In this document: positions 1-64,000 of the stretch, in pieces
How the letters are laid out: every line of letters starts with the position of its first letter
How positions within the stretch are numbered: position 1 is the stretch's first letter
Virus record (IMG/VR): IMGVR_UViG_3300027782_000038
Reading direction: 5' to 3' (one strand)
Source: a virus
DNA: 64,000 nt
Translations under genes and position numbers: made by a program
The notes under the pieces: generated by a model
Databases searched by the model: none
What the model was told of the DNA's origin: nothing
The model's input: the letters and a program-made list of their open reading frames with translations, nothing else

Positions 1-3000
1 GCTAAAGCAAACTCAGCTAATATACTTGCACAATTGGCCTTTGATAAAGCCAACACTGTTAATGTTTATGCTTATTCAGCAAATACATTCTTACAAGCCA
101 ATGACGTTATCACATTAAGTACTGCACAGACATATACAAATACAACTAATACGGCTATGAAAGCGTATGTTGACCAAGCCAACACCGGATTAAAGTCATA
201 TGTAGACCAAGCCAATACAGGCATGACTTCTTACGTGCTTTCTTCCAATAATGCTGTAACTGGTTATGTAACATCATCTAATACGGCTATGAAAGCCTAT
301 GTTGATCAAGCCAATACTGGAATGGCTTCATATGTGTCTAGCAATGTAACATCAGCCAATACTGCAATGAAGGCATATGTCGATCAGGCTAACACTGGTC
401 TGAAATCGTATGTTGACCAAGCCAACACCGGTATGGCATCTTATGTTTTAGTATCCAATAATGCGGTGTCTGCTTATGTGACTGCTGCTAATACGGCAAT
501 GAAAACATATGTAGACCAAGCCAATACTGGAATGGCTTCATATGTTCTATCGACAAATAATGCTGTATCAGGATATGTGACTTCATCCAACACAGCGATG
601 AAAGCTTATGTTGACCAAGCCAATACAGGCATGGCATCATATGTTCTATCGACAAACAATGCTGTATCTGCTTATGTGACAGCAGCTAATACTGCAATGA
701 AGGCCTATGTCGATCAGGCTAATACTGGTCTAAAGTCATATACAGATGCAACACATTATGCTAAAACTGGTGGTGCCATAACTGGTTCAGTTTCAATTTC
801 GAATGATCTAACAGTTTCAGGCAACTTATTTGTAAATGGTACAGCAACAACAATTAATACTTCATCAATAGTATTAAATGATCCTTTGCTTTATTTGGCA
901 AATAATAATTTTATTTCAGATTCAGTAGATATTGGTTTTGTTGGACATTATAATTCAACAACAAATGCTCATACTGGTTTAATTCGTGATCCTAATCTGA
1001 AAGAATACTTATTTTTTCAAGGTTATACACCAGAAATTGAAGCTAATAATTTAATTAACATAGCAGATCCATCATTTGCATATGCTAACGTTTATGCAGG
1101 TTACTTTAAAGGTAATGTTGTTGCTAGTACAGTGAGAACAAATGGAATAGATGTATTCACATATATAACAGCATCTTTTGATAAAGCCAATACCGTAAAT
1201 GTTTTTACGCAATCTGCATATACTACAGCTAATACAGCAAACTCCAAAGCACAAGGTGCATTTGATTTAGCCAATACTCTAACTGGTGGATCATCAATTG
1301 ACGGATATGCTAGACAAACTGCAAATTCAGCTTTTGATAAAGCCAATACAGTAAACGTATTCACTCAAAGTGCATACTCACAAGCAAACTCTGCAAATAT
1401 ATTAGCACAGGCAGCATTTACTCAAGCTAATACAGTCAACACCTATTCTTACTCAGCTTATAGTACAGCAAATACGGCTGCTGCAAATACTGTGGTTTTA
1501 CAATCAGTAAATGATGTACAAAACACTAACATATCAGCAGCATTTGATAAAGCAAACTCTGCAAATATGCTAGCACAGGCAGCATTTACTCAAGCCAATT
1601 CAGCTAACATATTAGCACAGGCAGCATTTACATTTGCCAATACAGTTAATGTATATTCTTACTCATCTTATAGTACAGCAAACTCAGCACAGTCTAATAC
1701 AATTGTACTACAAGGAATAAATACAACCCAAAACACCTGGATTAGTGCTAATGCTGTGTTTACACAATCGGCATTTACTCAAGCCAATTCAGCTAACATA
1801 TTAGCGCAAGGTGCTTTTACATTTGCTAATACAGTTAATACATATTCTTACTCAGCTTACAGCATAGCAAACTCAGCACAGTCTAATACGGTAATAACCC
1901 AAGGTGTAGATGTTACTCAAAACACCTGGATTAGTTCCAATGCAGTATTCACACAGTCTGCATACAATACCGCTAACACTGCTAATAATACAGCAAATAT
2001 TGCTGCAACAAACATAACAGTATTACAATCAGTAAATATCGTACAAAATACCACTATTGGTGCATCTTTCGACAAAGCAAATAGTGCAAATATTTTAGCA
2101 CAAGCATCATTTACATTTGCTAATACAGTCAATACATATGCTTATTCAGCAAACACCTTCTTACAAGCTAATGACGCTACTACTCTAAGTACTGCACAGA
2201 CATATACAAATACAGCTAATACGGCAATGAAGGCTTATGTCGACCAGGCTAATACTGGTATGGCTTCTTATGTTTTGGCATCAAATAATGCTGTAACTGC
2301 TTATGTGACAGCAGCTAATACTGCAATGAAGGCCTATGTCGATCAGGCTAATACTGGAATGGCATCGTATGTACTTTCTACAAACAATGCTGTATCAGGA
2401 TATGTAACTGCTGCTAATACGGCAATGAAATCTTATGTTGACCAAGCCAATACTGGAATGGCTTCATATGTTTTAGTATCCAATAATGCGGTGTCTGCTT
2501 ATGTGACAGCAGCTAATACGGCAATGAAAGCATATGTAGACCAAGCCAATACTGGAATGGCTTCTTATGTACTTTCTACAAACAATGCTGTATCAGGATA
2601 TGTAACTGCTGCTAATACTGCAATGAAAGCATATGTCGATCAGGCTAATACTGGAATGGCATCGTATGTTTTAGTATCCAATAATGCGGTAACTGGATAT
2701 GTAACTTCTTCCAATACCGCAATGAAAGCGTATGTAGATCAAGCTAACACTGGTCTAAAGTCATATGTAATTCAAGCCAATACAGGCATGGCTTCTTATG
2801 TACTAGCCTCTAATAATGCCGTAACTGCTTATGTGACTGCTTCTAATACGGCAATGAAATCATATGTAGACCAAGCTAATACAGGCATGGCATCGTATGT
2901 GTCTAGCAATGTAATTACTGCTAATACTGCAATGAAGGCCTATGTCGATCAGTCTAATACTGGAATGGCATCATATGTACTTTCTACAAATAATGCTGTA

Positions 3001-6000
3001 ACTGCTTATGTAACTGCTGCTAATACATCCATAAAGGCTTATGTTGACCAAGCCAATACAGGGTTGAAGTCTTACGTTGACCAAGCTAATACAGGCATGG
3101 CTTCTTATGTACTTTCTACAAACAATGCTGTATCGGGATATGTGACAGCAGCCAATACTGCAATGAAAGCATATGTCGATCAGGCTAACACTGGTCTGAA
3201 ATCGTATGTTGACCAAGCCAATACTGGTATGGCTTCATATGTTTTGGCATCAAACAATGCTGTATCCGGATATGTAACTGCTGCTAATACTGCTATGAAG
3301 GCGTATGTCGATCAAGCTAATACTGGTCTTAAATCATATACCGATGCAACTCACTATGCTAAAACTGGTGGAACTATTTCAGGATCGGTATCTGTCACAA
3401 ATGACTTAACTGTATCTGGTAATTTAATTATTAATGGTATTTCAACAACTATTAATACTTCATCAATTGTCGTAAATGATCCATTGATATTTCTTGGAAA
3501 TAATAATACTATTTCCGATACTGTTGATATTGGTATTATAGGACATTACAATGCAACACAAAATGCTCACACTGGTGTTTTTAGAGATGCTACTCTAAAA
3601 GAATGGTTTTTCTTCCAAAATTACACACCAGAAATTCGAGCTAATAATTTAATTAATATTGCTGATCCTACTTTTGTCACAGCTAACGTATATGGTGGAT
3701 TCTTTAAGGGTAATCTTGTAGGTAATACTGCAACAGTTGGTGGTATTGAACTTGGTGCATATAGTCAAGCTGCTTATAGTACAGCAAACTCAGCACAGTC
3801 TAATACTGTAGTACTTCAAGGTGTAAATACTACTCAAAATACTTGGTTAAGTTCTAATGCAGCATTTACACAATCAGCATATACATTTGCTAATACGGTT
3901 AATGTATTTACTCAATCGGCATTTACTCAAGCAAATGCTGCTAACATATTAGCACAAGGTGCATTTACATTTGCTAATACTGTTAACACATATTCGTATT
4001 CTGCTTATAGTACAGCCAATTCAGCACAATCAAATACTGTAGCACTGCAAGGCGTAAACACATCTCAAAACACCTGGATTAGTTCTAATGCAGAATTTAC
4101 TCAATCAGCATATACTTTTGCTAATACTGTAAATGTATTCACTCAATCAGCATTTACTCAAGCAAATACAGCAAACATATTAGCACAAGGTGCATTTACA
4201 TTTGCTAATACTCGGTTAGCGAATACAGGAACCTCAATCACTGTCAATGGTTCATCTCAATTAATTATTGCTAATACACAACCTTCAACAAGTAATGTTA
4301 CTGGTGCTTTGGTTATAAGTGGTGGTTTAGGTGTTGCTGGTAACGTTAAGGTAACAGGAACAAACAATTATTTTGCTGGTAACGTTGCTATTGGATCAAC
4401 CGAATTTATATCTGGTGATATACTGTCAATATATCATGCTACGGCTAGTAATCCATTCATAAGTGGAGATTTGAACACAAACTTAACTGTTCATAGAAGT
4501 TCCACAGATGCCGTTGGTCCAAATATGGTGCTTAGAAAATCCAGAGGAACTATGTCCTCGCAAACATCAGTTATAAGTGGTGATGTGCTTGGTACATATT
4601 TTTTTAGCGGTTATAACGGATCTAGCAATTCAAATGTAGCTCATATTAGAGGTACTATTGGTACATTTACTAGTAATACTAATATCAGCAGTTATGTATC
4701 CGTTTTCACATCTCCAGGAGGTACAGCAACACCTTCAGAAAGTATGCGAATTGCTGGTGGAACAATTTCTCTAGGCGCAGCGCCCGGCTCAGAATCCCTG
4801 CGTGTCACGCCTATTGCTAGTGCGGTAAATTTTCTTGAGGTGTTGGGTGCAAGCACAGGCGTATCTCCGGTTCTACAGTCAACTGGCTCAGATACTAACG
4901 TCAACGCAGTATTTGCCACTAAAGGTACGGGCGCACATTTATTTAGAACAAATGGCAACACTGCCAATACACAGTTTCAAATATCCCACTCAGCCTCAGC
5001 TGTTAATTACCTACAAGTGTCGGGTGCGGCTACAACTGGCGCACCTTATTTATTCTCTACTGGTACTGACACAAATGTAGGTATGCAGGTCTCATCAAAA
5101 GGCACTGCGTCAATATCATTTTTTACAAACACTTTTGCACAGGCTCAATTCAGCATCGCCCACACAGCTTCAGCAGTTAACTATCTGCAAGCAACAGGTG
5201 GGTCTACGGGTAATGCGCCGTTACTTACTGCTCAAGGTTCTGATGCAAATATAAGTTTTACGATGCAAGCAAAAGGCACTGGTAGTTTTTATACCTTTGG
5301 CGCTGGTATGTATTATTACAACCTAGCGTCCGCCCCACAATTTGCGGTGACAAGCACAGCCTCAGCAGTTAACTATTTGCAAGTTACTGGTGGTGTATCA
5401 GGCGGCAGCCCCGTAATTAGCGCACAAGGTACTGATTCAAATATCAATCTTGTATTTGACTCAAAAGGCAGCAACGGACACTTGTTTAGAACTAATGGCG
5501 GTAACCAAACTCAATTCTTTGTAGGACACACTGCCTCAGCGGTTAACTATCTGCAAATAAACGGTAGTGCAACAGGTAATAGAACAAACTTTTACGCTCT
5601 CGGTTCTGACGCAAACGTAGGTATAAATTACAATGCCAAAGGCGCTGAGTACCATGTGTTTACAGCTAACTCTGGTTACGCAAACTTTGTTATTGCGCCT
5701 ACTGTTAATGCCGTAAATCAAATATATGTGACTGGCGGCGCTACGACTGCGGGTGTGAACTTTTCTGCCCAAGGTAGCGATACAAATATCTTCATCACTT
5801 ACGACGCTAAAGGCACAGAGGCGCATAGCTTCAGAACAAACGGTGGTCTGCAACAATTCCGCATTGCACCGACAGCCTCCGCTGTTAATTATTTGCAAGT
5901 AAACGGCAACATAACAAGTGCAGCACCTTTTATGTCTGCACAAGGCTCCGATGCAAACATTGGAATGAGTCTTGTACCAAAGGGTGACAATCCTGTTCAG

Positions 6001-8754
6001 GTTTTAGGGAACGGTCAAGCCGTATCCAGCATTAGTACGTCAGGCGCACTTGGCAGTGCGTTGCTTGTTTCGGATACGGCTGGCGCAGCGGGTAACGGTG
6101 GCTCTGTTGTATTTGGTGCGGCATCAGGCTCATGGCGTTTTGCGGCGATTAAGTCTTATGTAACAAACGGCGCATCAAACTCACAAGGCGATTTGTATTT
6201 CTTAACTCGTCGTAATGCTACAGACGCTAACCTTACGCCTTCTATGCAAATTACATCAAGCGGGGCAGTGTCTTTAGGATATGCGTCTGCGGCATCACAA
6301 CCATCTTTACTTGTCACGCCTGTTGCCAGTGCTGTGAATTATGTTGATGTATGGGGTGGGGCAACAGGAACAGGTGGACGCATTTTTGCAAAAGGTTCTG
6401 ATACAAATATTTCTCTTGAATACATTTCAAAAGGCGGGTCGCCACATACGTTTTACACCGGAACCTCTTCGGCTGTTCAGTTTCGTGTTGCCGACACAGC
6501 CTCCGCAGTTAATTACCTGCAAGTAACAGGCAGCGCAAGCACAACGCCAACCCTTTCAGCACAGGGGTCTAGTGCAGACGTTGATATAGTATTGACACCG
6601 AAAGGTACTGGTGGATTACGGTTTACAGGACCACTTCTACCAAACAACTTGGCAGGCACATCGGGACAAGTCTTAACTTCGGCTGGTGCAGGTGCAGTGC
6701 CAACATGGACATCACCAGCCGTAGGTACGGTTACAGGTGTTACAGCAACGTCTCCTGTTGCATCAAGTGGTGGCGCAGCACCTGTCATCAGTTTAAGCGC
6801 CGCATATGGTGACACAACAAACCCATATGCTTCAAAGACAGCTAACTTTGTGCTTGCAGCACCAAATGGATCCGCAGGAGTTCCTACATTTAGAGCAATT
6901 GTTGCTGCCGATATTCCCACACTTAACCAAAACACAACTGGTTCAGCAGCCACCTTAACAACCATTAGAACCCTTTGGGGACAAAACTTCAATGGTAGTG
7001 CTAACGTTACTGGTGCCATTGCTAGTGTAACAACATTATCAATGAATAACCAGTTGACCAATAGTTTAGCTACTGGTACAGCACCATTTGTAATTACTTC
7101 GACAACAAGAGTTGCAAACTTAAACGTGGCAACTGCTGGTACTGCTGACACCGCCACGACTGCTACAACAGCAACTAGCACACCATACCCTGTATTTTCT
7201 GACGATGCAGTATCAAAAGACAACATTACTACTAGAACAAATAGTGGTTTTTATGAATCTAGCACTGGAACTTTAGCAGAAGGATGGCCCACAGATAGTG
7301 GAGGTTGGCATCATTTGTTATCAACAACACATACTAATGATGCAAATTATTATGCTATGCAATTATCCTCTAGATTTGATACTCAAGATTTTTATTATAG
7401 AGCAACCAATGGATCCGGCACTACTGCTTGGTCAAGAGTTCTATTGAGTACGAATTTTAATAGTTTTTCTCCAACCTTAACGGGAACGGGAGCCAGTGGA
7501 TCATGGGGAATTAACGTAACAGGCTCTGCTGCTACAGCTACAACCGCAACAAACCAATCTGGTGGAACTGTTAGTGCTACAACTGGTTCTTTTTCAGGGA
7601 ATATAGCTTTACCTTCGGGTGCAGGAACAAACGCAATTAAAGCAGGTACGGGAGATGGCGCTTCTTTTACAACATATAATTTAAAAATTAATTCTTGGTA
7701 TGGAATTGGTTTTGGTGATTATCAAGATTTAGCTACTGTTAAAGCCTATATTGATTGTCGAACAGGTAATTACGGAACAAGTGGTCAATTTGTTTCTACA
7801 GTTGCTACTGGCACAGCACCATTTTCAGTTGCTTCTACTACTAGAGTGGCAAATCTAAACGTTGCAACTGCTGGTACTGCTGACACCGCAACAACTGCCA
7901 CAACTGCCACAACTGCTACAACCGCAACAAACCAATCTGGTGGAACTGTTAGTGCTACTACTGGCTCGTTTAGCGGATTATTAATAGGTGCCTCATCAGC
8001 CGCAACAAACGTTAATACTGCTAATGACACTGGATCTTTTTCTGTTAGAGGTAATACCAGCACAATCGCTTCAATGTCCTTCCATAGAACTGGTGCATAC
8101 GCAATTAACATGGGATTAGGTACGGATAATATATTCCGTATTGGGGGATGGTCGGCTTCAAACGATTGTTTGCAATTAACAGGCACAGGAAACTTAACAA
8201 CTCTGGGTACCATAACATCCGGCGGGAGTTTAACAGTATTAGGAACAACATCACTAGGAGCCGCAGCAGGATCAGAATCCCTACGTGTCACGACTGTTGC
8301 TAGTTCAGTTAACTACCTGCAAGTAGAAGGAAGTGCAAGCACTACACCAACACTTTCTGCACAAGGTTCTGGTGCAAATGTTGATATAATATTGACACCA
8401 AAAGGCAGCGGTTATGTTGTCATTGACTCAGCATACTCACCAAACCTGACACTAACAGATGCAGCTACAATTACTTGGGATACTAGTACAGCGGGTGGTC
8501 AAGTGGCAACGTTTACATTTGTATCTACAAATAGAACAATGGGCGCACCAACAAACTTAAAGAATGGAGGTTTTTATGCTTTAGCTGTAATCCAAAATGC
8601 TGGTAGTAACACGTTGACTTGGAACTCAGTATTTAAGTGGGCGGCGGGTGTTGCACCTACATTGTCTACAACAGCAGGGGCTAAAGACTACTTCACATTC
8701 CGATCTGATGGCACAAACCTTTATCAACAAGGTATCTCACAGGCGGTGGCATAA
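1..8754 (+). CDS. Giant repetitive tail fibre / virion fibre protein (5'-truncated, >2900 aa)
   Basis: Frame is open from base 1. Contains ANTAMKAYVDQANTG helical repeats, ~50-aa TASAVNYLQV..G..AQGSD.NI...KG repeats and tail-fibre-like knob motifs (MSFHRTGAYA..GL..DN..RIGGWS). Lies upstream of the neck genes. Confidence 0.75.
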   Translation, partial: AKANSANILAQLAFDKANTVNVYAYSANTFLQANDVITLSTAQTYTNTTNTAMKAYVDQANTGLKSYVDQANTGMTSYVLSSNNAVTGYVTSSNTAMKAYVDQANTGMASYVSSNVTSANTAMKAYVDQANTGLKSYVDQANTGMASYVLVSNNAVSAYVTAANTAMKTYVDQANTGMASYVLSTNNAVSGYVTSSNTAMKAYVDQANTGMASYVLSTNNAVSAYVTAANTAMKAYVDQANTGLKSYTDATHYAKTGGAITGSVSISNDLTVSGNLFVNGTATTINTSSIVLNDPLLYLANNNFISDSVDIGFVGHYNSTTNAHTGLIRDPNLKEYLFFQGYTPEIEANNLINIADPSFAYANVYAGYFKGNVVASTVRTNGIDVFTYITASFDKANTVNVFTQSAYTTANTANSKAQGAFDLANTLTGGSSIDGYARQTANSAFDKANTVNVFTQSAYSQANSANILAQAAFTQANTVNTYSYSAYSTANTAAANTVVLQSVNDVQNTNISAAFDKANSANMLAQAAFTQANSANILAQAAFTFANTVNVYSYSSYSTANSAQSNTIVLQGINTTQNTWISANAVFTQSAFTQANSANILAQGAFTFANTVNTYSYSAYSIANSAQSNTVITQGVDVTQNTWISSNAVFTQSAYNTANTANNTANIAATNITVLQSVNIVQNTTIGASFDKANSANILAQASFTFANTVNTYAYSANTFLQANDATTLSTAQTYTNTANTAMKAYVDQANTGMASYVLASNNAVTAYVTAANTAMKAYVDQANTGMASYVLSTNNAVSGYVTAANTAMKSYVDQANTGMASYVLVSNNAVSAYVTAANTAMKAYVDQANTGMASYVLSTNNAVSGYVTAANTAMKAYVDQANTGMASYVLVSNNAVTGYVTSSNTAMKAYVDQANTGLKSYVIQANTGMASYVLASNNAVTAYVTASNTAMKSYVDQANTGMASYVSSNVITANTAMKAYVDQSNTGMASYVLSTNNAVTAYVTAANTSIKAYVDQANTGLKSYVDQANTGMASYVLSTNNAVSGYVTAANTAMKAYVDQANTGLKSYVDQANTGMASYVLASNNAVSGYVTAANTAMKAYVDQANTGLKSYTDATHYAKTGGTISGSVSVTNDLTVSGNLIINGISTTINTSSIVVNDPLIFLGNNNTISDTVDIGIIGHYNATQNAHTGVFRDATLKEWFFFQNYTPEIRANNLINIADPTFVTANVYGGFFKGNLVGNTATVGGIELGAYSQAAYSTANSAQSNTVVLQGVNTTQNTWLSSNAAFTQSAYTFANTVNVFTQSAFTQANAANILAQGAFTFANTVNTYSYSAYSTANSAQSNTVALQGVNTSQNTWISSNAEFTQSAYTFANTVNVFTQSAFTQANTANILAQGAFTFANTRLANTGTSITVNGSSQLIIANTQPSTSNVTGALVISGGLGVAGNVKVTGTNNYFAGNVAIGSTEFISGDILSIYHATASNPFISGDLNTNLTVHRSSTDAVGPNMVLRKSRGTMSSQTSVISGDVLGTYFFSGYNGSSNSNVAHIRGTIGTFTSNTNISSYVSVFTSPGGTATPSESMRIAGGTISLGAAPGSESLRVTPIASAVNFLEVLGASTGVSPVLQSTGSDTNVNAVFATKGTGAHLFRTNGNTANTQFQISHSASAVNYLQVSGAATTGAPYLFSTGTDTNVGMQVSSKGTASISFFTNTFAQAQFSIAHTASAVNYLQATGGSTGNAPLLTAQGSDANISFTMQAKGTGSFYTFGAGMYYYNLASAPQFAVTSTASAVNYLQVTGGVSGGSPVISAQGTDSNINLVFDSKGSNGHLFRTNGGNQTQFFVGHTASAVNYLQINGSATGNRTNFYALGSDANVGINYNAKGAEYHVFTANSGYANFVIAPTVNAVNQIYVTGGATTAGVNFSAQGSDTNIFITYDAKGTEAHSFRTNGGLQQFRIAPTASAVNYLQVNGNITSAAPFMSAQGSDANIGMSLVPKGDNPVQVLGNGQAVSSISTSGALGSALLVSDTAGAAGNGGSVVFGAASGSWRFAAIKSYVTNGASNSQGDLYFLTRRNATDANLTPSMQITSSGAVSLGYASAASQPSLLVTPVASAVNYVDVWGGATGTGGRIFAKGSDTNISLEYISKGGSPHTFYTGTSSAVQFRVADTASAVNYLQVTGSASTTPTLSAQGSSADVDIVLTPKGTGGLRFTGPLLPNNLAGTSGQVLTSAGAGAVPTWTSPAVGTVTGVTATSPVASSGGAAPVISLSAAYGDTTNPYASKTANFVLAAPNGSAGVPTFRAIVAADIPTLNQNTTGSAATLTTIRTLWGQNFNGSANVTGAIASVTTLSMNNQLTNSLATGTAPFVITSTTRVANLNVATAGTADTATTATTATSTPYPVFSDDAVSKDNITTRTNSGFYESSTGTLAEGWPTDSGGWHHLLSTTHTNDANYYAMQLSSRFDTQDFYYRATNGSGTTAWSRVLLSTNFNSFSPTLTGTGASGSWGINVTGSAATATTATNQSGGTVSATTGSFSGNIALPSGAGTNAIKAGTGDGASFTTYNLKINSWYGIGFGDYQDLATVKAYIDCRTGNYGTSGQFVSTVATGTAPFSVASTTRVANLNVATAGTADTATTATTATTATTATNQSGGTVSATTGSFSGLLIGASSAATNVNTANDTGSFSVRGNTSTIASMSFHRTGAYAINMGLGTDNIFRIGGWSASNDCLQLTGTGNLTTLGTITSGGSLTVLGTTSLGAAAGSESLRVTTVASSVNYLQVEGSASTTPTLSAQGSGANVDIILTPKGSGYVVIDSAYSPNLTLTDAATITWDTSTAGGQVATFTFVSTNRTMGAPTNLKNGGFYALAVIQNAGSNTLTWNSVFKWAAGVAPTLSTTAGAKDYFTFRSDGTNLYQQGISQAVA
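58..3720 (+). repeat. Duplicated module and tandem ANTAMKAYVDQANTG repeats in the fibre gene
   Basis: The module YAYSANTFLQAND...(KAYVDQANTG)n...YTDATHYAKTGG...GHYN...YTPEI.ANNLINIADP occurs twice (~58-1130 and ~2130-3720) with near-identical DNA repeats. Confidence 0.9.
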
Positions 8755-8772
8755 AATAATAAATAAACACTT

Positions 8773-8780
8773 TATAAATA
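8773..8780 (+). promoter_or_regulatory. T4-type late promoter TATAAATA
   Basis: Exact gp55 consensus, intergenic, upstream of 8822. Confidence 0.7.
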
Positions 8781-8821
8781 TAAAGTAACAATTAACATTA
8801 ATAAAAATATTTGGAAAAATT

Positions 8822-9166
8822 ATGAACACAACTTATACATGGAAAATTAACAGTCTTTCTGTTATGAATGTACCAGAAGAAAATACAGCAGTAATGAGTA
8901 ATTTTACCATTTCTGGCGTAGATGGTAGTTTGACTGGTTCGGTTACTTATTCAGTAAATCTCTTACCTGCTGATGCAGATAATTTTACTCCATATGCAGA
9001 TATTACTCAGACAATGGCTATTCAATGGACAAAAGATGCTTTAGGTACAAGCCGTGTCACAGCAATGGAATCAGAAGTTCAGGCACAGATTGATACACAA
9101 AAAATTCCAACGCCACAACCAGCACCATTGCCTTGGGTTTCAACAGAAGATATTAACGTAGCATAA
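8822..9166 (+). CDS. Hypothetical tail-fibre-associated protein
   Basis: 114-aa ORF directly after the fibre gene; TYTWKI...FTPYADIT...W.K..LG pattern is typical of small phage fibre-adjacent proteins. Confidence 0.55.
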   Translation: MNTTYTWKINSLSVMNVPEENTAVMSNFTISGVDGSLTGSVTYSVNLLPADADNFTPYADITQTMAIQWTKDALGTSRVTAMESEVQAQIDTQKIPTPQPAPLPWVSTEDINVA

Positions 9167-9202
9167 ATAGTAGTACATTATTAATACATTAGGAGAATTG
9201 AA

Positions 9203-9409
9203 ATGACAGAACAAACTCAACAACCAGAAGCAAAAGATCCAGAACTTACATTGACTCTAAAAATTAGTCAAATTAATGTTTTACTTGCGTCTTTAGATGA
9301 AGTTCCACACAAGTATAGTCGTGGCGTTATTGACACAATTCAACAACAAGCCAGTGCTCAAGTACAAAAACTCCAAGACAGTGGAGAAATCCCTAAATTT
9401 CAAATGTAA
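9203..9409 (+). CDS. Hypothetical protein
   Basis: 68-aa ORF with AGGAG RBS. Confidence 0.6.
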   Translation: MTEQTQQPEAKDPELTLTLKISQINVLLASLDEVPHKYSRGVIDTIQQQASAQVQKLQDSGEIPKFQM

Positions 9410-9456
9410 TAACATGATTTCTCCTGTTGAATAAATATATTGATAGGAGAATTAAT

Positions 9457-10227
9457 ATGTCTACAATTACAAATAGAAACGATTTTGCAGATTATTGTCT
9501 AAGACGATTGGGTGCACCGGTCATAAACATCAACATAGATGATGATCAGGTACAGGATCGAATTGATGATGCACTCCAATATTGGCAAGATTACCACTAT
9601 GATGGTGTACAAAAAGTATACTACATCAAAGGTATACAACAAACGGATATTGATCGAAGGTACTTGGATCTCAGTCAGACAGTAGATGCTCAAAATAATC
9701 CATTAGAAATAATTGGTATTACCAGAATATTTCCTGTTTCAGATACCATGTCAAATGTTAATATGTTTGATTTGAGGTATCAACTTCGTTTAAATGAACT
9801 CTACGACTTCACCTCAGCCTCATACATCAATTATACTTTGACAATGCAACACTTACGTTCACTAGAACTTATGTTCACTGGAGAAGTTCCTATTCGATAT
9901 CAGAGACATATGAAAAGACTCTATATTGATTGGGGTTGGGGAACACAAGCCAAAATAGGACAAGTTATTGTAGCTGAAGCTTTTGCTGTGATTAATCCGG
10001 ATGTTTATGGAAATGTATGGTCGGATCGTTGGTTAAAACAATATGCCACAGCTTTGATTAAAAGACAATGGGGAACCAACATGATGAAATTTGGTGGTCT
10101 ACAATTACCTGGCGGTGTTACACTGAACGGAAAAGAAACTTTCGCTGAAGCTACTGAAGAAATAACTAAATTAGAATCAGAAATGATTACGAACTACGGT
10201 GGACCTTTGGATATGTTCATAAACTAA
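9457..10227 (+). CDS. gp13: Neck protein gp13
   Basis: YCLRRLGAPVI.IN..DDQ..DRIDDALQY..DYHYDG and QLPGGVTLNG motifs; AGGAG RBS supports ATG 9457. Confidence 0.92.
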   Translation: MSTITNRNDFADYCLRRLGAPVININIDDDQVQDRIDDALQYWQDYHYDGVQKVYYIKGIQQTDIDRRYLDLSQTVDAQNNPLEIIGITRIFPVSDTMSNVNMFDLRYQLRLNELYDFTSASYINYTLTMQHLRSLELMFTGEVPIRYQRHMKRLYIDWGWGTQAKIGQVIVAEAFAVINPDVYGNVWSDRWLKQYATALIKRQWGTNMMKFGGLQLPGGVTLNGKETFAEATEEITKLESEMITNYGGPLDMFIN

Positions 10228-10228
10228 T

Positions 10229-11110
10229 ATGGCAACTTCACAATATTTCAACAACTATTCTGCGAAAAACGAACAACGTTTGATCGAAGATATCATTATA
10301 GAATCCATTAAAATAATGGGTTTCGATACCTATTATCTTGCAAATGACAATGATGCGGCTCGAGATTTATTATTTGGAGAAGATCCAGTCAAGAAATTTG
10401 AAACTGCTTTTCCTTTGGAAATGTATCTTACTAATGCAACAGAATATATGGGTGACCAAGATTTCTTTTCTAAATTTGGTCTTGAAATTAGAGATGTAAT
10501 TAAAGTCATTGTATCACATAGGTCATTCCATGAAAGAGTACCAAACAATATTTCTCGTCCCCGTGAAGGTGATTTGATATACGTACCCTTCTTAAATGGT
10601 ACTGGTGAGTTATATGAGATTAAATTTACCGAACAAGCAAAAGATATGCATATGTTAGGTCGTATAAATCCATATTTCTATGAACTTTCACTTGAAAAAT
10701 TCAAATATTCTCAAGAAGTTATTTCAACTGGTATACCAGATATTGATGATGTTGTTACTCAATCAGCCTATACATTGAATCTAAACTTATCCGCCAACGG
10801 TACAGGTAGTTACACATCTTCAGAGATTGTGTTTCAATCAACCGATAATACGTTGGCCAACGCAAACACATATGCAACAGTACAAACATGGTTTGTTCCA
10901 TCTAGATTGTTGACTGTAACGAACATATATGGTGAATTTGCAGATAATGTTAAAATCATTGGTGCATCAAGTAATGCACAATTTATATTAGCAAATTTTG
11001 ATCCATTACAAGATCCAGCAAGAAAAGAAAGTTATGACAATCAAGTTATTAATACTTCAGCCACAACAATTGTTAATAATACAGAAATAAATCCATTTGG
11101 TAGATTATAA
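10229..11110 (+). CDS. gp14: Neck protein gp14
   Basis: FFSKFGLEIRD and RPREGDLIY motifs, C-terminal NPFG; synteny. Confidence 0.92.
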   Translation: MATSQYFNNYSAKNEQRLIEDIIIESIKIMGFDTYYLANDNDAARDLLFGEDPVKKFETAFPLEMYLTNATEYMGDQDFFSKFGLEIRDVIKVIVSHRSFHERVPNNISRPREGDLIYVPFLNGTGELYEIKFTEQAKDMHMLGRINPYFYELSLEKFKYSQEVISTGIPDIDDVVTQSAYTLNLNLSANGTGSYTSSEIVFQSTDNTLANANTYATVQTWFVPSRLLTVTNIYGEFADNVKIIGASSNAQFILANFDPLQDPARKESYDNQVINTSATTIVNNTEINPFGRL

Positions 11111-12105
11111 TGGCAAATACTTATTATAATAGAAGTATTAGAAAGATAATTGTAGGATTCGGAAACATTTTCGATAATATAACACTTGTTCGTTATAATA
11201 CAGATGAATCTGAAGCCGAACGTTTCATTGTACCTATTGCATATGCATCAAAAGAAAGATATGTAATGCGTTTGGAAGGTGATCCAGATTTAGATAAAAA
11301 AATACAAATGACTCTACCTAGAATGTCATTTGAAATGAACGGCATTAGTTATGATTCGTCTCGCAAACAAAATACAAATGTGAAAGCCTTTGCACAACAA
11401 TCAAACGGTAGTGTTAGTTCTCAATACAATCCAGTACCATACAACTTTGATTTTTCATTATACATCTATGTCAGAAATATAGAAGATGGTTCACAAATTA
11501 TTGAACATATTTTACCATTCTTTGCACCAGACTATACAATTAAAATAAACATGGTACCAGAAATGGGTATAGTTAAAGAAATACCTGTTGTATTAAAAGA
11601 TACCAAATATGAAGTTGAATATGAAGGTATGAGAGAGAATGATACCCGTGTTGTTATTTGGACACTAAATTTTACCGTGAAAGGTTACATTTATGGAGCT
11701 TCAACTCCTAATGCTTCAATAATCAGAACAGCTATTACTAATGTATATGATCAAGTCACCGCAGATAGTACGGTGGTATTCAAAATGGCCAATACAGGCA
11801 ATGGTATATACCAGACAGGTGAAATTGCATATCAAGGTTATTCTGTAAACACATCATCTGCATCAGGTAAAGTTGTTCAATGGAATACAACGAATAAAGA
11901 ATTATATTTAACTGAGTTACAAGGCAATTTTATATCAACACAATCAATCAAAGGTCTAAACACAAACGCAAACTATGTATTCAATTCATACGAGGTTTCG
12001 CCTTTAAAGTTGGCCAGAGTTGTTGTTGTTCCTAATCCAACATCAGCTAACGCTAATAGTAATTATACATATACTACCACTATAACAGAAACACCAAACA
12101 CATAA
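11110..12105 (+). CDS. gp15: Tail sheath stabilizer / terminator gp15
   Basis: FGNIFDNI, VPIAYA.KE, LPRMSFE, PVPYNF and IEHILPFF.P motifs. Confidence 0.92.
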   Translation: MANTYYNRSIRKIIVGFGNIFDNITLVRYNTDESEAERFIVPIAYASKERYVMRLEGDPDLDKKIQMTLPRMSFEMNGISYDSSRKQNTNVKAFAQQSNGSVSSQYNPVPYNFDFSLYIYVRNIEDGSQIIEHILPFFAPDYTIKINMVPEMGIVKEIPVVLKDTKYEVEYEGMRENDTRVVIWTLNFTVKGYIYGASTPNASIIRTAITNVYDQVTADSTVVFKMANTGNGIYQTGEIAYQGYSVNTSSASGKVVQWNTTNKELYLTELQGNFISTQSIKGLNTNANYVFNSYEVSPLKLARVVVVPNPTSANANSNYTYTTTITETPNT

Positions 12106-12106
12106 A

Positions 12107-12541
12107 ATGAATACTTTTGATAAGAATATGGAAAAAATATTTGATGTGGTACCTGTTGAAGAAAAAAAGACTCAGGTAATTACAACAAAATATAATGAAC
12201 CCACAGATATGCAACAGGATTTAAATGATGCATACCAACAGTCAAGAGAAAATCTCCAAGGTATTATTGACCAAGGCCAAGAAGCCATGGCAGAAATATT
12301 AGAAATTGCAAAACAAGGCCAACATCCTAGAGCATTTGAAGTCTACGGTACACTACTTAAAAATATGGTAGATGCTAATAAAGAACTACTAAACATACAA
12401 AAACAAATGCGTGATATGGATAATGTAAAGAAAGAAGTAAATAACACTAATATTGACCAAGCTATTTTTGTTGGTAGCACAGAAGAATTGAATAAATTAC
12501 TAAAGAATAATAATGAAAAAAAAGTTATAGATATGAATTAA
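12107..12541 (+). CDS. gp16: Terminase small subunit gp16
   Basis: HPRAFEV and IFVGST.EL motifs; upstream of gp17. Confidence 0.9.
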   Translation: MNTFDKNMEKIFDVVPVEEKKTQVITTKYNEPTDMQQDLNDAYQQSRENLQGIIDQGQEAMAEILEIAKQGQHPRAFEVYGTLLKNMVDANKELLNIQKQMRDMDNVKKEVNNTNIDQAIFVGSTEELNKLLKNNNEKKVIDMN

Positions 12542-13305
12542 ATCCATTTACATTCATAACCCTTATGTTTTTTTTGTTTCCCCCTGGCAACGGTCATCAT
12601 TGATTGATAATTTAAATTATTATCTATACAATATTGTTTCAGATTATCCGTAACAACAATATTACCATTTAGATCTATTACATTACAAATTTTATTGTTT
12701 AATGGTGGAATTCTTTTATTATCTGGTCTATCGTTATATTTTGATTTTGGATCAGACCAATATAATTTTCTTGTATCTGACATTTTTTGTTTAAATACAA
12801 CGGTATTGCAAGAGTCTTTATGTTTTTTAATATAATTCAAATTTTTATATATTGAATTTTCTTTTTTATGGTTTTCTTTCATTTTGTTGGATTGTTTTTT
12901 CTTTACTTCAGGTTTGTTTTTACCATCAATTTGTTTTTTTCTATATTCATCAGAATTAATATACGAATTTTTATCTTTATGTAATTGAATCATTAAATCA
13001 CTTTTTAATTTTTTTGATATTTCATATTGTTTGTTTGTAATTTTAATATCATTACTGTTAGACATTCTATGAAAAGCGTGTATCATTTTATGTTTTGGTG
13101 ATCCTATTAACATTTTTGTTAATAGATGATGTACAGTATAATGTTCTTTGGAAGTTAAATACACCAAATTTTCTTTGTCATTTGAACCACCTAAAGATTC
13201 TGGTATAATATGATGTTTTTCGGTGTAACTATTAGGTTTGGACCTAGTTTTGGCTGCATTGATTATGTCATTATACCAATGAGTATATTTGTTATCTAAA
13301 TACAT
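12538..13305 (-). CDS. Free-standing HNH homing endonuclease (MobE-like, with NUMOD-type C-terminus)
   Basis: YTEKHHIIPESLGGSNDKENLVYLT.KEH...H motif; antisense insertion between gp16 and gp17. Confidence 0.88.
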   Translation of the reverse strand: MYLDNKYTHWYNDIINAAKTRSKPNSYTEKHHIIPESLGGSNDKENLVYLTSKEHYTVHHLLTKMLIGSPKHKMIHAFHRMSNSNDIKITNKQYEISKKLKSDLMIQLHKDKNSYINSDEYRKKQIDGKNKPEVKKKQSNKMKENHKKENSIYKNLNYIKKHKDSCNTVVFKQKMSDTRKLYWSDPKSKYNDRPDNKRIPPLNNKICNVIDLNGNIVVTDNLKQYCIDNNLNYQSMMTVARGKQKKHKGYECKWI

Positions 13306-13373
13306 TTGCTGGCATTCCTATAAAATGTTAGAGTGTATGCGGTCTGAACACCGTCGATACACACCTATTTATA
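13306..13373 (-). promoter_or_regulatory. Late promoter plus structured 5' leader of the HNH gene (copy 1)
   Basis: Minus strand reads TATAAATA GGTGTGTATCGACGGTGTTCAGACCGCATACACTCTAACATTTTATAGGAATGCCAGCAA ATG; homologous to 39683-39756. Confidence 0.7.
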
Positions 13374-13394
13374 TTATCAAGGAATTAAATAATA

Positions 13395-15065
13395 GTGGCA
13401 ACATCAAAACAGACGTATAGGGATAATCCCCGATTAAAAAGGGTTGGTGTACCAGTTAATTGGACACCAGAGTTAGTTGAAGAATATAAAAAATGTAAAG
13501 AAGATTACATCTATTTTTCGAAATATGTAACCATTATCTCTCTAGATAAAGGTATTGTACCTTTTAATATGTACGATTTTCAAAAGGACATGATTAAAAC
13601 CTTTGATGAAAATCGTTTTGTTATCGTTAAATGTCCTCGTCAGGTTGGTAAAACCACAACAGCAGTTACATATCTTCTTTGGACAATACTATTCAAGTCT
13701 GCACAAAACATTGCAATTCTGGCCAACAAAGGTAAAACAGCAAACGATATTCTAGGTAAGTTACAATTAGCCTATGAATCAATACCTATCTGGATGCAAC
13801 AAGGTGTCGTTGAATGGAACAAAGGCCGTGTTGAATTAGAAAACAATTCAGTTATTATTGCCAACTCAACATCATCATCTGCTGCTCGTTCTGGTGCATA
13901 CAACATCGTATTCTTGGACGAATTTGCGTTCGTTCCTTCTAACATTGCATATGACTTCTTGACTTCTGTTTATCCTGTTATTACATCAGGTACCAAAACC
14001 AAGATTCTAATGGTATCTACACCAAACGGCATGAATCTGTTTTATAAATTATGGAATGATGCTGTCAATAAAAGAAATGATTATGTACCATTTGAAATTC
14101 ATTGGTCTCAGGTTCCAGGTCGAGATGAAGAATGGAAAGAACAAACCATTCGCAATACATCAGAACACCAGTTCAGACAAGAATTTAACACAGAATTCTT
14201 AGGTTCAACTAATACTCTGATTTCTGGTACCAAATTACAACAGTTGACATATAAACAACCGATTGCCGAACATGATGGTGTTAAGATTTATGAATATCCA
14301 ATCAAAGGTGATGATGACAACAAGAAAGATCACCTCTATGGTATTTGGGTGGACGTTTCAGAAGGTAAGAATTTAGACTCCTCTACATTCTCCGTCATTG
14401 ATATGTCTACTACACCTTACAGACAAGTAGCTACATATAAAGACCCCACCGTGTCTCCTATGTTGTTCCCTACACACATATACAATGCAGCTAAATTGTA
14501 TAATGATGCCTATATTTTGATAGAGATCAATAATACACCACAAGTGGCTGACATTATTCACCAAGACCTTGAGTATGAAAACTTATTTAAGGTATTTACC
14601 GGTAATAAAAAACCACAACAGTTGTCGGCTGGTTTTGCCAGAGGTGTACAGTTAGGTGTCAAAATGTCACCACAAGTTAAAAGAATTGGTTGTTCAAACC
14701 TAAAAATGCTTATAGAAGGCAATAAACTGGAGTTGGTTGATTTTGATACCATATCAGAACTAACTACATTTGTTGCAAATAAAACTTCCTTTGCGGCCGA
14801 AGCGGATGCAAATGATGATTTGGTTATGGGATTGGTTATGTTTGCGTGGGCATCCACTCAAAAATATTTCAGAGAAATTGTTAACCATGATTTGAGAAAA
14901 CAAATTCAACTTGAAAATATGAATCAAGTTGATGAGTTATCACCACCTACACCTATGATGGATAATGGAATAGAAACTAATTTTGATGTATGGGACGATG
15001 ATGTGTGGGAGAAAGCAGATGGTGGTGAGGTTTACTCTGGTTATTTTAGAGAATTGTCCAGATAA
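13395..15065 (+). CDS. gp17: Terminase large subunit gp17
   Basis: Walker A PRQVGKTT, Walker B FLDEFAF, STPNG.N.FY, nuclease DVSEG and DDLVM motifs. Confidence 0.97.
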   Translation: MATSKQTYRDNPRLKRVGVPVNWTPELVEEYKKCKEDYIYFSKYVTIISLDKGIVPFNMYDFQKDMIKTFDENRFVIVKCPRQVGKTTTAVTYLLWTILFKSAQNIAILANKGKTANDILGKLQLAYESIPIWMQQGVVEWNKGRVELENNSVIIANSTSSSAARSGAYNIVFLDEFAFVPSNIAYDFLTSVYPVITSGTKTKILMVSTPNGMNLFYKLWNDAVNKRNDYVPFEIHWSQVPGRDEEWKEQTIRNTSEHQFRQEFNTEFLGSTNTLISGTKLQQLTYKQPIAEHDGVKIYEYPIKGDDDNKKDHLYGIWVDVSEGKNLDSSTFSVIDMSTTPYRQVATYKDPTVSPMLFPTHIYNAAKLYNDAYILIEINNTPQVADIIHQDLEYENLFKVFTGNKKPQQLSAGFARGVQLGVKMSPQVKRIGCSNLKMLIEGNKLELVDFDTISELTTFVANKTSFAAEADANDDLVMGLVMFAWASTQKYFREIVNHDLRKQIQLENMNQVDELSPPTPMMDNGIETNFDVWDDDVWEKADGGEVYSGYFRELSR

Positions 15066-15083
15066 ACTATAAAAGTGGTGTTA

Positions 15084-15091
15084 TATAAATA
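15084..15091 (+). promoter_or_regulatory. Late promoter TATAAATA upstream of gp18
   Basis: Exact consensus, intergenic. Confidence 0.75.
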
Positions 15092-15146
15092 TCATGATGG
15101 TATCTTATTATAACTGCCAAAAACAAAAATAATTAAGGAGAAACAA

Positions 15147-16859
15147 ATGGCATTTCAAATCTCTCCAGGCGTATCAATAGCGGAAGTTGATCAAACAGCA
15201 TCAACTCCAACTATTGTAACTACTGCCGGTGCATATGCAGGTCCTTTTGCATGGGGTCCTGTAAATAAAAAAACTTCTGTACCAAGTGAAACATCATTAG
15301 CTGAACAATTCGGTAATCCAGACAGCAACACATTTACATCATTTTTCTCTGCTGCTAGTTTCTTGGCATATGGTAACAATTTAACAGTTGTTCGTGCTGC
15401 AAACAATACAACTTATAATTCTTCTGCAAATACAGCCGCTGCCGGTATACAGATTAAAAATAAGGATATATTTGAAACTTCATACCTGTTTAGCAATAAC
15501 AATAATGCATATGGTGCTTTTGTTGCCAGATATCCAGGTGAATTAGGTAATTCATTAACAGTTTCAGTTGTTGATGCTGCATCATATTCAACATCATGGA
15601 ATGTTAATGGTATTGGGGTTTCTTCATATTTTCCAACTGCACCAAGCACTTCAGCTCAAGCTGCAGGTTTAGGTTCAGCCAACGATCAAATTCACATTGT
15701 TGTAATGGATACAGGCGGTTTATTCACAGGTACAAAAAATACAGTATTGGAAACTTTTTCATTCCTATCAAAAGGATTTGATGCAAAAGATTCATTAGGT
15801 AATCCAAATTATTATAAAACAGCAATCTTTAATAATTCAAAATACATCTACGCTATAGATCCAGTTTCATACTCAACAACTAACGCTAGTTGGGGTAGAA
15901 ATTTAGCTAATACAAATTTTGTGACAATTTCTACTGCACAAACAACAACATTAGTTAATGGTAGTACTGCCACAGTAACAGACGGTGATATTCAGTCCGC
16001 TTGGAGTGGATTCACTAATGCTGATACAACAGATGTGTCTTTAGTTATTACTGGTGCAGCAACCGTCACAACACAACAATATGTTATTGATAATATTGCA
16101 AATGCCCGTAAAGATTGTATTGCTTTTGTATCACCACCATCTGCAAATGTGGTTAATCAATCAGGTTCGGAAGTTTCAAACATTACTGCTTGGAATACGG
16201 CCTTATCAAGATCATCTTCTTATGCTGTAGCCGATAGTGGTTGGAAGTATATGTTTGACAAATATAACAATGTTTACCGTTATGTTCCATTAAATGGTGA
16301 CATTGCTGGTCTATGTGCATATACAGATTCAGTTCGTGATCCTTGGTTTTCACCAGCTGGTTACAACCGTGGTAATCTGAAGAATCTTGTTAGATTGGCG
16401 TGGAATCCAACACAGACGCAGAGAGATTCTCTGTATGCCCTTGGAATTAATTCAGTTGTTTCAATGCAAGGTGCAGGCACAATGTTATATGGTGACAAGA
16501 CTCTACAAAGTCAGCCATCAGCATTTGATCGAATCAATGTTCGTAGATTGTTTATTGTCTTAGAGAAAACTATTGCAACAGCATCAAAATATTCGTTGTT
16601 TGAATTTAATGATTCATTTACACAATCACAATTTGTTGCACTTGTAACTCCATTCTTACGTGATGTTAAAGGTCGCCGTGGCATTTATGACTTCCAAGTT
16701 ATTTGTGATTCTACAAATAACACACCGAATGTTATTGATGCTAACCAATTTGTTGGTGATATATACATCAAACCTGCTCGTTCAATCAACTACATTCAGT
16801 TGAATTTCGTTGCAGTAAGAACTGGCGTTTCTTTCAACACAATCGTTGGTTCAGTCTAA
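15147..16859 (+). CDS. gp18: Tail sheath protein gp18
   Basis: SPGV, F.WGP, ARYPGELGN, WFSPAGYNRG, FDRINVRRLF and YIKPARSINYI motifs. Confidence 0.97.
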   Translation: MAFQISPGVSIAEVDQTASTPTIVTTAGAYAGPFAWGPVNKKTSVPSETSLAEQFGNPDSNTFTSFFSAASFLAYGNNLTVVRAANNTTYNSSANTAAAGIQIKNKDIFETSYLFSNNNNAYGAFVARYPGELGNSLTVSVVDAASYSTSWNVNGIGVSSYFPTAPSTSAQAAGLGSANDQIHIVVMDTGGLFTGTKNTVLETFSFLSKGFDAKDSLGNPNYYKTAIFNNSKYIYAIDPVSYSTTNASWGRNLANTNFVTISTAQTTTLVNGSTATVTDGDIQSAWSGFTNADTTDVSLVITGAATVTTQQYVIDNIANARKDCIAFVSPPSANVVNQSGSEVSNITAWNTALSRSSSYAVADSGWKYMFDKYNNVYRYVPLNGDIAGLCAYTDSVRDPWFSPAGYNRGNLKNLVRLAWNPTQTQRDSLYALGINSVVSMQGAGTMLYGDKTLQSQPSAFDRINVRRLFIVLEKTIATASKYSLFEFNDSFTQSQFVALVTPFLRDVKGRRGIYDFQVICDSTNNTPNVIDANQFVGDIYIKPARSINYIQLNFVAVRTGVSFNTIVGSV

Positions 16860-16888
16860 TAAATAACTCAACGATATAGGAGAAAAAA

Positions 16889-17440
16889 ATGGCATTTAAT
16901 GCATCTCAGTTCAGATCACAGTTAGAATTTGATGGGGCTCGTCCCAATCTGTTTGATGTTAACATCTTGTTTCCAACATTTGTTAATAATACAAAAAATC
17001 CAAGTGATAAAATTCAATTCATGGCTAAATCAGCTCAACTACCGGGTTCTACAATTGGGATTGTTCCAATTTATTACTTTGGTCGTGAACTCAAATTTGC
17101 CGGTAATAGAACATTTCCAGATTGGACAGTAACTATTATTAATGATGAAGATTTTGTAGTACGCAATGCTTTAGAACAATGGTTAAGTGCAATTAATAGT
17201 CATGCAGGAAACGTTCGTAGTCAAAATGCTAGTAATCCTTTAGCATATAGCCCTGCTGATGCTACTGTTAACCAATATTCAAAAATTGGTGGCGATCCAA
17301 TCAAAAAATATACATTTACTGGTTTATTTCCAGTAGATTTAAGTACTATTGATTTGGATTGGAGTTCAAATGATTCTATTGAAGAATACACGGTAACCTT
17401 TGCATACCAGTACTGGACTTCGGATACAACAGACGTTTAA
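16889..17440 (+). CDS. gp19: Tail tube protein gp19
   Basis: GARPNLF, FGRELKFAG.RTF.DWTVT..NDEDF and IEEYTVTFAYQYW motifs. Confidence 0.96.
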   Translation: MAFNASQFRSQLEFDGARPNLFDVNILFPTFVNNTKNPSDKIQFMAKSAQLPGSTIGIVPIYYFGRELKFAGNRTFPDWTVTIINDEDFVVRNALEQWLSAINSHAGNVRSQNASNPLAYSPADATVNQYSKIGGDPIKKYTFTGLFPVDLSTIDLDWSSNDSIEEYTVTFAYQYWTSDTTDV

Positions 17441-17455
17441 TTTATATTATATTTC

Positions 17456-17477
17456 AGAGAGGACTTCGGTCCTCTCT
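17456..17477 (+). terminator. UUCG-capped hairpin after gp19 (terminator or processing/stability element)
   Basis: AGAGAGGAC-TTCG-GTCCTCTCT followed by an AT-rich tail. Confidence 0.65.
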
Positions 17478-17512
17478 ATTATGTTTAATTGATTTGGAAT
17501 AAAAAGAAACTT

Positions 17513-19204
17513 ATGGCAAATAAATTCAGTCTGTTTGGGTTCACCATTGCTCGTGATCAAAAGGATGTCGAGCAAGGCGTACAGCAATCGTTTACCCCGC
17601 CCACAAATGATGACGGTGCTCTTACCATTACCTCTGCGGCTTACTATGGCACTTATGTTGACCTAGACGGTACCGCAAAAAATGACGTAGAATTAATTTC
17701 TCGTTATCGTGAAATGGCTATGCAACCAGAGATTGAATCTGCAATTGATGATATTGTTAATGAAGCCATATGTCAAGATGACGATGGTAAAAATATTCAA
17801 ATTGTTTTAGATAATTTAAAACAACCAGACAAAATTAAAAAAGCAATTGTTGAAGAATTTAACAATGTATGTAGACTGTTAAATTACAATAATATGGCTC
17901 AAGATATTTTTCGTAGATATTATGTTGATGGTAGAATGTTTTACCATATCATTATTGACAGAGAAAATCCGACTCAAGGTATTCGTGAATTAAGATATAT
18001 TGATCCACGTAAGTTAAAGAAAGTTCGTGAAGTCAAAAAACAAAAAGACGAACGAACTGGTGTGGATATAATGAATGTTGTTAACGAATATTATATCTTC
18101 AACGACAAAGTGGTTACAGCAAGTTCTTCCAATTTTGGTCCTGTTGGTGTTCGTATTACTACAGATTCTATTATTTCCGTGGTTTCTGGTCTTATGGATT
18201 CTCGTAGAGCGGTGGTGTTATCATACCTACACAAAGCAATTAAACCATTAAACCAATTACGTATGATTGAAGATGCGACAGTTATCTATCGTATCTCTAG
18301 AGCACCAGAACGTAGAATATTCTATATTGACGTAGGTAATTTACCTAAGTTAAAAGCAGAACAATATATGCGTGATATTATGGTCAAGTACAAGAACAAA
18401 CTTGTCTATGATGCAAACACAGGTGAAGTTCGTGATGATCGTAAGTTTATGTCAATGATGGAAGATTTCTGGTTACCTCGCCGTGAGGGTGGTAAAGGTA
18501 CAGAGATTACTACATTGCCTGGTGGTCAAAACTTAGGTGAATTGGAAGATGTTAAATATTTTGAAAAGAAACTATACAAAGCACTTTGCGTACCAGTCTC
18601 ACGTTTAAATCCAGAATCTTCGGGATTCTCTCTTGGTCGTGTTAATGAAATTACCAGAGATGAATTAAAATTCTCTAAGTTTGTTGCTCGTATGCGTAGT
18701 AAGTTTTCTGAATTATTTGATCAAGCTCTACGTATACAATGTGTACTAAAAGGTATCTGTACCGATGATGAATGGAAAGAATTCAGAGAAAACATTTACT
18801 ACAACTTCATTAAAGATAATAACTTTACAGAATTAAAAGATGCTGAGTTAATGAAAGAAAGACTTTCATTATTGGCTAACGTTGATCCATATACCGGTCG
18901 TTATTTTTCTCAAGCATGGATTCAACGTAATGTATTGCGTTTGACTGATGAACAAATCAAAGAAATGCAATCTGAAATTGATGATGAAAAAGAAGCAGGT
19001 TTAGGATTACCAGTTGGTGTGATGAATGATGTAACTCAACAACAAATGATGAGTCAAGTTCCACAACAACCAATGAATCCAGCAGATCAGCAAGATACCA
19101 CTCAAAAAGAAAGTGTTGAAGATACTTCTAAAGATTTAACTATATCCATGACAAAATTTTTTGATACTTTAGTTGAAGATTCCAATGTCAAAAGAGAACA
19201 ATAA
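17513..19204 (+). CDS. gp20: Portal vertex protein gp20
   Basis: YLHKAIKPLNQLRMIEDA.VIYRISRAPERRIFYIDVGNLPK.KAEQY and EDFWLPRREGGKGTEITTLPGG motifs. Confidence 0.97.
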   Translation: MANKFSLFGFTIARDQKDVEQGVQQSFTPPTNDDGALTITSAAYYGTYVDLDGTAKNDVELISRYREMAMQPEIESAIDDIVNEAICQDDDGKNIQIVLDNLKQPDKIKKAIVEEFNNVCRLLNYNNMAQDIFRRYYVDGRMFYHIIIDRENPTQGIRELRYIDPRKLKKVREVKKQKDERTGVDIMNVVNEYYIFNDKVVTASSSNFGPVGVRITTDSIISVVSGLMDSRRAVVLSYLHKAIKPLNQLRMIEDATVIYRISRAPERRIFYIDVGNLPKLKAEQYMRDIMVKYKNKLVYDANTGEVRDDRKFMSMMEDFWLPRREGGKGTEITTLPGGQNLGELEDVKYFEKKLYKALCVPVSRLNPESSGFSLGRVNEITRDELKFSKFVARMRSKFSELFDQALRIQCVLKGICTDDEWKEFRENIYYNFIKDNNFTELKDAELMKERLSLLANVDPYTGRYFSQAWIQRNVLRLTDEQIKEMQSEIDDEKEAGLGLPVGVMNDVTQQQMMSQVPQQPMNPADQQDTTQKESVEDTSKDLTISMTKFFDTLVEDSNVKREQ

Positions 19205-20276
19205 TCTTCTTGAAAATTCTGTAACATTAGCGACTTCAATTGCATTTACCAAAAAAGAAGTTGCTAAACTTAAAGAAGAATTTAGAGAACTATTAGAAAA
19301 TTCTCCTCCAGAAATAATTGTAGAAACCTACGAAGGAACCAAAGGTCCAATTGGACCTGTTGGTCTTACTGGACCTGTTGGTCCGCAAGGTATTCGTGGT
19401 GAAAAAGGTTCTCAAGGTGAACCCGGAATACAAGGAGTTCCCGGAATCAAAGGTGACCAAGGCGAAAAGGGTGATACTGGAGAAAAAGGAATTACAGGTG
19501 ATCGTGGTGAAAAGGGGGACAGAGGTGATCGTGGTGAAAAAGGAGACAAAGGCGACCAAGGCGTTCCTGGTGTAGATGGTAAATCCGGTAGTGCGGGAAT
19601 CAACGGTAAGAACGGTTTAGATGGTAAAGATGGAACCAATGGAAAAGATGGTATTAATGGTAAAGACGGAAAGAATGGTCTAGATGGCATCAATGGTAAA
19701 GACGGAACCAATGGAAAAGATGGTATTAATGGTAAAGACGGAAAGAATGGTCTAGATGGTAAAGATGGTGAACGTGGTGAGAAGGGTGAAAAGGGAGACA
19801 AAGGTGATCCAGGTAAAGATGCTGATATTCTTCCAATACAAGAAAAACTTTCAGTCTTTCAAAAAGGAATTGAACAAGACCTAAACAATTATAAAAACAA
19901 AATCAATTCTGTAATAACATCAAAAGGTTTTGGTGAAACTGCTGGATCAGGTTCATATTATTTAAATGATTTAGGTGATACAGATAAAGCAAGTATAAAA
20001 ACTGCTGCAAATGGACAAAGTTTAATATATAATAGTAGCATAAAAAAATGGGTTGCAGGTAATATATCGCAACCAGTTGAATTAATTAATCCTGTATTCA
20101 CATATACAAATGGATTATTAACAAATATAACATATTCTGGTGGACAAACAAAAACACTTACATACTCTAGTGGAATTCTAACTCAAATAGATCAGAATAT
20201 GCTAACATATATAATAAGAAAGACATTTAATTATACAGATGGAGTATTAACTTCGATTACACAGGTAACTTTATAA
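19185..20276 (+). CDS. Collagen-like (Gly-X-Y) virion protein
   Basis: Long uninterrupted GXY tract (GEKGDRGD/GKDGING) and LNDLGD...GQSLIYN....KW motif. Confidence 0.8.
   Translation: MSKENNNLLENSVTLATSIAFTKKEVAKLKEEFRELLENSPPEIIVETYEGTKGPIGPVGLTGPVGPQGIRGEKGSQGEPGIQGVPGIKGDQGEKGDTGEKGITGDRGEKGDRGDRGEKGDKGDQGVPGVDGKSGSAGINGKNGLDGKDGTNGKDGINGKDGKNGLDGINGKDGTNGKDGINGKDGKNGLDGKDGERGEKGEKGDKGDPGKDADILPIQEKLSVFQKGIEQDLNNYKNKINSVITSKGFGETAGSGSYYLNDLGDTDKASIKTAANGQSLIYNSSIKKWVAGNISQPVELINPVFTYTNGLLTNITYSGGQTKTLTYSSGILTQIDQNMLTYIIRKTFNYTDGVLTSITQVTL
19621..19759 (+). repeat. 72-bp-period near-perfect tandem duplication within the collagen tract
   Basis: atggtaaaga(t/c)ggaaccaatggaaaagatggtattaatggtaaagacggaaagaatggtctagatgg at 19621 and 19693. 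Confidence 0.85.
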
Positions 20277-20277
20277 T

Positions 20278-23200
20278 ATGGCAACCATTGACGTAGCAAA
20301 CTCACGCAACCTTACAGCAGTTACTTACGCTCAGGACGATATTATCAACGTCTTGGATGGCGTAACGCTCACTATTAACAGCCAATGGTCAATCAGACCA
20401 AGATTGATTCAGGCTCTTGGCACAGGGCGTATTGAGGTTAGCAACTCCAGTAACACAACACCTCATCTGCAAGAGTTTTTTATGCAGAATGGTTTAAGTA
20501 GTGCTGCTTTAAATAATGGTGGTTTTACTGTCCAACAGAACGGTGTTCTACAAGTCAGAGGTGACTGGATTACTGTAGGAACGTCTACAGGTGCAAATAA
20601 CCAGACATTGTTTAGTGCAAACAATGTTGGTGGCGTATCAATTGACTACCCCTCAATGATTCAAGTTGAAACAGCTAACGGTAGTAATGTATGGGAAGTA
20701 TGGCAAGCTATTCCTGAAGATGTTACTGGTGGTACAAATAACACCTACGGATTTAACGCTAATAATGTTACTGTGGGTACTGTATCTATCACAACTGGTG
20801 GTGTGGTAACTGGCAATGGCACAAACTTTTTAAGTTCACACATTGGATTACCATTTAAACTGCCAAGCATTGCCCGTGATTTTGTTGTAAGTGCGCTTAC
20901 TTCTAATACATCTATTACTATTCAAGAACTTGATGGCACGACTTATACAGGCGGTGTAATTGCAGCGGGTAATACACACATTATTCGTTCTGGTTCTTTA
21001 ATTAATCCAACACAGGTTGGCGCAAGCGAAGTCGGTAAGGTGCTGTTTTTTAATCCCTTGACTACAGCGGTCAGAACGGGGGATGGAACGAACGGGACAA
21101 AGATACCTACAGGCGCAAGGGTTCGTATACCAAACATTCACTTTAACTCTGCGCTACAACAGACTACCCTTGCAACAGCAATCACAGGCACAGGCGCACA
21201 GGCTTTTACATTAGCCACAGCAATTGGACCAACAACCAACGGCGCTATTAACGTCAACCAAGCGATTGGTTCTTTTCTTTTGGTTAGTGGCTCAACGATT
21301 GAGCGTATTCACTTTCTTACTCGTTCTGGTGCAGTAGTTAGCGCAACCTCACAACTAAGAGGGCAATACGGCACAACGGCTCAAGCTAGTTTTCCAATTG
21401 GAACATTAGTCTATTGGATTCCATCGCCCAATAACACAGTCAATAACGCTGGCTTTAGCTGTAACCCATCTGGCACAATTGACATACAAACTTGCAGTAC
21501 AGGTATGCGGTTTAGAAATGATTTTCAAAACTACGCTGATCTAACGCTTAAAGACTTTGGTTGTTTTGGAACACTCATCGGTAACTCTGCTGGTACTTAT
21601 AACTTAAACACATTAAGCCTATTAGGAATTAACTGGCAAGCCCCCACATCAGTTAACGCTACAGCTACACTTAGTTCTATGCTTGGAAGCGGCAGTATTT
21701 CAAGTATTCATGCTAATTCTAATTATTCGGGCAACACAAGTGGAACAGCTTACAACTTTTCCAACATCCAGAACGCTCAAGTAATCAGTAATTTACGCTC
21801 TAGACAATGGGGTCGAAATGGGGCAGCGACTACAGCAGGATTTCGTGGCTTTGCATTTACAACGATTAAATCTGCTACTCCTGTAGATGGTCTTTACATG
21901 GCTGGCGGTGGGTTTTTTATAGCTGCTACTACCAACATTGATATTAAAAATATTTTTATTGCATCTTTGCCTAACGGCAATAGCACTAGCTCTACTGATG
22001 GAACTACATTTCCAACAATAACCAGCACAGTCAACAGCACGTTCAGAGGCTTACAGGTCTGGGGTGGAGGTATTGTTTCAAGAGGTGCTTTAATCAGCAT
22101 CGACTCATCTTGTGAAAGCGTTGTGTGTCATAACAAAGGATACTCAGCGATTGCGGGTTCATTACAAGTCCCATCCATTGTTACAGACGCTGGGTTAAAT
22201 AGCATCATCGCATTTATATCTGTTACAAACCCTCGTGTACAAACAGCAGCTCAAACTTATTTGACTGGTAACTCTATCAGTAACAGCGGTGGATTGTTTC
22301 GTATGCTGTTAATTGATTCCGTTACAAGTACAGCGGCTGGTACAGGTGGTGCATCAAAGTCTGGCGTTGAAATGGATATGGTTGCTGGCCCTCATCGAAT
22401 ATTTCAGACAACTGCAATAGCTTCAATTATTCCAAACTTGGTCGATGTGCAGCCCATTATTGTGATGTCAAACACAGCCAAAAGTGTTGGCTCTGTTTAT
22501 GTCGGTGGCTTTTCAGCACAAAGCTCTTTTAATATGTACACCTTTGGTGGCGGCACATTCTTAGATAACCTTGGTCGTATCTACTACCCTGCTATTAGTG
22601 ACTCAGTTATTATCAAGTCGGTGTTTGCACTCAAAGGCATCACAAACTTCACAGGCACAGCGTTTGATTTTAACTACAACTTAGGCGGTGGCAACCCAAT
22701 CCCCGCAGGCACGACTGTTGAATTTAGAATGACCAATTGGGGTACTGCAAACACGGGCGCATGGACAGCGTTTGTTGATAACTCTAGCCTTGAAACGGCA
22801 AGGGCTGCACTGACAGGTTATAGCTCGTCGGTTGGTTTAGATTTGCAATTCCGCATTACAGGCACGACTGCGGTGGCTGGTCGATATGTGATGAGCATGA
22901 AGTTGCCTGTCACGATTGATGCAGCCTATGACCCTGCCGTATACAGAACAGAGATTGGCTTTACTGGCGCACAAGTTGGTACGCTGATTGCAGGCTATCT
23001 AAACGCAGACCCAAATAATCCGTCACTGCAAAGTAACAAAACTCTTGCCAGCGATACTGGTTCTGTACCAATGCCGTATGACTATGATGCTGTTCCCGTG
23101 GCGTATCGCTTAGTAGCTCGATTAGCAGGCTGGACGTTTAGTAGTTTGACCGGAACATACCTCAAGACAGCAATCAGCATCCCTATCACGCAAAACCAAG

Positions 23201-25593
23201 TGTTAGATGTTAATGGCAATCCTCTGTATGTATCGGGCGTGACAGGCGTAGCGGTTGACCACGTTGCTCAGACCATTACCGTAAGTGCCAATCGTTCCGC
23301 AGCACAGATTTGGTCAGCGGTGCAAGATAACCTTTCTTTGCTTACAAACCTAGCACGACCAGACCCATTTACAACAAACAACGGTACAGTTTTCGACAGC
23401 AGCTACACGCTAGTCGTGACTGGCGGCATTACATCTGGCAACATCGACTCAAACGTAACCCTATCTGGCACACTTGCAAGCGGTGTAAACATTGTTGGTA
23501 ACATCGCACAAGCAACACCAACCAATTTAACTGGTGTGTCTATCGTTGGTAATTTAACATATAACACAGCTTCATCACCTACTGTAACTTTAACAAATAC
23601 AAACATTAGTGGAACAGTTAGCAACGCTGGTGCAGGTACAGTCACAATCAGTGCAAGTGGTAGCACTATTGGTACAGTCGGTACTCGTGTTGTTACTCGA
23701 CCTGTTACTGCTTTAACATTAAATGGTTTAACCGCCGGATCACAGATTTATATTGCTAACGGTTCTGGTACGCAAGTTGCGTATGTCGCATCGTCAGGCA
23801 CAAGCTACACACTCGACACCACAGGTCAAACAGGCGCTTGGGTTTGGAAGGTAGCTCGCTATGGATTTACATCACAATACGGTGGACACAGCCCCGCCAC
23901 GGCTTCAACAACGGTAACGGTTGTCTTATCAGCAGACGCATTCATTACGCAGCCTGTAAAGGCTACAGTAGCAGCGTATGAGTTCTTGCCGAACATGGAC
24001 ACCTTGTATGATTACTCAGCCTACTACGAAACGCTAGAGATCGGCATACCCTACTCACGGATCATCACCAAGGCGGGTACTAACGCTTCTGCTGGCTCAT
24101 ATCCTGTAGAAATAAATGATACAGGTGACTTGTTTGTTTTTAATGGTTCATCATTATCAATCTGGTGTGGTGATAGACTAAGTGCTGGAACTACAATTAC
24201 AGGCGCATTGTTTAGTTCAAGTTCTGTAACGATACCTTCTAACTTTGGCAATACAGCTATTACAGCAAACGTGATTCAGCTCTTTCCAAGTGACTTGTCT
24301 GGTATGGTTATCACAGGTAACTTGAGTTACAACGATAGCGCTCCATACGCCTATACTGCAACTATTACTGACAGTACTATTACAGGCACAATTAGTAACA
24401 TTGGAACTGCTCAAGTTAAAGTGATTAAGGCTGGTACTTCACCGTTCTTTACTGCTGGCGCTAGAGTAAGTGTTGTAGGAATAGCTACCTTTAGAACAAC
24501 TGATAACCTTGCCTTGACCACTTATGTTACTAAAAACGGTGGTGTAGATTTAGGGTTTGTAGTGCAAAATACTGCTAGGACTGTAGAAGTTTCAGCAGGA
24601 GATACGTTTGCGGTATATGCTGTAGCATATGGATACAAAAGAAAGTTATATTATCCTGTAGCTTCAGACTTTAATACGTTTACTACATCATTAATTCCAG
24701 AGACTAACGTAGATACAACATTAAATACTACTAATAGAAACTATATTGCAACACAAATAAGCACAGCTCTTGATGGTCAATTGGTTGCAGTATCAATAGG
24801 TTCAGACTTACGTGCTTATTCTCCAGCGGATGTTTTAAACGGATTACATTACTACACAGTTGTGTACGGCGAATTGCCAGCTTATGTATCAGTTTTGTCT
24901 GGAACCACTGCGGGTTTTGACATCATAACGGGTGGCGTTTATATATCATCTCCAGCGTTTTATGCCAAAGTAAATAACTCAGTAACTACTACAACAGACG
25001 TAGGTATCTTAATACCATTGTACTTCCAAGTAGCCGCTTCTGTTTATGTTGCTAATCCAGCATATACCCCAGTGAAAAAGAATAGCTCAGGTATTATTTT
25101 ACAGACTGCGCCTTGGACACAGCAAACAGCGGTTATTAGTGAAACAGACAAGACTAGTATACGAACTGGTCTTGCCCTACAAGCAAATGTTTTAGCTATT
25201 CCAACTAATACTCTTTTAACTACTGATGTTCGTTTGAATAGATTGGATGCCAATGTTTCAAGTCGCCTCGCAACAACATCTTATACTGCGCCAGATAATG
25301 CAAATACTGCTTTGATAAAGGTTAAAGTTGATACCTTACCTATACTCACTCAAATCGAAGCATCAACTGTATTAGCTAAAGAATCTACTGTAAATACAAA
25401 GGCATCACAAGCAAGTGTCAATGCGATTCCAACAAATACCGTGTTGGTAACAGATACTAGACTAGATAAACTGGATGCCAATGTTTCAAGTCGCCTAACA
25501 CTTGCAGGAATTGAATCATCTAATGTGGTTGCAAAAGAGGCTTCGGTTACATCAGTTAAAATAAACACCAATTTAATACCAGCACTACTTTAA
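20278..25593 (+). CDS. Large (1771 aa) G/T/S/A-rich putative virion structural or adhesin-like protein
   Basis: Long ORF with beta-rich composition and C-terminal LDANVSSRL repeats; sits in the late operon. Confidence 0.55.
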   Translation: MATIDVANSRNLTAVTYAQDDIINVLDGVTLTINSQWSIRPRLIQALGTGRIEVSNSSNTTPHLQEFFMQNGLSSAALNNGGFTVQQNGVLQVRGDWITVGTSTGANNQTLFSANNVGGVSIDYPSMIQVETANGSNVWEVWQAIPEDVTGGTNNTYGFNANNVTVGTVSITTGGVVTGNGTNFLSSHIGLPFKLPSIARDFVVSALTSNTSITIQELDGTTYTGGVIAAGNTHIIRSGSLINPTQVGASEVGKVLFFNPLTTAVRTGDGTNGTKIPTGARVRIPNIHFNSALQQTTLATAITGTGAQAFTLATAIGPTTNGAINVNQAIGSFLLVSGSTIERIHFLTRSGAVVSATSQLRGQYGTTAQASFPIGTLVYWIPSPNNTVNNAGFSCNPSGTIDIQTCSTGMRFRNDFQNYADLTLKDFGCFGTLIGNSAGTYNLNTLSLLGINWQAPTSVNATATLSSMLGSGSISSIHANSNYSGNTSGTAYNFSNIQNAQVISNLRSRQWGRNGAATTAGFRGFAFTTIKSATPVDGLYMAGGGFFIAATTNIDIKNIFIASLPNGNSTSSTDGTTFPTITSTVNSTFRGLQVWGGGIVSRGALISIDSSCESVVCHNKGYSAIAGSLQVPSIVTDAGLNSIIAFISVTNPRVQTAAQTYLTGNSISNSGGLFRMLLIDSVTSTAAGTGGASKSGVEMDMVAGPHRIFQTTAIASIIPNLVDVQPIIVMSNTAKSVGSVYVGGFSAQSSFNMYTFGGGTFLDNLGRIYYPAISDSVIIKSVFALKGITNFTGTAFDFNYNLGGGNPIPAGTTVEFRMTNWGTANTGAWTAFVDNSSLETARAALTGYSSSVGLDLQFRITGTTAVAGRYVMSMKLPVTIDAAYDPAVYRTEIGFTGAQVGTLIAGYLNADPNNPSLQSNKTLASDTGSVPMPYDYDAVPVAYRLVARLAGWTFSSLTGTYLKTAISIPITQNQVLDVNGNPLYVSGVTGVAVDHVAQTITVSANRSAAQIWSAVQDNLSLLTNLARPDPFTTNNGTVFDSSYTLVVTGGITSGNIDSNVTLSGTLASGVNIVGNIAQATPTNLTGVSIVGNLTYNTASSPTVTLTNTNISGTVSNAGAGTVTISASGSTIGTVGTRVVTRPVTALTLNGLTAGSQIYIANGSGTQVAYVASSGTSYTLDTTGQTGAWVWKVARYGFTSQYGGHSPATASTTVTVVLSADAFITQPVKATVAAYEFLPNMDTLYDYSAYYETLEIGIPYSRIITKAGTNASAGSYPVEINDTGDLFVFNGSSLSIWCGDRLSAGTTITGALFSSSSVTIPSNFGNTAITANVIQLFPSDLSGMVITGNLSYNDSAPYAYTATITDSTITGTISNIGTAQVKVIKAGTSPFFTAGARVSVVGIATFRTTDNLALTTYVTKNGGVDLGFVVQNTARTVEVSAGDTFAVYAVAYGYKRKLYYPVASDFNTFTTSLIPETNVDTTLNTTNRNYIATQISTALDGQLVAVSIGSDLRAYSPADVLNGLHYYTVVYGELPAYVSVLSGTTAGFDIITGGVYISSPAFYAKVNNSVTTTTDVGILIPLYFQVAASVYVANPAYTPVKKNSSGIILQTAPWTQQTAVISETDKTSIRTGLALQANVLAIPTNTLLTTDVRLNRLDANVSSRLATTSYTAPDNANTALIKVKVDTLPILTQIEASTVLAKESTVNTKASQASVNAIPTNTVLVTDTRLDKLDANVSSRLTLAGIESSNVVAKEASVTSVKINTNLIPALL

Positions 25594-25606
25594 TAAATCA
25601 AAATAT

Positions 25607-25614
25607 TATAAATA
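25607..25614 (+). promoter_or_regulatory. Late promoter TATAAATA
   Basis: Exact consensus upstream of the head core genes. Confidence 0.7.
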
Positions 25615-25634
25615 TCTATTATTTGGAGAACTTT

Positions 25635-25817
25635 ATGTCAGATTACTCAACACGCAATATCATTGATTATGCATTTGATGGTGATGGTACAAAATTTAGA
25701 GATGAATTATATGGTTCAATTCATGACCGTATTTCGGCACACATTGATGCCAAGAAGCAAGAGATTGCTCGTGGTTTGGTAGGACAGAATGAAGAAATTG
25801 AAGAAGTTGAAGAATAA
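25635..25817 (+). CDS. Prohead core protein (gp67-like)
   Basis: Small protein with acidic tail in the gp67 syntenic position; GGAG RBS. Confidence 0.6.
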   Translation: MSDYSTRNIIDYAFDGDGTKFRDELYGSIHDRISAHIDAKKQEIARGLVGQNEEIEEVEE

Positions 25818-25820
25818 TAC

Positions 25821-26351
25821 ATGAAATCAATGAAAGACTTCCTCGATTCAAGACAACCTCTACCTGAAGTGGTAGAGGAAGAAGTTATTACGATTGAGGA
25901 ATTAGAAGCAATGGATGAAACATTGTTTGAAGATGATGAAAAACAAATTCATGGCCATCCAATGGATCCACCAGCCGTACTGGTTATGCGTAGAAAGTCT
26001 ATTAGACAGTTCCCAAATAATCAAAGAGTGGCAATGTATTATGTGGATAAGATAAATAAGTATGTAACAGTTCCATACTTGGCAATGCAATGGTCTGCTT
26101 CAATGCCGGAAGAAGTTTCGGGTAATATTATAAACAGTTTAGTAAATATTGTTGAATCACAAAAAGAAAAAATTGTTCATTTTGATGACGGTAAAACATT
26201 TAAAGTAAATGAACAAACAGCCAAAACAATTCTAAAAGTTTATTCTGCATTGAACGAAGATAACAAACAAAAGCTTGCTGAAATGGCACAAATGAATAAA
26301 GAAAATTTTGTGAAAGTATTTAACTTTGCACAACAAGAATTATTAAAATAG
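25821..26351 (+). CDS. Putative prohead core / head-associated protein (gp68 position)
   Basis: Synteny between gp67-like and gp21; DPPAVLVMRRKSIRQFP motif. Confidence 0.45.
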   Translation: MKSMKDFLDSRQPLPEVVEEEVITIEELEAMDETLFEDDEKQIHGHPMDPPAVLVMRRKSIRQFPNNQRVAMYYVDKINKYVTVPYLAMQWSASMPEEVSGNIINSLVNIVESQKEKIVHFDDGKTFKVNEQTAKTILKVYSALNEDNKQKLAEMAQMNKENFVKVFNFAQQELLK

Positions 26352-26359
26352 GATAGAAA

Positions 26360-26884
26360 ATGGCAACCTCAAATTCGACACAGATACTAATTGACACTAA
26401 TAGACGAACTGTTATCAAACGAGTTGGTATTTTTGATGCCGCCGGTGGTGATGAAAACGAAACTGTCATTATTAATCCAAGAACTTTAAATTATTTAATG
26501 AACGCCAACAATTTACCGTATCAGGCCGGCAATACATTTGGACCAGGTTTTGCAAATTCAGCGTTCACAATTACCAGAATTCTTGCTACTGTTGATGCTG
26601 AAGTTGGTCACCTTCAATTAAAGTGGGAAGGCACTGGTGCTTCAGCCACAATTTTTGCATTTGGTGCTGGATCATCAGATACTAATATTAACGGTAATTT
26701 TCCAGCGATCACTAATAATGCCACAGGTCCTACAGGTAACGTAACAATCAAGACTGTAGGAACAACAGCAAATGCTGCATATACAGTTATGATTGAATTA
26801 CATAAAAATGGCACCTACTACAGTGGTGGCCAATTCCAAGATCCTGCTGCGTTTAACTATCCTCCTTACAATCTAACACCATAA
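26360..26884 (+). CDS. Hypothetical virion protein
   Basis: 174-aa ORF in the head operon. Confidence 0.55.
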   Translation: MATSNSTQILIDTNRRTVIKRVGIFDAAGGDENETVIINPRTLNYLMNANNLPYQAGNTFGPGFANSAFTITRILATVDAEVGHLQLKWEGTGASATIFAFGAGSSDTNINGNFPAITNNATGPTGNVTIKTVGTTANAAYTVMIELHKNGTYYSGGQFQDPAAFNYPPYNLTP

Positions 26885-26899
26885 GGAACTGGATCTAAA

Positions 26900-27544
26900 A
26901 TGAAACTTATTAAAGAAATCAACGAAACAATAAACTACATCATCGAAGAATCTGATGGCAAGAAAGTTTTGCATATTGAAGGTCCTTTTTTGGTAGCCGA
27001 AGTAAAAAATAAAAATGGTAGATTGTACGAATTCAATACCATGAGAAAAGAAGTACATCGTTACACAGAAGAATGTATAAATAAAAATAGAGCATTTGGT
27101 GAACTGGGACATCCAGATTCTCCTTCTATCAATCTAGAAAGAACCGCTATTTTAATTAAATCATTAAAAGAAGATGGTAATCAATGGATTGGTAAAGCAA
27201 AAATACTTGAAACACCAATGGGTATCATAGCAAAACAATTAATAGAAGGTGGCGCTCAACTTGGTGTTTCTTCCCGAGGAATGGGATCATTGAAGAATGT
27301 TAACGGTGTTAATGTTGTTCAACCCGATTTTTATCTAGCCACAGCGGCAGATATTGTAGCAGACCCTTCCGCACCTGGTGCATTTGTACGTGGTATCATG
27401 GAAGGAAAAGAATGGATGTTAATCAATGGTGTTTGGACTGAACAAGATCAATCTGAAGCAATACAACAAATACGTAAAGCAACCAGAAAACAAATTGAGG
27501 AAGTTAGTCTAAATATTTTTGGAAGCTTCCTTAAAAAACTTTAA
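26900..27544 (+). CDS. gp21: Prohead protease gp21
   Basis: NKNGRLY, AFGELGHP, GVSSRGMGSL and DIVADPSAP.AFV motifs. Confidence 0.96.
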   Translation: MKLIKEINETINYIIEESDGKKVLHIEGPFLVAEVKNKNGRLYEFNTMRKEVHRYTEECINKNRAFGELGHPDSPSINLERTAILIKSLKEDGNQWIGKAKILETPMGIIAKQLIEGGAQLGVSSRGMGSLKNVNGVNVVQPDFYLATAADIVADPSAPGAFVRGIMEGKEWMLINGVWTEQDQSEAIQQIRKATRKQIEEVSLNIFGSFLKKL

Positions 27545-27583
27545 ACATAAATATACAATACAGAAAACAAGGAGATTTTCAAA

Positions 27584-28756
27584 ATGGCAAAATTCAATCT
27601 GTCTGAAGCCGCTAGTGCAATTCTGGAAGGATCAAAAGAAACATTTGATGCTAACATTGCTGCAAAACGTGGACAACGTGGACAAACAGGTACAAAATCA
27701 GAAGTAGGCGATAGTAAGTTGGATGCAAGTGTAGCTTATGGTACATCTGATGCAGGAAAAATTGGTGATGCACCAGAAGCAAACGATGCTGGTTTACCAG
27801 ATTTCACTAGAGGCGTTCCATCAGCAACACCACCAGGCGCAACACCACCAGTTGGTGCAGAAGCAGGTAGTAAGTTAAGTGGTCAACCACAACAAACTAT
27901 GGGTCGTGCTGATTTAGTTACTCCAACACAAGCATCTGCAACAGACTATTCAGCAATTCGTGATCGTATTGCCGGCAAACTTGCACCACAAATGATGCAA
28001 GCCAATCCAGGTGCTACATTCCAAGCATATGCTGAAGATATCAATGCAATGTTGTCTGGTGAAAACCTTTCAGAAGAATTCGTATCAAAAGCTACCACAA
28101 TTTTTGAAGCAGCTGTTGTTGCTCGTGCAACTGAAGTTGTTGAAATTATGGAACAAGAATTGACAGAACAATTTGAAGTTGCTGTCGAACAAGTAAAAGA
28201 AGATTTGGCATCTAAAGTTGATGACTATCTGAATTACATGGTCGAAGAATGGATGAGAGAAAACGAAATCGCTATTGAAAAAGGTCTACGTGCTGAAATT
28301 GCCGAAGATTTTATTAACGGTCTACGTGATTTATTCGTTGAACACTATATCGACATTCCAACAGAGAAAGTTGACATTGTTAGTGAATTGGCTGAGAAGG
28401 TTGAAGAACTGGAAGAGTCACTCAATGCTGAAATTAATCGTGGTGTTGAACTAACAAAAGAATTAAATGAACAAAGAAAAATCGAGGCTATCTACACAGC
28501 GTGCGAAGGCCTGACACAAACCCAAGTAGAAAAAATGAAATCACTCGCAGAGAGTATTGAATTTACTACTGAATATGAATTTGCTGATAAAATGGAAACA
28601 TTGAAAGAATCTTACTTTCATCCTTCAGTTAAAACTGCAAGCAGATTAGCTTTAGATGAAGAAGTATTCATTGAAGAAGAAAAGAAAGTTTACAAATCTT
28701 CAGACCCAGCAATGGACATTTACGCAAAAACAATTTCGAAAACTTTAATTAAATAA
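27584..28756 (+). CDS. gp22: Prohead scaffold protein gp22
   Basis: LSEEF..KA.TIFEAAV, VDDYLNY.VEEW..EN..AIE.G and KESYF motifs. Confidence 0.93.
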   Translation: MAKFNLSEAASAILEGSKETFDANIAAKRGQRGQTGTKSEVGDSKLDASVAYGTSDAGKIGDAPEANDAGLPDFTRGVPSATPPGATPPVGAEAGSKLSGQPQQTMGRADLVTPTQASATDYSAIRDRIAGKLAPQMMQANPGATFQAYAEDINAMLSGENLSEEFVSKATTIFEAAVVARATEVVEIMEQELTEQFEVAVEQVKEDLASKVDDYLNYMVEEWMRENEIAIEKGLRAEIAEDFINGLRDLFVEHYIDIPTEKVDIVSELAEKVEELEESLNAEINRGVELTKELNEQRKIEAIYTACEGLTQTQVEKMKSLAESIEFTTEYEFADKMETLKESYFHPSVKTASRLALDEEVFIEEEKKVYKSSDPAMDIYAKTISKTLIK

Positions 28757-28793
28757 ATAAAGTACCAAAGATACTTACCATAAGGAGATTTTA

Positions 28794-30128
28794 ATGTATC
28801 TATCAGAAGAACTACAACAAAAATGGAATCCTGTTTTGGAACACCCAGAATTGGAAGCTATTAAAGATCCATACAAGAAAGCTGTAACAGCTGTTATTCT
28901 TGAAAACCAACATCAAGCGATGCAACAAGATCGTCAGATGTTAAATGAAACATTGACAGCTGATGGTCCTACAAACATCACTGGTGGTGTTCAAAACTTC
29001 GATCCAATCTTAATCAGCTTGGTTCGCCGTTCATTGCCAAATCTGATCGCTTATGACGTTGCTGGTGTTCAACCAATGACAGGTCCTACAGGTCTGATTT
29101 TTGCAATGCGTGCTAAGTATGCAACACAAGGTGGTGCTGAAGCTTTCTATAACGAAGCTAACACAGTATTCTCAGGTAAACCATCTGCTGCGAACCCATA
29201 CGGTTTCCAAGGCACATTGGCATCTGATACAGCAAATACATTCCAAACTCAGACAGCATCATCAAATACTACATCTGGTATTGGTGTTCCAACTGCTAAC
29301 GCTGAATTCTGGGGTGCTGACGTTGCTGGTCAACCAGTTTTTCAACAAATGGCATTCTCAATTGAGAAAGTTACTGTTACTGCACAAAGTCGTGCATTGA
29401 AAGCTGAATACTCACTTGAATTAGCTCAAGACTTGAAAGCAATTCATGGTCTGGATGCTGAAACAGAATTGTCAAACATTCTGTCAACAGAAATCTTGGC
29501 TGAAATCAACCGTGAAGTTATTCGTACAATCTATACTTGTGCCGTTCCTGGTGCTCAGTATGGTACTGTAACTGCTGGTTCATTCGACTTAGATACAGAT
29601 TCAAACGGTCGTTGGTCAGTTGAACGTTTCAAAGGTTTGATTTTCCAAATCGAACGTGATGCTAACGTAATTGCTAAGCAAACTCGTCGTGGAAAAGGTA
29701 ACGTTTTGATCGTTTCTTCAGATGTTGCTTCAGCAATGGCTATGTCTGGTGTTCTTACTTACACACCTGCATTACAAGCTGACTTACAAGTTGATGACAC
29801 AGGTAACACATTCGCTGGTCTGTTACATGGTCGTATTAAGGTCTATATTGACCCATACTTCGGTGGTTATACAACTAATCAAGAATTGGTTACAATCGGT
29901 TATAAGGGTGCTTCACCTTATGATGCTGGTCTGTTCTATTGCCCATACGTTCCTCTACAAATGGTTCGTGCAGTTGACCAGTTCACATTCCAACCAAAGA
30001 TTGGATTCAAGACTCGTTACGGTATGGTTGCAAACCCATTCGCACAAGGCTTAACAGCTGGTAACGGCGCATTGAACGCACGTACAAACGTTTACTACCG
30101 CTTGTTCTCAGTAAGAAACTTGATGTAA
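28794..30128 (+). CDS. gp23: Major capsid protein gp23
   Basis: GVQPMTGPTGLIFAMR, SRALKAEYSLELAQDLKAIHGLDAE.EL and FQPKIGFKTRYG motifs. Confidence 0.98.
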   Translation: MYLSEELQQKWNPVLEHPELEAIKDPYKKAVTAVILENQHQAMQQDRQMLNETLTADGPTNITGGVQNFDPILISLVRRSLPNLIAYDVAGVQPMTGPTGLIFAMRAKYATQGGAEAFYNEANTVFSGKPSAANPYGFQGTLASDTANTFQTQTASSNTTSGIGVPTANAEFWGADVAGQPVFQQMAFSIEKVTVTAQSRALKAEYSLELAQDLKAIHGLDAETELSNILSTEILAEINREVIRTIYTCAVPGAQYGTVTAGSFDLDTDSNGRWSVERFKGLIFQIERDANVIAKQTRRGKGNVLIVSSDVASAMAMSGVLTYTPALQADLQVDDTGNTFAGLLHGRIKVYIDPYFGGYTTNQELVTIGYKGASPYDAGLFYCPYVPLQMVRAVDQFTFQPKIGFKTRYGMVANPFAQGLTAGNGALNARTNVYYRLFSVRNLM

Positions 30129-30166
30129 TTTACGTTAAAAATAAAATCACCGTAGAGTGATCTTTT

Positions 30167-30199
30167 AAAGAGGACCCTTAAAAAAGGTCCTCTTTTTTT
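30167..30199 (+). terminator. Rho-independent terminator after gp23
   Basis: AAAGAGGACC...GGTCCTCTTT followed by a T tract. Confidence 0.85.
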
Positions 30200-30266
30200 A
30201 TGACCTAAATACTAGTAAGATAGTAATTATAGAACCTAAATCACATTTTATTGTTAAAATACTACT

Positions 30267-30788
30267 ATGACAGTACTTACCAGAGTTCCAGAAAATACCA
30301 ATTACTTACAAGCAACTAAGTTTCTATTAACTATTGATAGAATTACTACCACACAATACTTTTGTCAATCTGTGAATTTGCCTGGTGTTTCGTTAGGAAA
30401 AGCAGAGTTCAATACACCAACTTTAGATATGTACGTGGCTGGAAATAAATTAACGTATAGTCCATTAACAATATCATTTACTATTGATGAACAGATACAA
30501 TCATGGAAAGAATTACATACATGGTTTCTTTCCATTGCATCACCGGATATGGAAGAAAGAGTTAGATTAACAGATTTACAAAGCAAAAGAAAAACACAAA
30601 AGAATTATTCAGACGGAACATTGACCATTCTTTCGGCACTAAACAATCCTATTGTCAATGTAAGATTCATCAATTTATTTCCAATATCTCTATCTGACAT
30701 TCAATTTGACACACAATCTTCGGCTGATAGTATTATTACAGCTACAGCAACATTTCATTACCAGCAATTTGATTTTGCACCTATCTAA
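30267..30788 (+). CDS. gp3: Tail completion protein gp3
   Basis: YFCQSVNLPGVSLG, L.ISF.IDE....W.E...W and FP.SLS...FD motifs. Confidence 0.85.
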   Translation: MTVLTRVPENTNYLQATKFLLTIDRITTTQYFCQSVNLPGVSLGKAEFNTPTLDMYVAGNKLTYSPLTISFTIDEQIQSWKELHTWFLSIASPDMEERVRLTDLQSKRKTQKNYSDGTLTILSALNNPIVNVRFINLFPISLSDIQFDTQSSADSIITATATFHYQQFDFAPI

Positions 30789-30857
30789 CATAGATATTGC
30801 CACAATAACATTGTATATGTTATAATGCCGTTTTAACGTTAATTACTTGATATCATT

Positions 30858-31292
30858 ATGGAAAATTTGGAACAAATACTTAAACTGTGGGAAAAAGATG
30901 CTGATATTGACCAGACAGAACCTGGAAAAGCACTCTTAGAAATACCCAAACTACACAACAAATATCTCACTATTCTGACCAAACACAAGATGGCTTCAAA
31001 GAAAGCACATTTTGATTACCTTCGTTTACGTAAACTCAAATGGGAATACTATACAGGTAAAATGTCTAGAGAAGAATTGGCAGAACACGGATGGGATCCT
31101 TTTCAATTTACTTTGAAATCCGATGTGTCTACATATTTGGAAGCAGATAACGATCTAATTCGTTTATTGGAAAAGAAAATATATCATGAAGAATCTGTGT
31201 CTGTTGTTGAATCAATTATGAATGAATTGAAAAACCGTAATTGGGAGTTGAAATCATTCATTGATTGGGAAAGGTTTATAAGTGGACAATGA
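30858..31292 (+). CDS. uvsY: Recombination mediator UvsY
   Basis: IPKLHNKYL, WEYYTGK, YLEAD.D and IDW.RF..G motifs; upstream of uvsW. Confidence 0.9.
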   Translation: MENLEQILKLWEKDADIDQTEPGKALLEIPKLHNKYLTILTKHKMASKKAHFDYLRLRKLKWEYYTGKMSREELAEHGWDPFQFTLKSDVSTYLEADNDLIRLLEKKIYHEESVSVVESIMNELKNRNWELKSFIDWERFISGQ

Positions 31293-31336
31293 TGGTCAAA
31301 TAAGATTCTTTATAAATACTTCAAAAGGAGTGTTTA

Positions 31337-31759
31337 ATGAAAAACATATTTGAAGGACTTAAAGATATTATTAAATATGAGGATATAGATAAACAAGAAT
31401 TTGAATCTCAAAGAGAATTATTTGTATCTGAAGCGTTAAAAAGAAATTCTATATTTGTTGAATGTCCTCACTGCAAGGTTGTTGGTAATGAACCAAATAT
31501 GTTACGATGGCATTTTAATAATTGTGATACAGTTTTGAGATGTTGTGAACAATGTGGTAATACAATACCAAGACAAGGAATAAAACCATTTCTATATGAT
31601 GTTAAGAAGTATTGTAACAGAAAATGTTACATGGAGAGTAAAAAAGGTAAGCCACCTATTGTTATGACCCGTGAGGTTAAAGAAAAAATTAGCAAATCTT
31701 GGATTGGTAGAGATATTATCAATTATAAAAAACCAAAAAAGAAAAAAATAAATGAGTGA
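31337..31759 (+). CDS. Zinc-finger/NUMOD3 protein, homing-endonuclease-related (no clear nuclease domain)
   Basis: CPHC...M.RWHF.NC, CEQC, YCNRKC and MTREVKEKISKS motifs; own late promoter at 31311-31318. Confidence 0.55.
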   Translation: MKNIFEGLKDIIKYEDIDKQEFESQRELFVSEALKRNSIFVECPHCKVVGNEPNMLRWHFNNCDTVLRCCEQCGNTIPRQGIKPFLYDVKKYCNRKCYMESKKGKPPIVMTREVKEKISKSWIGRDIINYKKPKKKKINE

Positions 31760-33251
31760 TTTAATTATTTCTAAAGTAAATGAAGTATATGCAAAGATAA
31801 CTTGTGAGAAACATATATCAAAAGAATTACATGAGTATTTTTCTTTTATGATACCAGGATATCAATTTGTTCCCGCTTACAGAAATAAAATTTGGAATGG
31901 TAAAATATATCTTTATCATCTAAACACTTCACAAATCTATCTTGGTTTACTTCCATATGTGGAAGAATTCTGTCAATCTAGAGAATACACATATGAATAT
32001 ACCGATAACTTAGATATAGAAGATGAATTCTCCGTATATCATGCAAAAAAATTTATCGAATCTCTAAACTTACATTCCCGTGGTAGTTCTATTGAAGTGA
32101 GGGATTATCAGATTGAAGCTTTCTGTAATGCAATGCAGAAACGGAGAAGGTTATTATTATCACCTACTGCATCAGGTAAATCACTTATCATATATCTAAT
32201 ATTCAGACAGTTATTAGATTATCAAAATCTTAAAGGACTTATCATTGTTCCAACCACATCTCTGGTGGAACAACTATATTCAGACTTTAGTGACTATTCA
32301 TCTCACAATGGTTTTGATGTTGAAAACAGCGTACACAGAGTATATCAAGGAAAATCTAAAGAGTCAAGCAAAAATTTAATTATTTCTACTTGGCAGTCAT
32401 TGTATACTTTACCTAAAGAATATTTCCAACAGTTCGATTATGTAATTGGTGATGAAGCTCACCTATTCAAAGCACAATCTTTGACTTCAATACTAACATC
32501 TTGCACTAACACAAAGTACCGTGTAGGACTCACTGGAACGTTGGATGGCACCAAAACACACAAGCTTGTACTAGAAGGATTGTTTGGCACGGTTAAGACC
32601 GTTACAACAACCAGAGAATTGATTGATAATCAACAAGTTTCAGATTTTGAAATTAAGTGTTTGGTCTTAAAACATCCAGATGATAAATGTTTAGAACTTA
32701 AAGATAAGTCTTACCAAGATGAAATTCAGTATCTTATTGCAAATGAACAACGTAATAAATTCATTAAAAATCTTGCAGTTAGCTTAGGTACAAATACTTT
32801 GGTATTATATCAAATGGTTGACAAACATGGCAAAATACTGTATGATATGATAAGACAAACAACAAATATAGGTAATCGTAAAGTTTTCTTTGTCCATGGT
32901 GGAACTGAAACTGATGACCGTGAAGAAATTCGTAGAATTATGGAATTAGAAAATGATGCAATCGTTGTGGCTTCTTTCGGTACTTTTAGTACTGGTATTA
33001 ATATTCGTAACTTGCATAACATTATATTTGCATCACCAAGTAAAAGTCGTGTTAGAAACTTGCAATCAATTGGTCGTGGACTTAGACAATCTGAGGGAAA
33101 AACAAAAGCTACTTTGTACGACATTGCAGATGACCTCAGATATAAAAAACACATGAATTTTACGTTAAAACATTTCGTTGAACGGGTAAAGATATATACT
33201 GAGGAGAAGTTCCCATTCAAGATGTATAAAATAGGATTAAAAAATGGATAA
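31752..33251 (+). CDS. uvsW: SF2 DNA helicase UvsW
   Basis: SPTASGKS, DEAH, GLTGT, FSTGINI and LQSIGRGLR motifs. Confidence 0.96.
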   Translation: MSDLIISKVNEVYAKITCEKHISKELHEYFSFMIPGYQFVPAYRNKIWNGKIYLYHLNTSQIYLGLLPYVEEFCQSREYTYEYTDNLDIEDEFSVYHAKKFIESLNLHSRGSSIEVRDYQIEAFCNAMQKRRRLLLSPTASGKSLIIYLIFRQLLDYQNLKGLIIVPTTSLVEQLYSDFSDYSSHNGFDVENSVHRVYQGKSKESSKNLIISTWQSLYTLPKEYFQQFDYVIGDEAHLFKAQSLTSILTSCTNTKYRVGLTGTLDGTKTHKLVLEGLFGTVKTVTTTRELIDNQQVSDFEIKCLVLKHPDDKCLELKDKSYQDEIQYLIANEQRNKFIKNLAVSLGTNTLVLYQMVDKHGKILYDMIRQTTNIGNRKVFFVHGGTETDDREEIRRIMELENDAIVVASFGTFSTGINIRNLHNIIFASPSKSRVRNLQSIGRGLRQSEGKTKATLYDIADDLRYKKHMNFTLKHFVERVKIYTEEKFPFKMYKIGLKNG

Positions 33252-33618
33252 CATTAAAATAATCAGATTACAGAATGGTGATGATATTATTGGATCAGTT
33301 ATTTTTGAATACGATGAATATTATGTAAAAGAACCAATGTTAGTTGGTATAGAATATGTTGGTAACAAATCTAGTTTAATCATGAGACAATGGTTACCTT
33401 CACAATTAATTAATACAAATGAAATAAAAATAAAAGAAAGAGATGTACTTTTTGTAGTAGAACCTGCTGAAGATTTCTGTGAATACTATACACATACTGT
33501 GGAAAGACTAACTGAGTTGCTTGATTATAAAGAAAAAACAAAGAATATGGATGAAGATCAAATTAGTATTATTATGGATGCATATGAAGAAATGAATCAT
33601 GGAACTATTGTTCATTAG
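33244..33618 (+). CDS. Conserved T4-like hypothetical protein (Sm-like fold likely)
   Basis: KIIRL.NGDDIIG...V..P pattern; lies between uvsW and gp55. Confidence 0.55.
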   Translation: MDNIKIIRLQNGDDIIGSVIFEYDEYYVKEPMLVGIEYVGNKSSLIMRQWLPSQLINTNEIKIKERDVLFVVEPAEDFCEYYTHTVERLTELLDYKEKTKNMDEDQISIIMDAYEEMNHGTIVH

Positions 33619-33702
33619 CATATTCAATGGGGGACATAGAGAACTATACTCTTTGTCAAGCGTTAAGTCAAATTTTAAATAAAGGTATACCACAAAGATA
33701 TT

Positions 33703-34293
33703 ATGGAAAATAATGAAAGTACAATTGTAACAGAAGAACCTGTTGAAATATTACCGGTCAAAAAGAAACCAAAACAGTATGTTAATAATGCAGACTTTAT
33801 GGCTGCCTTGACACATTACAAAGAGTTGAGTGAACAGGCTAAAGAAAGTAAACTTCCTTCTCCTCCTATACCGAATTACATAGGAGAATGTTTTATGAAG
33901 ATTGCCGAAGGGTTATCACATAAACCAAACTTCATTAACTATTCTTACCGTGACGAAATGATTTCGGATGGTATTGAAAACTGTTTGATGTACTTTGACA
34001 ACTTTGATCCATCCAAATCTAGTAATCCATTTGCTTATTTTACCCAAATCATTTACTATGCTTTCCTCAGACGTATACAGAAAGAAAAGAAACAGACCTA
34101 TGTGAAATACAAAGCCACAGAGCAAATGGGTATTTTAGATGAGTTTGAGATGTTGGAAATGGAAGATGGTGGCATGAGACACTTTGAACTCTATGACAAT
34201 ATTGCCGAATTCATTGAAACCTATGAAGAGGCAAAGAAAAACAAAAAAGTGGTAAAGAAACCAAAAGGGCTTGAATCTTTTGTGGAAGAATGA
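33703..34293 (+). CDS. gp55: Late-transcription sigma factor gp55
   Basis: YVNN, YIGECF.KIAEGLS..PNF..Y.YR.EMISDGIEN and NPFAYFTQI...AFLRRI.KEK motifs. Confidence 0.96.
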   Translation: MENNESTIVTEEPVEILPVKKKPKQYVNNADFMAALTHYKELSEQAKESKLPSPPIPNYIGECFMKIAEGLSHKPNFINYSYRDEMISDGIENCLMYFDNFDPSKSSNPFAYFTQIIYYAFLRRIQKEKKQTYVKYKATEQMGILDEFEMLEMEDGGMRHFELYDNIAEFIETYEEAKKNKKVVKKPKGLESFVEE

Positions 34294-34319
34294 TACACTA
34301 TCATCTTTAGGAGTATATT

Positions 34320-34490
34320 ATGTATAAAGTGACTTACTTACCAGAACCATCTGTATCTCAAATTCTTGCGTTTGAAGAATTCGATTCTTATAGGTCTGCA
34401 ATGTATTTTGCAAACAAATTTCAGGTTGATGGTCTTGTCTTAGAAATCAAATATTATCCAAAAGAAAATAAGAAACTGGATCGCAACTGA
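34320..34490 (+). CDS. Small hypothetical protein (56 aa, not in the ORF track)
   Basis: AGGAG RBS; reads MYKVTYLPEP...LDRN; its stop overlaps the gp47 start (TGATG). Confidence 0.6.
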   Translation: MYKVTYLPEPSVSQILAFEEFDSYRSAMYFANKFQVDGLVLEIKYYPKENKKLDRN

Positions 34491-35572
34491 TGAAAGTAGC
34501 AATAATAACGGATCAACATTTTGGTGCTAGAAATGATTCACAACATTTTTTGGATTTTTATGAGAAGTTTTATAAAGAAACATTTTTTCCTAATATTGAG
34601 TCTCATGGCATTACTACCCTACTTATTTTGGGTGATACTTTTGACCGCAGGAAATACGTTAACTTCTATACATTAAAACGTGCCAAAGAAATGTTCTTTG
34701 ATAAACTAGCCGAACTCAATATTGAAGTTCATATGTTGGCTGGTAATCACGACACATATTTTAAAAATACCAATGACGTTAACTCGGTTGACTTATTATT
34801 GCGTGAGTATAATAACATTACAATCATTGATTCACCACAGACTATTCATTTAAACTATGAAGATGTAACCCATGATGTATGCATGATACCATGGATATGT
34901 ACTGAAAATTACGAACAGTCAATGTCTGAGTTAAAAAACACCAGTGCTACATTGTGTATGGGTCACTTAGAAATTGCTGGTTTTACTATGCATCGTGGAA
35001 TGAAATCGGAAGAAGGACTAGATCGTGGAATTTTTAAACGATTCGACATAGTTTTTAGTGGTCATTTTCACCATCGCTCAAGTGATGATAATATACACTA
35101 TCTTGGAAACCCTTACGAAATAACATGGCAGGATTATAACGACAGTCGGGGTTTTCACATCTTCGACTTGGACAGTCGTAACTTGGAGTTTGTTGCAAAT
35201 CCTAATGTAATGTTTCATCGTATTGTTTATGATGATAAGGAAGAATCAATAACGGAAATTAATAATAAAGAACTATCACAATATAAAAACTGCTACGTCA
35301 AAGTTGTCGTTGTTAACAAAACAAATCCTTATCTATTTGATAAGTTTATGAACAATCTTTATAATGTTAACCCAATTGATATTACCATTGCGGAAGACTT
35401 TACTGACTTGACAGAAGGTGTGGAAGATGATATGATAGATCAAGCAGAAGATACTATGACAATCATTTCGAAGTATATTGATGGTATCAAAGAAGAAAAC
35501 CTTGACAACAATAAACTGAAAACTATAATGCGTGAATTATACGTTGAATCATTGAATACAGAACAGGCATGA
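34490..35572 (+). CDS. gp47: Recombination endonuclease gp47 (Mre11/SbcD-like)
   Basis: TDQHFG, LGDTFD, GNHD, GHLE and SGHFH motifs. Confidence 0.96.
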   Translation: MKVAIITDQHFGARNDSQHFLDFYEKFYKETFFPNIESHGITTLLILGDTFDRRKYVNFYTLKRAKEMFFDKLAELNIEVHMLAGNHDTYFKNTNDVNSVDLLLREYNNITIIDSPQTIHLNYEDVTHDVCMIPWICTENYEQSMSELKNTSATLCMGHLEIAGFTMHRGMKSEEGLDRGIFKRFDIVFSGHFHHRSSDDNIHYLGNPYEITWQDYNDSRGFHIFDLDSRNLEFVANPNVMFHRIVYDDKEESITEINNKELSQYKNCYVKVVVVNKTNPYLFDKFMNNLYNVNPIDITIAEDFTDLTEGVEDDMIDQAEDTMTIISKYIDGIKEENLDNNKLKTIMRELYVESLNTEQA

Positions 35573-37284
35573 TAAAATTTGAGAAAGTAAGGTGGCGTAA
35601 TTTTTTAAGTACGGGTGCATCATTTACTGAAATTAGTTTTACAAAATCACCAAACACATTGATTGTTGGACATAATGGTGCCGGCAAGTCTACTATTTTG
35701 GATGCATTGTGTTTCGGTCTGTTTGGTAAACCATTTCGTAAGATAAACAAACCGCAATTATTGAACAGTATTAATCAACAGGCTGCTATAGTTGAGATTG
35801 AGTTCTCTATTGGTCAGAAACAATACAAAGTAATTCGTGGTATTAAACCAAACGTGTTTGAGATTTACTGTAATGGTATTATGATTAATCAAGATGCAAA
35901 AGTGATGGATTACCAAGAGCATCTAGAAAAGTTTATTCTCAAACTAAATTTCAAGTCTTTTACTCAAGTTGTTATTCTTGGTTCGGCATCATTTGTTCCG
36001 TTCATGCAGTTGTCTCCGTCTGATCGTAGAAACATCATTGAGGATTTACTAGACATACAAATCTTTTCGTCTATGAATAGCTTGGTGAAAGAAAAGTTTT
36101 CTGCTATTAAAGACCAGACACAAAAGAACAAGTATGCAATGGATTTAACTGCTGAAAAAATTAAGATGCAGAAAGAATCTATTGAAGAAAATAAGAAACA
36201 TAATGATACTGAAATTAAAAAGAAGAATTCTGAAATTACAGATAGTAATACTCAGATAAAAAAACTTATTGATGATATTGTTTTGATCCAAAAACATATA
36301 GAAGTTCTTGATAGTAAAATTTCTGATAGGTTATCTGTAGAGAAAAAAACTACAAAATTACTACAATTAGAATCTAAGCTTGAATCAAAATTAAAGAAGG
36401 TTGAAAAAGAAGAAAAGTTCTATGAAGAAAACGACAACTGCCCAACCTGCAAACAAGGTATCCTTGACGCCTTCAGACATGAACAGCTTAGTGGAATTAA
36501 TAAGACAAAAGGAGAAGTTGGAGTTGCAATTAAAGATATTGAAAAACAAATCCAAGAATCAAACGAAAGAACACAACAGATACAAAAAATAGTCAAACAT
36601 ATACAAGATCATAATAATGAAATTGTTAAGCATAATTCAACTATTACTGCGGTAAATACATATATTGGTAAGTTACAGAAAGAGATTATTACTTTATCTG
36701 AACGTAAAGATAATCTTGAAGATGAAAATGCCAAGTTGAAAGAATTGCGTGAAGAACTTGGTGCTTTGATTAAAGAACAGGAACATTTATCTGTTGATAA
36801 ACAGTATTACGAATTTGCCTCATCTTTGTTAAAAGATACCGGAATTAAAACCAAAATCATCAGACAGTATTTACCAATCATGAATAAACTGATTAATAAG
36901 TATCTGACTGCAATGGATTTCTTTGTGAACTTTAATATCAATGAATCATTTGAAGAAACAATTAAGAGTAGGCATCGTGATGAGTTTTCTTATGCTAATT
37001 TCTCCGAAGGAGAAAAGATGCGTATTGATTTGGCCTTACTTTTTACATGGCGACAAATAGCCAAGTTAAAGAATTCAACCAATACTAATTTATTGATTTT
37101 AGATGAAGTGTTTGATTCTAGTTTAGATGCAGTTGGTACGGAAGAATTTTTAAAGTTGATACATGAAATGGGTACAGATACAAACATCTTTGTTATCTCA
37201 CACAAGGGTGATTTATTGTTTGATAAGTTTAGATCAGTAATTAAATTTGAGAAGCATAATAATTTTAGTAGGATATCAAAATGA
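35569..37284 (+). CDS. gp46: Recombination ATPase gp46 (Rad50/SbcC-like)
   Basis: GHNGAGKST, CPTC zinc hook, FSEGEK and LILDEVFD motifs. Confidence 0.97.
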   Translation: MIKFEKVRWRNFLSTGASFTEISFTKSPNTLIVGHNGAGKSTILDALCFGLFGKPFRKINKPQLLNSINQQAAIVEIEFSIGQKQYKVIRGIKPNVFEIYCNGIMINQDAKVMDYQEHLEKFILKLNFKSFTQVVILGSASFVPFMQLSPSDRRNIIEDLLDIQIFSSMNSLVKEKFSAIKDQTQKNKYAMDLTAEKIKMQKESIEENKKHNDTEIKKKNSEITDSNTQIKKLIDDIVLIQKHIEVLDSKISDRLSVEKKTTKLLQLESKLESKLKKVEKEEKFYEENDNCPTCKQGILDAFRHEQLSGINKTKGEVGVAIKDIEKQIQESNERTQQIQKIVKHIQDHNNEIVKHNSTITAVNTYIGKLQKEIITLSERKDNLEDENAKLKELREELGALIKEQEHLSVDKQYYEFASSLLKDTGIKTKIIRQYLPIMNKLINKYLTAMDFFVNFNINESFEETIKSRHRDEFSYANFSEGEKMRIDLALLFTWRQIAKLKNSTNTNLLILDEVFDSSLDAVGTEEFLKLIHEMGTDTNIFVISHKGDLLFDKFRSVIKFEKHNNFSRISK

Positions 37285-37853
37285 GTGATGTGATTACCTT
37301 CAATACTGAAGATTTGGCCAAGCCAGTCACAGTAAAAACAGAACCAAAAGTATTCACCTTAGTTGGTGAAGATAACCCGATTTTAAAACAGGTGTTACCT
37401 GAATTTGATTTCAGTAATCCACCTGTTAATCCAAATGAGTTTGCATCAACATTAGTGGAAACTTGTAAATTACATCATGGTATTGGGTTATCTGCCAACC
37501 AATGTGGATTTCCATACCGTGTATTTGTGATGGGTGCTGGTGAAGAATATGTGGCATTTTACAATCCGAATCTGATTGACCAATCAGATAATGAGGTACA
37601 CATCATTGAAGGTTGCCTTTCTTTTCCGTTCTTAGGATTACGGATTACAAGGCCAGAAAGTGTTCAGGTAGAATACCAAGACTTCAATGGTGTTAAACGT
37701 GAGACTACTCTGTATGGCATATCTGCAAGATGTTTTCTGCATGAGCTTGACCATATGAACGGAATCGTGTATACTGAGAGAGTCAAACCCTTGGCATTAG
37801 AATTGGGTCTCAAGAAACGTAATAAATTGATGAAGAAGATTAGACTTAAATAA
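37281..37853 (+). CDS. def: Peptide deformylase
   Basis: GIGLSANQCG, EGCLS and HELDH motifs. Confidence 0.93.
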   Translation: MSDVITFNTEDLAKPVTVKTEPKVFTLVGEDNPILKQVLPEFDFSNPPVNPNEFASTLVETCKLHHGIGLSANQCGFPYRVFVMGAGEEYVAFYNPNLIDQSDNEVHIIEGCLSFPFLGLRITRPESVQVEYQDFNGVKRETTLYGISARCFLHELDHMNGIVYTERVKPLALELGLKKRNKLMKKIRLK

Positions 37854-39112
37854 TGGCTACACCACTTGAATTTGTAGAGAAACAATGGCAAGAATGGCAA
37901 GAGACTAATACCGAAACAGAACACGTTGATGTTGAGGTAATGAAAGAAAAACTTATTGCTGATCTAACTTATGCTTCTCAGATGGATGTTCGTGAATATA
38001 CTTTATACCAGAAATGGTGTGAAGTCAAAGAACGTTATCCTGTTCATACTATCAATACACTATTTGGAGAAGAACTTCAGATGGTTGATAGTGAACAAGA
38101 GAAACTCATTAAGGATGTTAAATCTAAATTCTGGATGCCTAAAGATCCAGATGATTATGCCAAATTAAAACCAATTATGGTTCTTTCTAATGGTGATCTT
38201 GCTGAAAGGTGGAATGCCGTTAGAACTTTTTCTTCTACAATGAAGAATAACTCTAATATCGGCCGTAACTTATTTTACACAGTTGTAGATGAAGTTACCG
38301 GCAAGTATCTAGGTGTTATCTGCATTTCTTCTGACTTCTTAGACCTTACACCTAGAGATAACGCAATAGGATGGTCTAGGGACGTTAAGACACAGCAACA
38401 TATGATCAATCATACAGCAATTGGTTCCACCATCGTTCCACTACAACCCTTAGGATTTAATTACATGGGTGGAAAACTATTGGCGCTGATGTGTTTATCT
38501 GATACAGTTCAGAAAGATTGGAAAAGACAATATGGAGATACGTTGGTAGCAGTTACAACTACATCTTTATATGGAAAGACTAAGACTGGAGGACTCTCTC
38601 AGTACGATGGACTTGAACATTGGAACGCTATGGGTTTCTCATCAGGTTCTGTAGCTTTTGAACCATCTAGACAAACTAAGAAATTAGTGTTTAATTGGAT
38701 CAAAGAGAATTATCCACGGAAGTATTTTGAGTGGTGGGAAGCCAAGAATACACAAGGTTTACCACTTAAGCGTGACCACAAAAACCGTTCATTGAATTTT
38801 GCATATGGTAAATTAGAAATACCAAAAAACTTAATTCGTACCGAACATCAACGTGGAATCTATTTTTCACCACTCTATAATAACACCAATGAATTTCTAA
38901 GGAAAGAAATTGGTGATGATCAACTGGTAAAGTCGTTTGATACCAGTGAAGAATCTTTGGCAAATATTTGGAAAACAAAATACGCTAAACCAAGAATTAG
39001 ACAGCTCAAAAAGAAAGATAAAGTATCCTATGAAACATTGTTTTACTCGGATTTAATATTTTTAAGTTGGGAGGAAACAAAATCCAAATACCTAGGACAG
39101 GTTGGTCGCTAA
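37853..39112 (+). CDS. DUF4338 / DruA-like protein, paralog 1
   Basis: GRNL...V.D...GKYLG.I.I.S, RD..IGW, VP.QP.GFNY.GGKLLA and TTSLYG...SQYDG motifs. Confidence 0.6.
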   Translation: MATPLEFVEKQWQEWQETNTETEHVDVEVMKEKLIADLTYASQMDVREYTLYQKWCEVKERYPVHTINTLFGEELQMVDSEQEKLIKDVKSKFWMPKDPDDYAKLKPIMVLSNGDLAERWNAVRTFSSTMKNNSNIGRNLFYTVVDEVTGKYLGVICISSDFLDLTPRDNAIGWSRDVKTQQHMINHTAIGSTIVPLQPLGFNYMGGKLLALMCLSDTVQKDWKRQYGDTLVAVTTTSLYGKTKTGGLSQYDGLEHWNAMGFSSGSVAFEPSRQTKKLVFNWIKENYPRKYFEWWEAKNTQGLPLKRDHKNRSLNFAYGKLEIPKNLIRTEHQRGIYFSPLYNNTNEFLRKEIGDDQLVKSFDTSEESLANIWKTKYAKPRIRQLKKKDKVSYETLFYSDLIFLSWEETKSKYLGQVGR

Positions 39113-39682
39113 TAATTTATTTAACTGCCATTTAGTTAAATTTAACTCTTTCATTGCTTGTCGTTTATGAGTATAAAAAATTCCGTTTATGGTAACCGGT
39201 ATTGCTTTAGGATGATTTTTACCTGATATTGATACTGATAAATTTTTCAAATGAGATTCAGAAAAAGGTTTTCTTTTTTTACCTATTTTTCCTTTTGAAA
39301 TATTTTCACACCAATTCACGGAGTGTTTTCTACCTTTAACCTTATTGGTTCTTTTTTGTATTTGTTCTTTACTATGTTTGAATCCTAAAATACCATCACC
39401 ACCTAAAGTCGAATTGTAACCTTCCGTAAAAGAATTAAATTGTTCTATGAAATAGGCTTCCATAATTTTAAGTGTGTGGTTTCCATCGACTGATTGATAC
39501 ATTAATTCCCAATCAAATTTATCCCAACCATATTTACAAATAGCGTTATAAAATTTGGACTTTGTTTTTTTATGTTGTGATTTGTGGTATCTTTTACGGT
39601 TTGGCCAGTTAGAATCAAAGCCAATATAAACTTTACCATTAATGGTATTTGTGGCTTTATATATTGAATATATACTTGACAT
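39092..39682 (-). CDS. GIY-YIG homing endonuclease (Seg-like, NUMOD3)
   Basis: SIYKATNTINGKVYIG, E..FI, GYNSTLGGDG and HS.E repeats. Confidence 0.9.
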   Translation of the reverse strand: MSSIYSIYKATNTINGKVYIGFDSNWPNRKRYHKSQHKKTKSKFYNAICKYGWDKFDWELMYQSVDGNHTLKIMEAYFIEQFNSFTEGYNSTLGGDGILGFKHSKEQIQKRTNKVKGRKHSVNWCENISKGKIGKKRKPFSESHLKNLSVSISGKNHPKAIPVTINGIFYTHKRQAMKELNLTKWQLNKLLATNLS

Positions 39683-39756
39683 TAGCTGTGTTTCCTGTTA
39701 AAATATGAACATAGAGTAGGTAGGAGCTCCAACTCCGTGACCTACACCTATTTATG
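39683..39756 (-). promoter_or_regulatory. Late promoter plus structured 5' leader of the GIY-YIG gene (copy 2)
   Basis: Minus strand reads CATAAATA GGTGTAGGTCACGGAGTTGGAGCTCCTACCTACTCTATGTTCATATTTTAACAGGAAACACAGCTA ATG; homologous to 13306-13373. Confidence 0.7.
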
Positions 39757-39795
39757 CCACAAGTTGGTAGATAATCAAGTATACCACAGATATGC

Positions 39796-39824
39796 TTGAC
39801 AAAAGACATACATAATGTTATGAT
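39796..39824 (+). promoter_or_regulatory. Sigma70-type promoter
   Basis: TTGACA-17-TATGAT with extended -10 TG. Confidence 0.65.
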
Positions 39825-39878
39825 ATGTTTACTCGTACTGAAACGAGTTTTAACTTTAATATGATAAGGAATTAAAAA

Positions 39879-40151
39879 ATGACTAAATTATCCGCAAAAG
39901 AAAAAATGTTGAACGCACTTCAGAAAACTGAAGGTTACAACACTTTCACCGTAGCACAAGCGCAACGCCGTTTTGGTATTCAAAATGTATCTGCTCGTAT
40001 TGATGAACTTCGTTCAGAAGGTCATTGCATCTACACTAACACTAAAACTTCACAAGATGGTCGCAAAGTAAGCTTCTATCGTTTGGGTAAACCATCCCGT
40101 GAGATGGTTAAAGCTGCGTCACAAATCGCACGCCACGCTTTCTACGCTTAA
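39879..40151 (+). CDS. Winged helix-turn-helix DNA-binding protein
   Basis: A...FGI....ARI.ELR..G..I.T......G..V..Y.L pattern; has its own promoter and terminator. Confidence 0.65.
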   Translation: MTKLSAKEKMLNALQKTEGYNTFTVAQAQRRFGIQNVSARIDELRSEGHCIYTNTKTSQDGRKVSFYRLGKPSREMVKAASQIARHAFYA

Positions 40152-40167
40152 TCTTTAGTGGTATTTG

Positions 40168-40195
40168 AGGGAGTCCTAGGACTCCCTTTTTGTTT
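40168..40195. terminator. Terminator between converging genes
   Basis: Perfect palindrome AGGGAGTCCTAGGACTCCCT followed by a T tract. Confidence 0.8.
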
Positions 40196-40782
40196 TATAA
40201 CCTACGACAGAAATATTTTTTACAATGTTTAGATTTACCGTTAACAACTTTCATCATATTACCCTGATCTAAATTATTTTCTATGCAAAATCTTCTAAGA
40301 TTTCTTATGTTAAAAGTATTACCGGCCGGATCTGTTATTTCCCATTCTTTGGATATTTTATCGCCATATCGTAACATACTTTCAAATAATTTATTTTTGG
40401 TTTCTTGACTTTTAATTTTACCTTTTTGTGCAATGGACATTTTATTTCGAGTTGTTTTGTTTCTAAAAACACCTTTAGTTCCTTCTCCACCATAAGTCAT
40501 GTTATAACCAAAACCAAATTTATAATGTGTATTATCTTGTCTTATAAAATATTCTTCATAATCTTTAATGTGATCTTCATATAATGATTGATAAACTATT
40601 TCTTTATTAAAATTATGCCAACCATATTTTCTTATAGCTCTATGTAAAATTGTATTGTAAGATGGTTGATTTTTATTATAAGATTCTGTATAATGTTGAT
40701 TAAACCTATTTTCGGCGTCATATGAATATCCAAAATAAGATTTATTGTTAATTGTGTTTGTTATTTTGTATATATAAAACAT
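40195..40782 (-). CDS. GIY-YIG homing endonuclease (NUMOD3 plus C-terminal HTH)
   Basis: YIYKITNTINNKSYFG, RF.QH, AIRKYG and GYNMTYGGEG motifs; minus-strand TATAAATA at 40818-40825. Confidence 0.9.
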   Translation of the reverse strand: MFYIYKITNTINNKSYFGYSYDAENRFNQHYTESYNKNQPSYNTILHRAIRKYGWHNFNKEIVYQSLYEDHIKDYEEYFIRQDNTHYKFGFGYNMTYGGEGTKGVFRNKTTRNKMSIAQKGKIKSQETKNKLFESMLRYGDKISKEWEITDPAGNTFNIRNLRRFCIENNLDQGNMMKVVNGKSKHCKKYFCRRL

Positions 40783-40835
40783 AATTGTTGAATTAATTTA
40801 GAGTAGTATTGATGTATTATTTATAAGGAATATTT

Positions 40836-41654
40836 ATGGAAATTAGTATAAAAACAGAAGAATTAAAAAGTAAATCCATTTTTTGTGCAACACCAATGTA
40901 TGGTGGTATGAACCACGGACTTTACATGAAAGCTTGCCTTGATTTACAAGGTATGTGTATGCAGTATGGTATTCAAATTAAATTCTCATTTTTATTCAAT
41001 GAGTCATTAATTACCCGTGCTAGAAATTATCTCGTAGATGAATTTATTCATCGTTCAGACTGTACACATTTATTGTTTTTAGATTCGGACATTAGCTTTA
41101 ATCCGCAAGATGTTATTGCAATGTTGGCCTTAGATAAAGATGTTATTGGTGGTCCTTATCCAAAGAAAGCCATCAAGTGGCGTTCTGTTGCAAAAGCTTT
41201 AGAAAAGAATCCTCAAATGGATCACTCTATGCTTGAGAAAGTTGCTGGTGATTTCGTATTCAATCCAGTAAAAGGTACTGCACAATTTTCAGTTTCAGAA
41301 CCTTTGTCTGTTCTTGAAATTGGTACTGGTTTCATGATGGTTAAACGTGAAGTCTTTGCTAAGATGACTGAAGAATATCCAACAATTCGATATAAACCAG
41401 ATCATGTTGGCCAAGCAAACTTTGATGGTTCACGTTACATTCACGCTTTCTTTGATACTGTGATTGACACCAAAGAATCTATTACTGGTGGTGGTTCAGA
41501 TCGTTACTTGTCAGAAGATTATATGTTCTGTCAAATGTGGCGTAAAATGGGTGGAGAAATCTTCTTGTGTCCTTGGATGAGAACTGCACACATTGGTACG
41601 TATCACTTCCAAGGTGATATGCCTGCTGTGGCAAATTTTGTCGGAGAAATGTAA
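40836..41654 (+). CDS. GT-A-fold glycosyltransferase-like protein
   Basis: ATPMYGG, SLITRARN, THLLFLDSDI (DxD), GTGFMMVKR and LSEDY.FC motifs. Confidence 0.7.
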   Translation: MEISIKTEELKSKSIFCATPMYGGMNHGLYMKACLDLQGMCMQYGIQIKFSFLFNESLITRARNYLVDEFIHRSDCTHLLFLDSDISFNPQDVIAMLALDKDVIGGPYPKKAIKWRSVAKALEKNPQMDHSMLEKVAGDFVFNPVKGTAQFSVSEPLSVLEIGTGFMMVKREVFAKMTEEYPTIRYKPDHVGQANFDGSRYIHAFFDTVIDTKESITGGGSDRYLSEDYMFCQMWRKMGGEIFLCPWMRTAHIGTYHFQGDMPAVANFVGEM

Positions 41655-42331
41655 TGATTGTGGGTCTTGTCGGTTTCATAGGTTCTGGTAAAGGAACTGC
41701 TGGAGATATCCTAAATGAATTAGGATTTATCAAAGAGAGTTTTGCCGGGTCAGTCAAAGATATCGCCTCCGTTATGTTTGGATGGCCTAGGCACCTACTA
41801 GAAGGTGATACTGATGAGTCCCGCAAATTCAGAGAAGAACCGGATGAAGGATGGTCAAAAAGATTTGGCCGATCTTTTACTCCCCGTGAAGCATTACAAA
41901 AAGTTGGAACAGAAGTCGGCCGTGATTTATTTCACCAAGACTTTTGGGTACAAGCATTAGATGCAAAAGTTGATTTCAAAAAACACTATGTTATTACTGA
42001 TGTTCGTTTTCCAAATGAAATTAATTGGATTCAAGAAAACGGTGGTATCGTAGTTGAAATTCAACGAGGTGAAAATCCTGGGTGGTATGGCAAATTAAAA
42101 GAACTAAAACGCCAAGGATATGAATATGGATTCAGAAAACAAATGATGAATGAATTGGATGTACATGAATCTGAATGGGCTTGGGTCGGTCAAGATATTG
42201 ATTTTAGGATTGACAATAATACCACAAAAGAAGCCTTACAAGATTGCCTCATTGCTGTATTGACAAATCGTTTTGATATGCGTACAATAAGTACATTACA
42301 TAATGGAGAATTAAATGAAGTTATCGAATGA
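41654..42331 (+). CDS. gp1: Deoxynucleoside monophosphate kinase gp1
   Basis: G.IGSGK.T, TPREALQ.VGTE.GR, VITDVRFPNE and H.SE motifs. Confidence 0.9.
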   Translation: MIVGLVGFIGSGKGTAGDILNELGFIKESFAGSVKDIASVMFGWPRHLLEGDTDESRKFREEPDEGWSKRFGRSFTPREALQKVGTEVGRDLFHQDFWVQALDAKVDFKKHYVITDVRFPNEINWIQENGGIVVEIQRGENPGWYGKLKELKRQGYEYGFRKQMMNELDVHESEWAWVGQDIDFRIDNNTTKEALQDCLIAVLTNRFDMRTISTLHNGELNEVIE

Positions 42332-42992
42332 GTCACTAACAATACTCAAGAACTTTGCCACAATCAATAATGGTATTAAGTTTAGAACAGGACAACGACA
42401 GTCAACTATGGCTGAAACAAAGACTATCTTGGCTACTGCAAATTTAACGGAAGAATTTCCGGTTGACTTTTGTATTCATGATTTGAATCAATTTTTATCA
42501 GTACATAATTCTTTGTATAAAGATGCTGGTGAACTTGAGTTTGATGGTAATAACAATGTTATTTTCAGAAAAGGTCGTTATAACACCACATATCGTATGG
42601 CTGATGAATCACAAATCGTAGTTGCACCAGAAAAAGGTATCAACGTTGATGTGTATGATTTATCTTTTACACTTGTAGCTGAAGATTTAGATTGGGTTTT
42701 GAAAACTGCATCTGTTCTTTCGTTACCAAACATTGCTGTACAATCTGATGGTGAGAAAGTAGAAATCTTTACGTTTGATGGCAAAGATGACTCTAAATCA
42801 AACAACACAATTCAGATTGGTGATGGTAACGGAACTAAATTTAAAGTTGTGTTCAAAACTGATTATTGGAAGATGATTCCCGGAACATATCAGGTTGATG
42901 TTACGCTTAAAGGATTCAGTCGTTTTAAGAATTCAAACGGTGCAATTGAGTATGTGATTGCAATCGAAAAGGATATTTCTTCTTTAGGATAA
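42315..42992 (+). CDS. gp45: Sliding clamp gp45
   Basis: MKLS..SL.ILKNFA.IN, F.I.DLNQFL and K.IPG.Y.V motifs. Confidence 0.92.
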   Translation: MKLSNESLTILKNFATINNGIKFRTGQRQSTMAETKTILATANLTEEFPVDFCIHDLNQFLSVHNSLYKDAGELEFDGNNNVIFRKGRYNTTYRMADESQIVVAPEKGINVDVYDLSFTLVAEDLDWVLKTASVLSLPNIAVQSDGEKVEIFTFDGKDDSKSNNTIQIGDGNGTKFKVVFKTDYWKMIPGTYQVDVTLKGFSRFKNSNGAIEYVIAIEKDISSLG

Positions 42993-42997
42993 AAACT

Positions 42998-43192
42998 ATG
43001 TTGATTTGGGTAAAAGAGTCAAGGTCGGGTAATCAAATTGCAATTAACACTAAAAATGTTATTGCAGTTTTTGAGGTTATGGATGAGAATGAATCAAAAG
43101 GTAAAACAGCTTTATCATTAAGCAATGGTACTGTTGTTGTTGAGGATTCTCTATTAGAAGTTGTTGCACGAATTAATGTCGGAGAACAATAA
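42998..43192 (+). CDS. Small FlbD-like hypothetical protein
   Basis: IAIN...I..V.E....T.L.L.NG..VV..S..EVV.RI pattern. Confidence 0.4.
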   Translation: MLIWVKESRSGNQIAINTKNVIAVFEVMDENESKGKTALSLSNGTVVVEDSLLEVVARINVGEQ

Positions 43193-43464
43193 TGGCCGTA
43201 CAGACACTATTCGGTAATTTTACCGATGAACAATTAAAGAACCTCAAAGGTGCAATTGATGAAATGATTGTTGTCATGCACAAGCAGGATGCTTTGAAAC
43301 TTGAAATGAAAGATATCACAGATGCAACTTATGATCTGTTAAAAATCCCTAAGAAAATTCTGCGTAAGATGGCAAGAGTACAATACAAACAATCTTTCCA
43401 AGAAGAAGTTGCTGAATCTAAGGAGTTTGAAGCCTTGTTTGAGGGAATCACGGAGGTTAAATGA
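43192..43464 (+). CDS. Double-stranded DNA-binding protein (T4 DsbA-like)
   Basis: 90-aa helical protein; KDI.......L.I..K...K.A...YK.....E..E..E...LF pattern resembles T4 DsbA. Confidence 0.65.
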   Translation: MAVQTLFGNFTDEQLKNLKGAIDEMIVVMHKQDALKLEMKDITDATYDLLKIPKKILRKMARVQYKQSFQEEVAESKEFEALFEGITEVK

Positions 43465-43682
43465 GAACTGAACAGGAACAACAAGACTTTGAACAAAAAC
43501 AAAAAGATATTGCCAAAGTACATTCAGATTTAGTTTCAAGAATCGGTACACCAAAAAATTCTGAAGAACAACAATTAATTGATGACTCAGAAAAAAATAT
43601 GAAATCGGCAATGGAGAAACTTGTTTTTGAATATATTGGTCCTGAATTTGTTAAGTTGATGCAGGAAAAAGATAGTAGTTAG
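43461..43682 (+). CDS. Hypothetical protein
   Basis: 73-aa ORF with GGAGG RBS. Confidence 0.55.
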   Translation: MRTEQEQQDFEQKQKDIAKVHSDLVSRIGTPKNSEEQQLIDDSEKNMKSAMEKLVFEYIGPEFVKLMQEKDSS

Positions 43683-43713
43683 TAAATTATATTTTATATT
43701 ATGGGAGTAGTGA

Positions 43714-44646
43714 ATGAGTCATTTGTTATGGGTGGAGAAGTACCGTCCACATAAAATTGAAGATTGTATTTTACCTGATGCTCTCAAGGCAACTTTTCAA
43801 GAGTATGTAAACCGAAAAGAGATTCCAAACCTTCTTCTTTCTGGTTCTGCTGGTGTAGGTAAAACTACAGTAGCCAAAGCTTTATGTGATGAAATTGGTT
43901 GTGATTATATCGTCATCAACGGTTCAGATGAATCTGGTATTGATGTATTTCGCAACAAGATTAAGAGTTATGCCTCAGCAATGAGTTTCTCTGGTGGTCG
44001 TAAGGTCATTATTATAGATGAAGCGGACTATCTAAATCCAAATTCAACGCAACCTGCGCTGCGTGGTGCAATCGAGGAGGTTGCAGGTAACTGTTCATTC
44101 ATCTTTACTTGTAATTATAAGAATCGTATCATTGATCCAATTCACTCACGTTGTTCTGTGATTGATTTCAAACTGAATGGTTCTAAAGCCAAGATGGCTG
44201 CACAATTCTTTAAACGTGTGGAATGGATTCTTGAACAAGAAAAGGTTCAATACGACAAAGAAGTTGTTGCCGCAGTTATCACAAAACACTTTCCTGATAA
44301 TCGTAGAATTCTAAATGAACTTCAACGGTATTCTGTATCTGGTGTTATTGATAAAGGTATCTTATCTTCAGTTTCAGATGTTCAACTTGGTGAACTGGTT
44401 AAATCTTTACAAAATAAAGATTTTGGAACTACTCGTAAATGGGTAACTTCAAATTTGGATAATGATCCATCCAAGATTTTTCGTAAATTTTATGATGGCC
44501 TTTATGATTTATTGAAACCAAATTCAGTTCCACAGTTGGTTCTGATTCTTGCTAAGTACCAGTATCAGGCAGCATTCGTAGCAGACCACGAAATCAATAT
44601 GATTGCCTGTTTAACAGAAATCATGATTGATTGTGAGTTTAAGTGA
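43714..44646 (+). CDS. gp44: Clamp loader large subunit gp44
   Basis: LWVEKYRP, GVGKTT, IIDEAD and SRC motifs. Confidence 0.97.
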   Translation: MSHLLWVEKYRPHKIEDCILPDALKATFQEYVNRKEIPNLLLSGSAGVGKTTVAKALCDEIGCDYIVINGSDESGIDVFRNKIKSYASAMSFSGGRKVIIIDEADYLNPNSTQPALRGAIEEVAGNCSFIFTCNYKNRIIDPIHSRCSVIDFKLNGSKAKMAAQFFKRVEWILEQEKVQYDKEVVAAVITKHFPDNRRILNELQRYSVSGVIDKGILSSVSDVQLGELVKSLQNKDFGTTRKWVTSNLDNDPSKIFRKFYDGLYDLLKPNSVPQLVLILAKYQYQAAFVADHEINMIACLTEIMIDCEFK

Positions 44647-45035
44647 TGCCTGACTTATTCAAAGAAATTGTACCATCAATTCTACAAACCAAAAAGAATG
44701 TAATCCGTGATGAAATAGACTTGAAAGATTACAAGGCCTTTATGGTCAACCGAGCCTTGTCTTATCATCTAGATTGTATTTTATACGCCAATGAAATGAA
44801 CGTGCATAACCAACTTGATCCGGATATGCAATATTCTTATCTTCTAAATACTATCAGACCAATGAAACGGAAATTTCAACCGTGGCAAAAGGCTGAAGTA
44901 AATAAAGATTTAGAGTGTGTAAAACAGTATTTTGGTTATTCAAATGAAAAAGCTAAAGATGTTTTGCGGATTCTAAATGATGAACAAATCGCTGAAATAA
45001 AAGCAAAAACAAATAAAGGCGGAGTGATCAAGTAA
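44646..45035 (+). CDS. gp62: Clamp loader small subunit gp62
   Basis: FMVNRALS...D....ANEMN, QY..LLN..R..KR..W.K and YFGYS..KA motifs. Confidence 0.93.
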   Translation: MPDLFKEIVPSILQTKKNVIRDEIDLKDYKAFMVNRALSYHLDCILYANEMNVHNQLDPDMQYSYLLNTIRPMKRKFQPWQKAEVNKDLECVKQYFGYSNEKAKDVLRILNDEQIAEIKAKTNKGGVIK

Positions 45036-45442
45036 TGATTTCAATCTTAGATTTGATTGAAGTTACATTAAACGAAAAAGATGATTTTCTAAAGGTGAGA
45101 GAAACTTTAACTCGTATCGGTGTGGCTTCCAAGAAAGACAAAACACTATACCAATCTTGTCATATTTTACATAAACAAGGTAAGTATTATATTGTACATT
45201 TCAAAGAACTATTTGCTTTGGATGGTAAACCAACTGATATTACCGAAAACGACCTTTCTCGTAGGAATGCCATAGCTAAACTATTGCAGGATTGGGGACT
45301 GGTAAGTATTGTTAATGTGGAAGAATCTGAAGTCCCGGCACCGATATTTTTGTCCCAGGTGAAAATAATTTCTCATAAAGAGAAAGAAGATTGGAATTTA
45401 GTTCCAAAATATAGTATTGGTAAAAAATCCTATATAGCTTGA
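45035..45442 (+). CDS. regA: Translational repressor RegA
   Basis: DDFLKVRETLTRIGVAS and LYQSCHILHKQG.YYIVHFKELF motifs. Confidence 0.97.
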   Translation: MISILDLIEVTLNEKDDFLKVRETLTRIGVASKKDKTLYQSCHILHKQGKYYIVHFKELFALDGKPTDITENDLSRRNAIAKLLQDWGLVSIVNVEESEVPAPIFLSQVKIISHKEKEDWNLVPKYSIGKKSYIA

Positions 45443-45461
45443 CCTGAGTTCCTGAATGTGT

Positions 45462-45506
45462 TATAAATAGAACTGTAGATGCCTTCGGGGTCTACAGTTT
45501 TTTTTT
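45462..45506 (+). promoter_or_regulatory. Late promoter and UUCG hairpin leader of hsp20
   Basis: TATAAATA, then AACTGTAGAT-GCCTTCGGG-GTCTACAGTT and a T tract. Confidence 0.55.
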
Positions 45507-45534
45507 GACAACTCGCTTAATTTAAGGGGAACTT

Positions 45535-45978
45535 ATGACAAGTTACGACAAACGATTTCCATCTCTGGAAAGCTTCCACAAATCTTTAGATCCTTTCACC
45601 ATTGGTTTTGGTGATACCATTGAAACTTTCCGTCAGGCAGCTGAAGCTGCACAGAAAGCATCAGGATACCCTCCATACAATATCAAAAAAGTTAAAGACA
45701 ACAAATATGTCATAGAAATGGCAGTTGCTGGCTTTGGGAAATCAGATATTGAAATTACCACGGAAGGTAAGAAACTGGTAATCAAAGGTTCTGCAAAAGA
45801 TGAGGAAGGAGAATACCTACACAAAGGTATTGCTAACCGTGGATTTAACCGTGAGTTTACACTTGCTGACAAGGTAGAAATTAAAGATGCCGAATTAGCA
45901 AATGGTATGCTTAAAGTATGGTTGGAAAACATGGTGAAGGCTCAAGAGGTCGTTAGGATGATTACCATTAGAGACTAA
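45535..45978 (+). CDS. Small heat-shock protein Hsp20 (IbpA-like)
   Basis: YPPYNI, IEMAVAGF, YLHKGIA.R.F.R.F.LA and A.L.NGML motifs. Confidence 0.95.
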   Translation: MTSYDKRFPSLESFHKSLDPFTIGFGDTIETFRQAAEAAQKASGYPPYNIKKVKDNKYVIEMAVAGFGKSDIEITTEGKKLVIKGSAKDEEGEYLHKGIANRGFNREFTLADKVEIKDAELANGMLKVWLENMVKAQEVVRMITIRD

Positions 45979-45992
45979 TTGGTAATAATGAG

Positions 45993-46055
45993 TGTTGTTT
46001 TTTAGCAACACTCATCAAAAAATCTATTGACAGGACCTATTATCTATAGTATAAT
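45993..46055 (+). promoter_or_regulatory. Sigma70 promoter with upstream palindrome
   Basis: TGTTGT-N6-GCAACA (45993-46010), 16-bp gap, TTGACA-17-TATAAT, then AGAGTCT. Confidence 0.8.
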
Positions 46056-46081
46056 AGAGTCTATACTAGTGGAATTATATT

Positions 46082-46273
46082 ATGAAACAAATGAAATCTA
46101 AACAATCCATCTCCCAAATTATTAACGTCTTTAATCAAGATGTTTATTATACTTGTCCTGATTGGCCTTCAAAAGAAATTGAAGGTGTGGAATTTATCGC
46201 CGTCAAAATGAAGTTGAAAGATCCATTTACAAGATGGATGCGGAAAGATTCTTTTAAAAAGGTGAAACAATGA
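46082..46273 (+). CDS. Hypothetical protein
   Basis: 63-aa ORF downstream of a strong promoter. Confidence 0.55.
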   Translation: MKQMKSKQSISQIINVFNQDVYYTCPDWPSKEIEGVEFIAVKMKLKDPFTRWMRKDSFKKVKQ

Positions 46274-46494
46274 GTAAACTTGACGAAGCAGTACGACAAC
46301 GTAGGTACTTTGATGTTAGTAGTGCATTAGATATTAAATTAGTTAAAAGTTTTTTGATTAAATCTGCTTGGGGAAATACTGGTTGTCCATTTCTTTTAGA
46401 AGAACCTTTTACAAATATTCCAGATATGATTCGTTATAAAATTACCAATGTTTTTTTAGGAATTGAAAATGACAAAGAAACTGTACCTAGTTGA
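46270..46494 (+). CDS. Hypothetical protein
   Basis: 74-aa ORF with ATGA overlap. Confidence 0.55.
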   Translation: MSKLDEAVRQRRYFDVSSALDIKLVKSFLIKSAWGNTGCPFLLEEPFTNIPDMIRYKITNVFLGIENDKETVPS

Positions 46495-46759
46495 AACTAT
46501 TTCCATGTTTCGTCAACGTTATGTTGTGGAAGCCAAAGAAGAAATGGATGCACTAGATGAAGTTGTAGTGAATGCTAGTTCATATAAAGATGGTTGGCAG
46601 GAGTTTTCACAAAAACATCTAGATGAAGTTATTACATCTTCCCGTGAAATTTCAAAAGAACAGTATTTGGAACTTTACGATAAAGACAATGATTATGTAA
46701 CGGCTTGGTCTGATGATATGAAATTTCGTTATATAAACAAAATTGACTATAAAGATTAA
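46469..46759 (+). CDS. Hypothetical protein
   Basis: ORF with AGGA RBS; reads YLVETISMFR.RYVVEA. Confidence 0.6.
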   Translation: MTKKLYLVETISMFRQRYVVEAKEEMDALDEVVVNASSYKDGWQEFSQKHLDEVITSSREISKEQYLELYDKDNDYVTAWSDDMKFRYINKIDYKD

Positions 46760-46760
46760 T

Positions 46761-46835
46761 CTGGCGTTCGTATAGTGGACAATACAGTAGGCTTCTACCC
46801 TTCTAACGGGAGTTCGATTCTCTCACGCCGGACCA
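46761..46835 (+). tRNA. tRNA-Arg(TCT)
   Basis: Cloverleaf; loop CT-TCT-AC, TTCGATT T-loop, CCA. Confidence 0.85.
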
Positions 46836-46845
46836 AAGGATTATT

Positions 46846-47265
46846 ATGTTAGAATGTTTGATTTTAGGTGATAGTATTGCAGTTGGTACTAAAATGTTTA
46901 TGCCACAATGCGAATTACAAGGCAAAGGTGGAATTAACACATGGCAGTTTAATAAGATGTATCCAGGTAGTTTTTATGCAGATACAGTTATTATTAGTCT
47001 TGGTTCAAACGATCACAAATATGTTAAAAGCTATGATGAACTGTTTGAAATTCGCCAACGTGTCGGTGCTAAAAATGTATTTTGGATTTTACCGCATGGT
47101 AATCTTAAAGCACCACAAAACTTACCAGTTGATGAGATTCAAAAAATTGTACGTAATATAGCCGAATACTATGGTGATACGGTGTTACCTATTCGAGGTA
47201 TTAGTACCGACAATATTCATCCTACGGGTAGTGGTTATAAAGATATTGTAACACGGGTTAAATAA
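46846..47265 (+). CDS. SGNH/GDSL-type hydrolase-like protein
   Basis: LILGDSI, LGSND and DNIHP (DxxH) blocks. Confidence 0.75.
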   Translation: MLECLILGDSIAVGTKMFMPQCELQGKGGINTWQFNKMYPGSFYADTVIISLGSNDHKYVKSYDELFEIRQRVGAKNVFWILPHGNLKAPQNLPVDEIQKIVRNIAEYYGDTVLPIRGISTDNIHPTGSGYKDIVTRVK

Positions 47266-47319
47266 TTATGTATAATTAAAAAGAAAGAGATAGAAGATAT
47301 TATAAAAGGTTGTTTTAGT

Positions 47320-47398
47320 GGGCCTATAGCTCAGTCTGGTTAGCAGCAATCGTCTCATAAACGATAGGTCATGGGTTCAAATCCCGTTGGGCCCACCA
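47320..47398 (+). tRNA. tRNA with CAT anticodon, probably Ile2 (lysidine-modified)
   Basis: Ile-like body GGGCCTATAGCTCAG; loop CT-CAT-AA, CCA. Confidence 0.85.
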
Positions 47399-47434
47399 AA
47401 ACATCTTTTTAACTAACGCAGTAAAATGATTTTT

Positions 47435-47517
47435 GGGGGTATGGTGAAATTGGTAGACACACTTGGTTTAAGCCCAAACGCTTCGGCATGAGAGTTCGAA
47501 TCTCTCTACCCCCACCA
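47435..47517 (+). tRNA. tRNA-Leu(TAA)
   Basis: Cloverleaf with variable arm; loop TT-TAA-GC, CCA. Confidence 0.9.
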
Positions 47518-47529
47518 AAAGGATATATT

Positions 47530-47958
47530 ATGAAACAAAAATTTATTGATGCGTACATGGATACAGCAAAAAGATTTGCTCAATTATCCACAGCCAGACG
47601 TTTAAAAGTTGGTGCTATCATTGTAAAAGATGATCGTATCATTTCCATTGGATATAATGGAACACCTCCTGGTTGGCATAATGATTGTGAGTATTGGGTT
47701 GAAGATGGTGATTTGGGTTCCGGTTGGAAAACTAGACCAGAAGTAATTCATGCGGAGGCCAATGCCATCGCTAAACTCGCTAAGAGTTCTGAGTCTGGAG
47801 ATGGTTCCACAATGTTCCTGACCCATTCTCCTTGTATGGATTGTGCTAAACAGATATTTACGGCAGGAATTAAGAAAGTTTATTTCGGTAATAATTACCG
47901 TTCTGATGATGGTATCAATTTCTTAAAGAAGTGTAATGTTGATGTTGAAAAGGTTTAA
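47530..47958 (+). CDS. cd: dCMP deaminase
   Basis: VGAIIV, GYNG, HAEANA and SPCMDC motifs. The true start is ATG 47530 because the ORF-track start lies inside tRNA-Leu. Confidence 0.93.
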   Translation: MKQKFIDAYMDTAKRFAQLSTARRLKVGAIIVKDDRIISIGYNGTPPGWHNDCEYWVEDGDLGSGWKTRPEVIHAEANAIAKLAKSSESGDGSTMFLTHSPCMDCAKQIFTAGIKKVYFGNNYRSDDGINFLKKCNVDVEKV

Positions 47959-48032
47959 AGATAAATACGTTTGTGTGACGATAACTTGGATATGAAATTA
48001 TTAGGTCAACTTTCTAAAGAGGAGAAAACCTG

Positions 48033-48557
48033 ATGCAATTAAGTATAGTTGGTTGTCCTGATAAAAAACTATTCAGACCATACGTCAAACGTGCAATTTT
48101 ATTTTATGCTGAAGAATTGTTTAGTAAGAAAATGTCAGAAAACGTATTTCTACAAGTTAAATTTAATGCTGAATTAGATGTTTATGGTTACGCTTCCGTT
48201 GAAGATTGTAATAGTAGTGGTAAACCAAGAGAATTTTTAGTAGAAATAAATTCAGAAATTGGTGCACCTGATATTTTAAAAACAATTGCACATGAAATGG
48301 TTCATGTTAAACAATTCCTTTATGGTGAAACCAACGAAACATTAACTCGTTGGAAAGGCATGAAGATATCAAGTGATACTAATTACTATTGTCAACCTTG
48401 GGAAATAGAAGCTCATGGAATGGAAGTTAGTTTGTTCTCAAGGTTTGCAATCAAGGAGAAACTTTGGGACGTATTTGAAGGTGTAAATAATCCGGACGGT
48501 CCGGTAAAACAAACGGATATTGGTTGGAAAGAATCATTTTTGAATAGTACGTTGTAA
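48033..48557 (+). CDS. Zinc metallopeptidase-like protein (HExxH)
   Basis: IAHEMVHVKQ and PWEIEA motifs. Confidence 0.7.
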   Translation: MQLSIVGCPDKKLFRPYVKRAILFYAEELFSKKMSENVFLQVKFNAELDVYGYASVEDCNSSGKPREFLVEINSEIGAPDILKTIAHEMVHVKQFLYGETNETLTRWKGMKISSDTNYYCQPWEIEAHGMEVSLFSRFAIKEKLWDVFEGVNNPDGPVKQTDIGWKESFLNSTL

Positions 48558-48621
48558 AAATACAACAAGTTTGGTATATATTAAGAAAAATCTTGCCTAT
48601 ATACATATATAAGAGTATAAT
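48550..48621 (+). promoter_or_regulatory. Sigma70 promoter of the leader peptide, with upstream palindrome
   Basis: CGTTGT-N6-ACAACA (48550-48567); TTGCCT(48593)-17-TATAAT(48616). Confidence 0.6.
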
Positions 48622-48657
48622 TGTTATATTGAATGAATTAAAACAAAAGGAAATATC

Positions 48658-48756
48658 GTGTTATCAATACAGAAACCATCCATGCATACAGAGTATCGCA
48701 CACCGAGCAATTGGTCAGCGATTGGCTTTGATTGCGTCCGTGGGGTTTGTGTATAG
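48658..48756 (+). CDS. Putative attenuator leader peptide MLSIQKPSMHTEYRTPSNWSAIGFDCVRGVCV (contains all 20 amino acids)
   Basis: AAGGA RBS 6 nt before GTG; 32 codons; its 3' end overlaps the antiterminator strand GGGGTTTGT. Confidence 0.75.
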   Translation: MLSIQKPSMHTEYRTPSNWSAIGFDCVRGVCV

Positions 48757-48821
48757 TTAGAAAGTAGTTTCCTCTAAATTTACAAACCCCAAGACCTAAA
48801 AAATCTTGGGGTTTTTCTTTT
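48742..48821 (+). terminator. Attenuator: antiterminator (48742-50 with 48782-90) versus intrinsic terminator (48784-94 with 48804-14, plus U tract)
   Basis: GGGGTTTGT/ACAAACCCC is mutually exclusive with AAACCCCAAGA/TCTTGGGGTTT-TTCTTTT. Confidence 0.8.
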
Positions 48822-48823
48822 CC

Positions 48824-48885
48824 TGTTGTACAAAAACAACACTTTAGAAAATAGTTGTTGACATAGTGTGTGGAACCTGTATAAT
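48824..48885 (+). promoter_or_regulatory. Sigma70 promoter with upstream palindrome
   Basis: TGTTGT-N6-ACAACA, 16-bp gap, TTGACA-16-TATAAT, then AGAGTCT. Confidence 0.8.
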
Positions 48886-48937
48886 AGAGTCTGTTGTGTA
48901 ACAAAACGTTCTTTAAAAATTAGAGTAGTACATATGT

Positions 48938-49013
48938 TGGGGTATCGCCTAGAGGCCTAAGGCATCGGTCTTTGAAATCGAGATCACTGGTTCGAATCCA
49001 GTTACCCCTGCCA
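48938..49013 (+). tRNA. tRNA-Gln(TTG)
   Basis: Cloverleaf; loop CT-TTG-AA, CCA. Confidence 0.92.
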
Positions 49014-49121
49014 TATTGAAGTACATTCAAGGCGTAGCGCACGCTGATATAGTGGACATAGCTAAGCTCTGAACAGGCATTGTTGGCAGGTTCGATTCCT
49101 GCGGAGTGTATTTCAATATGG
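49011..49121 (+). ncRNA. tRNA-like ncRNA (18-bp terminal helix plus T-arm)
   Basis: CCATATTGAAGTACATTC/GAGTGTATTTCAATATGG helix enclosing GCAGG-TTCGATT-CCTGC. Confidence 0.6.
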
Positions 49122-49213
49122 TAAGTAAGAATAGACGAAAAGTCACCGGTGAGACTAGATGCTTTGGCAACAGAGCTAGGTTTATTCTTGTCGATCTTGG
49201 CCAATCGACACCA
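49120..49213 (+). ncRNA. Structured ncRNA candidate ending in ACCA
   Basis: Stems AAGAATAGAC/GTTTATTCTT, GCTTTG-GCAA-CAGAGC and TGTCGAT/ATCGACA, then CCA. Confidence 0.45.
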
Positions 49214-49235
49214 TATTAATATGGTATTAACAAAT

Positions 49236-49323
49236 GGGTAGGTGGTAGAGTGGTCTATTGCTCCAGTCTTGAAAACTGGCGACTGGAAACGGTCCGTGGG
49301 TTCGAATCCCACCCTGCCCTCCA
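49236..49323 (+). tRNA. tRNA-Ser(TGA)
   Basis: Long variable arm; loop CT-TGA-AA, CCA. Confidence 0.92.
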
Positions 49324-49374
49324 TTATTGAAAACCAAAATGTACTAAATAAAGTCATACATTTTGGAGATAAAA

Positions 49375-49818
49375 ATGCAAAAAAGATCATCAGCTAGAGA
49401 TTTAGCTATACAGGAAAATAAAAAAACTTATTTAGCTAAACCTTGTAAATCATGCGGTACAAGTGAAAAATATGTAAGTAGTTATAGTTGTGTGAAATGC
49501 AATATTGAAAAGAATTCACATAAATTATTTAATAGTGATTTGATGGAAAAATACAGATCAAAATCAATATTAAATGCAAAAACATATAGGTATCGTTCTA
49601 GAAAAAGAAACCAGATGCCTGATGATGCAGATAAAGAAAAGATATTGGAGTTTTATAAAGAAGCAGAACGATTAACTGAAGAAACAGGAATCTTGTATAG
49701 TGTGGATCATATAATACCTTTATCGAAAGGAGGTCTACACCATCATGATAATTTACAAGTTATCACATTAAGTGAAAATAGTAGAAAGGGGAATAAATTA
49801 TGCCAGCCGTTTTCTTAA
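49375..49818 (+). CDS. HNH endonuclease
   Basis: VDHIIPLSKGGLH..DNLQVI...EN..K motif and N-terminal CxxC pairs. Confidence 0.88.
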   Translation: MQKRSSARDLAIQENKKTYLAKPCKSCGTSEKYVSSYSCVKCNIEKNSHKLFNSDLMEKYRSKSILNAKTYRYRSRKRNQMPDDADKEKILEFYKEAERLTEETGILYSVDHIIPLSKGGLHHHDNLQVITLSENSRKGNKLCQPFS

Positions 49819-50396
49819 CATCAGATAGCCACTTCGGCCACGCCGGTGTTTGTCGTTTTACACACCAAGATACAGGTGTAAAAATTAGACCATGGACAGA
49901 TCCAGATGAAATGGATGAAGCGATGGTCAAACTCTGGAACGAAAAAGTAGGTAAGAATGATAAAGTATATCACCTTGGTGACGTAGTAATTAACCGTAAA
50001 GCTCTTGGTATTATGCGTAGACTTAACGGTGATAAAGTTCTTATTCGTGGTAACCATGATATTTTTCGTGATGATGAATACCGCCAACATTTCAGAGAGC
50101 TTCGTGCTTATCATGTAATGAACGGAATGATTCTTTCACATATTCCACTTCATCCAGATAGTGTAGGTAGATTTGGTACTAACATTCATGGACACCTTCA
50201 TACGAACCGTGTTATGAAGGCGAAAGGAATTAATTATCCGACTGGAGAAATTATCTACAGCGAAACGGAGATTGATCCACGTTATCATTGTGTTTGTGTT
50301 GAACAAACAGATTTTACACCAATTCTTTTTGAAGATGTAATTAAGAGAATTGAAGCACAAGGTGGCAAGGTAGGTTTTCAGAACGGAAATGGGTAG
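49800..50396 (+). CDS. Calcineurin-like metallophosphoesterase
   Basis: SDSHFGH, HLGDV, GNHD, SHIP and HGHLH motifs. Confidence 0.9.
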   Translation: MPAVFLTSDSHFGHAGVCRFTHQDTGVKIRPWTDPDEMDEAMVKLWNEKVGKNDKVYHLGDVVINRKALGIMRRLNGDKVLIRGNHDIFRDDEYRQHFRELRAYHVMNGMILSHIPLHPDSVGRFGTNIHGHLHTNRVMKAKGINYPTGEIIYSETEIDPRYHCVCVEQTDFTPILFEDVIKRIEAQGGKVGFQNGNG

Positions 50397-50478
50397 TTGG
50401 CCGAGCGGTTAAGGCAAGGGATTGCTAATCCCTCATTGGGAAACCGATGGATAGGTTCGATTCCTATACTACCCGCCA
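50391..50478 (+). tRNA. tRNA-Ser(GCT)
   Basis: Long variable arm; loop TT-GCT-AA, CCA. Confidence 0.92.
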
Positions 50479-50486
50479 TTTTTAAT

Positions 50487-50564
50487 AGTGCGATGGCTGA
50501 GTGGTCAAAAGCAACGGATTGCAAATCCGTAAAATCGTCAGTTCAAATCTGACTCGCACTTCCA
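50487..50564 (+). tRNA. tRNA-Cys(GCA)
   Basis: Loop TT-GCA-AA, U73, CCA. Confidence 0.92.
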
Positions 50565-50626
50565 TGTTGTAAGAAAACAACAGATTGTAAAATACTTGTT
50601 GACATATTGTGTGGTTCATGTATAAT
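50565..50626 (+). promoter_or_regulatory. Sigma70 promoter with upstream palindrome
   Basis: TGTTGT-N6-ACAACA, 16-bp gap, TTGACA-16-TATAAT, then AGAGTCT. Confidence 0.8.
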
Positions 50627-50646
50627 AGAGTCTATTGTTTAGTAAT

Positions 50647-50721
50647 GCACCGTTAGACTTCTGGTGAGGTCACCACCCTTTCAAGGTGGCTAGATGGGAT
50701 CGTAACCCATACGGTGTACCA
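50647..50721 (+). tRNA. tRNA-Glu(TTC)
   Basis: Loop CT-TTC-AA, atypical T-loop ATCGTAA, CCA. Confidence 0.85.
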
Positions 50722-50728
50722 GTTTAAT

Positions 50729-50804
50729 GCAGGCATAACTCAACTGGTAGAGTAATCGGCTTTTAACCGATAAGTTGTGAGTTCAAGTCTCACTGCCTGT
50801 ACCA
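50729..50804 (+). tRNA. tRNA-Lys(TTT)
   Basis: Loop CT-TTT-AA, CCA. Confidence 0.92.
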
Positions 50805-50818
50805 AAGAATTTTTTGGT

Positions 50819-50892
50819 GTGACTATGTTGTAACGGTAGCAACGCAGTTTGTGATTCTGCTAGTCTGGGTTCAACTCCCAGTAGTCACCCCA
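50819..50892 (+). tRNA. tRNA-His(GTG)
   Basis: Loop TT-GTG-AT, C73, CCA. Confidence 0.88.
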
Positions 50893-50904
50893 AAAAGTTT
50901 TAAT

Positions 50905-50979
50905 GGCTCGTTAGTATAATGGTTATTACAGAGGATTGTCTATCCTCCTATGGGAGTTCGATTCTCCCACGGGTCGCCA
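50905..50979 (+). tRNA. tRNA-Asp(GTC)
   Basis: Loop TT-GTC-TA, G73, CCA. Confidence 0.92.
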
Positions 50980-50981
50980 AG

Positions 50982-51079
50982 TTTTGCACCTGGCGTAATG
51001 GTAGCGTTACAGGTTAGTATCGAAAGGTATGCCCGAGAGGCGATGCGGGAGGTGCAGGTTCGAATCCTGCGGTGCAAAA
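50982..51079 (+). ncRNA. tRNA-like RNA lacking an anticodon arm and CCA
   Basis: Acceptor TTTTGCACC/GGTGCAAAA, D-like TGGCGTAATGGTAGCG and T-arm GCAGG-TTCGAAT-CCTGC; the middle is replaced by small GAAA/GAGA hairpins. Confidence 0.6.
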
Positions 51080-51088
51080 AAAGTTTAT

Positions 51089-51172
51089 GCGTTGGATGCT
51101 CTAATGGTAGGGCAGCGGGCTGTAACCCCGTGGTTTTAGGACAAGTAGGTTCGATCCCTACCCAACGCACCA
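51089..51172 (+). tRNA. tRNA-Tyr(GTA)
   Basis: Loop CT-GTA-AC, variable arm, CCA. Confidence 0.9.
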
Positions 51173-51242
51173 AGTTTTATTTGGAGAACACTTTAATTGT
51201 ATAAATTGTTCAATTTATAAATACTCCAAAAAGGAGTGTGAT

Positions 51243-51806
51243 ATGTGGTCTTGTAAACATTGTAACGAAGAATTTAATTTTATTACGACTAGTGAAAAAG
51301 GTAATCATACTAGATGGTGTGAAAAAAATCCAAATAGAGTTAGTGTTAATCTTTTAAATTCTATAAAAAATAGAATGATCAATAAATTTGGTGATTATAA
51401 AAAATTTGATGTTATTTGTAATGAATGTAATACAATTTTTATTGTAGAAGAAAGATATAAACTTTTTCCTTCAAAAGAAAAATACTTTTGTTCACGAAAC
51501 TGTGCAAATAGTGTTGGTGGTAAAGCTAAAAGAGAAAAGTATGGTTTAACCGGATATGTTTCTATTGCAAAACAATTTTATGAAGAAAAATGTATAGTTT
51601 GTGGTTATGATGAATTAGTTGATGTTCATCATATAAATGGAGATAGGAATAACAATGAAGCAACAAATTTAGTGTTCCTATGTCCAAATCACCATTATCT
51701 TTTACATAGAAAAAAATCAGAAAAAGTTAAACAAGCAATTTCAGAATTTATAGAAAAAAAATGGGGTCAAGGTGTTGATGACGGCACACGAGATTTGCAA
51801 TCTTGA
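51243..51806 (+). CDS. HNH endonuclease with zinc fingers
   Basis: CIVCG....VDVHHINGDRNNN...NL..LCPNHH motif; late promoter at 51216-51223. Confidence 0.88.
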   Translation: MWSCKHCNEEFNFITTSEKGNHTRWCEKNPNRVSVNLLNSIKNRMINKFGDYKKFDVICNECNTIFIVEERYKLFPSKEKYFCSRNCANSVGGKAKREKYGLTGYVSIAKQFYEEKCIVCGYDELVDVHHINGDRNNNEATNLVFLCPNHHYLLHRKKSEKVKQAISEFIEKKWGQGVDDGTRDLQS

Positions 51807-51837
51807 AGGTAGAGTTTGATTCTCTATGGCTCCACCA
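51763..51837 (+). tRNA. tRNA-Ala(TGC)
   Basis: G3:U70 pair; loop TT-TGC-AA, CCA; overlaps the 3' end of the HNH gene. Confidence 0.82.
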
Positions 51838-51859
51838 AGTTTTAAATAGTGTTCTTTGT

Positions 51860-51934
51860 CTGGGTATATTGTCAATCTGGTAGACGGCCTTGTTTGGAAC
51901 GAGGAGGCTGTAGGTTCAAATCCTACTACCCAGA
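51860..51934 (+). tRNA. tRNA-Pro(TGG), CCA not encoded
   Basis: C1:G72, A73, loop TT-TGG-AA; followed by CAA. Confidence 0.85.
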
Positions 51935-51947
51935 CAAAGAACATTAT

Positions 51948-52022
51948 GGAAGTATAGCGTAGAGGTAGCGCAGCGCCTTCATACGGCGTAGGTCGTAAGT
52001 TCAAATCTTACTACTTCCACCA
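51948..52022 (+). tRNA. tRNA-Met(CAT), elongator type
   Basis: Paired G1:C72; loop TT-CAT-AC, CCA. Confidence 0.87.
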
Positions 52023-52027
52023 GTTTT

Positions 52028-52102
52028 AGGTCCTTAGTAAAATGAATATTACATTTCGCTACGAACGAAAAAGTGAAGGTTTGATTCCTTCAGGACCTTC
52101 CA
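52028..52102 (+). tRNA. tRNA-Arg(ACG)
   Basis: Loop CT-ACG-AA; atypical D and T loops; CCA. Confidence 0.82.
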
Positions 52103-52112
52103 AGTATTAAAT

Positions 52113-52146
52113 GCTGGGGTGCTCAGAGGAAGAGCAATGTGTTGAT
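52113..52146 (+). pseudogene. 5' half-tRNA remnant ending at anticodon GAT (Ile)
   Basis: GCTGGGGT-GCTC-AGAGGAA-GAGC-A-ATGTG-TT-GAT, followed directly by the endonuclease promoter. Confidence 0.6.
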
Positions 52147-52176
52147 CTATACTAAATAAGTATAGGAGAGTAAAAA

Positions 52177-52779
52177 ATGTCAAAATTTCAAATAAAATGT
52201 TGTTGTATTAAATGTAAGATTGAAACTACAACGGGGCAACTTACACGAAATCATAAAGATAAATGTCCGAGTATTAACGTTGTTAAATTTCCTAAAAATA
52301 TAGGAAGAACCGCATGGAATAAAGGATTAACTAAAGAAACTTCTGAATCTTTATCAAAAGCAAGCGAGACTATGAAAAGATTAGGTCACGGTGGGTGGTC
52401 AAAGACAGCTGCTACAAATGGCGGAAAAGCCGGTGGCGGATATAGAGAGAACGCTGGCCGAAGTAAAAAATTCAAAGTAACAGATTCATTCGGAAAAGAA
52501 ACTGTCTTGCAAAGTACATACGAATTAAGATGTAGTGATATATTAAATGAATTAGCAATTAATTGGATTCGTCCAAAAGCGTTAAAATACGATAATAGGA
52601 ATTACTTTGCTGATTTTTACCTGCCAGATTACAATATCTGGCTTGATCCTAAAAATAGTTATAAAGCAAAGCAAGACGAAGAAAAAATAAGAAAAGTGAT
52701 AGAACAAAACAATGTTAAATTATATATTTTGTTAGAAGAACATCTTACTGAAGAATTTATACAACACCTTTGTAGTTAA
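52177..52779 (+). CDS. PD-(D/E)xK-type putative homing endonuclease
   Basis: QSTYE...Y.ADFYLPDYNIWLDPK and AWNKGLTKET (NUMOD-type) motifs. Confidence 0.75.
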   Translation: MSKFQIKCCCIKCKIETTTGQLTRNHKDKCPSINVVKFPKNIGRTAWNKGLTKETSESLSKASETMKRLGHGGWSKTAATNGGKAGGGYRENAGRSKKFKVTDSFGKETVLQSTYELRCSDILNELAINWIRPKALKYDNRNYFADFYLPDYNIWLDPKNSYKAKQDEEKIRKVIEQNNVKLYILLEEHLTEEFIQHLCS

Positions 52780-52839
52780 ATGGTATAACAGCCGCTTGAT
52801 AAGCGGCCATTACAAGTTCAATTCTTGTCGAAGGTACCA
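52766..52839 (+). tRNA. tRNA-Ile(GAT)
   Basis: Loop TT-GAT-AA, CCA; overlaps the endonuclease stop codon. Confidence 0.9.
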
Positions 52840-52845
52840 AGTTTT

Positions 52846-52920
52846 ATCGCTCTAGTGTCAACGGCAGCACAACTGACTCCAAATCAGCTGGTGAGGGTTC
52901 GAATCCTTCGGGCGGTGCCA
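52846..52920 (+). tRNA. tRNA-Trp(CCA)
   Basis: Loop CT-CCA-AA, G73, CCA. Confidence 0.9.
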
Positions 52921-52928
52921 AGTTTTAA

Positions 52929-53002
52929 GCGGGTATGATGTAAAGGTAACCTGACACCTTGCCAAGGTGTATTTGAGAGTTCGATTCTCTCTACCCGCTC
53001 CA
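52929..53002 (+). tRNA. tRNA-Gly(GCC)
   Basis: GCG acceptor, U73, loop TT-GCC-AA. Confidence 0.92.
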
Positions 53003-53022
53003 TTTAACAAGGAGAATATATT

Positions 53023-53499
53023 GTGCGTACTATTGATATTCAAGAAGTAAAATCTTTCATCGAGTCTCAGGGTCCTGATACAAAGATTTATATTGGTGGT
53101 GACTCCGAAAGATTTAATCTTGGTAATGTATGGTACGCTGATTACACTCTTGCTATTGTTGTTCATGTGAATGGAAACAATGGTTGTAAAATTTTCGGTG
53201 AAGTTCAACGTGAACGTGATTGGGATGCTAAAAAAGACCGACCACGGATGCGATTAATGAATGAGGTTTATAAGATTGCCGAATTATATTTAAAGTTACA
53301 AGATGTATTAGAAGATCGTGTGGTAGAAGTTCACTTGGACATTAATCCAAACGAAATGCATGGTTCATCTTGTGTTATTAATGAAGCAATAGGTTACATC
53401 AAAGGTATGTGTAATGTTATTCCTTTGGTTAAACCACAAGCGTTTGCTGCTTCTTATGCAGCAGATAGATTGAAGTTTGTTTTAGATAGAGCAGCATAA
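53023..53499 (+). CDS. YkuK-family RNase H-like protein
   Basis: IYIGGDS, EVHLDIN..G.S and KP.AFAAS.AAD motifs. Confidence 0.8.
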   Translation: MRTIDIQEVKSFIESQGPDTKIYIGGDSERFNLGNVWYADYTLAIVVHVNGNNGCKIFGEVQRERDWDAKKDRPRMRLMNEVYKIAELYLKLQDVLEDRVVEVHLDINPNEMHGSSCVINEAIGYIKGMCNVIPLVKPQAFAASYAADRLKFVLDRAA

Positions 53500-53500
53500 C

Positions 53501-53575
53501 GGATTCTTAGCACAGCGGTAGTGCGGCTCCCTTACAAGGAGTAGGTCGTAGGTTCAATCCCTACAGAATCCACCA
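53501..53575 (+). tRNA. tRNA-Val(TAC)
   Basis: Loop CT-TAC-AA, CCA. Confidence 0.92.
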
Positions 53576-53580
53576 ATACT

Positions 53581-53656
53581 GCTGACTTAGCTGATGTGGT
53601 CATAGCGGCGGTTTGAAGAACCGTTGAAGTTGGTTCGATTCCAACAGTTAGCACCA
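53581..53656 (+). tRNA. tRNA-Phe(GAA)
   Basis: Loop TT-GAA-GA, CCA. Confidence 0.9.
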
Positions 53657-53661
53657 GAATT

Positions 53662-53738
53662 GCCTCGGTGACGTAATTGGTAGCCGTGTTGGTCTTAGAA
53701 ACCAAATTCTGTGGGTTCGAGTCCCACCTGAGGCACCA
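53662..53738 (+). tRNA. tRNA-Leu(TAG) with short variable loop
   Basis: Leu-type D-arm; loop CT-TAG-AA; 5-nt variable region; CCA. Confidence 0.85.
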
Positions 53739-53747
53739 AGTTTACCA

Positions 53748-53785
53748 ATATATCACTTGACTTTAAAACTTGAGTGATATATAAT
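53748..53785 (+). promoter_or_regulatory. Sigma70 promoter overlapped by an inverted repeat
   Basis: TTGACT(53757)-17-TATAAT(53780); ATATATCACT...AGTGATATAT. Confidence 0.6.
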
Positions 53786-53800
53786 AGTATATAAGAGTTA

Positions 53801-53875
53801 GCCCTCATAGTATAATGGCCATTACAGTTGACTTGTAATCATCAAATCCTAGTTCGATTCCAGGTGGGGGCACCA
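53801..53875 (+). tRNA. tRNA-Thr(TGT)
   Basis: Loop CT-TGT-AA, CCA. Confidence 0.88.
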
Positions 53876-53885
53876 AAGTTTTTAT

Positions 53886-53951
53886 GCGGCGTGTTTAGGA
53901 CAGTGAAGGTGACCAACCTGATCTCTAGTGTCGAAACTAGGCGCCGCTCCA
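53886..53951 (+). ncRNA. Degenerate 66-nt tRNA-Gly-like RNA (possible ACC anticodon)
   Basis: Acceptor GCGGCGT/GCGCCGC with U73 and CCA; reduced D-arm; non-canonical T-loop. Confidence 0.6.
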
Positions 53952-53972
53952 GTTTTTTTATTGTGAGATAAT

Positions 53973-54197
53973 ATGTTTGTTAAATTGACCAATGCTAATC
54001 CTGCTTTTTCAGGTAAACCACTTCTTATTAGGAAAGATTTAATTGTGACTGTGTACGAAGGTACACTAACGCATGAGGATACTTCTACTGAATCAGTAAC
54101 GTTTGTTTTTGCACCACCTCATGGTGAGTGGCAAGTTAAAGAAAGTGTTGAAGAAGTATTACGATCATTAAGAATTGCAACAACAAAGTTAGATTGA
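53973..54197 (+). CDS. Small FlbD-like protein
   Basis: MFVKLT.....G.P..I..DLI..V.E....T......VKESVEEV pattern. Confidence 0.5.
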   Translation: MFVKLTNANPAFSGKPLLIRKDLIVTVYEGTLTHEDTSTESVTFVFAPPHGEWQVKESVEEVLRSLRIATTKLD

Positions 54198-54205
54198 AGT
54201 TTTAT

Positions 54206-54281
54206 TCCCCAGTAGCTCAGTCGGTAGAGCAAAACACTGTTAATGTTTGGGTCATTGGTTCAAGTCCAGTCTGGGGAGCCA
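54206..54281 (+). tRNA. tRNA-Asn(GTT)
   Basis: TCC acceptor; loop CT-GTT-AA, G73, CCA. Confidence 0.93.
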
Positions 54282-54302
54282 TTTTATAAAAAAGGTAGTA
54301 AT

Positions 54303-54500
54303 ATGAAAGCAGTTTTGTCTAGTGTTATATCAGTATTGGCACTTACTGGATGTGTAGTAACAGATCCATATTATGTTCAACCTGTGCCAATATATGTTCA
54401 ACCTAGACCTGTGTATATCGTTCCGCAAGTTCGTTGTTATTATATGCAACAATGGAATGGTTATAAAAGACAATATCAAACTGTTCATATTTGTCGTTAA
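54303..54500 (+). CDS. Small putative lipoprotein
   Basis: MKAVLSSVISVLALTG-C lipobox; Pro/Tyr-rich mature part. Confidence 0.65.
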   Translation: MKAVLSSVISVLALTGCVVTDPYYVQPVPIYVQPRPVYIVPQVRCYYMQQWNGYKRQYQTVHICR

Positions 54501-54511
54501 GAAGTAAATAT

Positions 54512-54585
54512 GCGAGATTAGTTTAATGGTAAAACTCCTTCCTTCCAAGTAGGTGTCATCAGTTCGATTCTGATATCTCGCTCCA
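54512..54585 (+). tRNA. tRNA-Gly(TCC)
   Basis: GCG acceptor, U73, loop CT-TCC-AA. Confidence 0.9.
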
Positions 54586-54606
54586 CTTAATTTATGGAGA
54601 TTTAAT

Positions 54607-54918
54607 ATGGAAATTATTGCTTTAAAATTAATTACAGGTGAAGATGTTTTAGGTGAACTTGAATCTGAAACAGAACTTGTTGTAGTATTATCTAATCCAG
54701 TTGGTATCGCTGTCGTTCGTGGTAAAGACGGTACACCAAATATCGGATTCTCGCCGTTCCCTATTCATGCGGAACAAAAAAAAGACAACTCAATTGTTTT
54801 CTTAAATAAACACGTTGTTTATCATTATATACCAGCTGAAGATTTTATTACAAATTACAAACAAATCTTTGGTTCAGGTATCGTAGTTCCACCCCAAAAA
54901 CAGATTATTACAGGTTAA
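54607..54918 (+). CDS. Conserved T4-like hypothetical protein (Sm-like fold likely)
   Basis: LKLITGEDVLG...NPV...Y...FGSGIV.P pattern; directly upstream of gp43. Confidence 0.65.
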   Translation: MEIIALKLITGEDVLGELESETELVVVLSNPVGIAVVRGKDGTPNIGFSPFPIHAEQKKDNSIVFLNKHVVYHYIPAEDFITNYKQIFGSGIVVPPQKQIITG

Positions 54919-56216
54919 TGAGCAAATATTATACAAACGTTCAATGTTTCGGTAACAGTATTCTTTACCGAGGCATTATAGACGGTAAACGTGTTAAACA
55001 GAGAATTGATTATTCTCCATCACTTTATCTCCCATCAAGAAAGAATCCACAGGGAAAATTCAAATCACTAACTGGTCTTCCATTAGATCAAAAAGAATTT
55101 GATGATATTCGTGCAGCCAGAGATTTCATCAAGCAATTTGATGGTCTTCCTGGTGCACCTGTCATCTATGGTCAAAATCGTTTTGAGTATGCTTATATTG
55201 CCGATAACAATAAAGGTATGGTTGATTACGATCAGGATAAAATTCTTATCGGTGTAGTTGATATTGAGGTTGGTTCAGAGAATGGTTTTCCTGATCCATA
55301 CCTTGCAAACGAACCAATCACAGCCATTGGCATTAAGTATCTCAATGGTGAAATGGTTGTATTTGGTTGCGGTGATTATGAGAAGAAAGGTACCGAGATT
55401 TACGTCAAATGTAAAGATGAATGGACACTATGCAAAAAGTTTCTAGAATTATGGCAAAAGAAATGTCCAGATATCATCACAGGATGGAACACAAAGTTCT
55501 TTGATATTCCATATCTCATCAATCGTTTTCGTAAGATTCTTGGTGAAGATGATGCTAAGAAATTATCACCATGGAATTACATTGGTGAACGTAAAACCAC
55601 CATTAATGGTAAACAGTTAATTGCCTATGACATGATGGGTGTTGCATCACTTGATTATATTGAACTATACAAATGGTATGCTCCTGGTGGTAAGTCACAA
55701 GAATCATATCGTTTGGATAACATTGCTCAAAATGAATTGGGTGAAGGTAAAATTTCATATGATGAATATGATAACCTACATTCATTGTATCGTTTGAACT
55801 TTCAATTGTTTATTGAATATAACATCAAAGACGTTGAATTGATTGTTAAGTTGGAAGATAAATTAAAGTTACTTGAGATGGCTGTTACTTTGGCCTACGA
55901 TACTAAATCAAACTATGAGGATGTATTTGCACAGACCCGTATGTGGGACGCAATGACTTATTCTTATCTTTTAGAAAAGGATATCATTGTACCACCACGT
56001 ATCATCAAAGAAAAAGATGGTATGTTTGAAGGTGCATACGTTAAAGAAGTACAAGTTGGTGCTCATGATTGGGTTGCCAGCTTTGACCTAAATTCACTTT
56101 ACCCCCACCTTATGATGCAATATTCCATAAGTCCTGAAAATCTTGTGGAAAGAAGTTATATTGAAGATAGAAAACAAAAATTGATCGAGGAGTTAAAGTT
56201 GAGAAATACTAAATAA
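54918..56216 (+). CDS. gp43: DNA polymerase gp43, fragment A (N-terminal and exonuclease domains plus palm motif A)
   Basis: DIEV (ExoI), GWN..FFDIPY (ExoII), YNIKDV (ExoIII) and SFDLNSLYP (motif A). Confidence 0.95.
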   Translation: MSKYYTNVQCFGNSILYRGIIDGKRVKQRIDYSPSLYLPSRKNPQGKFKSLTGLPLDQKEFDDIRAARDFIKQFDGLPGAPVIYGQNRFEYAYIADNNKGMVDYDQDKILIGVVDIEVGSENGFPDPYLANEPITAIGIKYLNGEMVVFGCGDYEKKGTEIYVKCKDEWTLCKKFLELWQKKCPDIITGWNTKFFDIPYLINRFRKILGEDDAKKLSPWNYIGERKTTINGKQLIAYDMMGVASLDYIELYKWYAPGGKSQESYRLDNIAQNELGEGKISYDEYDNLHSLYRLNFQLFIEYNIKDVELIVKLEDKLKLLEMAVTLAYDTKSNYEDVFAQTRMWDAMTYSYLLEKDIIVPPRIIKEKDGMFEGAYVKEVQVGAHDWVASFDLNSLYPHLMMQYSISPENLVERSYIEDRKQKLIEELKLRNTK

Positions 56217-56245
56217 GTAGATGTGGTTACTTATTAGGAGAATCA

Positions 56246-56779
56246 ATGAAATACAATATTACCAAAGATAAACTCTATGAATTGTTTATTACCAAGAATA
56301 TGAGAAGGAGTGAGGTTGCCGAATATTTTGGTTGTTCGGATGCCAACATTAAAAAATACCTACAAAAATTTGCCATCAAGAAGCCTTTTGATTTAGAATG
56401 TAAGAATAAAGAACGAAAGGCCTTGTTGAATTGCTTACATTGTAATAATGAATATGAAACACAAAAGTTTCGGACTGAAAGTGATAAGTATGATTCAAAA
56501 TATTGTAGTTATTCCTGTGCTCAAAAAAGTAGATATTTGGGTGGCGACCACAAACGTAGAATCAGAAATGAAATTGCTGCAAGGCGTAGAGCAAGAATTC
56601 GTAACCAAACACCAAAATTGAGTAAAGAAGAAAAGAAAAAGTTACAAGAATATTATTTGATTTGTCCTAAAGGACATGAAGTGGATCACATACAAGCAAT
56701 TGCAAAAGGTGGTTTACATCATCCTGATAACTTACAGATATTGACTATGAATGAGAATAGAAAAAAGTGGTGTAAATAA
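56246..56779 (+). CDS. HNH endonuclease splitting gp43 between fragments A and B
   Basis: N-terminal HTH, CxxC/YCSxxC and EVDHI.....GGLH.PDNLQIL...EN motifs. Confidence 0.88.
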   Translation: MKYNITKDKLYELFITKNMRRSEVAEYFGCSDANIKKYLQKFAIKKPFDLECKNKERKALLNCLHCNNEYETQKFRTESDKYDSKYCSYSCAQKSRYLGGDHKRRIRNEIAARRRARIRNQTPKLSKEEKKKLQEYYLICPKGHEVDHIQAIAKGGLHHPDNLQILTMNENRKKWCK

Positions 56780-57105
56780 TGTTTCGTAATGTAAAAGAAT
56801 TAACAACCGAAGAACTACAAAAAGAAATTCAGGCCATAGAATTATTTGAACAAGAAATTGGTAAAGTCAATGTTGAGAATATGTTGAACAAATCTATTGA
56901 TACTTCTTTTCTTGGTCCAATGAAATGCACCATCACACCTAACGGCCAGATGTTTAGAACCGACCATCAAGGTTTCTTACCAAGAATGATGGAAGAAATG
57001 TATGAAGATCGTAAGAAATTTAAAAAGTTGATGCTCAAGGCTCAACAAGAGTATGAGTTAGTTTTAGCGGAGATTGAAAAAAGAAGAGGTTTGCAAGAAA
57101 AATAA
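56779..57105 (+). CDS. gp43: DNA polymerase gp43, fragment B (palm segment plus first finger helix)
   Basis: PNGQMFR....GFLP.MM..MY.DRK.FKK.M is the gp43 segment between motifs A and B. Confidence 0.9.
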   Translation: MFRNVKELTTEELQKEIQAIELFEQEIGKVNVENMLNKSIDTSFLGPMKCTITPNGQMFRTDHQGFLPRMMEEMYEDRKKFKKLMLKAQQEYELVLAEIEKRRGLQEK

Positions 57106-57140
57106 TACTAAATAGAGCATGGTCTAAAAAAGGATGATAA

Positions 57141-57917
57141 ATGCCCAATCAATTTAGTGTTATAACAAAAGAAATAGAATCTAAATTAAATGAAATAGAA
57201 AGTATGTTGAAAAGTGGATATAGTGTGGGTGAAATTCAAAAAAAATTGATAAAATATAGTTATAGTGGTATATACAATTGTATTCAAAAGAATGGTTTAT
57301 CCAAATATGTTTCCACTAAAAACATAGGAAAAAGCAGAACATATAAGAAAATGTTAGATGATTATGATAATAACCATGAATTAAATTTTGAAACATTAAA
57401 TCAGTTATATAATGTTGATAAAAAAGATTTATATGAAATTGCTAAAATGTTTGGAGTTAGTCCTTCTGGTGTATTATATCGTATGAGAAAATTGGGTTTA
57501 CAGACCCGAAATAAATCGGAAGCTTCTGAAATCCTTTATATGAAAAAACCTGAACTGAGGGAAACTCATCGTAAAAATGCAAATGAAGGTAAAACAGGAA
57601 TATTCAAAAAAGGAAATAATTATTCAAACACTTGGATAGAAATAGCATTTAGGGAATACTGTGAACTACATAATATACAATTTCAACCACAATTTCAAAT
57701 AACAAAAGATACTCATAGATATGATTTTTTAATTGGCAAAAACATCTTAGTTGAACTTGATGGAACATATTGGCACAACAAGCCAAAACAAAAAGAGAAA
57801 GATGTATTACAGGAAGAATATGCAATAAACAACGGTTTTGTTGTATTGAGGATTACCGATAAACAAATAAAAGAAACAAAAGGTGAATGTTTTGAAATCA
57901 TTAAACGATATGTCTGA
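57141..57917 (+). CDS. Vsr/DUF559-like endonuclease splitting gp43 between fragments B and C
   Basis: T.IE, YDFLI....LVELDGTYWH, D......GF.VLRI motifs plus HTH repeats. Confidence 0.85.
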   Translation: MPNQFSVITKEIESKLNEIESMLKSGYSVGEIQKKLIKYSYSGIYNCIQKNGLSKYVSTKNIGKSRTYKKMLDDYDNNHELNFETLNQLYNVDKKDLYEIAKMFGVSPSGVLYRMRKLGLQTRNKSEASEILYMKKPELRETHRKNANEGKTGIFKKGNNYSNTWIEIAFREYCELHNIQFQPQFQITKDTHRYDFLIGKNILVELDGTYWHNKPKQKEKDVLQEEYAINNGFVVLRITDKQIKETKGECFEIIKRYV

Positions 57918-58996
57918 TTCCGAATTGATTAGTTATAAAAATGAACTGGAAAGGAGAGTTGCAAGATATAATAATTTGCAACTTGCGAAAAAGGTGTCAC
58001 TTTAACTCCGCTTACGGTGCTTTGGGTAGTCAGTACTTTCGTTTTTATGATCTGCGTATGGCACTTGGTGTCACTTCTGCTGGCCAACTTTCCATTAGGT
58101 GGATTGAGTCTAAAATTAACAATTGGATGAATAAAATCATTGGATCTAAAGATGTAGATTATGTTATTGCATCTGATACAGATTCCATTTATCTTCGTAT
58201 GGGTGAATTGGTTGACAAGTTTATCAAAGATACATCCGATAAACAAAAAGTAATCTCACTCATGGATAAAATCTGTGAAGAAAAGATTCAACCATTTATT
58301 GATAAGTCTTATGTTGAGTTAGCTGATTACGTTCATGCATATGATCAAAAGATGCAGATGAAGCGTGAAGGACTATCAGACAAAGGTATTTGGACTGCCA
58401 AGAAACGTTATATTCTAAACGTGTATAATAATGAAGGTGTTCAGTATGCAGAACCTAAGATGAAAGTCATGGGTCTTGAAATGGTCAAATCTTCAACACC
58501 AGCTTCTATTCGTGAAAAGATGAAAGAGTCTATTGGTATTATGTTACGTGGTACTGAACAAGATATTCATAAATTCATTGCTGACTTTAGACAAGAATTT
58601 AAAAAGTTACCTGCTGAAGAAATTTCTTTTCCACGTGGACTGAATGGCTTAGCTAAATACTCAGATGCAGTATCATTGTATAAACTTGGTACACCTATTC
58701 ATGTGAAAGGTGCCATTCTCTATAACAATTATTTGAAACAAAACAATCTTACTAAAAAGTATCCACTCATCCAAGAGGGAGAAAAGGTTAAGTTTACCTA
58801 TTTGAAACTACCAAACCATTTTAAAGATATGGTAATTTCATACCCAAGTAGACTTCCTAAAGAATTAGGCCTTGACAAGTACATAGATTATGATGTACAA
58901 TTTGATAAGGCCTTCTTGGAACCAATCAAAGTCATTCTTAATTGTTTGGGTTGGACAACTGAAAAGGTAAACTCACTGGAAGATTTCTTCAAATAA
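57892..58996 (+). CDS. gp43: DNA polymerase gp43, fragment C (second finger helix, motifs B and C, thumb); requires a +1 shift at 58000-58006
   Basis: Frame 57892 reads MKSLNDMSDSEL...ARYNNLQLAKKVSL* and the +1 frame continues NSAYGALG...SDTDS...KKRY, ending in the clamp-binding tail SLEDFF. Confidence 0.88.
57991..58006 (+). other. Candidate prfB-like +1 frameshift site (or 1-nt insertion error)
   Basis: AAG GTG TCA CTT TAA C aligns with prfB AGG GGG TAT CTT TGA C. Confidence 0.5.
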
Positions 58997-59018
58997 ATTA
59001 TTTTGATTAAGGTAAATT

Positions 59019-60080
59019 ATGAGTATTCTTGAAAAAATTAAAAAGAACAGCAGTATAAAAGATTCGGCAATTTTATCCAAATCAAAATTCTTTACTGATA
59101 AAGATATGATTCCGACTTCTGTGCCAATTATTAATGTGGCACTAAGTGGTAGATTGGACGGAGGTTTAACACCTGGCCTTACAATGTGGGCTGGTCCATC
59201 AAAACACTTTAAGACAGCATTTAGTTTATTAATGGCCAAATCATATTTGGACAAATATCCAGATGCTGCTCTTTTGTTTTATGATAGTGAATTTGGTACA
59301 CCACAGTCTTACTTCGACACATTTAATATTGATACTGATCGTGTTCTACATACACCCCTTACTGATATTGAACAATTGAAGTCTGATATTATGCAACAAT
59401 TATCCAATGTTACCCGTGGTGATCACCTTATCATTCTTGTTGATTCAATTGGTAACTTAGCATCAAAGAAAGAAGTTGATGATGCTTTAGAAGGTAAAAC
59501 TGTTGCTGATATGACTAGAGCGAAAGCAGTTAAGTCATTATTCAGAATGGTCACACCACATTTATCAATCAAAGACATTCCAATGGTTGTTGTCAATCAT
59601 ACATACAAAGAAATTGGTATGTTCCCGAAAGATATTGTTGGTGGTGGCACAGGTTCGTATTATTCAGCTGATAACATCTTCATTCTTGGTCGACAACAAG
59701 AAAAAGAAGGTACTGAAATTGTTGGTTATAACTTTATTATTAATGTGGAAAAATCTAGATATGTTAAAGAAAAATCTAAAATACCTGTTTCTGTATCTTT
59801 CACTGGTGGCATTAGTCGGTGGTCTGGTTTACTTGATCTTGCACTTGAATCAGGAAATGTTATTAAACCATCAAACGGATGGTATAGCAAGGTCGACCTT
59901 GAAACTGGGGAAGTAGAAGAAAAGAAGTATCGTGAAAAAGATACAGACACTAAAGAATTTTGGATGTCAATTATCACAAGTAAAACCTTCCGTGATTTTG
60001 TAGAAACAAAGTATAAAGTTGCTTCTACTGAAATTATGCAGGGTGGTGAAGAAAACTTATTTGGAGATATGGAATGTTAA
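59019..60080 (+). CDS. uvsX: RecA-like recombinase UvsX
   Basis: AGPSKHFKT, FYDSEFG, DSIGNLASKKE, DMTRAK..KSLFR and GGTG..YSA motifs. Confidence 0.96.
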   Translation: MSILEKIKKNSSIKDSAILSKSKFFTDKDMIPTSVPIINVALSGRLDGGLTPGLTMWAGPSKHFKTAFSLLMAKSYLDKYPDAALLFYDSEFGTPQSYFDTFNIDTDRVLHTPLTDIEQLKSDIMQQLSNVTRGDHLIILVDSIGNLASKKEVDDALEGKTVADMTRAKAVKSLFRMVTPHLSIKDIPMVVVNHTYKEIGMFPKDIVGGGTGSYYSADNIFILGRQQEKEGTEIVGYNFIINVEKSRYVKEKSKIPVSVSFTGGISRWSGLLDLALESGNVIKPSNGWYSKVDLETGEVEEKKYREKDTDTKEFWMSIITSKTFRDFVETKYKVASTEIMQGGEENLFGDMEC

Positions 60081-60400
60081 TTGAGGGCATCGACTATTGT
60101 TTCATATATCCAAAAGACGATGCCCAAACGGTACATATTCGTCTTTTGGTTGGTGAATATAAAGATACGGTATTTAAATTTGGAAAAGTAAAATTCGAAG
60201 AAAAGAATGAACAGATGTATTTACTTTTTGCTTATGATGTGTTAGAATCTACTGTATCGAAACCAAAAAAGTTGGAGAAAGATGCCGACTTTAAAAATTA
60301 CATTGGTGACTTGTTGGTTGAAATTATGTCACAAAATATTGAGGAAGAAATAATTGATGAGACTGGAAACGACCATTCTGAAAAATCTGATTTACAATGA
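60074..60400 (+). CDS. Conserved hypothetical protein (gp40 position)
   Basis: 108-aa ORF between uvsX and gp41. Confidence 0.6.
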   Translation: MLIEGIDYCFIYPKDDAQTVHIRLLVGEYKDTVFKFGKVKFEEKNEQMYLLFAYDVLESTVSKPKKLEKDADFKNYIGDLLVEIMSQNIEEEIIDETGNDHSEKSDLQ

Positions 60401-61742
60401 AGATTACCTAAGAAAAGTATTACCCTTTGTAAAGCCAGAATATTTTCAAGATAAAACCGAACGTACAATCTTTAATGAAATATCATCATTCACAACGACT
60501 TACAATAGTACACCAACGATTGAAGCAATCGGTATTGCCGTCAAAGAAAGGAATTCTTTTTCAGATGATGAAGTGGAGAAGTTACACTCTTATCTTAAAG
60601 AAATTGAAAGTAATAAAGAAACAAGTACCCAAGTACAATGGCTTGTTGATAAGACAGAAAAGTTTTGTCAAGAGAAAGCAATTTACAATGCAGTATTGGG
60701 GTCTATTTCAATTCTCGATGGTAAAGACAAAACAAATGACAAAGGTCAGATTCCCAAGATATTATCAGATGCGTTAGCAATAAGTTTTGATGCAACTGTT
60801 GGTCATGACTATTTGGAAAACTCAGATGAACGGTATGAATTTTATCATAAGACAGAAGAAAGAATTCCATTTGACCTAGAATTTTTCAATAAAATCACCA
60901 AAGGTGGTTTACCAAAGAAAACTCTTAATATCGCATTAGCTGGTACAGGTGTCGGTAAATCTTTGTTTATGTGTCATGTGGCTGCTGGTGCAATGACACA
61001 AGGTAAGAATGTTCTATATATCACTATGGAAATGGCTGAAGAAAAGATTGCGGAACGTATTGATACAAACTTATTGAATGTTACCATTGATGACTTGATG
61101 GAATTACCTAAAGATGTGTATGACAAAAAGGTCAAACGTGTCAGAGATAAAACCACAGGTAAATTGATTATCAAAGAATATCCGACAGCCTCAGCTTCAA
61201 CTATTCACTTCAGGACCCTATTGAATGAACTTAATCTCAAAAAGTCTTTTGTGCCTGATATTATCTTTATTGATTATCTCAACATATGTTGTAGCTCTAG
61301 AATTAAAGCAGGAGCAAACATTAATTCGTACACTTATGTTAAATCAATCGCTGAAGAATTGCGTGGTCTTGCCGTTGAATTCGGAGTACCAATTGTATCT
61401 GCGACACAAACAACACGATCAGGTTTTAGTTCTTCCGATCCAGGACTTGAAGATACAAGCGAGAGTTTTGGTTTGCCTGCCACCGCCGATTTGATGTTTG
61501 CTTTGATTACTTCAGAAGAATTGGAAGGTCTAAATCAAATCATGGTTAAGCAATTGAAAAATCGTTATGCTGATCCAACATATTACAAAAGGTTTACTGT
61601 TGGTATTGATAGATCGAAAATGAGATTGTATGATATTGAACAATCCGGACAATCTGGTATTGCAGATGCAGGCCATACTGGGCCTACAAAACCTAATGCT
61701 CCCGGTTCTACAAAAAAATCATTTGATGGATTTAAAGTATGA
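60357..61742 (+). CDS. gp41: Replicative DNA helicase gp41
   Basis: AGTGVGKS, EMAEE.I..R.D, IDYL and SATQT.R.G....TSESFGLP motifs. Confidence 0.97.
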   Translation: MRLETTILKNLIYNEDYLRKVLPFVKPEYFQDKTERTIFNEISSFTTTYNSTPTIEAIGIAVKERNSFSDDEVEKLHSYLKEIESNKETSTQVQWLVDKTEKFCQEKAIYNAVLGSISILDGKDKTNDKGQIPKILSDALAISFDATVGHDYLENSDERYEFYHKTEERIPFDLEFFNKITKGGLPKKTLNIALAGTGVGKSLFMCHVAAGAMTQGKNVLYITMEMAEEKIAERIDTNLLNVTIDDLMELPKDVYDKKVKRVRDKTTGKLIIKEYPTASASTIHFRTLLNELNLKKSFVPDIIFIDYLNICCSSRIKAGANINSYTYVKSIAEELRGLAVEFGVPIVSATQTTRSGFSSSDPGLEDTSESFGLPATADLMFALITSEELEGLNQIMVKQLKNRYADPTYYKRFTVGIDRSKMRLYDIEQSGQSGIADAGHTGPTKPNAPGSTKKSFDGFKV

Positions 61743-62848
61743 AGTTAACTACCGAACAGGCTTTATATTGTTCTAAAGTGTTTGATGATTACTTCAGTAA
61801 TATTGGAAGTACTGAAGAATATATGCGTGATGAAAAGTTAAAAAATCTTAGTGATTTACCTTCTACATTATTTCCAATAGAAGATGATTTATTTTCTGAT
61901 TTTTCTATGCATCCAAAAGATATGGATATCACCGTAAGTGAAATTCCAAATACTCAATGGCAATCTTTGGTTGCAATTACTTCATCACATATCAATAAGT
62001 CTCCAGTTGGTAAGAACCTTCAACTGGCAGTCAAAGAAAAGAATTCGGGAAAGATTCTAGGTTTCATTCGTTTAGGTTCACCATTGATCTATATGAAACC
62101 TCGTAATGAATTGCTTGGACAGGTCTGGATTCAACAACCTGATACATCCAAACGATTCAATGATGCTACAGTAATGGGTTTTGTTATTGTACCATCACAG
62201 CCTTTCGGTTTCAACTATCTTGGTGGTAAACTTTTGGCCGCCATTTGTACTAGTCACACCGTCAGAGAAATGTGTAATAAAAAATATGGTATGAATGTAT
62301 GTCTGTTTGAAACCACTAGTTTGTATGGTACAACAAAATCTGTATCACAGTATGATGGTATGAAACCATTTATAAGATTTGGTGGCCTAACAGAATCAGA
62401 CATTGTACCTATGATGCATGGTGAAAGATATCATTCCTTGAAACAATATGTTGAAGATATTGTTGGAGATTTATTACAAGGTGATACTTCAACCACAAGT
62501 AGAAAATTGAGAACATTCACTAAGATTATTGCTCTCACTAAGGCTGCATTAAAAGGAACAACCGAAGGTGATAAGTTCCTTTCAACAATTGAAAATGCCA
62601 AAGAATTAACTGAAAGAAAACGTTATTATACATCAGATTATGGTTTTAAAAATACGATAGATTACATGGCTTGTAGGACAGATACTTTAATTCCTGGTGA
62701 AAATTATCACAAACATGAATTAGGTAATATTGTTGAATGGTGGCGTAATAAAGCTATAAATAGATATGAAACCCTAAAAAATGAGGGTAGATTGAGGACA
62801 GAATTAGAAATCTGGACTTCTGGAAAATATATTCAAATTATTAGGTAA
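61739..62848 (+). CDS. DUF4338 / DruA-like protein, paralog 2
   Basis: GK.L...V.E..SGK.LG.I.LGS, VP.QPFGFNYLGGKLLA and ETTSLYG....SQYDG motifs. Confidence 0.6.
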   Translation: MKLTTEQALYCSKVFDDYFSNIGSTEEYMRDEKLKNLSDLPSTLFPIEDDLFSDFSMHPKDMDITVSEIPNTQWQSLVAITSSHINKSPVGKNLQLAVKEKNSGKILGFIRLGSPLIYMKPRNELLGQVWIQQPDTSKRFNDATVMGFVIVPSQPFGFNYLGGKLLAAICTSHTVREMCNKKYGMNVCLFETTSLYGTTKSVSQYDGMKPFIRFGGLTESDIVPMMHGERYHSLKQYVEDIVGDLLQGDTSTTSRKLRTFTKIIALTKAALKGTTEGDKFLSTIENAKELTERKRYYTSDYGFKNTIDYMACRTDTLIPGENYHKHELGNIVEWWRNKAINRYETLKNEGRLRTELEIWTSGKYIQIIR

Positions 62849-62852
62849 TATT

Positions 62853-63569
62853 ATGACTGCGACTGTGATTATACCAACAACTGGTGCAACTGAAGTTAGA
62901 AGTGCTATAGAATCCGTATTAAATCAAACATACGACACAATTTGTTATGTTGTATGTGATGGTAACAAATTCAAAAGCAAAACAAAGGTAATCCTTGATG
63001 ATTATCTTGGTAACAAAAATTTAAGAGTTTGTTACCTTCCGGAAAATGTAGGTGCAAATGGTTTCTATGGACACCGTGTATATGCATCATTCACACATTT
63101 AGTAAATACAGAATATGTGATGTACCTAGACCAAGACAATTGGTTGGAAAAAACTCATGTTCAATCCTGTATAGATACAATCATTGATAAAAAACTCCAA
63201 TGGTGTCACTCCCTCAGAAACATTTACGACAAACAATCTAACTTTGTATGTGAAGATAATTGCGAATCACTTGGTAAGTGGATGGCATGGACGAATACAT
63301 ATCATATAGATACTAATACATATTTCTTAAAAAGAGAAATTGCAATTAAATTAGCAAGTGCATGGCATGGTGGTTGGGGACAAGATAGAGTATTTTTACA
63401 AGTAATCAATCAGTATTTTCCACAAACATATAGTTGTACTGGTGAATATACGGTGAATTATCGTGTTGATGGTGGTGAAGGATCAGTTAATAAAGAGTTC
63501 TTCATCAAAGGTAATGAATTTATGATTGACAAATATAATGGAGAATTTCCTTGGAAGAAAAAGATTTAG
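62853..63569 (+). CDS. Glycosyltransferase family 2-like protein
   Basis: TVIIPT, AIESVLNQT, VVCDG, YLDQD (DxD) and GQDR motifs. Confidence 0.85.
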   Translation: MTATVIIPTTGATEVRSAIESVLNQTYDTICYVVCDGNKFKSKTKVILDDYLGNKNLRVCYLPENVGANGFYGHRVYASFTHLVNTEYVMYLDQDNWLEKTHVQSCIDTIIDKKLQWCHSLRNIYDKQSNFVCEDNCESLGKWMAWTNTYHIDTNTYFLKREIAIKLASAWHGGWGQDRVFLQVINQYFPQTYSCTGEYTVNYRVDGGEGSVNKEFFIKGNEFMIDKYNGEFPWKKKI

Positions 63570-64000
63570 TAATTGGTTTCATTACAGATTATACAGACTA
63601 CGGTAAAATAAAACCATATGTGAATTCACTGAATCGTTGTGGATTTACTGGTGATAAGATCATGGTAGTTTACAATATTGGTTACGATATCGTCAACCAA
63701 CTACAACAAGATGGATTTACAGTTATTGGTTTCGAACGTGATGAAATCAATAATAGATTTGTATACAAACAAAAATTTAATGTTGTTGTAAGTAGATTCT
63801 TCCATATTTGGTTTCTACTCAAAGAAATGGAAAAGAAATATCGTTACGTCATATCTGTTGATGTGGCTGATGTTATATTTCAGAAAAACCCTTCAGCCTG
63901 GCTTGCAGAAAACATGAATGGTAAAAAACTTTGTGTTGGTGCTGAGAATCTGAAATATAAAGATGAGTCTTGGGGTATCCACAATATGTACCAATCTTTT
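63551..64000 (+). CDS. Putative glycosyltransferase-like protein (3'-truncated)
   Basis: Open frame from TTG 63551 (GGAG RBS): KDLVIGFIT...SRFF...YRYVISVDVADVIFQKNP. Confidence 0.55.
   Translation, partial: MEEKDLVIGFITDYTDYGKIKPYVNSLNRCGFTGDKIMVVYNIGYDIVNQLQQDGFTVIGFERDEINNRFVYKQKFNVVVSRFFHIWFLLKEMEKKYRYVISVDVADVIFQKNPSAWLAENMNGKKLCVGAENLKYKDESWGIHNMYQSF

Follow-up and report, generated by a model that had tools for sequence, protein, structure and literature searches.

A structured two-hairpin leader precedes homing endonuclease genes of uncultured T4-like phages and carries promoter motifs on both strands

In uncultured T4-like phages of freshwater, a cassette of about 70 bases, comprising a late promoter, two covarying hairpins and a ribosome site, precedes more than 100 homing endonuclease genes that belong to several nuclease families. 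Its parts come in the order TATAAATA or ATAAATA, GGTGT, hairpin H1, ACTCTA, hairpin H2 around the Shine-Dalgarno sequence, CAGC, two nucleotides and the ATG. We describe here this family, its structure and the asymmetry between its two strands, and its promoter motifs with their links to codon use and gene context. We suggest from the sequence evidence, with a probability somewhat below even (about 0.45), that the cassette may be a two-strand control module of free-standing homing endonucleases, in which promoters standing face to face would produce overlapping structured transcripts.

Results

Two copies of the leader in a T4-like phage genome

The stretch of DNA analysed (the window, 64,000 nucleotides of a virus record from IMG/VR) has a G+C content of 35.7%, 25 tRNA genes and T4-type terminase genes, and its source is an uncultured T4-like phage. 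The closest terminase matches are only about 51% identical and belong to cyanophages and a Methylophilales phage, and no close DNA match to the window was found among isolate phages. The metagenome DNA runs that contain this phage are of freshwater or lake origin. Nearly every gene lies on the plus strand, and the minus-strand genes identified are three homing endonuclease genes, one HNH and two GIY-YIG. The motif ATAAATA also stands directly upstream of the tail sheath, tail tube, scaffold and major head genes; its position ahead of structural genes marks it, by analogy with T4, as the putative late promoter motif of this phage.

Two minus-strand copies of a leader had been proposed in a sequence-only reading of this DNA, and both are present, within whole cassettes that span 13303-13373 and 39680-39755 (Table 1). 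Exactly 26 nt separate GGTGT and ACTCTA in both copies, and although only 8 of these bases are identical, H1 folds alike in the two, with a 6-nt loop closed by 4 bp, a 3x1 internal loop and a further 4 bp. The HNH gene that follows copy 1 is inserted in antisense orientation between the genes of the small and large terminase subunits (the neighbours match DNA_Packaging and Terminase_6N/6C), and the opposite-strand hairpins of this copy sit 20-30 nt upstream of the terL start. Ahead of the third nuclease gene lies a degenerate relative that has kept TATAAATA and ACTCTA, is devoid of H1, H2 and CAGC, and is not matched by our covariance model (see below). A target elsewhere in the window to which H1 would be complementary was considered and rejected: at up to 3 mismatches, the H1 cores of the two copies have no second site within the window. 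RNA from this locus is found in two lake metatranscriptomes, each with one unstranded 151-nt contig within the first 200 nt of the HNH gene; these contigs (at 13107-13296) leave the leader uncovered, and strand, start and level cannot be read from them.

Table 1. Features of the two leader copies, the linked nuclease genes and a degenerate relative in the window
Feature	Position	Strand	Basis
Copy 1, late promoter TATAAATA, T4-type (HNH cassette)	13366-13373	-	Sequence; invariant in the family
Copy 1, GGTGT	13361-13365	-	Sequence
Copy 1, hairpin H1, 26 nt (GTAT/CGA/CGGT/loop GTTCAG/ACCG/C/ATAC)	13335-13360	-	Sequence, folding, model match
Copy 1, ACTCTA linker, invariant	13329-13334	-	Sequence, family alignment
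Copy 1, hairpin H2, 17 nt, enclosing the Shine-Dalgarno AGGA	13312-13328	-	Covariation, folding
Copy 1, invariant CAGC; after a 2-nt spacer, ATG of the HNH gene	13308-13311; 13303-13305	-	Sequence
HNH homing endonuclease gene, 255 aa	12538-13305	-	Pfam HNH, E=1.9e-5
Copy 1, opposite strand: 8-bp H2', 1-nt linker, H1' (adjacent hairpins)	13308-13365	+	Folding
Copy 1, CTAAATA, late-promoter-like, 6/7	13296-13302	+	Inferred at motif level only
Copy 2, late promoter core ATAAATA (GIY-YIG cassette)	39749-39755	-	Sequence, model match
Copy 2, GGTGT	39744-39748	-	Sequence
Copy 2, hairpin H1 (AGGT/CAC/GGAG/loop TTGGAG/CTCC/T/ACCT)	39718-39743	-	Sequence, folding, model match
Copy 2, ACTCTA, invariant	39712-39717	-	Sequence, family alignment
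Copy 2, longer "type II" hairpin H2 (TGTT...AACA), enclosing the Shine-Dalgarno	39689-39711	-	Sequence, model match
Copy 2, CAGC; after a 2-nt spacer, ATG	39685-39688; 39680-39682	-	Sequence
GIY-YIG homing endonuclease gene, 196 aa, antisense to its neighbours	39092-39682	-	Pfam GIY-YIG, E=1.5e-5
Copy 2, sigma-70-type motif TTGACA, 17 nt, TAAAAT, with TG	39676-39704	+	11/12 matches
Degenerate relative ahead of the third GIY-YIG gene (40195-40782)	40783-40831	-	Sequence

A portable cassette shared by several nuclease families

We scanned IMG/VR contigs with a pattern consisting of the promoter, GGTGT, a gap of 22-30 nt and ACTCTA, and found it in at least 119 contigs. Among the 121 matches listed, the gap is 26 nt in 85 and 27 nt in 23, and most form a hairpin. 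As a control, a near-identical pattern (gap 24-30) was run over 596 Gb of bacterial and archaeal genomes, where it gave 56 chance matches with flat gap lengths, no hairpins and no real member. We then used a covariance model trained on 32 equal-length members from other phages, from which the window copies were excluded. It scored 72.5 bits for copy 1 and 58.8 bits for copy 2, with the next best site in the window at 11.7 bits, so that the match far exceeds chance, and detected 105 sites in the retrieved family loci, four of which had been missed by the pattern. Further homologs, for which a covariance-model search had been proposed, thus exist in number. In isolate phages (INPHARED), neither a megablast search with both loci nor a blastn search with a consensus-like leader gave a true match, and therefore no cultured phage carries the leader. 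In Rfam 15, no family passes the gathering threshold over the leader, and only tRNAs do so in the window; below threshold, the two copies match unrelated families only (E of 0.16-10), so that the Rfam check suggested by the sequence-only reading yields nothing relevant even at E of 10 or less.

The cassette is always found directly upstream of a nuclease gene and in sense orientation to it, and occurs apart from a nuclease only as a remnant. The 72 linked ORFs have Pfam matches to GIY-YIG (28, plus 3 of the SegE type), HNH (5), HNH_3 (3), NUMOD3 (30) and AP2 (2); linked nuclease genes also have DNA-binding domains of the I-TevI type, and several have no Pfam match. This mixture bears out the proposal that the leader travels independently of nuclease family; that of a portable cassette made of a late promoter and a structured leader is likewise supported.

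Covariation in both hairpins

Across the family, H1 consists of 4 bp, an internal loop of C-R-C opposite a pyrimidine (Y), 4 bp and a loop of 6-7 nt. In the 32-member alignment, pairing holds in 95.5% of the cells; both partners vary at 14 of 20 pairs, and at none is the variation confined to one partner. The observed values were reached by none of 500 shuffles, and when the partner is slid by 1-3 columns, pairing falls to 31-48%. Depending on the set of pairs counted, double changes are seen in 14 of 19-20 pairs, and RNAalifold recovers H1. The covariation noticed earlier between just two copies is therefore strong at the level of the family. It had been described for the outer stem, correctly, with an inner stem that was merely kept; the latter is an understatement, since the inner stem covaries completely.

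The eight variable pairs of H1 are Watson-Crick in all 80 unique members (640 pairs), with no wobble on either strand, and the internal loop keeps its invariant C-R-C opposite a single pyrimidine. The first variable base is always a purine, as would fit a start site, and in copy 1 the late start is predicted at this first base of the variable stem, so that the late nuclease mRNA would begin with H1 (the start sites given here were all inferred from the promoter geometry of T4 and E. coli). The loop sequences of H1 vary, pairing between the loop and CAGC is not conserved, and the loops include reverse-complement pairs (e.g., TTGCCG/CGGCAA and TTGCAG/CTGCAA).

The second hairpin around the ribosome site that had been noted in the window is also a family feature: H2 encloses the Shine-Dalgarno sequence and covaries. 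On the nuclease strand its mean free energy is only about -1.1 kcal/mol, often with A.C mismatches. Both arms of H2 lie at least 33 nt downstream of the promoter; H1 abuts the promoter and contains no ribosome site. RNAalifold proposed in addition a lower stem on the sense strand, between TAGG-T-GT and AC-TCTA, which we regard as unsupported because variants (A or T at the first G, insertions of 2-3 nt) leave ACTCTA unchanged. ACTCTA and CAGC, already singled out as invariant in the window, are so across the family. Pairing alone does not account for the invariant unpaired bases C-R-C, ACTCTA, CAGC and GGTGT, which suggests a binding factor.

Promoter motifs on the opposite strand

On the strand opposite to the nuclease gene, promoter motifs are found within the first codons. 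At a sigma-70 score of at least 10.5 (of 12.5), 22 of 80 members have a motif on the antisense strand, versus 3 on the sense strand. ATAAATA is present on the antisense strand in 39 of 80 members, and in 34 of these it lies exactly 5 nt from CAGC; its background frequency is 0.3% per 19-nt window. ATATATA is found on this strand in 11 of 80 members and nothing in 7. Overall, motifs are present in 61-62 of the 80 members, and 18 have no clear antisense promoter. In copy 1, CTAAATA stands 5 nt from CAGC, as in the family, yet in a different reading frame.

All 13 type II leaders, copy 2 included, have TTGACA, a spacer of 17 nt and TAnnnT on the opposite strand. Their -35 is made by Met-Ser-Ser codons peculiar to type II, and their -10 lies in the loop of H2, with T1, A2 and T6 invariant and positions 3-5 variable. 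In the GIY-YIG subgroup whose proteins begin with Met-Ile-Ile-Tyr, the opposite strand carries a perfect or near-perfect TTGACA-17-TATAAT, the -10 of which comes from ATT-ATA and the -35 from the Val-Asn codons GTC-AAY. The valine codon at the -35 is GTC in 8 of 8 members of this subgroup (overall, GTC makes up 11 of the 184 valine codons in these genes), and the synonymous sites between both hexamers vary. Sister genes use AAT-ATT and ACA-AAT instead, by which the sigma-70 motif is lost and ATAAATA is created on the opposite strand. Judging from this codon pattern, the candidate sigma-70-type antisense promoters are partly fixed by rare codons.

The late-type antisense motifs overlap conserved Ile-Tyr codons, and coding constraint may explain part of their conservation.

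Two other candidates were discarded for the commonest type I leaders: a sigma-70 promoter, as no -35 accompanies the -10-like TACAAT of the H2 loop, and a middle promoter, as the spacing of the MotA box does not fit (by eye). From the predicted opposite-strand starts, a hairpin would stand at the 5' end of the RNA or a few bases from it. No terminator-like site was found after H1' on the plus strand, where the tail consists of three bases followed by an interrupted U run, and we therefore do not predict a discrete small RNA.

The structure is better conserved on the opposite strand

For the same 19 pairs, 90.0% are standard pairs on the nuclease strand versus 99.5% on the opposite strand. An A.C mismatch on the nuclease strand is a G.U wobble on the other, and the deviations from Watson-Crick pairing are one-sided in this sense. 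The R:Y position in the internal loop of H1 is G-C in 39 members, A-T in 19, A.C in 21 and G.T in none; the cells of H2 comprise 355 Watson-Crick pairs, 54 A.C or C.A and 3 G.U.

We folded the core from GGTGT to CAGC on both strands in 78 unique members, with z scores from dinucleotide shuffling. In 78 of 78 members the fold of the opposite strand is the more stable, averaging -19.1 kcal/mol against -14.9 for the nuclease strand, and its z score is the lower one in 76 of 78 (-2.63 versus -1.10). Both window copies follow the trend, copy 1 with -17.4 kcal/mol (z -2.58) against -14.3 (z -1.46) on the nuclease strand, and copy 2 with -18.7 against -15.7 kcal/mol. On the opposite strand H2 lengthens to 8 bp, and a single base then separates it from H1. 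The complements of CAG and of CTA (from ACTCTA) pair there as C-G, U-A and G.U, which therefore explains part of the invariance of CAGC and ACTCTA. The asymmetry is present both in cassettes that are antisense to their neighbours and in co-directional ones. Exclusively Watson-Crick pairing in the 640 pairs of H1 is expected if both strands must fold; taken together with wobble pairs in H2 on the opposite strand only, it suggests that folding may be required of H1 on both strands and of H2 chiefly on the opposite strand.

These observations bear on the simplest reading of the element, a leader that acts on the sense strand only, where H1 would protect the 5' end of the late mRNA, H2 would partly mask the Shine-Dalgarno sequence and so hold down a toxic nuclease, and the opposite strand would have no function. 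Much in the layout agrees with it: the invariable position directly upstream of a nuclease gene and in its sense, the late promoter, Shine-Dalgarno sequence and ATG in the correct order, and the purine with which the variable stem of H1 always opens, in keeping with a start site. Hairpin-regulated late expression is moreover an established theme in homing endonucleases of the T4 family (PMC2988022, PMC3014915). It leaves unexplained, however, why mismatches are nearly all A.C (at least 75) versus 3 G.U, why pairing reaches 99.5% on the opposite strand and that strand is the more stable in every member folded, and why antisense promoters would be encoded by rare codons. H2 at about -1.1 kcal/mol is very weak on the sense strand, and the classical early/late switch is precluded by the position of both its arms, which lie downstream of the predicted start. 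We consider a sense-only function doubtful. The sequence-only reading, which described a leader RNA of the nuclease strand, thus holds as to the leader and is incomplete as a purely sense interpretation, because the opposite strand is better conserved (99.5% versus 90.0% standard pairs) and antisense promoter motifs lie in the first codons.

Gene context

Cassettes oriented antisense to both neighbours outnumber co-directional ones by about 2:1 (34 loci against 15), and where the upstream gene is divergent, it starts 1-36 nt beyond the promoter. The sigma-70 motif is accompanied by a divergent upstream gene in 12 cases and by a co-directional one in a single case. The upstream genes linked to it are of early type, namely primase, replicative helicase (2), UvsX, a DNA-binding protein and deoxyribonucleotidase (2). 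Since sigma-70 motifs are tied to divergent early-type genes, this class looks like a putative outward promoter serving the host gene. Late-type antisense motifs are found in divergent and in co-directional cassettes, beside early- and late-type genes; a match to the timing class of the neighbour was not borne out, as there is no enrichment beside late genes. In one locus (L060), the complete leader up to CAG has been kept and the nuclease gene lost, and this solo leader lies upstream of the same clamp-loader gene as its intact relative.

One could then ask whether the element serves the neighbours exclusively, as an insulator that provides the adjacent host gene, on whose strand it is read, with a 5' leader and an outward promoter, so that this gene stays expressed after the insertion, and that has no part in nuclease regulation. 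The excess of antisense cassettes (34 vs 15), the closeness of the divergent gene, the association of sigma-70 motifs with divergent early genes and the nuclease-less leader in L060, which recalls a similar hairpin retained at a nuclease-less locus (Dassa et al. 2009), all speak for such a role. But the strand asymmetry is equally strong in co-directional cassettes, in which no host gene is read on that strand, the late-type antisense motifs are unmatched to the timing class of the neighbour, and the element never occurs apart from a nuclease cassette or its remnant. A role restricted to the neighbours therefore seems to us quite unlikely.

Discussion

A proposed two-strand module

In the two-strand module that we favour, the nuclease strand would supply a T4-type late promoter, H1 at the predicted mRNA 5' end, a Shine-Dalgarno sequence in the weak H2, and the start codon. 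On the opposite strand, the same segment of about 60 nt would fold more tightly, as two adjacent hairpins. Transcription of this strand would start at late-type (ATAAATA) or sigma-70-type promoters within the initial codons of the nuclease gene or, alternatively, would come by read-through from host genes, which we propose because most cassettes are antisense to their neighbours. The two transcripts would overlap, each beginning with a hairpin, and full complementarity would exist between the antisense transcript and the nuclease leader, in type I also over the Shine-Dalgarno sequence. Its effect could be twofold. It may keep the nuclease low, by pairing over the ribosome site and by interference between convergent promoters, as does IS10 RNA-OUT with its transposase; and in cassettes with a divergent host gene just upstream, it may provide a promoter and a stabilising 5' leader for that gene, and so render the insertion tolerable. 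Antisense transcription, the starts and ends of the transcripts and both antisense effects are what we infer from the structures, motifs and contexts described above.

A more specific version is also conceivable, in which a dedicated cis-antisense RNA, started from a promoter in the first four to twelve codons, would control the nucleases in a self-restraint like that of RNA-OUT. The two conserved hairpins formed by this RNA would be complementary to the nuclease mRNA at its 5' end and ribosome site, the hypervariable stem of H1 would give each co-resident cassette its own specificity, and the outward promoter would have been co-opted for flanking host genes. We put this version forward tentatively, as on balance improbable.

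Alternatively, selection may act on the DNA itself, with the quasi-palindrome forming a hairpin or cruciform that is a hot spot of recombination or template switching and shuffles promoters between nuclease genes, or else with a protein-binding site. Perfectly complementary H1 stems without wobble on either strand in 640 pairs would be expected then, the reverse-complement H1 loops are the signature of loop inversion at DNA hairpins, and invariant flanks around a hypervariable stem, in a cassette common to unrelated nuclease genes, are in keeping with it. Palindrome correction would, however, erase the conserved asymmetric internal loop; wobble on one strand in H2 and the CAG/CTA pairing are not predicted by recognition of double-stranded DNA; and the arms are too variable for a sequence-specific dimeric binding site. 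A DNA-level element is thus very unlikely in our view. A small self-cleaving ribozyme or pseudoknot, as envisaged in the sequence-only reading, would suit a layout with invariant single-stranded blocks (GGTGT, C-R-C, ACTCTA, CAGC) between covarying helices, but can practically be dismissed, given that no Rfam ribozyme matches even at E of 10 or less, that the variable loops do not conserve pairing with CAGC, and that promoter-proximal sequence and opposite-strand pairing largely account for the invariant blocks.

Relation to known regulatory elements

Cis-antisense control is known from IS10 (RNA-OUT/RNA-IN), phage P22 (sar) and plasmid R1 (CopA/CopT). In these systems, two promoters point at each other from either side of the controlled gene's 5' end, and a stable stem-loop antisense RNA with a bulged or internally looped stem is complementary to the ribosome site; the stem-loop sequence varies between copies. 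The two-strand module resembles them in its stable, conserved stem-loops on the antisense strand (99.5% pairing, z -2.6, 78/78), with an internal loop and a sequence that varies between copies, and would also do so in its candidate facing promoters. It differs in that no clear terminator is predicted and the controlled gene is a homing endonuclease, and in that the antisense promoter of some members appears to serve a neighbouring host gene. A literature search for antisense RNAs that regulate homing endonucleases turned up no such case.

On the sense strand, the closest parallels are in the T4 family, where a late promoter combined with a regulatory hairpin controls I-TevI, I-TevII, I-TevIII, T4 segB and Aeh1 mobE (Edgell, Gibb and Belfort 2010, PMC2988022; Uzan and Miller 2010, PMC3014915). 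As in our cassette, a T4-type late promoter lies directly upstream and a hairpin between promoter and start codon, and expression is presumably late only and kept low. In the I-TevI/mobE type, the promoter is inside the 5' arm of the ribosome-site hairpin, which frees late transcripts from it, whereas here the ribosome-site hairpin is weak and wholly downstream of the predicted, T4-inferred late start. The present structure is also better on the opposite strand, unlike theirs, and instead of gene-specific hairpins there is one homologous cassette across more than 100 genes and several nuclease families. A strong hairpin upstream of the ribosome site that does not cover it, as H1 does not, is known from seg43(25) of Aeromonas phage 25 (PMC2988022, PMC3014915).

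Also close are hairpins reported to carry TATAAATA together with two conserved motifs that are complementary to each other, ahead of endonuclease genes (Dassa et al. 2009, PMC2677866). The genes concerned are free-standing GIY-YIG and Vsr-like endonucleases at "fractured gene" loci of an ocean survey, from metagenomic T4-like sources, and the hairpin was also seen at one locus without an endonuclease (PMC2677866). Those hairpins share with ours the inclusion of TATAAATA, the 5' untranslated position, the occurrence across endonuclease families and the persistence without a nuclease; covariation statistics, a second hairpin, strand asymmetry and antisense promoters were unreported there (PMC2677866). 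They may be the present family or a relative, as judged from the text description. The novelty of the leader is lowered by this report of TATAAATA hairpins across two endonuclease families. The kind of element, a late promoter with a hairpin ahead of such a gene, is thus already known (Gibb and Edgell; Dassa et al. 2009); a defined family, the bias toward the opposite strand and the antisense promoters embedded in codons appear to be new.

T4-type phages also contain promoter-early stem-loop (PeSL) cassettes, in which a sigma-70 early promoter is coupled to a terminator stem-loop and which flank small non-essential genes (Arbiol et al. 2010, PMC2839356; Comeau et al. 2014, PMC4122927). Like the present cassette, they are small, portable, conserved modules of promoter and stem-loop in T4-type genomes and are tied to gene shuffling. 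Unlike them, it has a late-type promoter on the cargo strand, a hairpin without a T-run, and a cargo that is always a nuclease gene. The latter PeSL report makes no mention of a "late promoter" and treats homing endonucleases only as a separate route of gene transfer (PMC4122927).

Implications

The known answers to the problem of how invading selfish nuclease genes can be tolerated are single hairpins, gene by gene. A single homologous and exceptionally covarying module amounts to natural mutagenesis on a large scale and lends itself to a clean Rfam model, and its covariance model can be used to flag endonuclease cassettes and their remnants in phage metagenomes. If our reading of the opposite strand is true, it would add antisense transcription and outward promoters to the means by which homing endonucleases limit their cost, and it would explain the antisense placement of most cassettes. 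Promoter information would then be written into the first codons of a gene through the choice of rare codons.

Apart from its possible regulatory role, H1 presents both perfect complementarity and loops in both orientations, a combination that, in place of selection at the RNA level, could partly reflect hairpin-templated DNA mutation.

Inversion of the H1 loop

Across the family-wide leader alignment (A1), the loops of H1, the first hairpin of the leader, sort into reverse-complement pairs: TTGCCG/CGGCAA, TTGCAG/CTGCAA, TTCCCG/CGGGAA and TTGGCG/CGCCAA. It follows that the H1 loop has flipped repeatedly between hairpins that are otherwise alike, a behavior resembling that of DNA hairpins prone to template switching. 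H1 contrasts with the appearance of a true terminator in the window phage, for which a canonical G+C-rich hairpin with a run of nine T, immediately downstream from a TATAAATA motif, provides an example (see table).

Reduced leaders and an endonuclease gene without one

In L060, a family locus on another IMG/VR contig, the leader stands alone, with no nuclease ORF after its CAG, and the piece kept is the structured unit of the strand antisense to the nuclease genes. The same clamp-loader gene forms the upstream context both here and in L024, a locus that has the nuclease. Within the window, the region upstream of the third GIY-YIG gene (40783-40837, minus strand) carries two tandem copies of ATAAATA and retains ACTCTA 13 nt downstream; GGTGT, H1, H2 (the second hairpin), CAGC and an obvious Shine-Dalgarno are all missing from it. 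This region looks like a leader whose structured part was deleted. The HNH gene that lies among the tRNA genes is preceded by an ordinary late promoter and a Shine-Dalgarno, with no part of the leader. The cassette is not used by every endonuclease gene of the window phage.

Insertion sites and flanking genes

Both endonuclease insertions are extremely tight at either end. The HNH and GIY-YIG ORFs each overlap a convergent host gene 3' end to 3' end, the shared stretch being 4 nt (12538-12541) and 21 nt (39092-39112), respectively. In a second freshwater DNA run, one contig joins window position 12421 to 13629 and thereby leaves out the HNH cassette together with terminase sequence on either side of it (the end of the small gene and the start of the large one). 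This joint, whose shorter side is just 21 nt, may represent a nuclease-free allele of a related phage. Directly adjoining the GIY-YIG cassette is a phage gene with a Pfam match to the DruA (Druantia defence protein) family. Upstream of a small HTH gene (39879-40151) lies a second strong sigma-70-type promoter motif; counting the motif within the endonuclease cassette, the HTH gene would then be served by a tandem pair of early-type promoters.

Coordinates of the features discussed and of other features of the window
Feature	Position	Strand	Remarks
H1 loop, copy 1	13345-13350		
H1 loop, copy 2	39728-39733		
Solo leader	L060, ~755-826	-	promoter, H1, ACTCTA and H2 intact as far as CAG
Third GIY-YIG gene	40195-40782	-	
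HNH endonuclease gene	51217-51806	+	inside tRNA cluster
DruA family gene	37853-39112	+	Pfam match, E=2.5e-22
Sigma-70-type promoter motif	39796-39824	+	TTGACA-17-TATGAT
TATAAATA motif, hairpin and T run	45463-45510	+	
tRNA cluster	46761-54582	+	25 genes; small ORFs interspersed
dCMP deaminase gene	47488-47958	+	among these small ORFs
Single 2906-aa ORF	34-8754	+	fills first 8.7 kb of window

Follow-up and report, generated by a model that had tools for sequence, protein, structure and literature searches.

The window (the whole 64,000-nt stretch of DNA analysed) belongs to an uncultured T4-like phage, with genes for a major head protein (28794), the late sigma factor gp55 (33703) and RegA (45035). 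Judged by the clamp loader, its nearest cultured relatives, Methylophilales phage Melnitz and cyanophages, are only ~60% identical, and no DNA match to the window was found among cultured phages. Between a gene without assigned function (48033-48557) and a large tRNA array lies the element described here, a putative attenuator with its own promoter, leader reading frame and intrinsic terminator (Table 1), of which the window holds no second copy. A preliminary description of the locus had drawn on three tRNAs upstream of this element to reach all 20 amino acids. These are not needed: the downstream array alone serves all 20 when tRNA-Ala(UGC) (51763-51834), found by Rfam and missed by ARAGORN at its default settings, is counted. 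Internal promoters of the array lie at 50599 and 53757.

Several other elements are embedded in the array. Between tRNA-Gln and tRNA-Ser are two folded non-coding elements (49014-49115 and 49116-49222), neither of which belongs to an Rfam family; the first is tRNA-like, with a 12-bp closing stem and a T-arm, and has a single match (69%), in the related locus L296. Another tRNA-like RNA (50984-51078, Rfam tRNA score 39 bits) has an acceptor stem and a T-arm, with two GAAA/GAGA-loop hairpins replacing the anticodon arm, and no homologue was found among related loci. A short, folded, GC-rich element 3' of tRNA-Thr (53885-53955) ends in CCA and gave no family match. Three endonuclease-like ORFs (49363-49818, 51243-51806 and 52177-52779), each preceded by a phage late box, are patchily distributed among relatives; a calcineurin-like phosphoesterase gene (49800-50396) is kept within the array in 13 related loci and an RNase H-like gene (PF04308, 53023-53499) in 16. 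The 3' end of an HNH-like ORF overlaps the tRNA-Ala, and that of the phosphoesterase ORF likewise lies inside tRNA-Ser at 50391. A DNA polymerase-like coding region (54918-58996) is split into three pieces by ORFs at 56246 and 57141, which resemble mobile endonucleases, carry late boxes and possibly mark two introns.

Table 1 Features of the leader and of the array that follows it (positions in the window)
Feature	Position	Strand	Remarks
Leader promoter	48593..48621	+	sigma70-type -35/-10; late-type boxes in the spacer: CTATATA at 48597, CATATATA at 48604
Shine-Dalgarno sequence AAGGA	48647..48651	+	6 nt 5' of the GTG start
Leader ORF	48658..48756	+	32 codons encoding all 20 amino acids, 19 of them within codons 2-26
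Region 1, anti-antiterminator strand	48667..48677	+	predicted to cause termination without a loaded ribosome; pairing with region 2 at -12.6 kcal/mol
Region 2, 5' strand of the antiterminator	48742..48751	+	within codons 29-32
Region 3	48781..48790	+	common to the antiterminator and the 5' arm of the terminator
Intrinsic terminator	48784..48821	+	stem 48784-48814, U tract to 48821; conserved in alignment A1
Bypass sigma70 promoter	48858..48885	+	TTGACA-16-TATAAT, 37 nt 3' of the U tract
boxA-like site (putative)	48907..48918	+	5' of the first tRNA; shared by 40 of 76 members, frequently with no intervening promoter
tRNA array	48938..54585	+	22 canonical tRNAs for 20 amino acids; also tRNA-like RNAs and embedded ORFs

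Leader frame and computed RNA switch

The promoter (TTGCCT-17-TATAAT) and ribosome-binding site of the preliminary description were both found in place. Purine-rich equivalents of the latter occur in four relatives (L081, L055, L070 and L120), and many other members look leaderless. The leader ORF, said to be absent from the ORF list, is present at the locus and is listed when the length cut-off is lowered. We could also reproduce the finding that 27 codons suffice for all 20 amino acids, and the figure of about 72 random draws needed at equal frequencies is right. At phage amino-acid frequencies the chance of 20 types is 3e-4, 76 of 48,788 base shuffles reached them, and the leader is the sole ORF with 20 types among 673 short ORFs in the window (p ~0.001 for this coverage). 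One such case could be luck, and homologues were therefore used as the test. Repeated residues had been described as varying their codons and thereby sampling many isoacceptors; 30 of the 32 codons are indeed distinct, but the repeated Gly and Val codons GGG, GTT and GTA lie outside the sensing stretch defined below, in or after the antiterminator strand, where stalls could not be sensed. The ORF contains a stable hairpin. No curated Rfam covariance model, T-box included, fits the leader, the only match being a sub-threshold one to the NsiR1 hairpin (E 2.2, 48765-48820).

The pairing previously reported between 48742-48750 and 48782-48790 is an exact complement, and the terminator with its U tract was likewise recovered, with a z-score of -3.2 for the stem (-3.55 for the antiterminator fragment and -4.5 for the whole leader). 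An alternative helix between 48667-48677 and 48744-48754 does form, but with 10 of 11 pairs and one G.G mismatch. The strength of region 1 differs among relatives, as does the default state without a ribosome. Terminator and antiterminator are mutually exclusive, as expected of an attenuator.

Folding with the ribosome footprint masked, a check suggested at the outset, was carried out on the RNA made by the time the U tract is reached. In this model, an A site at codons 2-26 is predicted to give the antiterminator and hence read-through, codon 27 is a transition, and a ribosome at codon 28 or beyond, or none at all, gives the terminator (whose value of 0.49 is the ceiling of the measure and not half occupancy). 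A ribosome at the stop would cover region 2, and one at the sensing codons would leave it free. The read-through codons comprise 19 amino acids, with Val borderline, and the sensing stretch closes at codon 27, where the twentieth type first occurs. Its extent is model-dependent: when the RNA is allowed to pair around the ribosome, from codon 16 onwards region 2 is captured by region 1, and sensing would be confined to codons 2-15, with 12 types. Such pairing across the ribosome is sterically less likely but cannot be excluded.

In the alignment of relatives, 94.6% of antiterminator cells are paired, as against 33-55% in slid registers, and six pairs show double changes, a result reached by 0 of 500 shuffles. 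Some antiterminator columns were fixed by the search patterns, which nevertheless left room for unpaired combinations at the columns that vary. Region 2 can fall in any of the three reading frames, mostly 6-24 nt 5' of the stop, which indicates a constraint on the RNA.

Relatives, coverage and codon choice

A scan upstream of relatives' tRNA arrays had been put forward as a way to check the locus, and it returned diverged leaders with broad coverage and a conserved antiterminator. A search by the neighbouring protein, blind to both peptide and RNA, gave 80 loci, among which L044, L055, L070, L073, L075-78 and L080 have leaders of 19-20 types before tRNAs; other loci have a short leader type of 22-25 codons, and many have no leader. 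Three RNA-only patterns widened the set, with a tRNA within 700 nt in 78 of 113 distinct viral matches. This left 76 analysable viral leaders in 30 clusters of <50% identity, their start codons assigned from promoter and Shine-Dalgarno position. A metagenome scan added 37 new long leaders before tRNAs, 33 of them with all 20 amino acids; these were called by an automatic rule and, being related to the first set, are not fully independent of it. Long leaders keep 18-20 amino acids despite sequence turnover, as peptides fall to 33-50% identity and residues relocate, with loose motifs (Trp-Gln and Tyr-Arg) common to many members. They stand before arrays of 12-20 types where the sequence suffices (7 types are seen in L081), and short leaders stand before arrays of 4-11 types.

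Homologues without broad coverage or antiterminator pairing were to count against the preliminary description. None occurred among the long leaders, but the short type has no excess coverage, and nor do a few outliers (L100, L244 and L277); short-type leaders are consequently not counted as all-amino-acid sensors. Those of L008, L032, L046, L050, L059, L063 and their kin, probably on leaderless mRNAs, place a single Trp codon towards the end of the sensing stretch, with tRNA-Trp at or near the start of the array, and Ala is present in the leaders of all three arrays that begin with tRNA-Ala. A residue-by-residue match between leader and array in this type is only suggestive. In three further loci (L001:2830-2898, L014:6488-6554 and L048:6488-6558), region 3 and the terminator directly follow the upstream gene without a leader, and the end of that gene resembles region 2, which hints at deletion by recombination.

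As region 2 itself encodes Gly, Val, Cys and Phe, counts over the whole ORF were replaced by counts made only upstream of the point at which the ribosome covers region 2. The sensing stretch of the window has 19 types in 25 codons, compared with 13-14 expected (p 0.0002-0.0015), and p was below 0.05 in 21-22 of the 30 clusters under base, codon-position and phage-protein nulls. Combined p-values are optimistic because the clusters share descent. Under an inheritance-aware null, in which shared residues are kept and changed ones redrawn, coverage was 18.5 observed versus 16.2 (34/37 pairs). Sole copies of an amino acid are better conserved than redundant copies of the same amino acid (stratified odds ratio 2.3). 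Positions of Trp, Cys, His and Phe are scattered across clusters, and Tyr clusters 12-19 codons 5' of region 2, partly explained by the internal hairpin. Val falls outside the sensing stretch in 13 of 30 clusters, Gly in 9 and internal Met in 13.

Selection is also visible in the choice of synonymous codons. U-ending codons for Ala, Val, Pro, Thr and four-box Ser make up 16 of 220 in the leader frame versus 34% and 22% in the other frames; they lie below the U content in 24 of 24 clusters, are absent from the window leader (0/8) and number 38 of 392 in the metagenome set. U is not generally avoided, since 81% of two-box NNY codons end in it. This bias is good evidence that the leader frame is translated, although translation is here inferred from selection. 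In bacteria having both, U-ending four-box codons are read by G34 and cmo5U34 tRNAs (PMC3303843). With two tRNAs reading such codons, their avoidance would make each codon depend on a single tRNA; that this is the reason for the bias is our inference, and the tRNA set of the host is unknown. GAT, TAT and CGC are also preferred, but since these codons form the internal hairpin we do not take the preference as evidence of sensing.

Promoters and proposed mechanism

The leader promoter aligns with TTGACT-17-TATAAT of the close relative L081. Over ~75 nt the promoter at 48858 nearly duplicates the one at 50599, and both share the run TATAATAGAGTCT with a third sigma70 promoter at 46027. In 20 of 76 members, the window included, a sigma70 promoter separates the first tRNA from the terminator; L081 has none there, which points to a variable cassette. 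An internal promoter precedes tRNA-Glu in at least 14 of 35 long-leader arrays. In the preliminary description, the leader gates the array. Gating is a better fit for 56 of the 76 relatives; in the window the promoter at 48858 bypasses the switch, and the attenuator can thus only add to array transcription. The accompanying caveat, that sigma70 promoters at 48858, 50599 and 53757 limit its share, is borne out by the presence of all three, and we count the two perfect ones, at 48858 and 50599, against our main reading. The boxA-like site is interpreted from the role of boxA in rRNA operons; its function is inferred and binding is untested. Where no promoter intervenes, read-through seems meant to enter an untranslated operon.

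The late box of the phage, (C/A)TAAATA, is seen before head, tail and endonuclease genes. Of 72 leader promoters, 62 have the box or a variant that differs from it by one base, compared with 3 of 120 internal sigma70 promoters and 0 of 20 bypass promoters. The variant was defined after the data had been seen and can overlap the -10 box; the exact box is found in 8 of 30 clusters against a background of ~2%. Host-type promoters fade late in T4. If the same holds here, the attenuator would govern late expression of the array, an inference that remains post hoc.

The trp/his-type attenuator geometry first proposed for the locus has held up, as leader frame, switch geometry and selection for broad coverage recur across many diverged relatives. 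We have little doubt that the element is a real attenuator, although regulation itself is inferred in the absence of expression, ribosome or termination data. It is probable that it acts in this phage as a ribosome-operated, broad sensor of the tRNA pool, with the response to stalling inferred. Host RNA polymerase would transcribe the leader with a ribosome behind it. On reaching codon 28 or beyond, the ribosome would cover region 2, the terminator would form and transcription would stop near 48821. A ribosome waiting at codons ~2-26 without a usable tRNA would let region 2 pair with region 3, and the terminator could not be completed; the polymerase would then pass the boxA-like site and transcribe the tRNA array, and the tRNAs so made would end the stall. 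Without a ribosome, region 1 may hold region 2 and make termination the default. In the window, the attenuator would boost an array that has sigma70 promoters of its own, and it would probably matter most late in infection.

The leader codons correspond to the controlled output, a 20-type leader preceding a 20-type array. An extra tRNA cures the loss of tRNA molecules and not the lack of an amino acid, and we therefore infer that cleavage, decay or limitation of tRNA is a likelier stimulus than starvation. A more far-reaching reading is that the phage audits its whole decoding pool, by a leader that selection maintains, each codon being chosen to report one tRNA whose loss induces late transcription of a full set of replacements in a feedback loop. 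Here we are evenly divided between belief and doubt, with late timing and feedback both inferred. If true, the element would be an inducible, target-agnostic counter-defence against anticodon nucleases or host RNA decay. The reason for which phages carry tRNAs has been in dispute for decades (PMC10264068). Array transcription tied to decoding failure would speak for replacement rather than for steady codon compensation, and the inducing losses would show which tRNAs the phage expects to lose. Attenuation, familiar from enzyme genes of cells, would then extend to tRNA genes and to phages. The element could also serve as a small natural reporter that signals the depletion of any charged tRNA, and so be of use in screens of tRNA-targeting defence systems and synthetase inhibitors.

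Alternative explanations and known systems

The same switch might instead sense translation stress in general (ribosome damage, inhibitors or a falling supply of ribosomes), with codon identity secondary and the mixed composition merely keeping any one amino acid from dominating. A single codon makes a weaker sensor than a tandem run, and in the folding model a stall anywhere in codons 2-26 would give read-through. The whiB7 leader, moreover, responds to both antibiotics and starvation (PMC10274678). A general sensor, however, has no need to keep each rare amino acid once, and it is unlikely in view of a coverage that survives turnover, conserved sole copies, a non-random synonymous choice and a leader breadth that follows array breadth. 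It is also possible that the family is a real tRNA-pool sensor while the copy in the window is largely bypassed from 48858 or narrowed to its first 15 codons. The TTGACA-16-TATAAT promoter just 37 nt after the U tract, in a variable cassette that L081 lacks, would allow the former, unrestricted folding confines read-through to codons 2-15, and several relatives (L001, L014 and L048) keep the terminator only. Still, the window leader is intact, with its 20 types, perfect antiterminator and none of eight four-box codons ending in U, other members with a bypass promoter keep 17-20 types, and the late-type box is missing from all 20 bypass promoters; we find this reading quite unlikely.

More remote is a role for the peptide or the terminated RNA as the product (a small protein, an arrest peptide or an sRNA), with the terminator merely ending upstream transcription, as it does for the upstream gene of leaderless relatives. 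The Trp-Gln and Tyr-Arg motifs and the stable hairpin within the ORF are compatible with this, but a product is hard to reconcile with peptides at 33-50% identity whose residues relocate, with a covarying antiterminator whose distance from the stop is fixed and which would be purposeless, or with a boxA that follows without any promoter in many members. Arrest peptides such as TnaC, ErmCL and SpeFL have conserved residues spaced at a fixed interval from the stall site. In the phage leaders, Trp, Cys, His and Phe scatter and Tyr clusters, which points clearly neither way. We judge a role as product very improbable overall. Luck alone, by which one of 673 short ORFs beside an ordinary terminator would reach 20 types (p ~1e-3), is refuted by the homologues, more than 100 diverged sequences that agree in layout, coverage and covariation. 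The preferred reading remains a sensor of the tRNA pool.

Its geometry of regions 1-4 is that of the trpL, hisL, leuL, thrL, ilvL and pheM (of pheST) leaders. Amino-acid-operon leaders have runs of one to four amino acids and control enzymes, whereas the phage leader devotes one or two codons to each of almost all amino acids and has genes for untranslated RNAs under its control. With no tandem codons for operon-made amino acids, no runs and near-maximal diversity, it falls outside the amino-acid-specific subclass of attenuators. The same RNA pattern and covariance model match leuA, asd and ilvB-type leaders of Polynucleobacter, Planctomycetota and Hyphomonadaceae, which are rich in their own amino acids (11-14 types) and switch alike in the folding model; as far as such modelling goes, they are a positive control for geometry and a contrast for composition. 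In bacterial genomes, a search with one exact pattern yielded attenuators specific to particular amino acids, one leader of 17 types and, within bins, a few contigs that are likely phage. It gave no cellular leader of 19-20 types, which a single pattern cannot exclude. The 17-type leader (L187:3790-3972, uncultured Pseudomonadales) has 33 codons and the same RNA switch and precedes a protein gene. The same antiterminator/terminator pattern was seen before leuA-like genes in many genomes of Planctomycetota (L169, L171, L172, L178, L185 and other loci).

As in rRNA operons, where boxA binds NusB/NusE, a boxA-like sequence stands just 5' of a long untranslated RNA operon; unlike theirs, the phage site comes after an attenuator and is putative, without binding data. 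A further parallel is with phage tRNA arrays able to make good the destruction of host tRNAs. The tRNA-Lys of T5 counters PARIS, an example of phage tRNAs answering tRNA-targeting defence, in a report with no mention of attenuation (PMC11464382), and both tRNA-cleaving defences and rescue from them by phage tRNAs are established (PMC11464382), such rescue being shown or proposed in the papers on the subject (PMC11464382; PMC10264068; PMC11555353). In a literature search that did not extend to most subscription papers, neither an attenuator of phage tRNA genes nor any inducible control of arrays came to light.

Broad sensing by a uORF is not a new principle; what we did not find in the literature searched is a conserved coding for all amino acids, in a phage, with tRNAs as the output. 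The closest parallel is whiB7/wblC of Actinobacteria, in which a uORF overlaps the antiterminator and terminator and sensing is broad (PMC10274678). The Mycobacterium smegmatis whiB7 uORF has 19 amino acids, and removal of its single Trp codon reduces the response to Trp, which indicates that single codons can be sensors (PMC10274678). The phage leader does not belong to this family, the downstream genes being tRNAs, and no homology is shown or claimed. The whiB7 uORFs are Ala-enriched (25-40%), lack several amino acids in other species and control a transcription factor (PMC10274678), whereas the phage leaders conserve breadth itself in 31-53 codons, of which Ala accounts for 5.4%, and their output is tRNA genes.

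Follow-up and report, generated by a model that had tools for sequence, protein, structure and literature searches.

In an uncultured T4-like phage, two selfish nuclease cassettes each interrupt the gene of the essential DNA polymerase gp43, which is consequently encoded as three separate proteins. The most unusual feature of this gp43 is a probable +1 frameshift. The zero frame of the third gene stops inside the catalytic motif B, so that making motif B requires a +1 shift. The layout and conservation of the site make ribosomal +1 frameshifting very likely there. The locus was found in a stretch of viral DNA 64,000 nt long (IMG/VR record IMGVR_UViG_3300027782_000038), hereafter the window.

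Architecture of the split gp43 gene

On the plus strand of the window, piece A of gp43 (54918–56216) is followed by an HNH endonuclease gene (56246–56779), piece B (56779–57105), a Vsr/DUF559 endonuclease gene (57141–57917) and piece C, which extends to 58996. The position is canonical, 5' of uvsX and a gp41-like helicase gene, and all catalytic motifs are intact across the pieces. The original prediction, made from the letters alone, placed pieces A and B correctly; its piece C, a single ORF at 57892–58996, did not hold, since TAA at 58003–58005 interrupts it. The two different endonuclease ORFs that it named as separators were confirmed by profile matches (PHROG HNH, E 2e-12; Pfam DUF559, above the cutoff). 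Its lengths for the 5' spacers ahead of the nuclease genes (29 and 35 nt) were reproduced, and so were the overlaps at their 3' ends, where the HNH stop codon meets the ATG of piece B and the end of the Vsr gene meets the start of piece C. The series of 177-, 108-, 258- and 351-aa genes and an identical Vsr protein are recorded in a second assembly. Among cultured phages, we found none closer than about 47%.

Free-standing endonuclease genes thus lie between separately translated pieces of gp43, and a splicing element is absent. Phage gp43 genes are known as hosts of introns and inteins, and one related allele (L117) has an intein elsewhere. Beyond this precedent, nothing positive suggests that cis- or trans-splicing of RNA, or protein splicing, rejoins the pieces. 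No group I or group II intron family in Rfam matches the gp43 locus, and inspection of the gp43 pieces revealed no intein N- or C-termini, in agreement with what had been claimed before. The short spacers also argue against splicing. In nuclease-less alleles, the gp43 pieces are adjacent or overlapping and retain their tails, and selection acts on these tails at the protein level. Splicing is therefore very improbable. Purifying selection was detected on all pieces (dN/dS 0.09–0.15) and on the tails (0.22–0.46).

Pieces A and B and the palm cassette

Piece A (432 aa) comprises the N-terminal and 3'-5' exonuclease domains and motif A (ExoI at 55260, ExoII at 55488, ExoIII at 55818 and motif A at 56085). 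It ends in a basic, helical tail that is not present in intact alleles; dN/dS is 0.09 vs L013 for the piece and 0.25 for its tail. Piece B (108 aa) contains palm strands and helix O of the fingers, flanked by an acidic helical N-tail (residues 1–28) and a helical C-tail. Residues R78 and K82 on helix O are the equivalents of R482 and K486 of RB69, so all three chains would contribute to the dNTP site. A stand-alone B protein with both tails is encoded by at least nine other phages, and at least nine three-piece forms of gp43 exist besides this locus. None of 62 matches to the N-tail of B was a full-length protein, the longest being no more than 461 aa; this is weak evidence against a fused, unbroken form of the palm tails. 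The predicted fold of B alone was moderate (pLDDT 72, pTM 0.30) and was used for helix boundaries only.

The mean charges of the two tails at the palm break are +1.9 and −4.4. When the A tail and the head of B were predicted as a complex, the score was 0.12 (mark 0.32), which counts neither for nor against docking. The chances that the tails act as docking helices seem about even. Comparison of the two tail pairs using hhalign revealed marginal similarity, as 1 of 40 shuffles scored equally high; the case for their common origin is likewise marginal.

The palm break lies some 20 residues past motif A, within the first segment of the palm; no report of a break at this site was found in the literature searched. 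In a pairwise comparison, an identity peak spans the palm cassette (roughly 56110–56900). Copies of the HNH protein (177 aa; dN/dS of the gene 0.10) are 77–95% identical in 20 viral contigs. The palm cassette is found in more than 20 alleles, with the HNH gene, with another gene or without any. By its distribution, the palm break is a second, independently mobile cassette. The original prediction implied a one-off case; this was overstated, as two independently mobile cassettes are stacked here and the arrangement recurs.

Upstream of the HNH gene, in the segment 56207–56241 (plus strand), a late-promoter-like motif, TACTAAATA (56207–56215), lies within the 5' arm of a hairpin that extends into the HNH ribosome-binding site AGGAGA (56236–56241). 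The fold has a z of −2.3 (7/200 shuffles) and is kept in HNH alleles. The motif precedes both nuclease genes, and the hairpin is absent before the Vsr gene (z 0.2). By analogy with the regulation of T4-type homing endonucleases (PMC2988022), the hairpin and the promoter may control the HNH gene. No invariant immunity signature turned up at motif A, where recoded codons are enriched (9/29 vs 0/47) but not fixed. The palm cassette has only such weaker recoding signatures and no stop-containing or frame-breaking insert. Thus, recoding is not required by every cassette.

The fingertip cassette

The mobile fingertip cassette occupies 57057–58003 (plus strand), as delimited by the borders between alleles L118 and L073 and between the window and L118. 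It carries the C-tail of B, a second copy of the promoter-like motif (57106–57114), the Vsr-like gene, the N-tail of C, a replacement helix P and one extra T. The break lies between fingers helices O and P. The gene product (258 aa) is a putative homing endonuclease of the EDxHD type, with E, D, H and D residues (by inspection) in the DUF559 domain and a DNA-binding N-terminus ahead of it; dN/dS of the gene is 0.25 vs L112.

In the comparison of L118 with the intact allele L073, the flanks are about 99% identical, the left border follows ...YE, and the right border is exactly the extra base. The window and L118 differ by one mismatch over 57052–58021, with identity of about 65–85% outside. The conversion tract shared with L089 and L118 ends 14–18 nt past the extra base. 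These sharp conversion borders indicate that the cassette spreads horizontally. On a tree of the C-terminal part, the shifted alleles need 14 changes and the palm split 17, 7 of them in each case forced by supported branches. The tree (83 rows) was built quickly with IQ-TREE, which warned of long branches, and recombination would scatter its labels as well; therefore, we interpreted it jointly with the pairwise borders.

A distinct GIY-YIG cassette occupies the same fingertip in other alleles. There, a stop-containing insert, GGT-TA-GGT or GGT-TAG-TTA-GGT, lies 7 codons downstream.

A probable +1 frameshift in motif B

The zero frame of piece C (57892..58002, plus strand) has 37 codons from TTG 57892, with a Shine–Dalgarno sequence (SD) upstream; an alternative start, ATG 57910, overlaps the Vsr stop codon. 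The frame encodes the helical N-tail and then helix P as far as KKVSL, which takes in the motif B lysine; from either start it ends at TAA 58003–58005. Its dN/dS is 0.46 for the tail and 0.25 for the 16 homologous codons. The continuation of motif B, NSAYG, lies in the +1 frame and begins at 58004. The junction has the layout of a prfB-type +1 signal (57991..58006, plus strand, AAGGTG-TCA-CTT-TAA-C; PMC10798248): an internal SD (AAGGTG, 57991–57996), a 3-nt spacer, CTT (58000–58002) and TAA-C (58003–58006). After the shift, reading would restart at AAC 58004. The remainder (58004..58996, plus strand, 330 aa) contains NSAYG, motif C (58172), the thumb and a C-terminal clamp-binding-type motif (58973), with a dN/dS of 0.09 vs L013.

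The frame break is present in 14/14 Vsr-bearing alleles retrieved by protein search. In total, we collected 29 distinct copies of the context, from polymerases with as little as about 40% protein identity; since the later search fixed the motif, these demonstrate range only. AAG GTG was found in 14/14 shifted alleles and in 1/60 of those in frame; Fisher's test gives p 3e-14, with the caveat that the copies are related and so do not count as independent. The SD and CTT-TAA-C are invariant, and the codon between them is variable (TCA, TCT, AGT, TGT, CAA, GGT). The internal SD is thus conserved beyond protein need, exactly 3 nt 5' of CUU-U. Its strength is −6.5 kcal/mol vs −10.7 kcal/mol for an RF2-type site. 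The fold across the site is not significant (z 1.05) and just downstream it is modest (z −2.0). In all copies the stop is UAA. Both release factors recognize UAA, which could make the shift less efficient here than at UGA.

In a metagenomic assembly, one additional T within a short T run could also come from misassembly or a homopolymer error, or the gene could be dying after replacement by an intact copy. Misassembly had been named beforehand as what would undo the prediction, and it was not borne out: the extra T is shared by every related Vsr-bearing allele examined, so it is not an error of this assembly. The same base occurs in the 29 distinct contexts, which were drawn from assemblies of JGI, ENA, NCBI and Logan. 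Strong purifying selection, the canonical position before uvsX and the helicase gene and the other three-piece forms also speak against artefact or decay. This explanation is largely refuted, and we consider it the least probable of all. Transcriptional slippage was rejected by inference, since it would need a T run much longer than three.

Piece C could also be made without a frameshift, from a +1-frame start or by reinitiation, which would yield a four-piece enzyme or one with arginine in place of lysine. An open 351-aa ORF does begin at ATG 57941 (the gene-caller product) and puts an Arg four residues ahead of the Asn of motif B. Only a small number of close alleles have this ATG; the +1 frame stays open for just 2 codons in L116 and for 11 codons in L117, and the start is not conserved. 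The internal SD has no start codon after it, and it is the zero frame that agrees with the intact protein and shows purifying selection. Such a start is thus hardly probable, and frameshifting remains the preferred reading. Gene callers mis-start piece C and lose the motif B lysine; for this reason, alleles of this kind are probably taken for errors or pseudogenes.

Proposed mechanism

Two unrelated homing-endonuclease cassettes would have inserted into gp43 without any splicing element: the HNH cassette would break the first palm segment and the Vsr-like cassette the fingertip. Each would supply a C-terminal tail to the upstream piece, and an N-terminal tail with replaced codons to the downstream piece. 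One polycistronic message would then give A, B and C, assembling non-covalently. The composite active site would take the motif A aspartate from A, helix O from B and motifs B and C from C. The earlier placement of motif A on A and motif C on C stands; it was missed that motif B also requires the frameshift. An active three-chain polymerase is highly probable, and selection on the pieces supports it indirectly.

The Vsr cassette terminates with one extra base within the motif B codons. The ribosome would pause at UAA with tRNA-Leu on CUU and the internal SD holding it, and would slip +1 as in prfB, restoring the exact KKVSLNSAYG sequence. Ribosomes that terminate instead would release a 37-residue peptide. 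This region is constrained at the protein level, and the extra base probably spoils the nuclease target in it, a role that the 50-nt bypass has for T4 MobA. By this analogy, immunity from the cassette's own nuclease is a reasonable expectation. As a whole, the account of two cassettes, three non-covalent chains, a +1 shift and target immunity is probably correct.

Alternatively, a real frameshift could serve mainly regulation or simply be tolerated: it would cap or tune the amount of piece C and hitchhike with the cassette, giving no protection from the nuclease. Release-factor level and the translation state during infection are examples of inputs for such tuning. Alleles that have lost the Vsr gene (L096, L098, L155, L162) keep the shift, the prfB layout is known as a sensor (PMC10798248), and the bypass preprint likewise suspects additional functions (10.1101/2022.08.31.505936). 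Against this, the shift was never seen without the fingertip cassette among the alleles retrieved, the extra base is exactly at the cassette border, a second nuclease family has a different insert at nearly the same place, and UAA is not RF2-specific. We therefore regard a mainly regulatory or merely tolerated shift as unlikely and prefer target immunity.

More broadly, there is a slight preponderance in favor of homing endonucleases of aquatic T4-like phages using minimal recoding for splice-free target immunity in a polymerase catalytic motif. Portable helical tails would let breaks stack, giving an active site of three chains, one of them frameshift-dependent. The types of recoding in this reading are a one-base prfB-type shift (Vsr-like) and short stop-hops (GIY-YIG). 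Recoding that arises as a by-product when a homing endonuclease invades has so far had its model case in T4 gene 60 bypassing. The locus family suggests that the same logic was reached with the smallest possible insert, in a replicative polymerase, and that a second nuclease family arrived at recoding convergently. Intact, palm-split, fingertip-split and three-piece alleles, with or without nuclease, form a natural series that includes the near-identical pair L118/L073. The locus also illustrates the extent to which a family-B polymerase can be fragmented.

Comparison with known systems

No report of a three-piece gp43 or of a frameshift in gp43 motif B was found in the literature, the Petrov papers lying outside the search. 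As cited in PMC3061061 and PMC2988022, gp43A/gp43B is bicistronic in Aeromonas and Acinetobacter phages 25, 31, 44RR, 65 and 133, the co-expressed halves are active, and one case has a free-standing GIY-YIG gene. The fingertip break between helices O and P is shared. Those genes have two cistrons, the second a plain ORF, whereas here there are three pieces and C is frameshift-dependent; these two papers report neither a palm break after motif A nor a motif B frameshift.

Like Aeh1 nrdA-a/mobE/nrdA-b, our locus has an intron-less HNH insertion, oppositely charged tails and a predicted composite active site (PMC3045599, PMC2988022). Aeh1 mobE has a late promoter with an RBS-sequestering hairpin, to which the promoter-like motif and hairpin reaching the RBS of our HNH gene may correspond. 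Aeh1 differs in the enzyme, the single split and the lack of recoding; tail function was tested there and is predicted here.

Vsr-like (EDxHD) genes also lie between two halves of replication genes in other fractured loci (PMC2677866, PMC3239194). These fractured genes are mostly split inteins, with one intein-less SbcD case having terminal extensions (PMC2677866); neither a gp43 host nor a frameshift is reported in the passages covered. Cleavage of the uninterrupted allele beside the insertion site was demonstrated for I-Bth0305I (PMC3239194), whereas the Vsr-like enzyme of gp43 is putative.

The gp43 site would work like prfB (RF2) but is not prfB. The SD 3 nt upstream of CUU-U, the A-site stop followed by C and the short first ORF are common to both (PMC10798248, PMC5009743). 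The gp43 site has UAA instead of UGA and a weaker SD, lacks the autoregulatory logic and is part of a mobile element.

T4 mobA splits an essential enzyme (gene 39/60), adds C- and N-terminal extensions with a replacement homologous region and ends in a recoding element, the 50-nt bypass; it moves between clades, and the recoding outlasts the nuclease (PMC5009743; 10.1101/2022.08.31.505936). The gp43 Vsr cassette likewise has the split, the tails, the replacement region, a recoding element at its 3' end, spread between clades and persistence after nuclease loss. In contrast to the bypass with its stem-loops and nascent-peptide signal, the predicted recoding in gp43 is a one-base prfB-type +1 shift, with no 50-nt gap, matched take-off and landing codons or stimulatory structures. 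Immunity, demonstrated for T4 MobA, is inferred for gp43. The host gene here is a replicative polymerase, invaded at motif B by a Vsr-like nuclease, and a second cassette brings the number of pieces to three.

Organization of the split polymerase gene

Re-reading of the open reading frames bore out the coordinates predicted for gp43 piece A (54918-56216), the HNH gene (56246-56779), piece B (56779-57105) and the Vsr/DUF559 gene (57141-57917). Piece C had been taken as a single frame, which is wrong. The frame from 57892 (or 57910) encodes a helical tail and then helix P as far as KKVSL, and ends at the TAA at 58003-58005. NSAYG, motif C and the thumb are encoded in the +1 frame from 58004. Thus, motif B is split by one extra T. 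The three-way split of gp43 is real, with a frame break in motif B. Rfam detected no intron in the gp43 region and the pieces carry no intein ends, so the original prediction of an intron-less and intein-less split stood.

The split gene lies upstream of uvsX and a gp41-like helicase gene in a T4-like genome, and the closest cultured polymerases are about 47% identical. A conserved 369-aa protein of unknown function (61739-62848; phrog_19197, E 2e-124) is coupled to the helicase gene. The 24 tRNA genes (46761-54585) include Leu(TAA) and Leu(TAG); Leu(GAG) is absent. Nuclease-like genes at 49363-49818, 51243-51806 (HNH) and 52177-52779 lie among them, each preceded by a TAAATA-type motif.

To place the breaks, we aligned an intact relative to T4 gp43, the comparison proposed with the prediction. 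The first break falls in a variable segment past the motif A helix, and the second in the fingertip. Residues 52-96 of piece B match RB69 456-500. RB69 R482 and K486, which bind triphosphate (PMC3061061), align with R78 and K82 of piece B, and both are invariant across ten stand-alone B proteins. The pieces retain every exonuclease and polymerase motif in intact form. Judging by homology, the nucleotide site would require all three chains.

Recurrence and probable order of the splits

Three-piece gp43 was also found in three other loci (L114, L115, L150), and at least nine other proteins of 104-107 aa have both B tails. The same series of five genes recurs in an assembly whose Vsr protein is identical to that of the window. 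Against L013, A and C each have a dN/dS of 0.09, B has 0.15 and the HNH gene 0.10; these low values rule out decay of the split gene. L013, the closest polymerase relative on the tree, is split at the palm but not at the fingertip, a pattern consistent with a probable later arrival of the fingertip cassette. A further gp43 break, in the exonuclease domain at about residue 290 with a similar helical N-tail, occurs in L153, L155 and L160. There it is combined with the fingertip split and the frameshift, a different three-piece form.

The palm split is present in more than 20 distinct alleles, and the gap holds the same HNH gene, a different 171-180 aa gene, small cargo genes (cargo ORFs in L002, L007, L014, L125, L127 and L150) or nothing. 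The 171-180 aa gene (L003:3468-4001, L006, L007, L015) has a TATAAATA promoter ahead of it; its N-terminus is GIY-YIG-like by eye, and Pfam gives only a C-terminal HTH. The tails at the palm break are conserved (dN/dS 0.25 and 0.22) and have opposite net charges, as in Aeh1 NrdA (PMC3045599). The window is 85-97% identical to L009 and L122 over the palm cassette and mostly 60-80% beyond it. Split and intact alleles form supported sister pairs (L018 with L066/L078; L004 with L036). In the window, a TACTAAATA motif is accompanied by a hairpin touching the HNH ribosome-binding site, which would agree with the late-expression control of T4-type homing endonucleases (PMC2988022).

We found 30 homologous Vsr-like proteins, and in all loci examined the gene sits at the same fingertip position in gp43. 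L118 combines an identical fingertip cassette with an unsplit palm, and its flanks share about 65-85% identity with the window. Comparison with its intact near-twin L073 gives sharp borders: just past ...YE on the left (window 57057), and the extra base itself on the right (58003). In place of about 30 native codons, the cassette supplies a C-tail, the nuclease gene, an N-tail and helix P in recoded form. Two alleles with the fingertip split and the shift also have inteins within the exonuclease domain: L117:1-760 (called by inspection) and, probably, L162 (from length and an alignment gap). In L089 (about 1083-3290), uvsX has a fractured-gene layout, in which intein-like segments and an HNH-like gene of the free-standing kind interrupt it.

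The proposed frameshift signal

The signal AAGGTG-NNN-CTT-TAA-C is present in 14/14 Vsr-bearing alleles retrieved by protein search. Counting distinct contexts, AAG GTG occurs in 14/14 shifted versus 1/60 in-frame alleles, and CTT in 14/14 versus 19/60; a p value for these counts is inflated by shared descent. The spacer codon is of six types while the flanking signal is constant, in polymerases down to about 40% identity. A later pattern search had the motif fixed and speaks only to its range. The window contains the motif a single time, versus 0/100 shuffles. The prfB layout consists of a slippery CUUU, an A-site stop and an SD three bases upstream (PMC10798248, PMC5009743). The gp43 signal has this layout, but its stop is UAA where prfB has UGA. 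The TAAC stop context is rare in this phage (2/39 genes), and slipping by +1 would recover the exact sequence of the intact protein. A start in the +1 frame was excluded as a general route: that frame is closed two codons upstream in L116 and no start is conserved.

Shifted alleles are scattered over the downstream-protein tree (14 changes, 7 forced). The shift is kept after nuclease gene loss; among the alleles found, it always accompanied the fingertip split. The same signal also occurs in L168, in a polymerase only about 38% identical. The gene ahead of it there (262 aa, located about 100-900 nt before the shift site) does not match the Vsr protein, and one nuclease may have replaced another without loss of the shift.

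Possible role of the extra base

Motif B codons are protein-constrained, the kind of target used by homing endonucleases. I-Bth0305I tolerates most single substitutions and cuts adjoining its own insertion site (PMC3239194). A one-base insert corrected in translation would alter DNA spacing and leave the protein unchanged. The T4 bypass insert protects its DNA from nicking by MobA (bioRxiv 10.1101/2022.08.31.505936). We infer that the extra base gives immunity against the cassette's nuclease; the main rival is a regulatory role for the shift. Immunity is supported by a GIY-YIG cassette at the same fingertip, which convergently carries its own insert near the same place. This cassette has no CTT-TAA shift; seven codons downstream, just past NSAYGALG, a stop-containing insert lies between matched GGT codons. 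The insert is 5 nt (GGT-TA-GGT) in L146 (2740-2761), L147 (8413-8434) and L149, and 9 nt (GGT-TAG-TTA-GGT) in L150 (~4640-4690), L151 and L152. These inserts resemble the take-off, stop and landing arrangement of T4 gene 60, and are candidate miniature ribosomal hops.

Comparison with known systems

In the literature searched, we found no gp43 break past motif A, no stacked three-piece polymerase, and no homing cassette that brings a prfB-type shift into motif B. The fingertip cassette is laid out like the T4 MobA element (bioRxiv 10.1101/2022.08.31.505936) and works like its bypass cassette, but is not a member, as it has no 50-nt gap. Likewise, the predicted shift works like that of prfB without being a member, given its stop codon and the lack of autoregulation. 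The three-piece gp43 itself belongs to the intron-less nuclease-fractured genes, together with Aeh1 nrdA, T4 39/60 and the fingertip-split gp43.

What the first reader, a model, noticed from the sequence alone, without database searches (positions are those of the whole stretch)
57879..58020. prfB-like +1 frameshift cassette inside polymerase motif B
Seen in sequence: the frame from TTG 57892 (SD AAAGGTGA) encodes ...ARYNNLQLAKKVSL and then TAA, while NSAYGALG continues in the +1 frame. The essential KxxxNSxYG motif is therefore completed only by skipping one base. The site AAG GTG TCA CTT TAA C matches the established RF2 autoregulatory cassette (AGG GGG TAT CTT TGA C): an SD-like AGGTG 3 nt before a CTT codon that can re-pair to TTT, then stop plus C. 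The shift gives exactly KKVSL-NSAYG. Inference: synthesis of the catalytic subunit could depend on release-factor availability, a second link to host translation state in this genome. A TT-to-TTT sequencing or assembly error is an equally simple explanation, and TAA is read by both RF1 and RF2.
Basis: partly seen in the sequence, partly recalled or inferred. Interest (0 to 1): 0.72.

Follow-up and report, generated by a model that had tools for sequence, protein, structure and literature searches.

The report
Mobile frameshift cassette in phage polymerase
The extra T in the catalytic motif B of this freshwater T4-like phage's DNA polymerase is real, and it looks like a conserved release-factor-2-style +1 ribosomal frameshift site that travels between phages as the right-hand end of a homing-endonuclease cassette, much as the 50-nt ribosomal hop of T4 gene 60 travels with MobA.

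Summary
Frame 0 reads ...KKVSL then TAA (58003-58005), and NSAYG... continues in the +1 frame. N58004 aligns with N564 of RB69 gp43.

It is not a sequencing error. An independent JGI contig repeats the window's site. At least 25 other assemblies, 18 distinct sequences, carry the same one-base insertion in polymerases as little as 47% identical.

In all 18, AAA-AAG-GTG-nnn-CTT-N-AAC is invariant, where N is T in 17 and C in 1. Every other synonymous site nearby varies. The downstream +1 ORF is under strong purifying selection (dN/dS 0.06-0.13).

In some relatives a TGA closes the +1 frame two codons before NSAYG, so separate initiation is excluded there.

New finding: the site is never alone. 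It always lies 37-52 codons into a polymerase fragment created by a Vsr-like (DUF559) homing endonuclease gene or its remnant. None of 70 distinct cassette-free relatives has it.

The cassette is about 1 kb. It is 96-100% identical between polymerase backbones that are only about 72% identical. That identity always ends 5-30 nt 3' of the extra T.

Best reading: a programmed +1 frameshift that is part of a mobile cassette and probably protects the cassette from its own nuclease. That protective role is an inference. I found no publication describing this.

The parts
54918..56216 (+). gp43 (family B DNA polymerase) fragment 1: exonuclease domain and motif A (SFDLNSLYPH)
   Evidence: ORF list; Pfam DNA_pol_B_exo1 and DNA_pol_B
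56246..56779 (+). HNH homing endonuclease gene making the first split. It is independent of the frameshift: the same insert is present in the in-frame relatives L014 and L133.
   Evidence: (weak HNH hit)
56779..57105 (+). gp43 fragment 2. Its last 15 codons (57058-57102, LVLAEIEKRRGLQEK) are a cassette-borne C-terminal extension absent from unsplit relatives.
57141..57917 (+). Vsr-like (DUF559 / EDxHD-type) free-standing homing endonuclease gene, with HTH regions at the N-terminus and ELDGTYWH..RITD at the C-terminus
   Evidence: Pfam DUF559 E=9e-6; homologs at the same place in other frameshift-bearing loci; family described in PMC2677866
57879..57894 (+). Likely start of the downstream polymerase fragment (gp43B): SD AAAGGTGA, then TTG 57892 (GTG 57883 is an alternative). 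It overlaps the 3' end of the nuclease gene out of frame.
   Evidence: start candidates are conserved in position across loci
57883..57942 (+). N-terminal extension of gp43B (VNVLKSLNDMSDSELISYKN). It is cassette-borne and replaces the loop NEKDESKKY of unsplit relatives.
57943..58002 (+). Cassette-borne copy of the 20 polymerase codons ELERRVARYNNLQLAKKVSL (frame 0), holding the motif B lysine. It plays the part of the 'HomR' region of the MobA element.
57988..58006 (+). Frameshift cassette AAA AAG GTG TCA CTT TAA C. It consists of SD-like AGGTG (57992-57996), the 3-nt spacer TCA, the slippery CTT (58000-58002), the extra T within the run 58001-58003, the stop TAA (58003-58005) and the 3' C (58006).
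58004..58996 (+). gp43B body in the +1 frame: NSAYG (motif B), DTDS (motif C), palm and thumb. N58004 aligns with N564 of RB69 gp43.

Best explanation
The polymerase gene is broken about 60 nt upstream of motif B by a roughly 1-kb mobile cassette. The cassette consists of a short C-terminal tail for the upstream fragment, a Vsr-like homing endonuclease gene, a new start and 20-codon N-terminal extension for the downstream fragment, a replacement copy of the next 20 polymerase codons, and, at its very 3' edge, one extra T between the Leu and Asn codons of KKVSL|NSAYG.

Proposed decoding (inferred). Ribosomes start at TTG 57892 and translate 37 codons. They arrive with peptidyl-tRNA-Leu on CUU and UAA-C in the A site. 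AGGUG, 3 nt upstream, pairs with the 16S rRNA anti-SD, and the tRNA slips +1 onto UUU. AAC is read next, giving a 367-aa gp43B with an intact KxxxNSxYG. Termination by RF1 or RF2 competes with the slip and yields a 37-aa dead-end peptide.

Shown here: the extra base is real, its signals are conserved, it is strictly linked to the cassette, the cassette moves horizontally, and the +1 ORF is under purifying selection.

Inferred: that the correction is ribosomal, and how efficient it is. Also inferred, at roughly 50-60%: that the extra T exists because it disrupts the nuclease's target in the conserved motif B DNA and so protects cassette-bearing genomes, as the 50-nt insert of T4 gene 60 does for MobA.
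For: 1. Real DNA. The exact site is found in 4 IMG/VR contigs with different flanks. A degenerate one-extra-base pattern finds it in many more IMG/VR and JGI/ENA contigs. An independent contig of the window's own phage repeats it.

2. Selection on the signal. There are 18 distinct sequences, and their downstream fragments are as little as 47% identical in amino acids. Of 13 amino-acid-invariant degenerate positions within -21..+20 codons, the 5 in the cassette (AAA, AAG, GTG, CTT, AAC) are codon-invariant. The other 8 all vary (Fisher p = 1/1287). In 70 distinct in-frame relatives, GTG is used 1/70, CTT 22/70 and AAG 20/70. The spacer codon varies (TCA, TCT, TGT, AGT, CAA, GGT) but its length is always 3 nt.

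3. The +1 ORF is functional: dN/dS is 0.06-0.13 between frameshift-bearing lineages, and the match to RB69 gp43 residues 564-901 has E = 2e-62.

4. No alternative entry into the +1 frame. In L091 and L096 a TGA lies two codons before NSAYG, and most loci have stops in that frame.

5. Linkage. All frameshift loci have a frame-0 ORF of only 40-55 codons before the site, with the nuclease gene or a 100-215 nt remnant upstream. Searching from the nuclease side found only polymerase loci that also carry the site. None of the 80 closest unsplit relatives has it.

6. Mobility. The cassette is 96-100% identical between the window and L136, L135 and L084, and between L088 and L100. Both flanks are about 64-84% identical, and the identity ends 5-30 nt 3' of the extra T. 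Frameshift rows are scattered on the polymerase tree, needing at least 7 changes. The nearest genome, L133, lacks the cassette, and the window has a 62-80%-identity patch at 57939-58380 against a 90-98% background.

7. Precedent. The MobA / gene 60 element has the same layout: C-terminal extension, nuclease, N-terminal extension, replacement homologous region, recoding site (PMC5009743; 10.1101/2022.08.31.505936).
Against: The stop is UAA, which both release factors read, so the RF2-specific feedback logic of prfB does not apply.

One lineage (L123, L124, L129) has C instead of T as the extra base, so there is no stop in the A site. Either the stop is dispensable or that lineage uses another route.

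In the window itself an ATG (57941) opens the +1 frame 21 codons upstream, so independent initiation is not excluded for this phage alone.

All cassettes may descend from one ancestor, so the 18 sequences are not 18 independent inventions. The varying synonymous sites around them still show long divergence.

The cassette edges coincide with the most conserved DNA of the gene (GFLP..MMEEMY and motif B). Crossovers there could reflect available homology rather than the position of the cut.

Lineages that lost the nuclease keep the extra T, which the immunity idea explains only indirectly.
Confidence: 0.8

Rival explanations
1. Sequencing or assembly error (TT read as TTT); the real gene is in frame.
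For: It is a single-base difference in a short T run. All 80 nearest unsplit relatives are in frame.
Against: The same insertion occurs in at least 25 independent assemblies from JGI, ENA and IMG/VR, with diverged flanks. A second contig of the same phage has it. Special codon choices accompany it, and it is strictly linked to the nuclease cassette.
Confidence: 0.01
2. There is no frameshifting. The polymerase is cut once more at this point: a 37-40-aa peptide ends at TAA, and the C-terminal fragment starts independently in the +1 frame (ATG 57941 in the window).
For: In the window, L084-L087 and L126 the +1 frame is open upstream and contains an ATG. Genes in pieces are known for gp43 (PMC2677866).
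Against: Most loci have stops in that frame. L091 and L096 have TGA two codons before NSAYG with no start codon after it. Between the window and L085, the changes in the overlap are synonymous or conservative in frame 0 but all non-synonymous in the +1 frame (sequence). Such a product would also lack the motif B lysine at the KxxxN spacing. Finally, this reading does not explain the invariant GTG, CTT and AAC codons.
Confidence: 0.05
3. The extra base is corrected at the RNA level, by transcriptional slippage or editing, and not by the ribosome.
For: An invariant A5 run (AAAAAG) and a T3 run lie at the site.
Against: Runs of 3-5 bases are far shorter than known bacterial slippage sites; this rests on general knowledge (review PMC5009743). 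Losing an A would give KRCHFNSAYG and break KxxxN. The conserved features (SD-like element at exact 3-nt spacing, CUU, stop, 3' C) are translational signals. No conserved RNA structure was found.
Confidence: 0.03
4. The frameshift is real, but its reason for existing is regulatory rather than protection from the nuclease. It might set the amount or timing of gp43B relative to gp43A, or sense release-factor or translation status.
For: Six lineages lost the nuclease gene yet keep the split and the site. The mechanism inherently competes with termination. The phage invests heavily in translation, with 24 tRNA genes.
Against: The site is never found without the cassette or its remnant. It always sits at the 3' edge of the horizontally moving segment. 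Unsplit relatives do without it. Keeping the site after nuclease loss is also expected if it protects against nucleases of co-infecting relatives.
Confidence: 0.3
5. The polymerase is a decaying pseudogene, and replication relies on another polymerase.
For: The gene is in three or four pieces.
Against: dN/dS is 0.06-0.13 in the +1 ORF across lineages. Motifs A, B and C are intact. The site is maintained over deep divergence.
Confidence: 0.02

Closest known systems
prfB (release factor 2) programmed +1 frameshift cassette, AGG GGG UAU CUU UGA C
   Same: An SD-like element lies exactly 3 nt upstream of a P-site CUU that can re-pair on UUU. The A site holds a stop followed by C. No downstream RNA structure is involved. 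The shift is needed to make the full-length protein.
   Different: The stop is UAA rather than UGA, so there is no RF2-specific feedback. The SD-like element is AGGUG, built from Lys-Val codons. The gene is a phage DNA polymerase, and the site interrupts a catalytic motif. The site is part of a mobile element. One lineage has a sense codon (CAA) in place of the stop.
T4 mobA / gene 60 mobile cassette: homing endonuclease plus 50-nt translational bypass (Bonocora et al. 2011, PMC3182709, cited in PMC5009743; Manning & Atkins 2022, bioRxiv 10.1101/2022.08.31.505936)
   Same: A free-standing nuclease gene splits an essential replication gene. The element adds a C-terminal extension to the upstream ORF, and an N-terminal extension that overlaps the nuclease gene out of frame to the downstream ORF. 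It also carries a replacement copy of the adjacent host codons. It ends with a recoding signal about 40-46 codons into the downstream ORF. It has clean mosaic edges and occurs on several backbones. Some copies have lost the nuclease.
   Different: The recoding event is a 1-nt +1 frameshift rather than a 50-nt hop. The target is polB motif B rather than the topoisomerase Toprim domain. The nuclease is Vsr-like rather than HNH. There is no sequence homology between the two elements. Protection from cleavage is shown for MobA and only inferred here.
Vsr-like (EDxHD, I-Bth0305I-type) homing endonucleases and 'fractured genes' (Dassa et al. 2009, PMC2677866)
   Same: It is a DUF559/Vsr-type nuclease with N-terminal DNA-binding regions. 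It stands free between two halves of a conserved phage replication gene and is known mainly from aquatic metagenomes.
   Different: Most described fractured genes are mended by split inteins. Here there is no intein, and a ribosomal frameshift accompanies the break.
Split gp43 of T4-related phages such as Aeromonas phages 25 and Aeh1 (Petrov & Karam, cited in PMC2677866)
   Same: A family B replicative polymerase is encoded as separate fragments, with a homing endonuclease gene between them.
   Different: The break point and nuclease family differ (GIY-YIG there), and no recoding was reported.

Membership tests
prfB-type +1 programmed ribosomal frameshift site | P-site CUU followed by U, so that tRNA-Leu can re-pair on UUU | tested here: met
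   CTT T at 58000-58003. CTT is invariant in 18/18 distinct sequences, against 22/70 in in-frame relatives.
prfB-type +1 programmed ribosomal frameshift site | In-frame stop in the A site with a weak 3' context (C) | tested here: met
   TAA C in the window and in 17/18 distinct sequences. The exception is CAA C in L123, L124 and L129. The stop is UAA, not the UGA of prfB.
prfB-type +1 programmed ribosomal frameshift site | SD-like element 3 nt 5' of the slippery codon | tested here: met
   AGGTG at 57992-57996, then a 3-nt spacer. GTG and AAG are invariant in 18/18, against 1/70 and 20/70 in in-frame relatives. Spacer sequence varies but its length is fixed.
prfB-type +1 programmed ribosomal frameshift site | Frameshifting measured, and dependent on these elements | not testable with these tools
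   This needs a reporter assay or mass spectrometry.
prfB-type +1 programmed ribosomal frameshift site | Autoregulation: the product is the factor that reads the stop | tested here: not met
   The product is a DNA polymerase fragment, and UAA is read by both RF1 and RF2.
Homing endonuclease + recoding mobile cassette (mobA / gene 60 type) | Free-standing nuclease gene splitting an essential gene, with element-borne C- and N-terminal extensions and a replacement homologous region | tested here: met
Homing endonuclease + recoding mobile cassette (mobA / gene 60 type) | Recoding signal at the 3' end of the element, always co-inherited with it | tested here: met
   Linkage holds in all loci. Identity ends 5-30 nt 3' of the extra T.
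Homing endonuclease + recoding mobile cassette (mobA / gene 60 type) | Horizontal movement between diverged backbones | tested here: met
   The cassette is 96-100% identical against about 72% for the flanks. The tree needs at least 7 changes.
Homing endonuclease + recoding mobile cassette (mobA / gene 60 type) | Homology to MobA (HNH) and to the 50-nt bypass element | tested here: not met
   The nuclease is DUF559/Vsr-like, and the recoding is a 1-nt shift. The two are analogous, not homologous.
Homing endonuclease + recoding mobile cassette (mobA / gene 60 type) | The recoding insert protects the carrier from the element's nuclease | not testable with these tools
   This needs a cleavage assay on targets with and without the T.
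Vsr-like / EDxHD homing endonucleases | Vsr/DUF559 catalytic domain with conserved E, D, H and D residues | tested here: met
   DUF559 scores 26 bits against a cut-off of 20.6. ELDG..WH and R.TD are invariant in 6 homologs.
Vsr-like / EDxHD homing endonucleases | Site-specific cleavage of the cassette-free allele | not testable with these tools
   Only indirect evidence is available: mosaic patches consistent with co-conversion.
Family B DNA polymerase (T4 gp43 type) | Motifs A (DxxSLYPS), B (KxxxNSxYG) and C (DTDS) | tested here: met
   DLNSLYPH is in fragment 1. KKVSL|NSAYG spans the shift. SDTDS is in the +1 ORF. The alignment to RB69 gp43 starts at N564.

The most novel reading that the evidence does not exclude
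A second, independently evolved 'homing endonuclease plus recoding signal' mobile element. A Vsr-like nuclease targets the most conserved DNA of family B polymerases (motif B). It carries with it a one-base insertion that ruins its own target. The host phage survives because the insertion was shaped into a prfB-style +1 frameshift site. Synthesis of the catalytic polymerase fragment would then depend on the race between tRNA slippage and release factors. The CAA variant would show that the stop is dispensable.
Probability: 0.5. Interest if true: 0.9.

Novelty: new variant of a known kind. Interest (0 to 1): 0.8.

Why it matters
Natural prfB-style +1 frameshift sites are essentially known only from prfB itself. 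The pairing of a homing endonuclease with a recoding signal has so far rested on a single system, T4 gene 60.

This would be a second case of each, in an essential enzyme and inside its catalytic motif. It is widespread in uncultured freshwater T4-like phages and still moving between genomes.

It provides about 18 natural sequence variants of the signal, including six spacer (E-site) codons and one variant with no stop. These amount to a ready-made mutational series for studying +1 frameshifting.

It also suggests a general rule. Selfish nucleases that target invariant coding DNA may escape self-cleavage by indels that the ribosome is made to ignore.

In practice, gene callers split or truncate these polymerases. 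That affects polB-based phylogenies and the annotation of aquatic myoviruses.

Tried and rejected
Independent assemblies were used instead.
- GenBank phages: there is no close relative (best 62% amino-acid identity, cyanophages) and no homolog of the nuclease. No cultured phage or curated annotation is available for comparison.
- Whole genome: none is held for this window.
- Reading the whole gp43B through with a four-letter word (CTTT=L) fails, because two later in-frame CTT-T sites also shift. It does confirm the junction ..KKVSLNSAYGALG... No structure prediction of the joined product was attempted.
- Conserved RNA structure around the site: RNAalifold on the 18 sequences gives -1.2 kcal/mol, and single-sequence z-scores are near 0. 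No stimulatory hairpin was found.
- Hop over the stop (CUU to CUC, +6): this lands in frame 0, which reads LRLRCFG and then stops. Rejected from the sequence.
- Split intein or group I intron at this break: the spacers are too short, and the extensions are 15 and 20 residues with no intein blocks. Rejected.
- Single-protein search with the nuclease found only one close relative. The alignment-based search was needed.
- Literature searches on frameshifts, homing endonucleases, gp43 and Vsr-like nucleases found no earlier description. The library lacks most subscription journals, so this is not proof of absence.
Full report
**1. The observation**

Window 54918-58996 encodes a T4-type family B DNA polymerase (gp43) in pieces:
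- fragment 1 at 54918-56216, with the exonuclease domain and motif A
- an HNH nuclease gene at 56246-56779
- fragment 2 at 56779-57105
- a 258-aa DUF559/Vsr-like nuclease gene at 57141-57917
- a short frame-0 ORF from GTG 57883 / TTG 57892 that reads ..ELERRVARYNNLQLAKKVSL and stops at TAA 58003-58005
- the rest of the polymerase from 58004 (NSAYGALG...DTDS...) in the +1 frame

The first residue of the +1 part aligns with N564 of RB69 gp43. The motif B lysine and asparagine are therefore in different frames. The site is AAA AAG GTG TCA CTT TAA C. The 15-mer AGGTGNNNCTTTAAC occurs once in the window against 0.03 expected.

**2. Not an error**

Aligned with cyanophage polymerases, the window has one extra base at CTT-T-AAC. 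All 80 nearest IMG/VR relatives (70-85% amino-acid identity) are in frame.

The exact 27-mer around the site, however, occurs in four IMG/VR contigs from four metagenomes, and their flanks differ from the window. A degenerate pattern demanding one extra base between the Leu and Asn codons found many more in IMG/VR and JGI/ENA metagenomes. A protein search added others. Altogether there are at least 25 assemblies and 18 distinct sequences, whose downstream fragments are as little as 47% identical to the window's. A separate JGI contig matches window 57474-60196 with two mismatches and keeps CTTTAAC. Read-level checking was not possible.

**3. The signal is under selection**

Among the 18 sequences, 13 positions within -21..+20 codons have an invariant amino acid with a choice of codons.
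- The five that make up the cassette are codon-invariant: Lys AAA, Lys AAG, Val GTG, Leu CTT and Asn AAC.
- All eight others vary (5/5 against 0/8, Fisher p = 1/1287).
- In 70 distinct in-frame relatives the same codons are free: GTG 1/70, CTT 22/70, AAG 20/70, AAC 50/70.
- The codon between GTG and CTT varies (TCA, TCT, TGT, AGT, CAA, GGT), but the spacing is always 3 nt.

This is the anatomy of the prfB site: an SD-like element, a 3-nt spacer, CUU, and a stop followed by C. No conserved RNA structure accompanies it.

The +1 ORF is under strong purifying selection between frameshift-bearing lineages (dN/dS 0.06-0.13, with synonymous sites saturated). So it is translated.

In L091 and L096 the spacer AGT creates a TGA in the +1 frame two codons before NSAYG, and most loci have stops in that frame. 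Ribosomes must therefore enter from frame 0. In the window an upstream ATG (57941) does open the +1 frame, but it is not conserved. Between the window and L085, the substitutions in the overlap are synonymous or conservative in frame 0 and all non-synonymous in +1.

**4. The site belongs to a mobile cassette**

In every frameshift-bearing locus the frame-0 ORF before the site is only 40-55 codons long. The polymerase is always split just upstream.

Between the fragments lies a homolog of the window's Vsr-like nuclease (39-71% identity). In six lineages only a 100-215 nt remnant remains, which still encodes the nuclease's last residues (..KGECFEIIKRYV in L085). A search started from the nuclease returned only polymerase loci that also carry the site, including a new lineage that my first pattern had missed.

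Comparison with unsplit relatives defines the element. Relatives read ..QQEYE-NEKDESKKY-EIEKRIARYNNLQLAKKVSL-NSAYG. The window replaces the loop with four parts:
- a 15-residue tail and a stop for the upstream fragment
- the nuclease gene
- a new SD and start, plus a 20-residue N-terminal extension that overlaps the nuclease gene out of frame
- its own copy of the next 20 codons, after which comes the extra T

The cassette moves. The window's cassette is 96-100% identical over about 1,050 nt to that of L136. It is 94-100% identical to what is present of it in L135 and L084. The polymerase sequence downstream is only 64-84% identical. L088 and L100 show the same pattern: 90-100% identity from about -1000 to +20 against about 72% on both sides.

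In all these pairs the high identity ends 5-30 nt 3' of the extra T. The left edge lies in the conserved GFLP..MMEEMY codons.

The nearest genome, L133, is 90-98% identical in neighbouring genes. It has the HNH split but no Vsr-like cassette, and it is in frame. Against it, window 57939-58380 is only 62-80% identical, which looks like a co-conversion patch.

On a tree of the downstream fragment, the frameshift-bearing rows are scattered. The tree needs at least 7 changes, and at least 3 are forced by well-supported branches.

**5. How it most likely works**

Shown: the extra base is real, its signals are conserved, the downstream ORF is functional, the site is linked to the cassette, and the cassette moves horizontally.

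Inferred mechanism:
- Translation starts at TTG 57892, served by the SD AAAGGTGA.
- After 37 codons, peptidyl-tRNA-Leu sits on CUU with UAA-C in the A site.
- AGGUG, 3 nt upstream, pairs with the anti-SD and favours forward slippage onto UUU.
- AAC is read next, giving ..KKVSLNSAYG.., identical to in-frame relatives (junction confirmed).
- Termination competes with the slip, so the yield should fall as release-factor activity rises.

It follows from the mechanism but is untested. With UAA it cannot be RF2-specific.

Why the site exists, inferred at about 50-60%: the nuclease recognises or cuts the invariant motif B DNA of cassette-free phages, and the one-base insertion protects carriers. Three observations fit this idea:
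- No nuclease-bearing locus lacks the T.
- The T always lies inside the transferred segment, at its very edge.
- The architecture matches the T4 mobA / gene 60 element, where the 50-nt bypass insert, and not the nearby polymorphisms, blocks MobA.

One caveat applies. The cassette edges coincide with the most conserved DNA, so they may mark crossover hot spots rather than the cut.

**6. Comparison with what is known, and novelty**

The site works like the prfB frameshift, but it is not autoregulatory and uses UAA. The element is built like the MobA / gene 60 cassette but is not homologous to it: the nuclease is Vsr-like, the target is polB, and the recoding is a 1-nt shift. Vsr-like nucleases that fracture phage genes (PMC2677866) and split gp43 genes (Petrov & Karam) are known, but without recoding.

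No GenBank phage carries this cassette, and I found no paper describing it. I class it as a new variant of a known kind.

**7. Open points**
- The L123, L124 and L129 lineage has C as the extra base, so the A-site codon is CAA and not a stop.
- Lys -5 is invariably AAA, which the AGGUG model does not require.
- Frameshift efficiency is unknown.
- The phage encodes tRNA-Leu(UAG) and tRNA-Phe(GAA), which might take part in the slip.
I confirmed that the tails are cassette-borne but did not test whether they bind.

Noticed in passing
L123:7488-7517 (-), L124:4117-4146 (-), L129:4976-5005 (+): Variant of the site, AAAAAGGTG CAA CTT C AAC: the extra base is C, so the A-site codon is CAA and there is no stop. 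The nuclease gene is lost, and the +1 ORF is intact (344 aa). It was seen in three metagenomes.
   Followed up: partly
window 56246-56779; L014, L133:1706-2239: The HNH nuclease insert between motif A and GFLP (676 nt extra) is shared with in-frame relatives that lack the Vsr-like cassette. The two polymerase breaks therefore have separate histories.
   Followed up: partly
window 57939-58380: A patch of only 62-80% identity to the otherwise 90-98% identical genome L133. It lies directly 3' of the cassette and looks like a co-conversion tract from the cassette donor.
   Followed up: yes
L041 (between motif A at 1954 and GFLP at 3034): An in-frame insert of about 870 nt at the position where the window has the HNH gene. 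It may be an intein, or a nuclease fused in frame.
   Followed up: no
L130 (minus strand, upstream of the site): The polymerase exonuclease region contains an insert ending ..NGYVVHN|C, which looks like the C-terminal splice junction of an intein.
   Followed up: no
L109-L115: More distant Vsr-like nuclease genes (37-39% identity in the catalytic domain) sit directly before ORFs starting MNKFIEQFNS.., beside terminase-like sequence. These may be 'fractured genes' of another kind.
   Followed up: no
window 53581-53738 and 47435-47517: The phage encodes tRNA-Phe(GAA), tRNA-Leu(UAG) and tRNA-Leu(UAA). tRNA-Leu(UAG) is the type of tRNA that slips on CUU in yeast Ty1, so it could take part in the shift.
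   Followed up: no
L133:3859-4254 and L136:2595-3113, L135:1151-1975: Relatives carry different extra ORFs (131, 172 and 274 aa) between the polymerase and uvsX genes, where the window has only 22 nt. This is a variable insertion hot spot.
   Followed up: no
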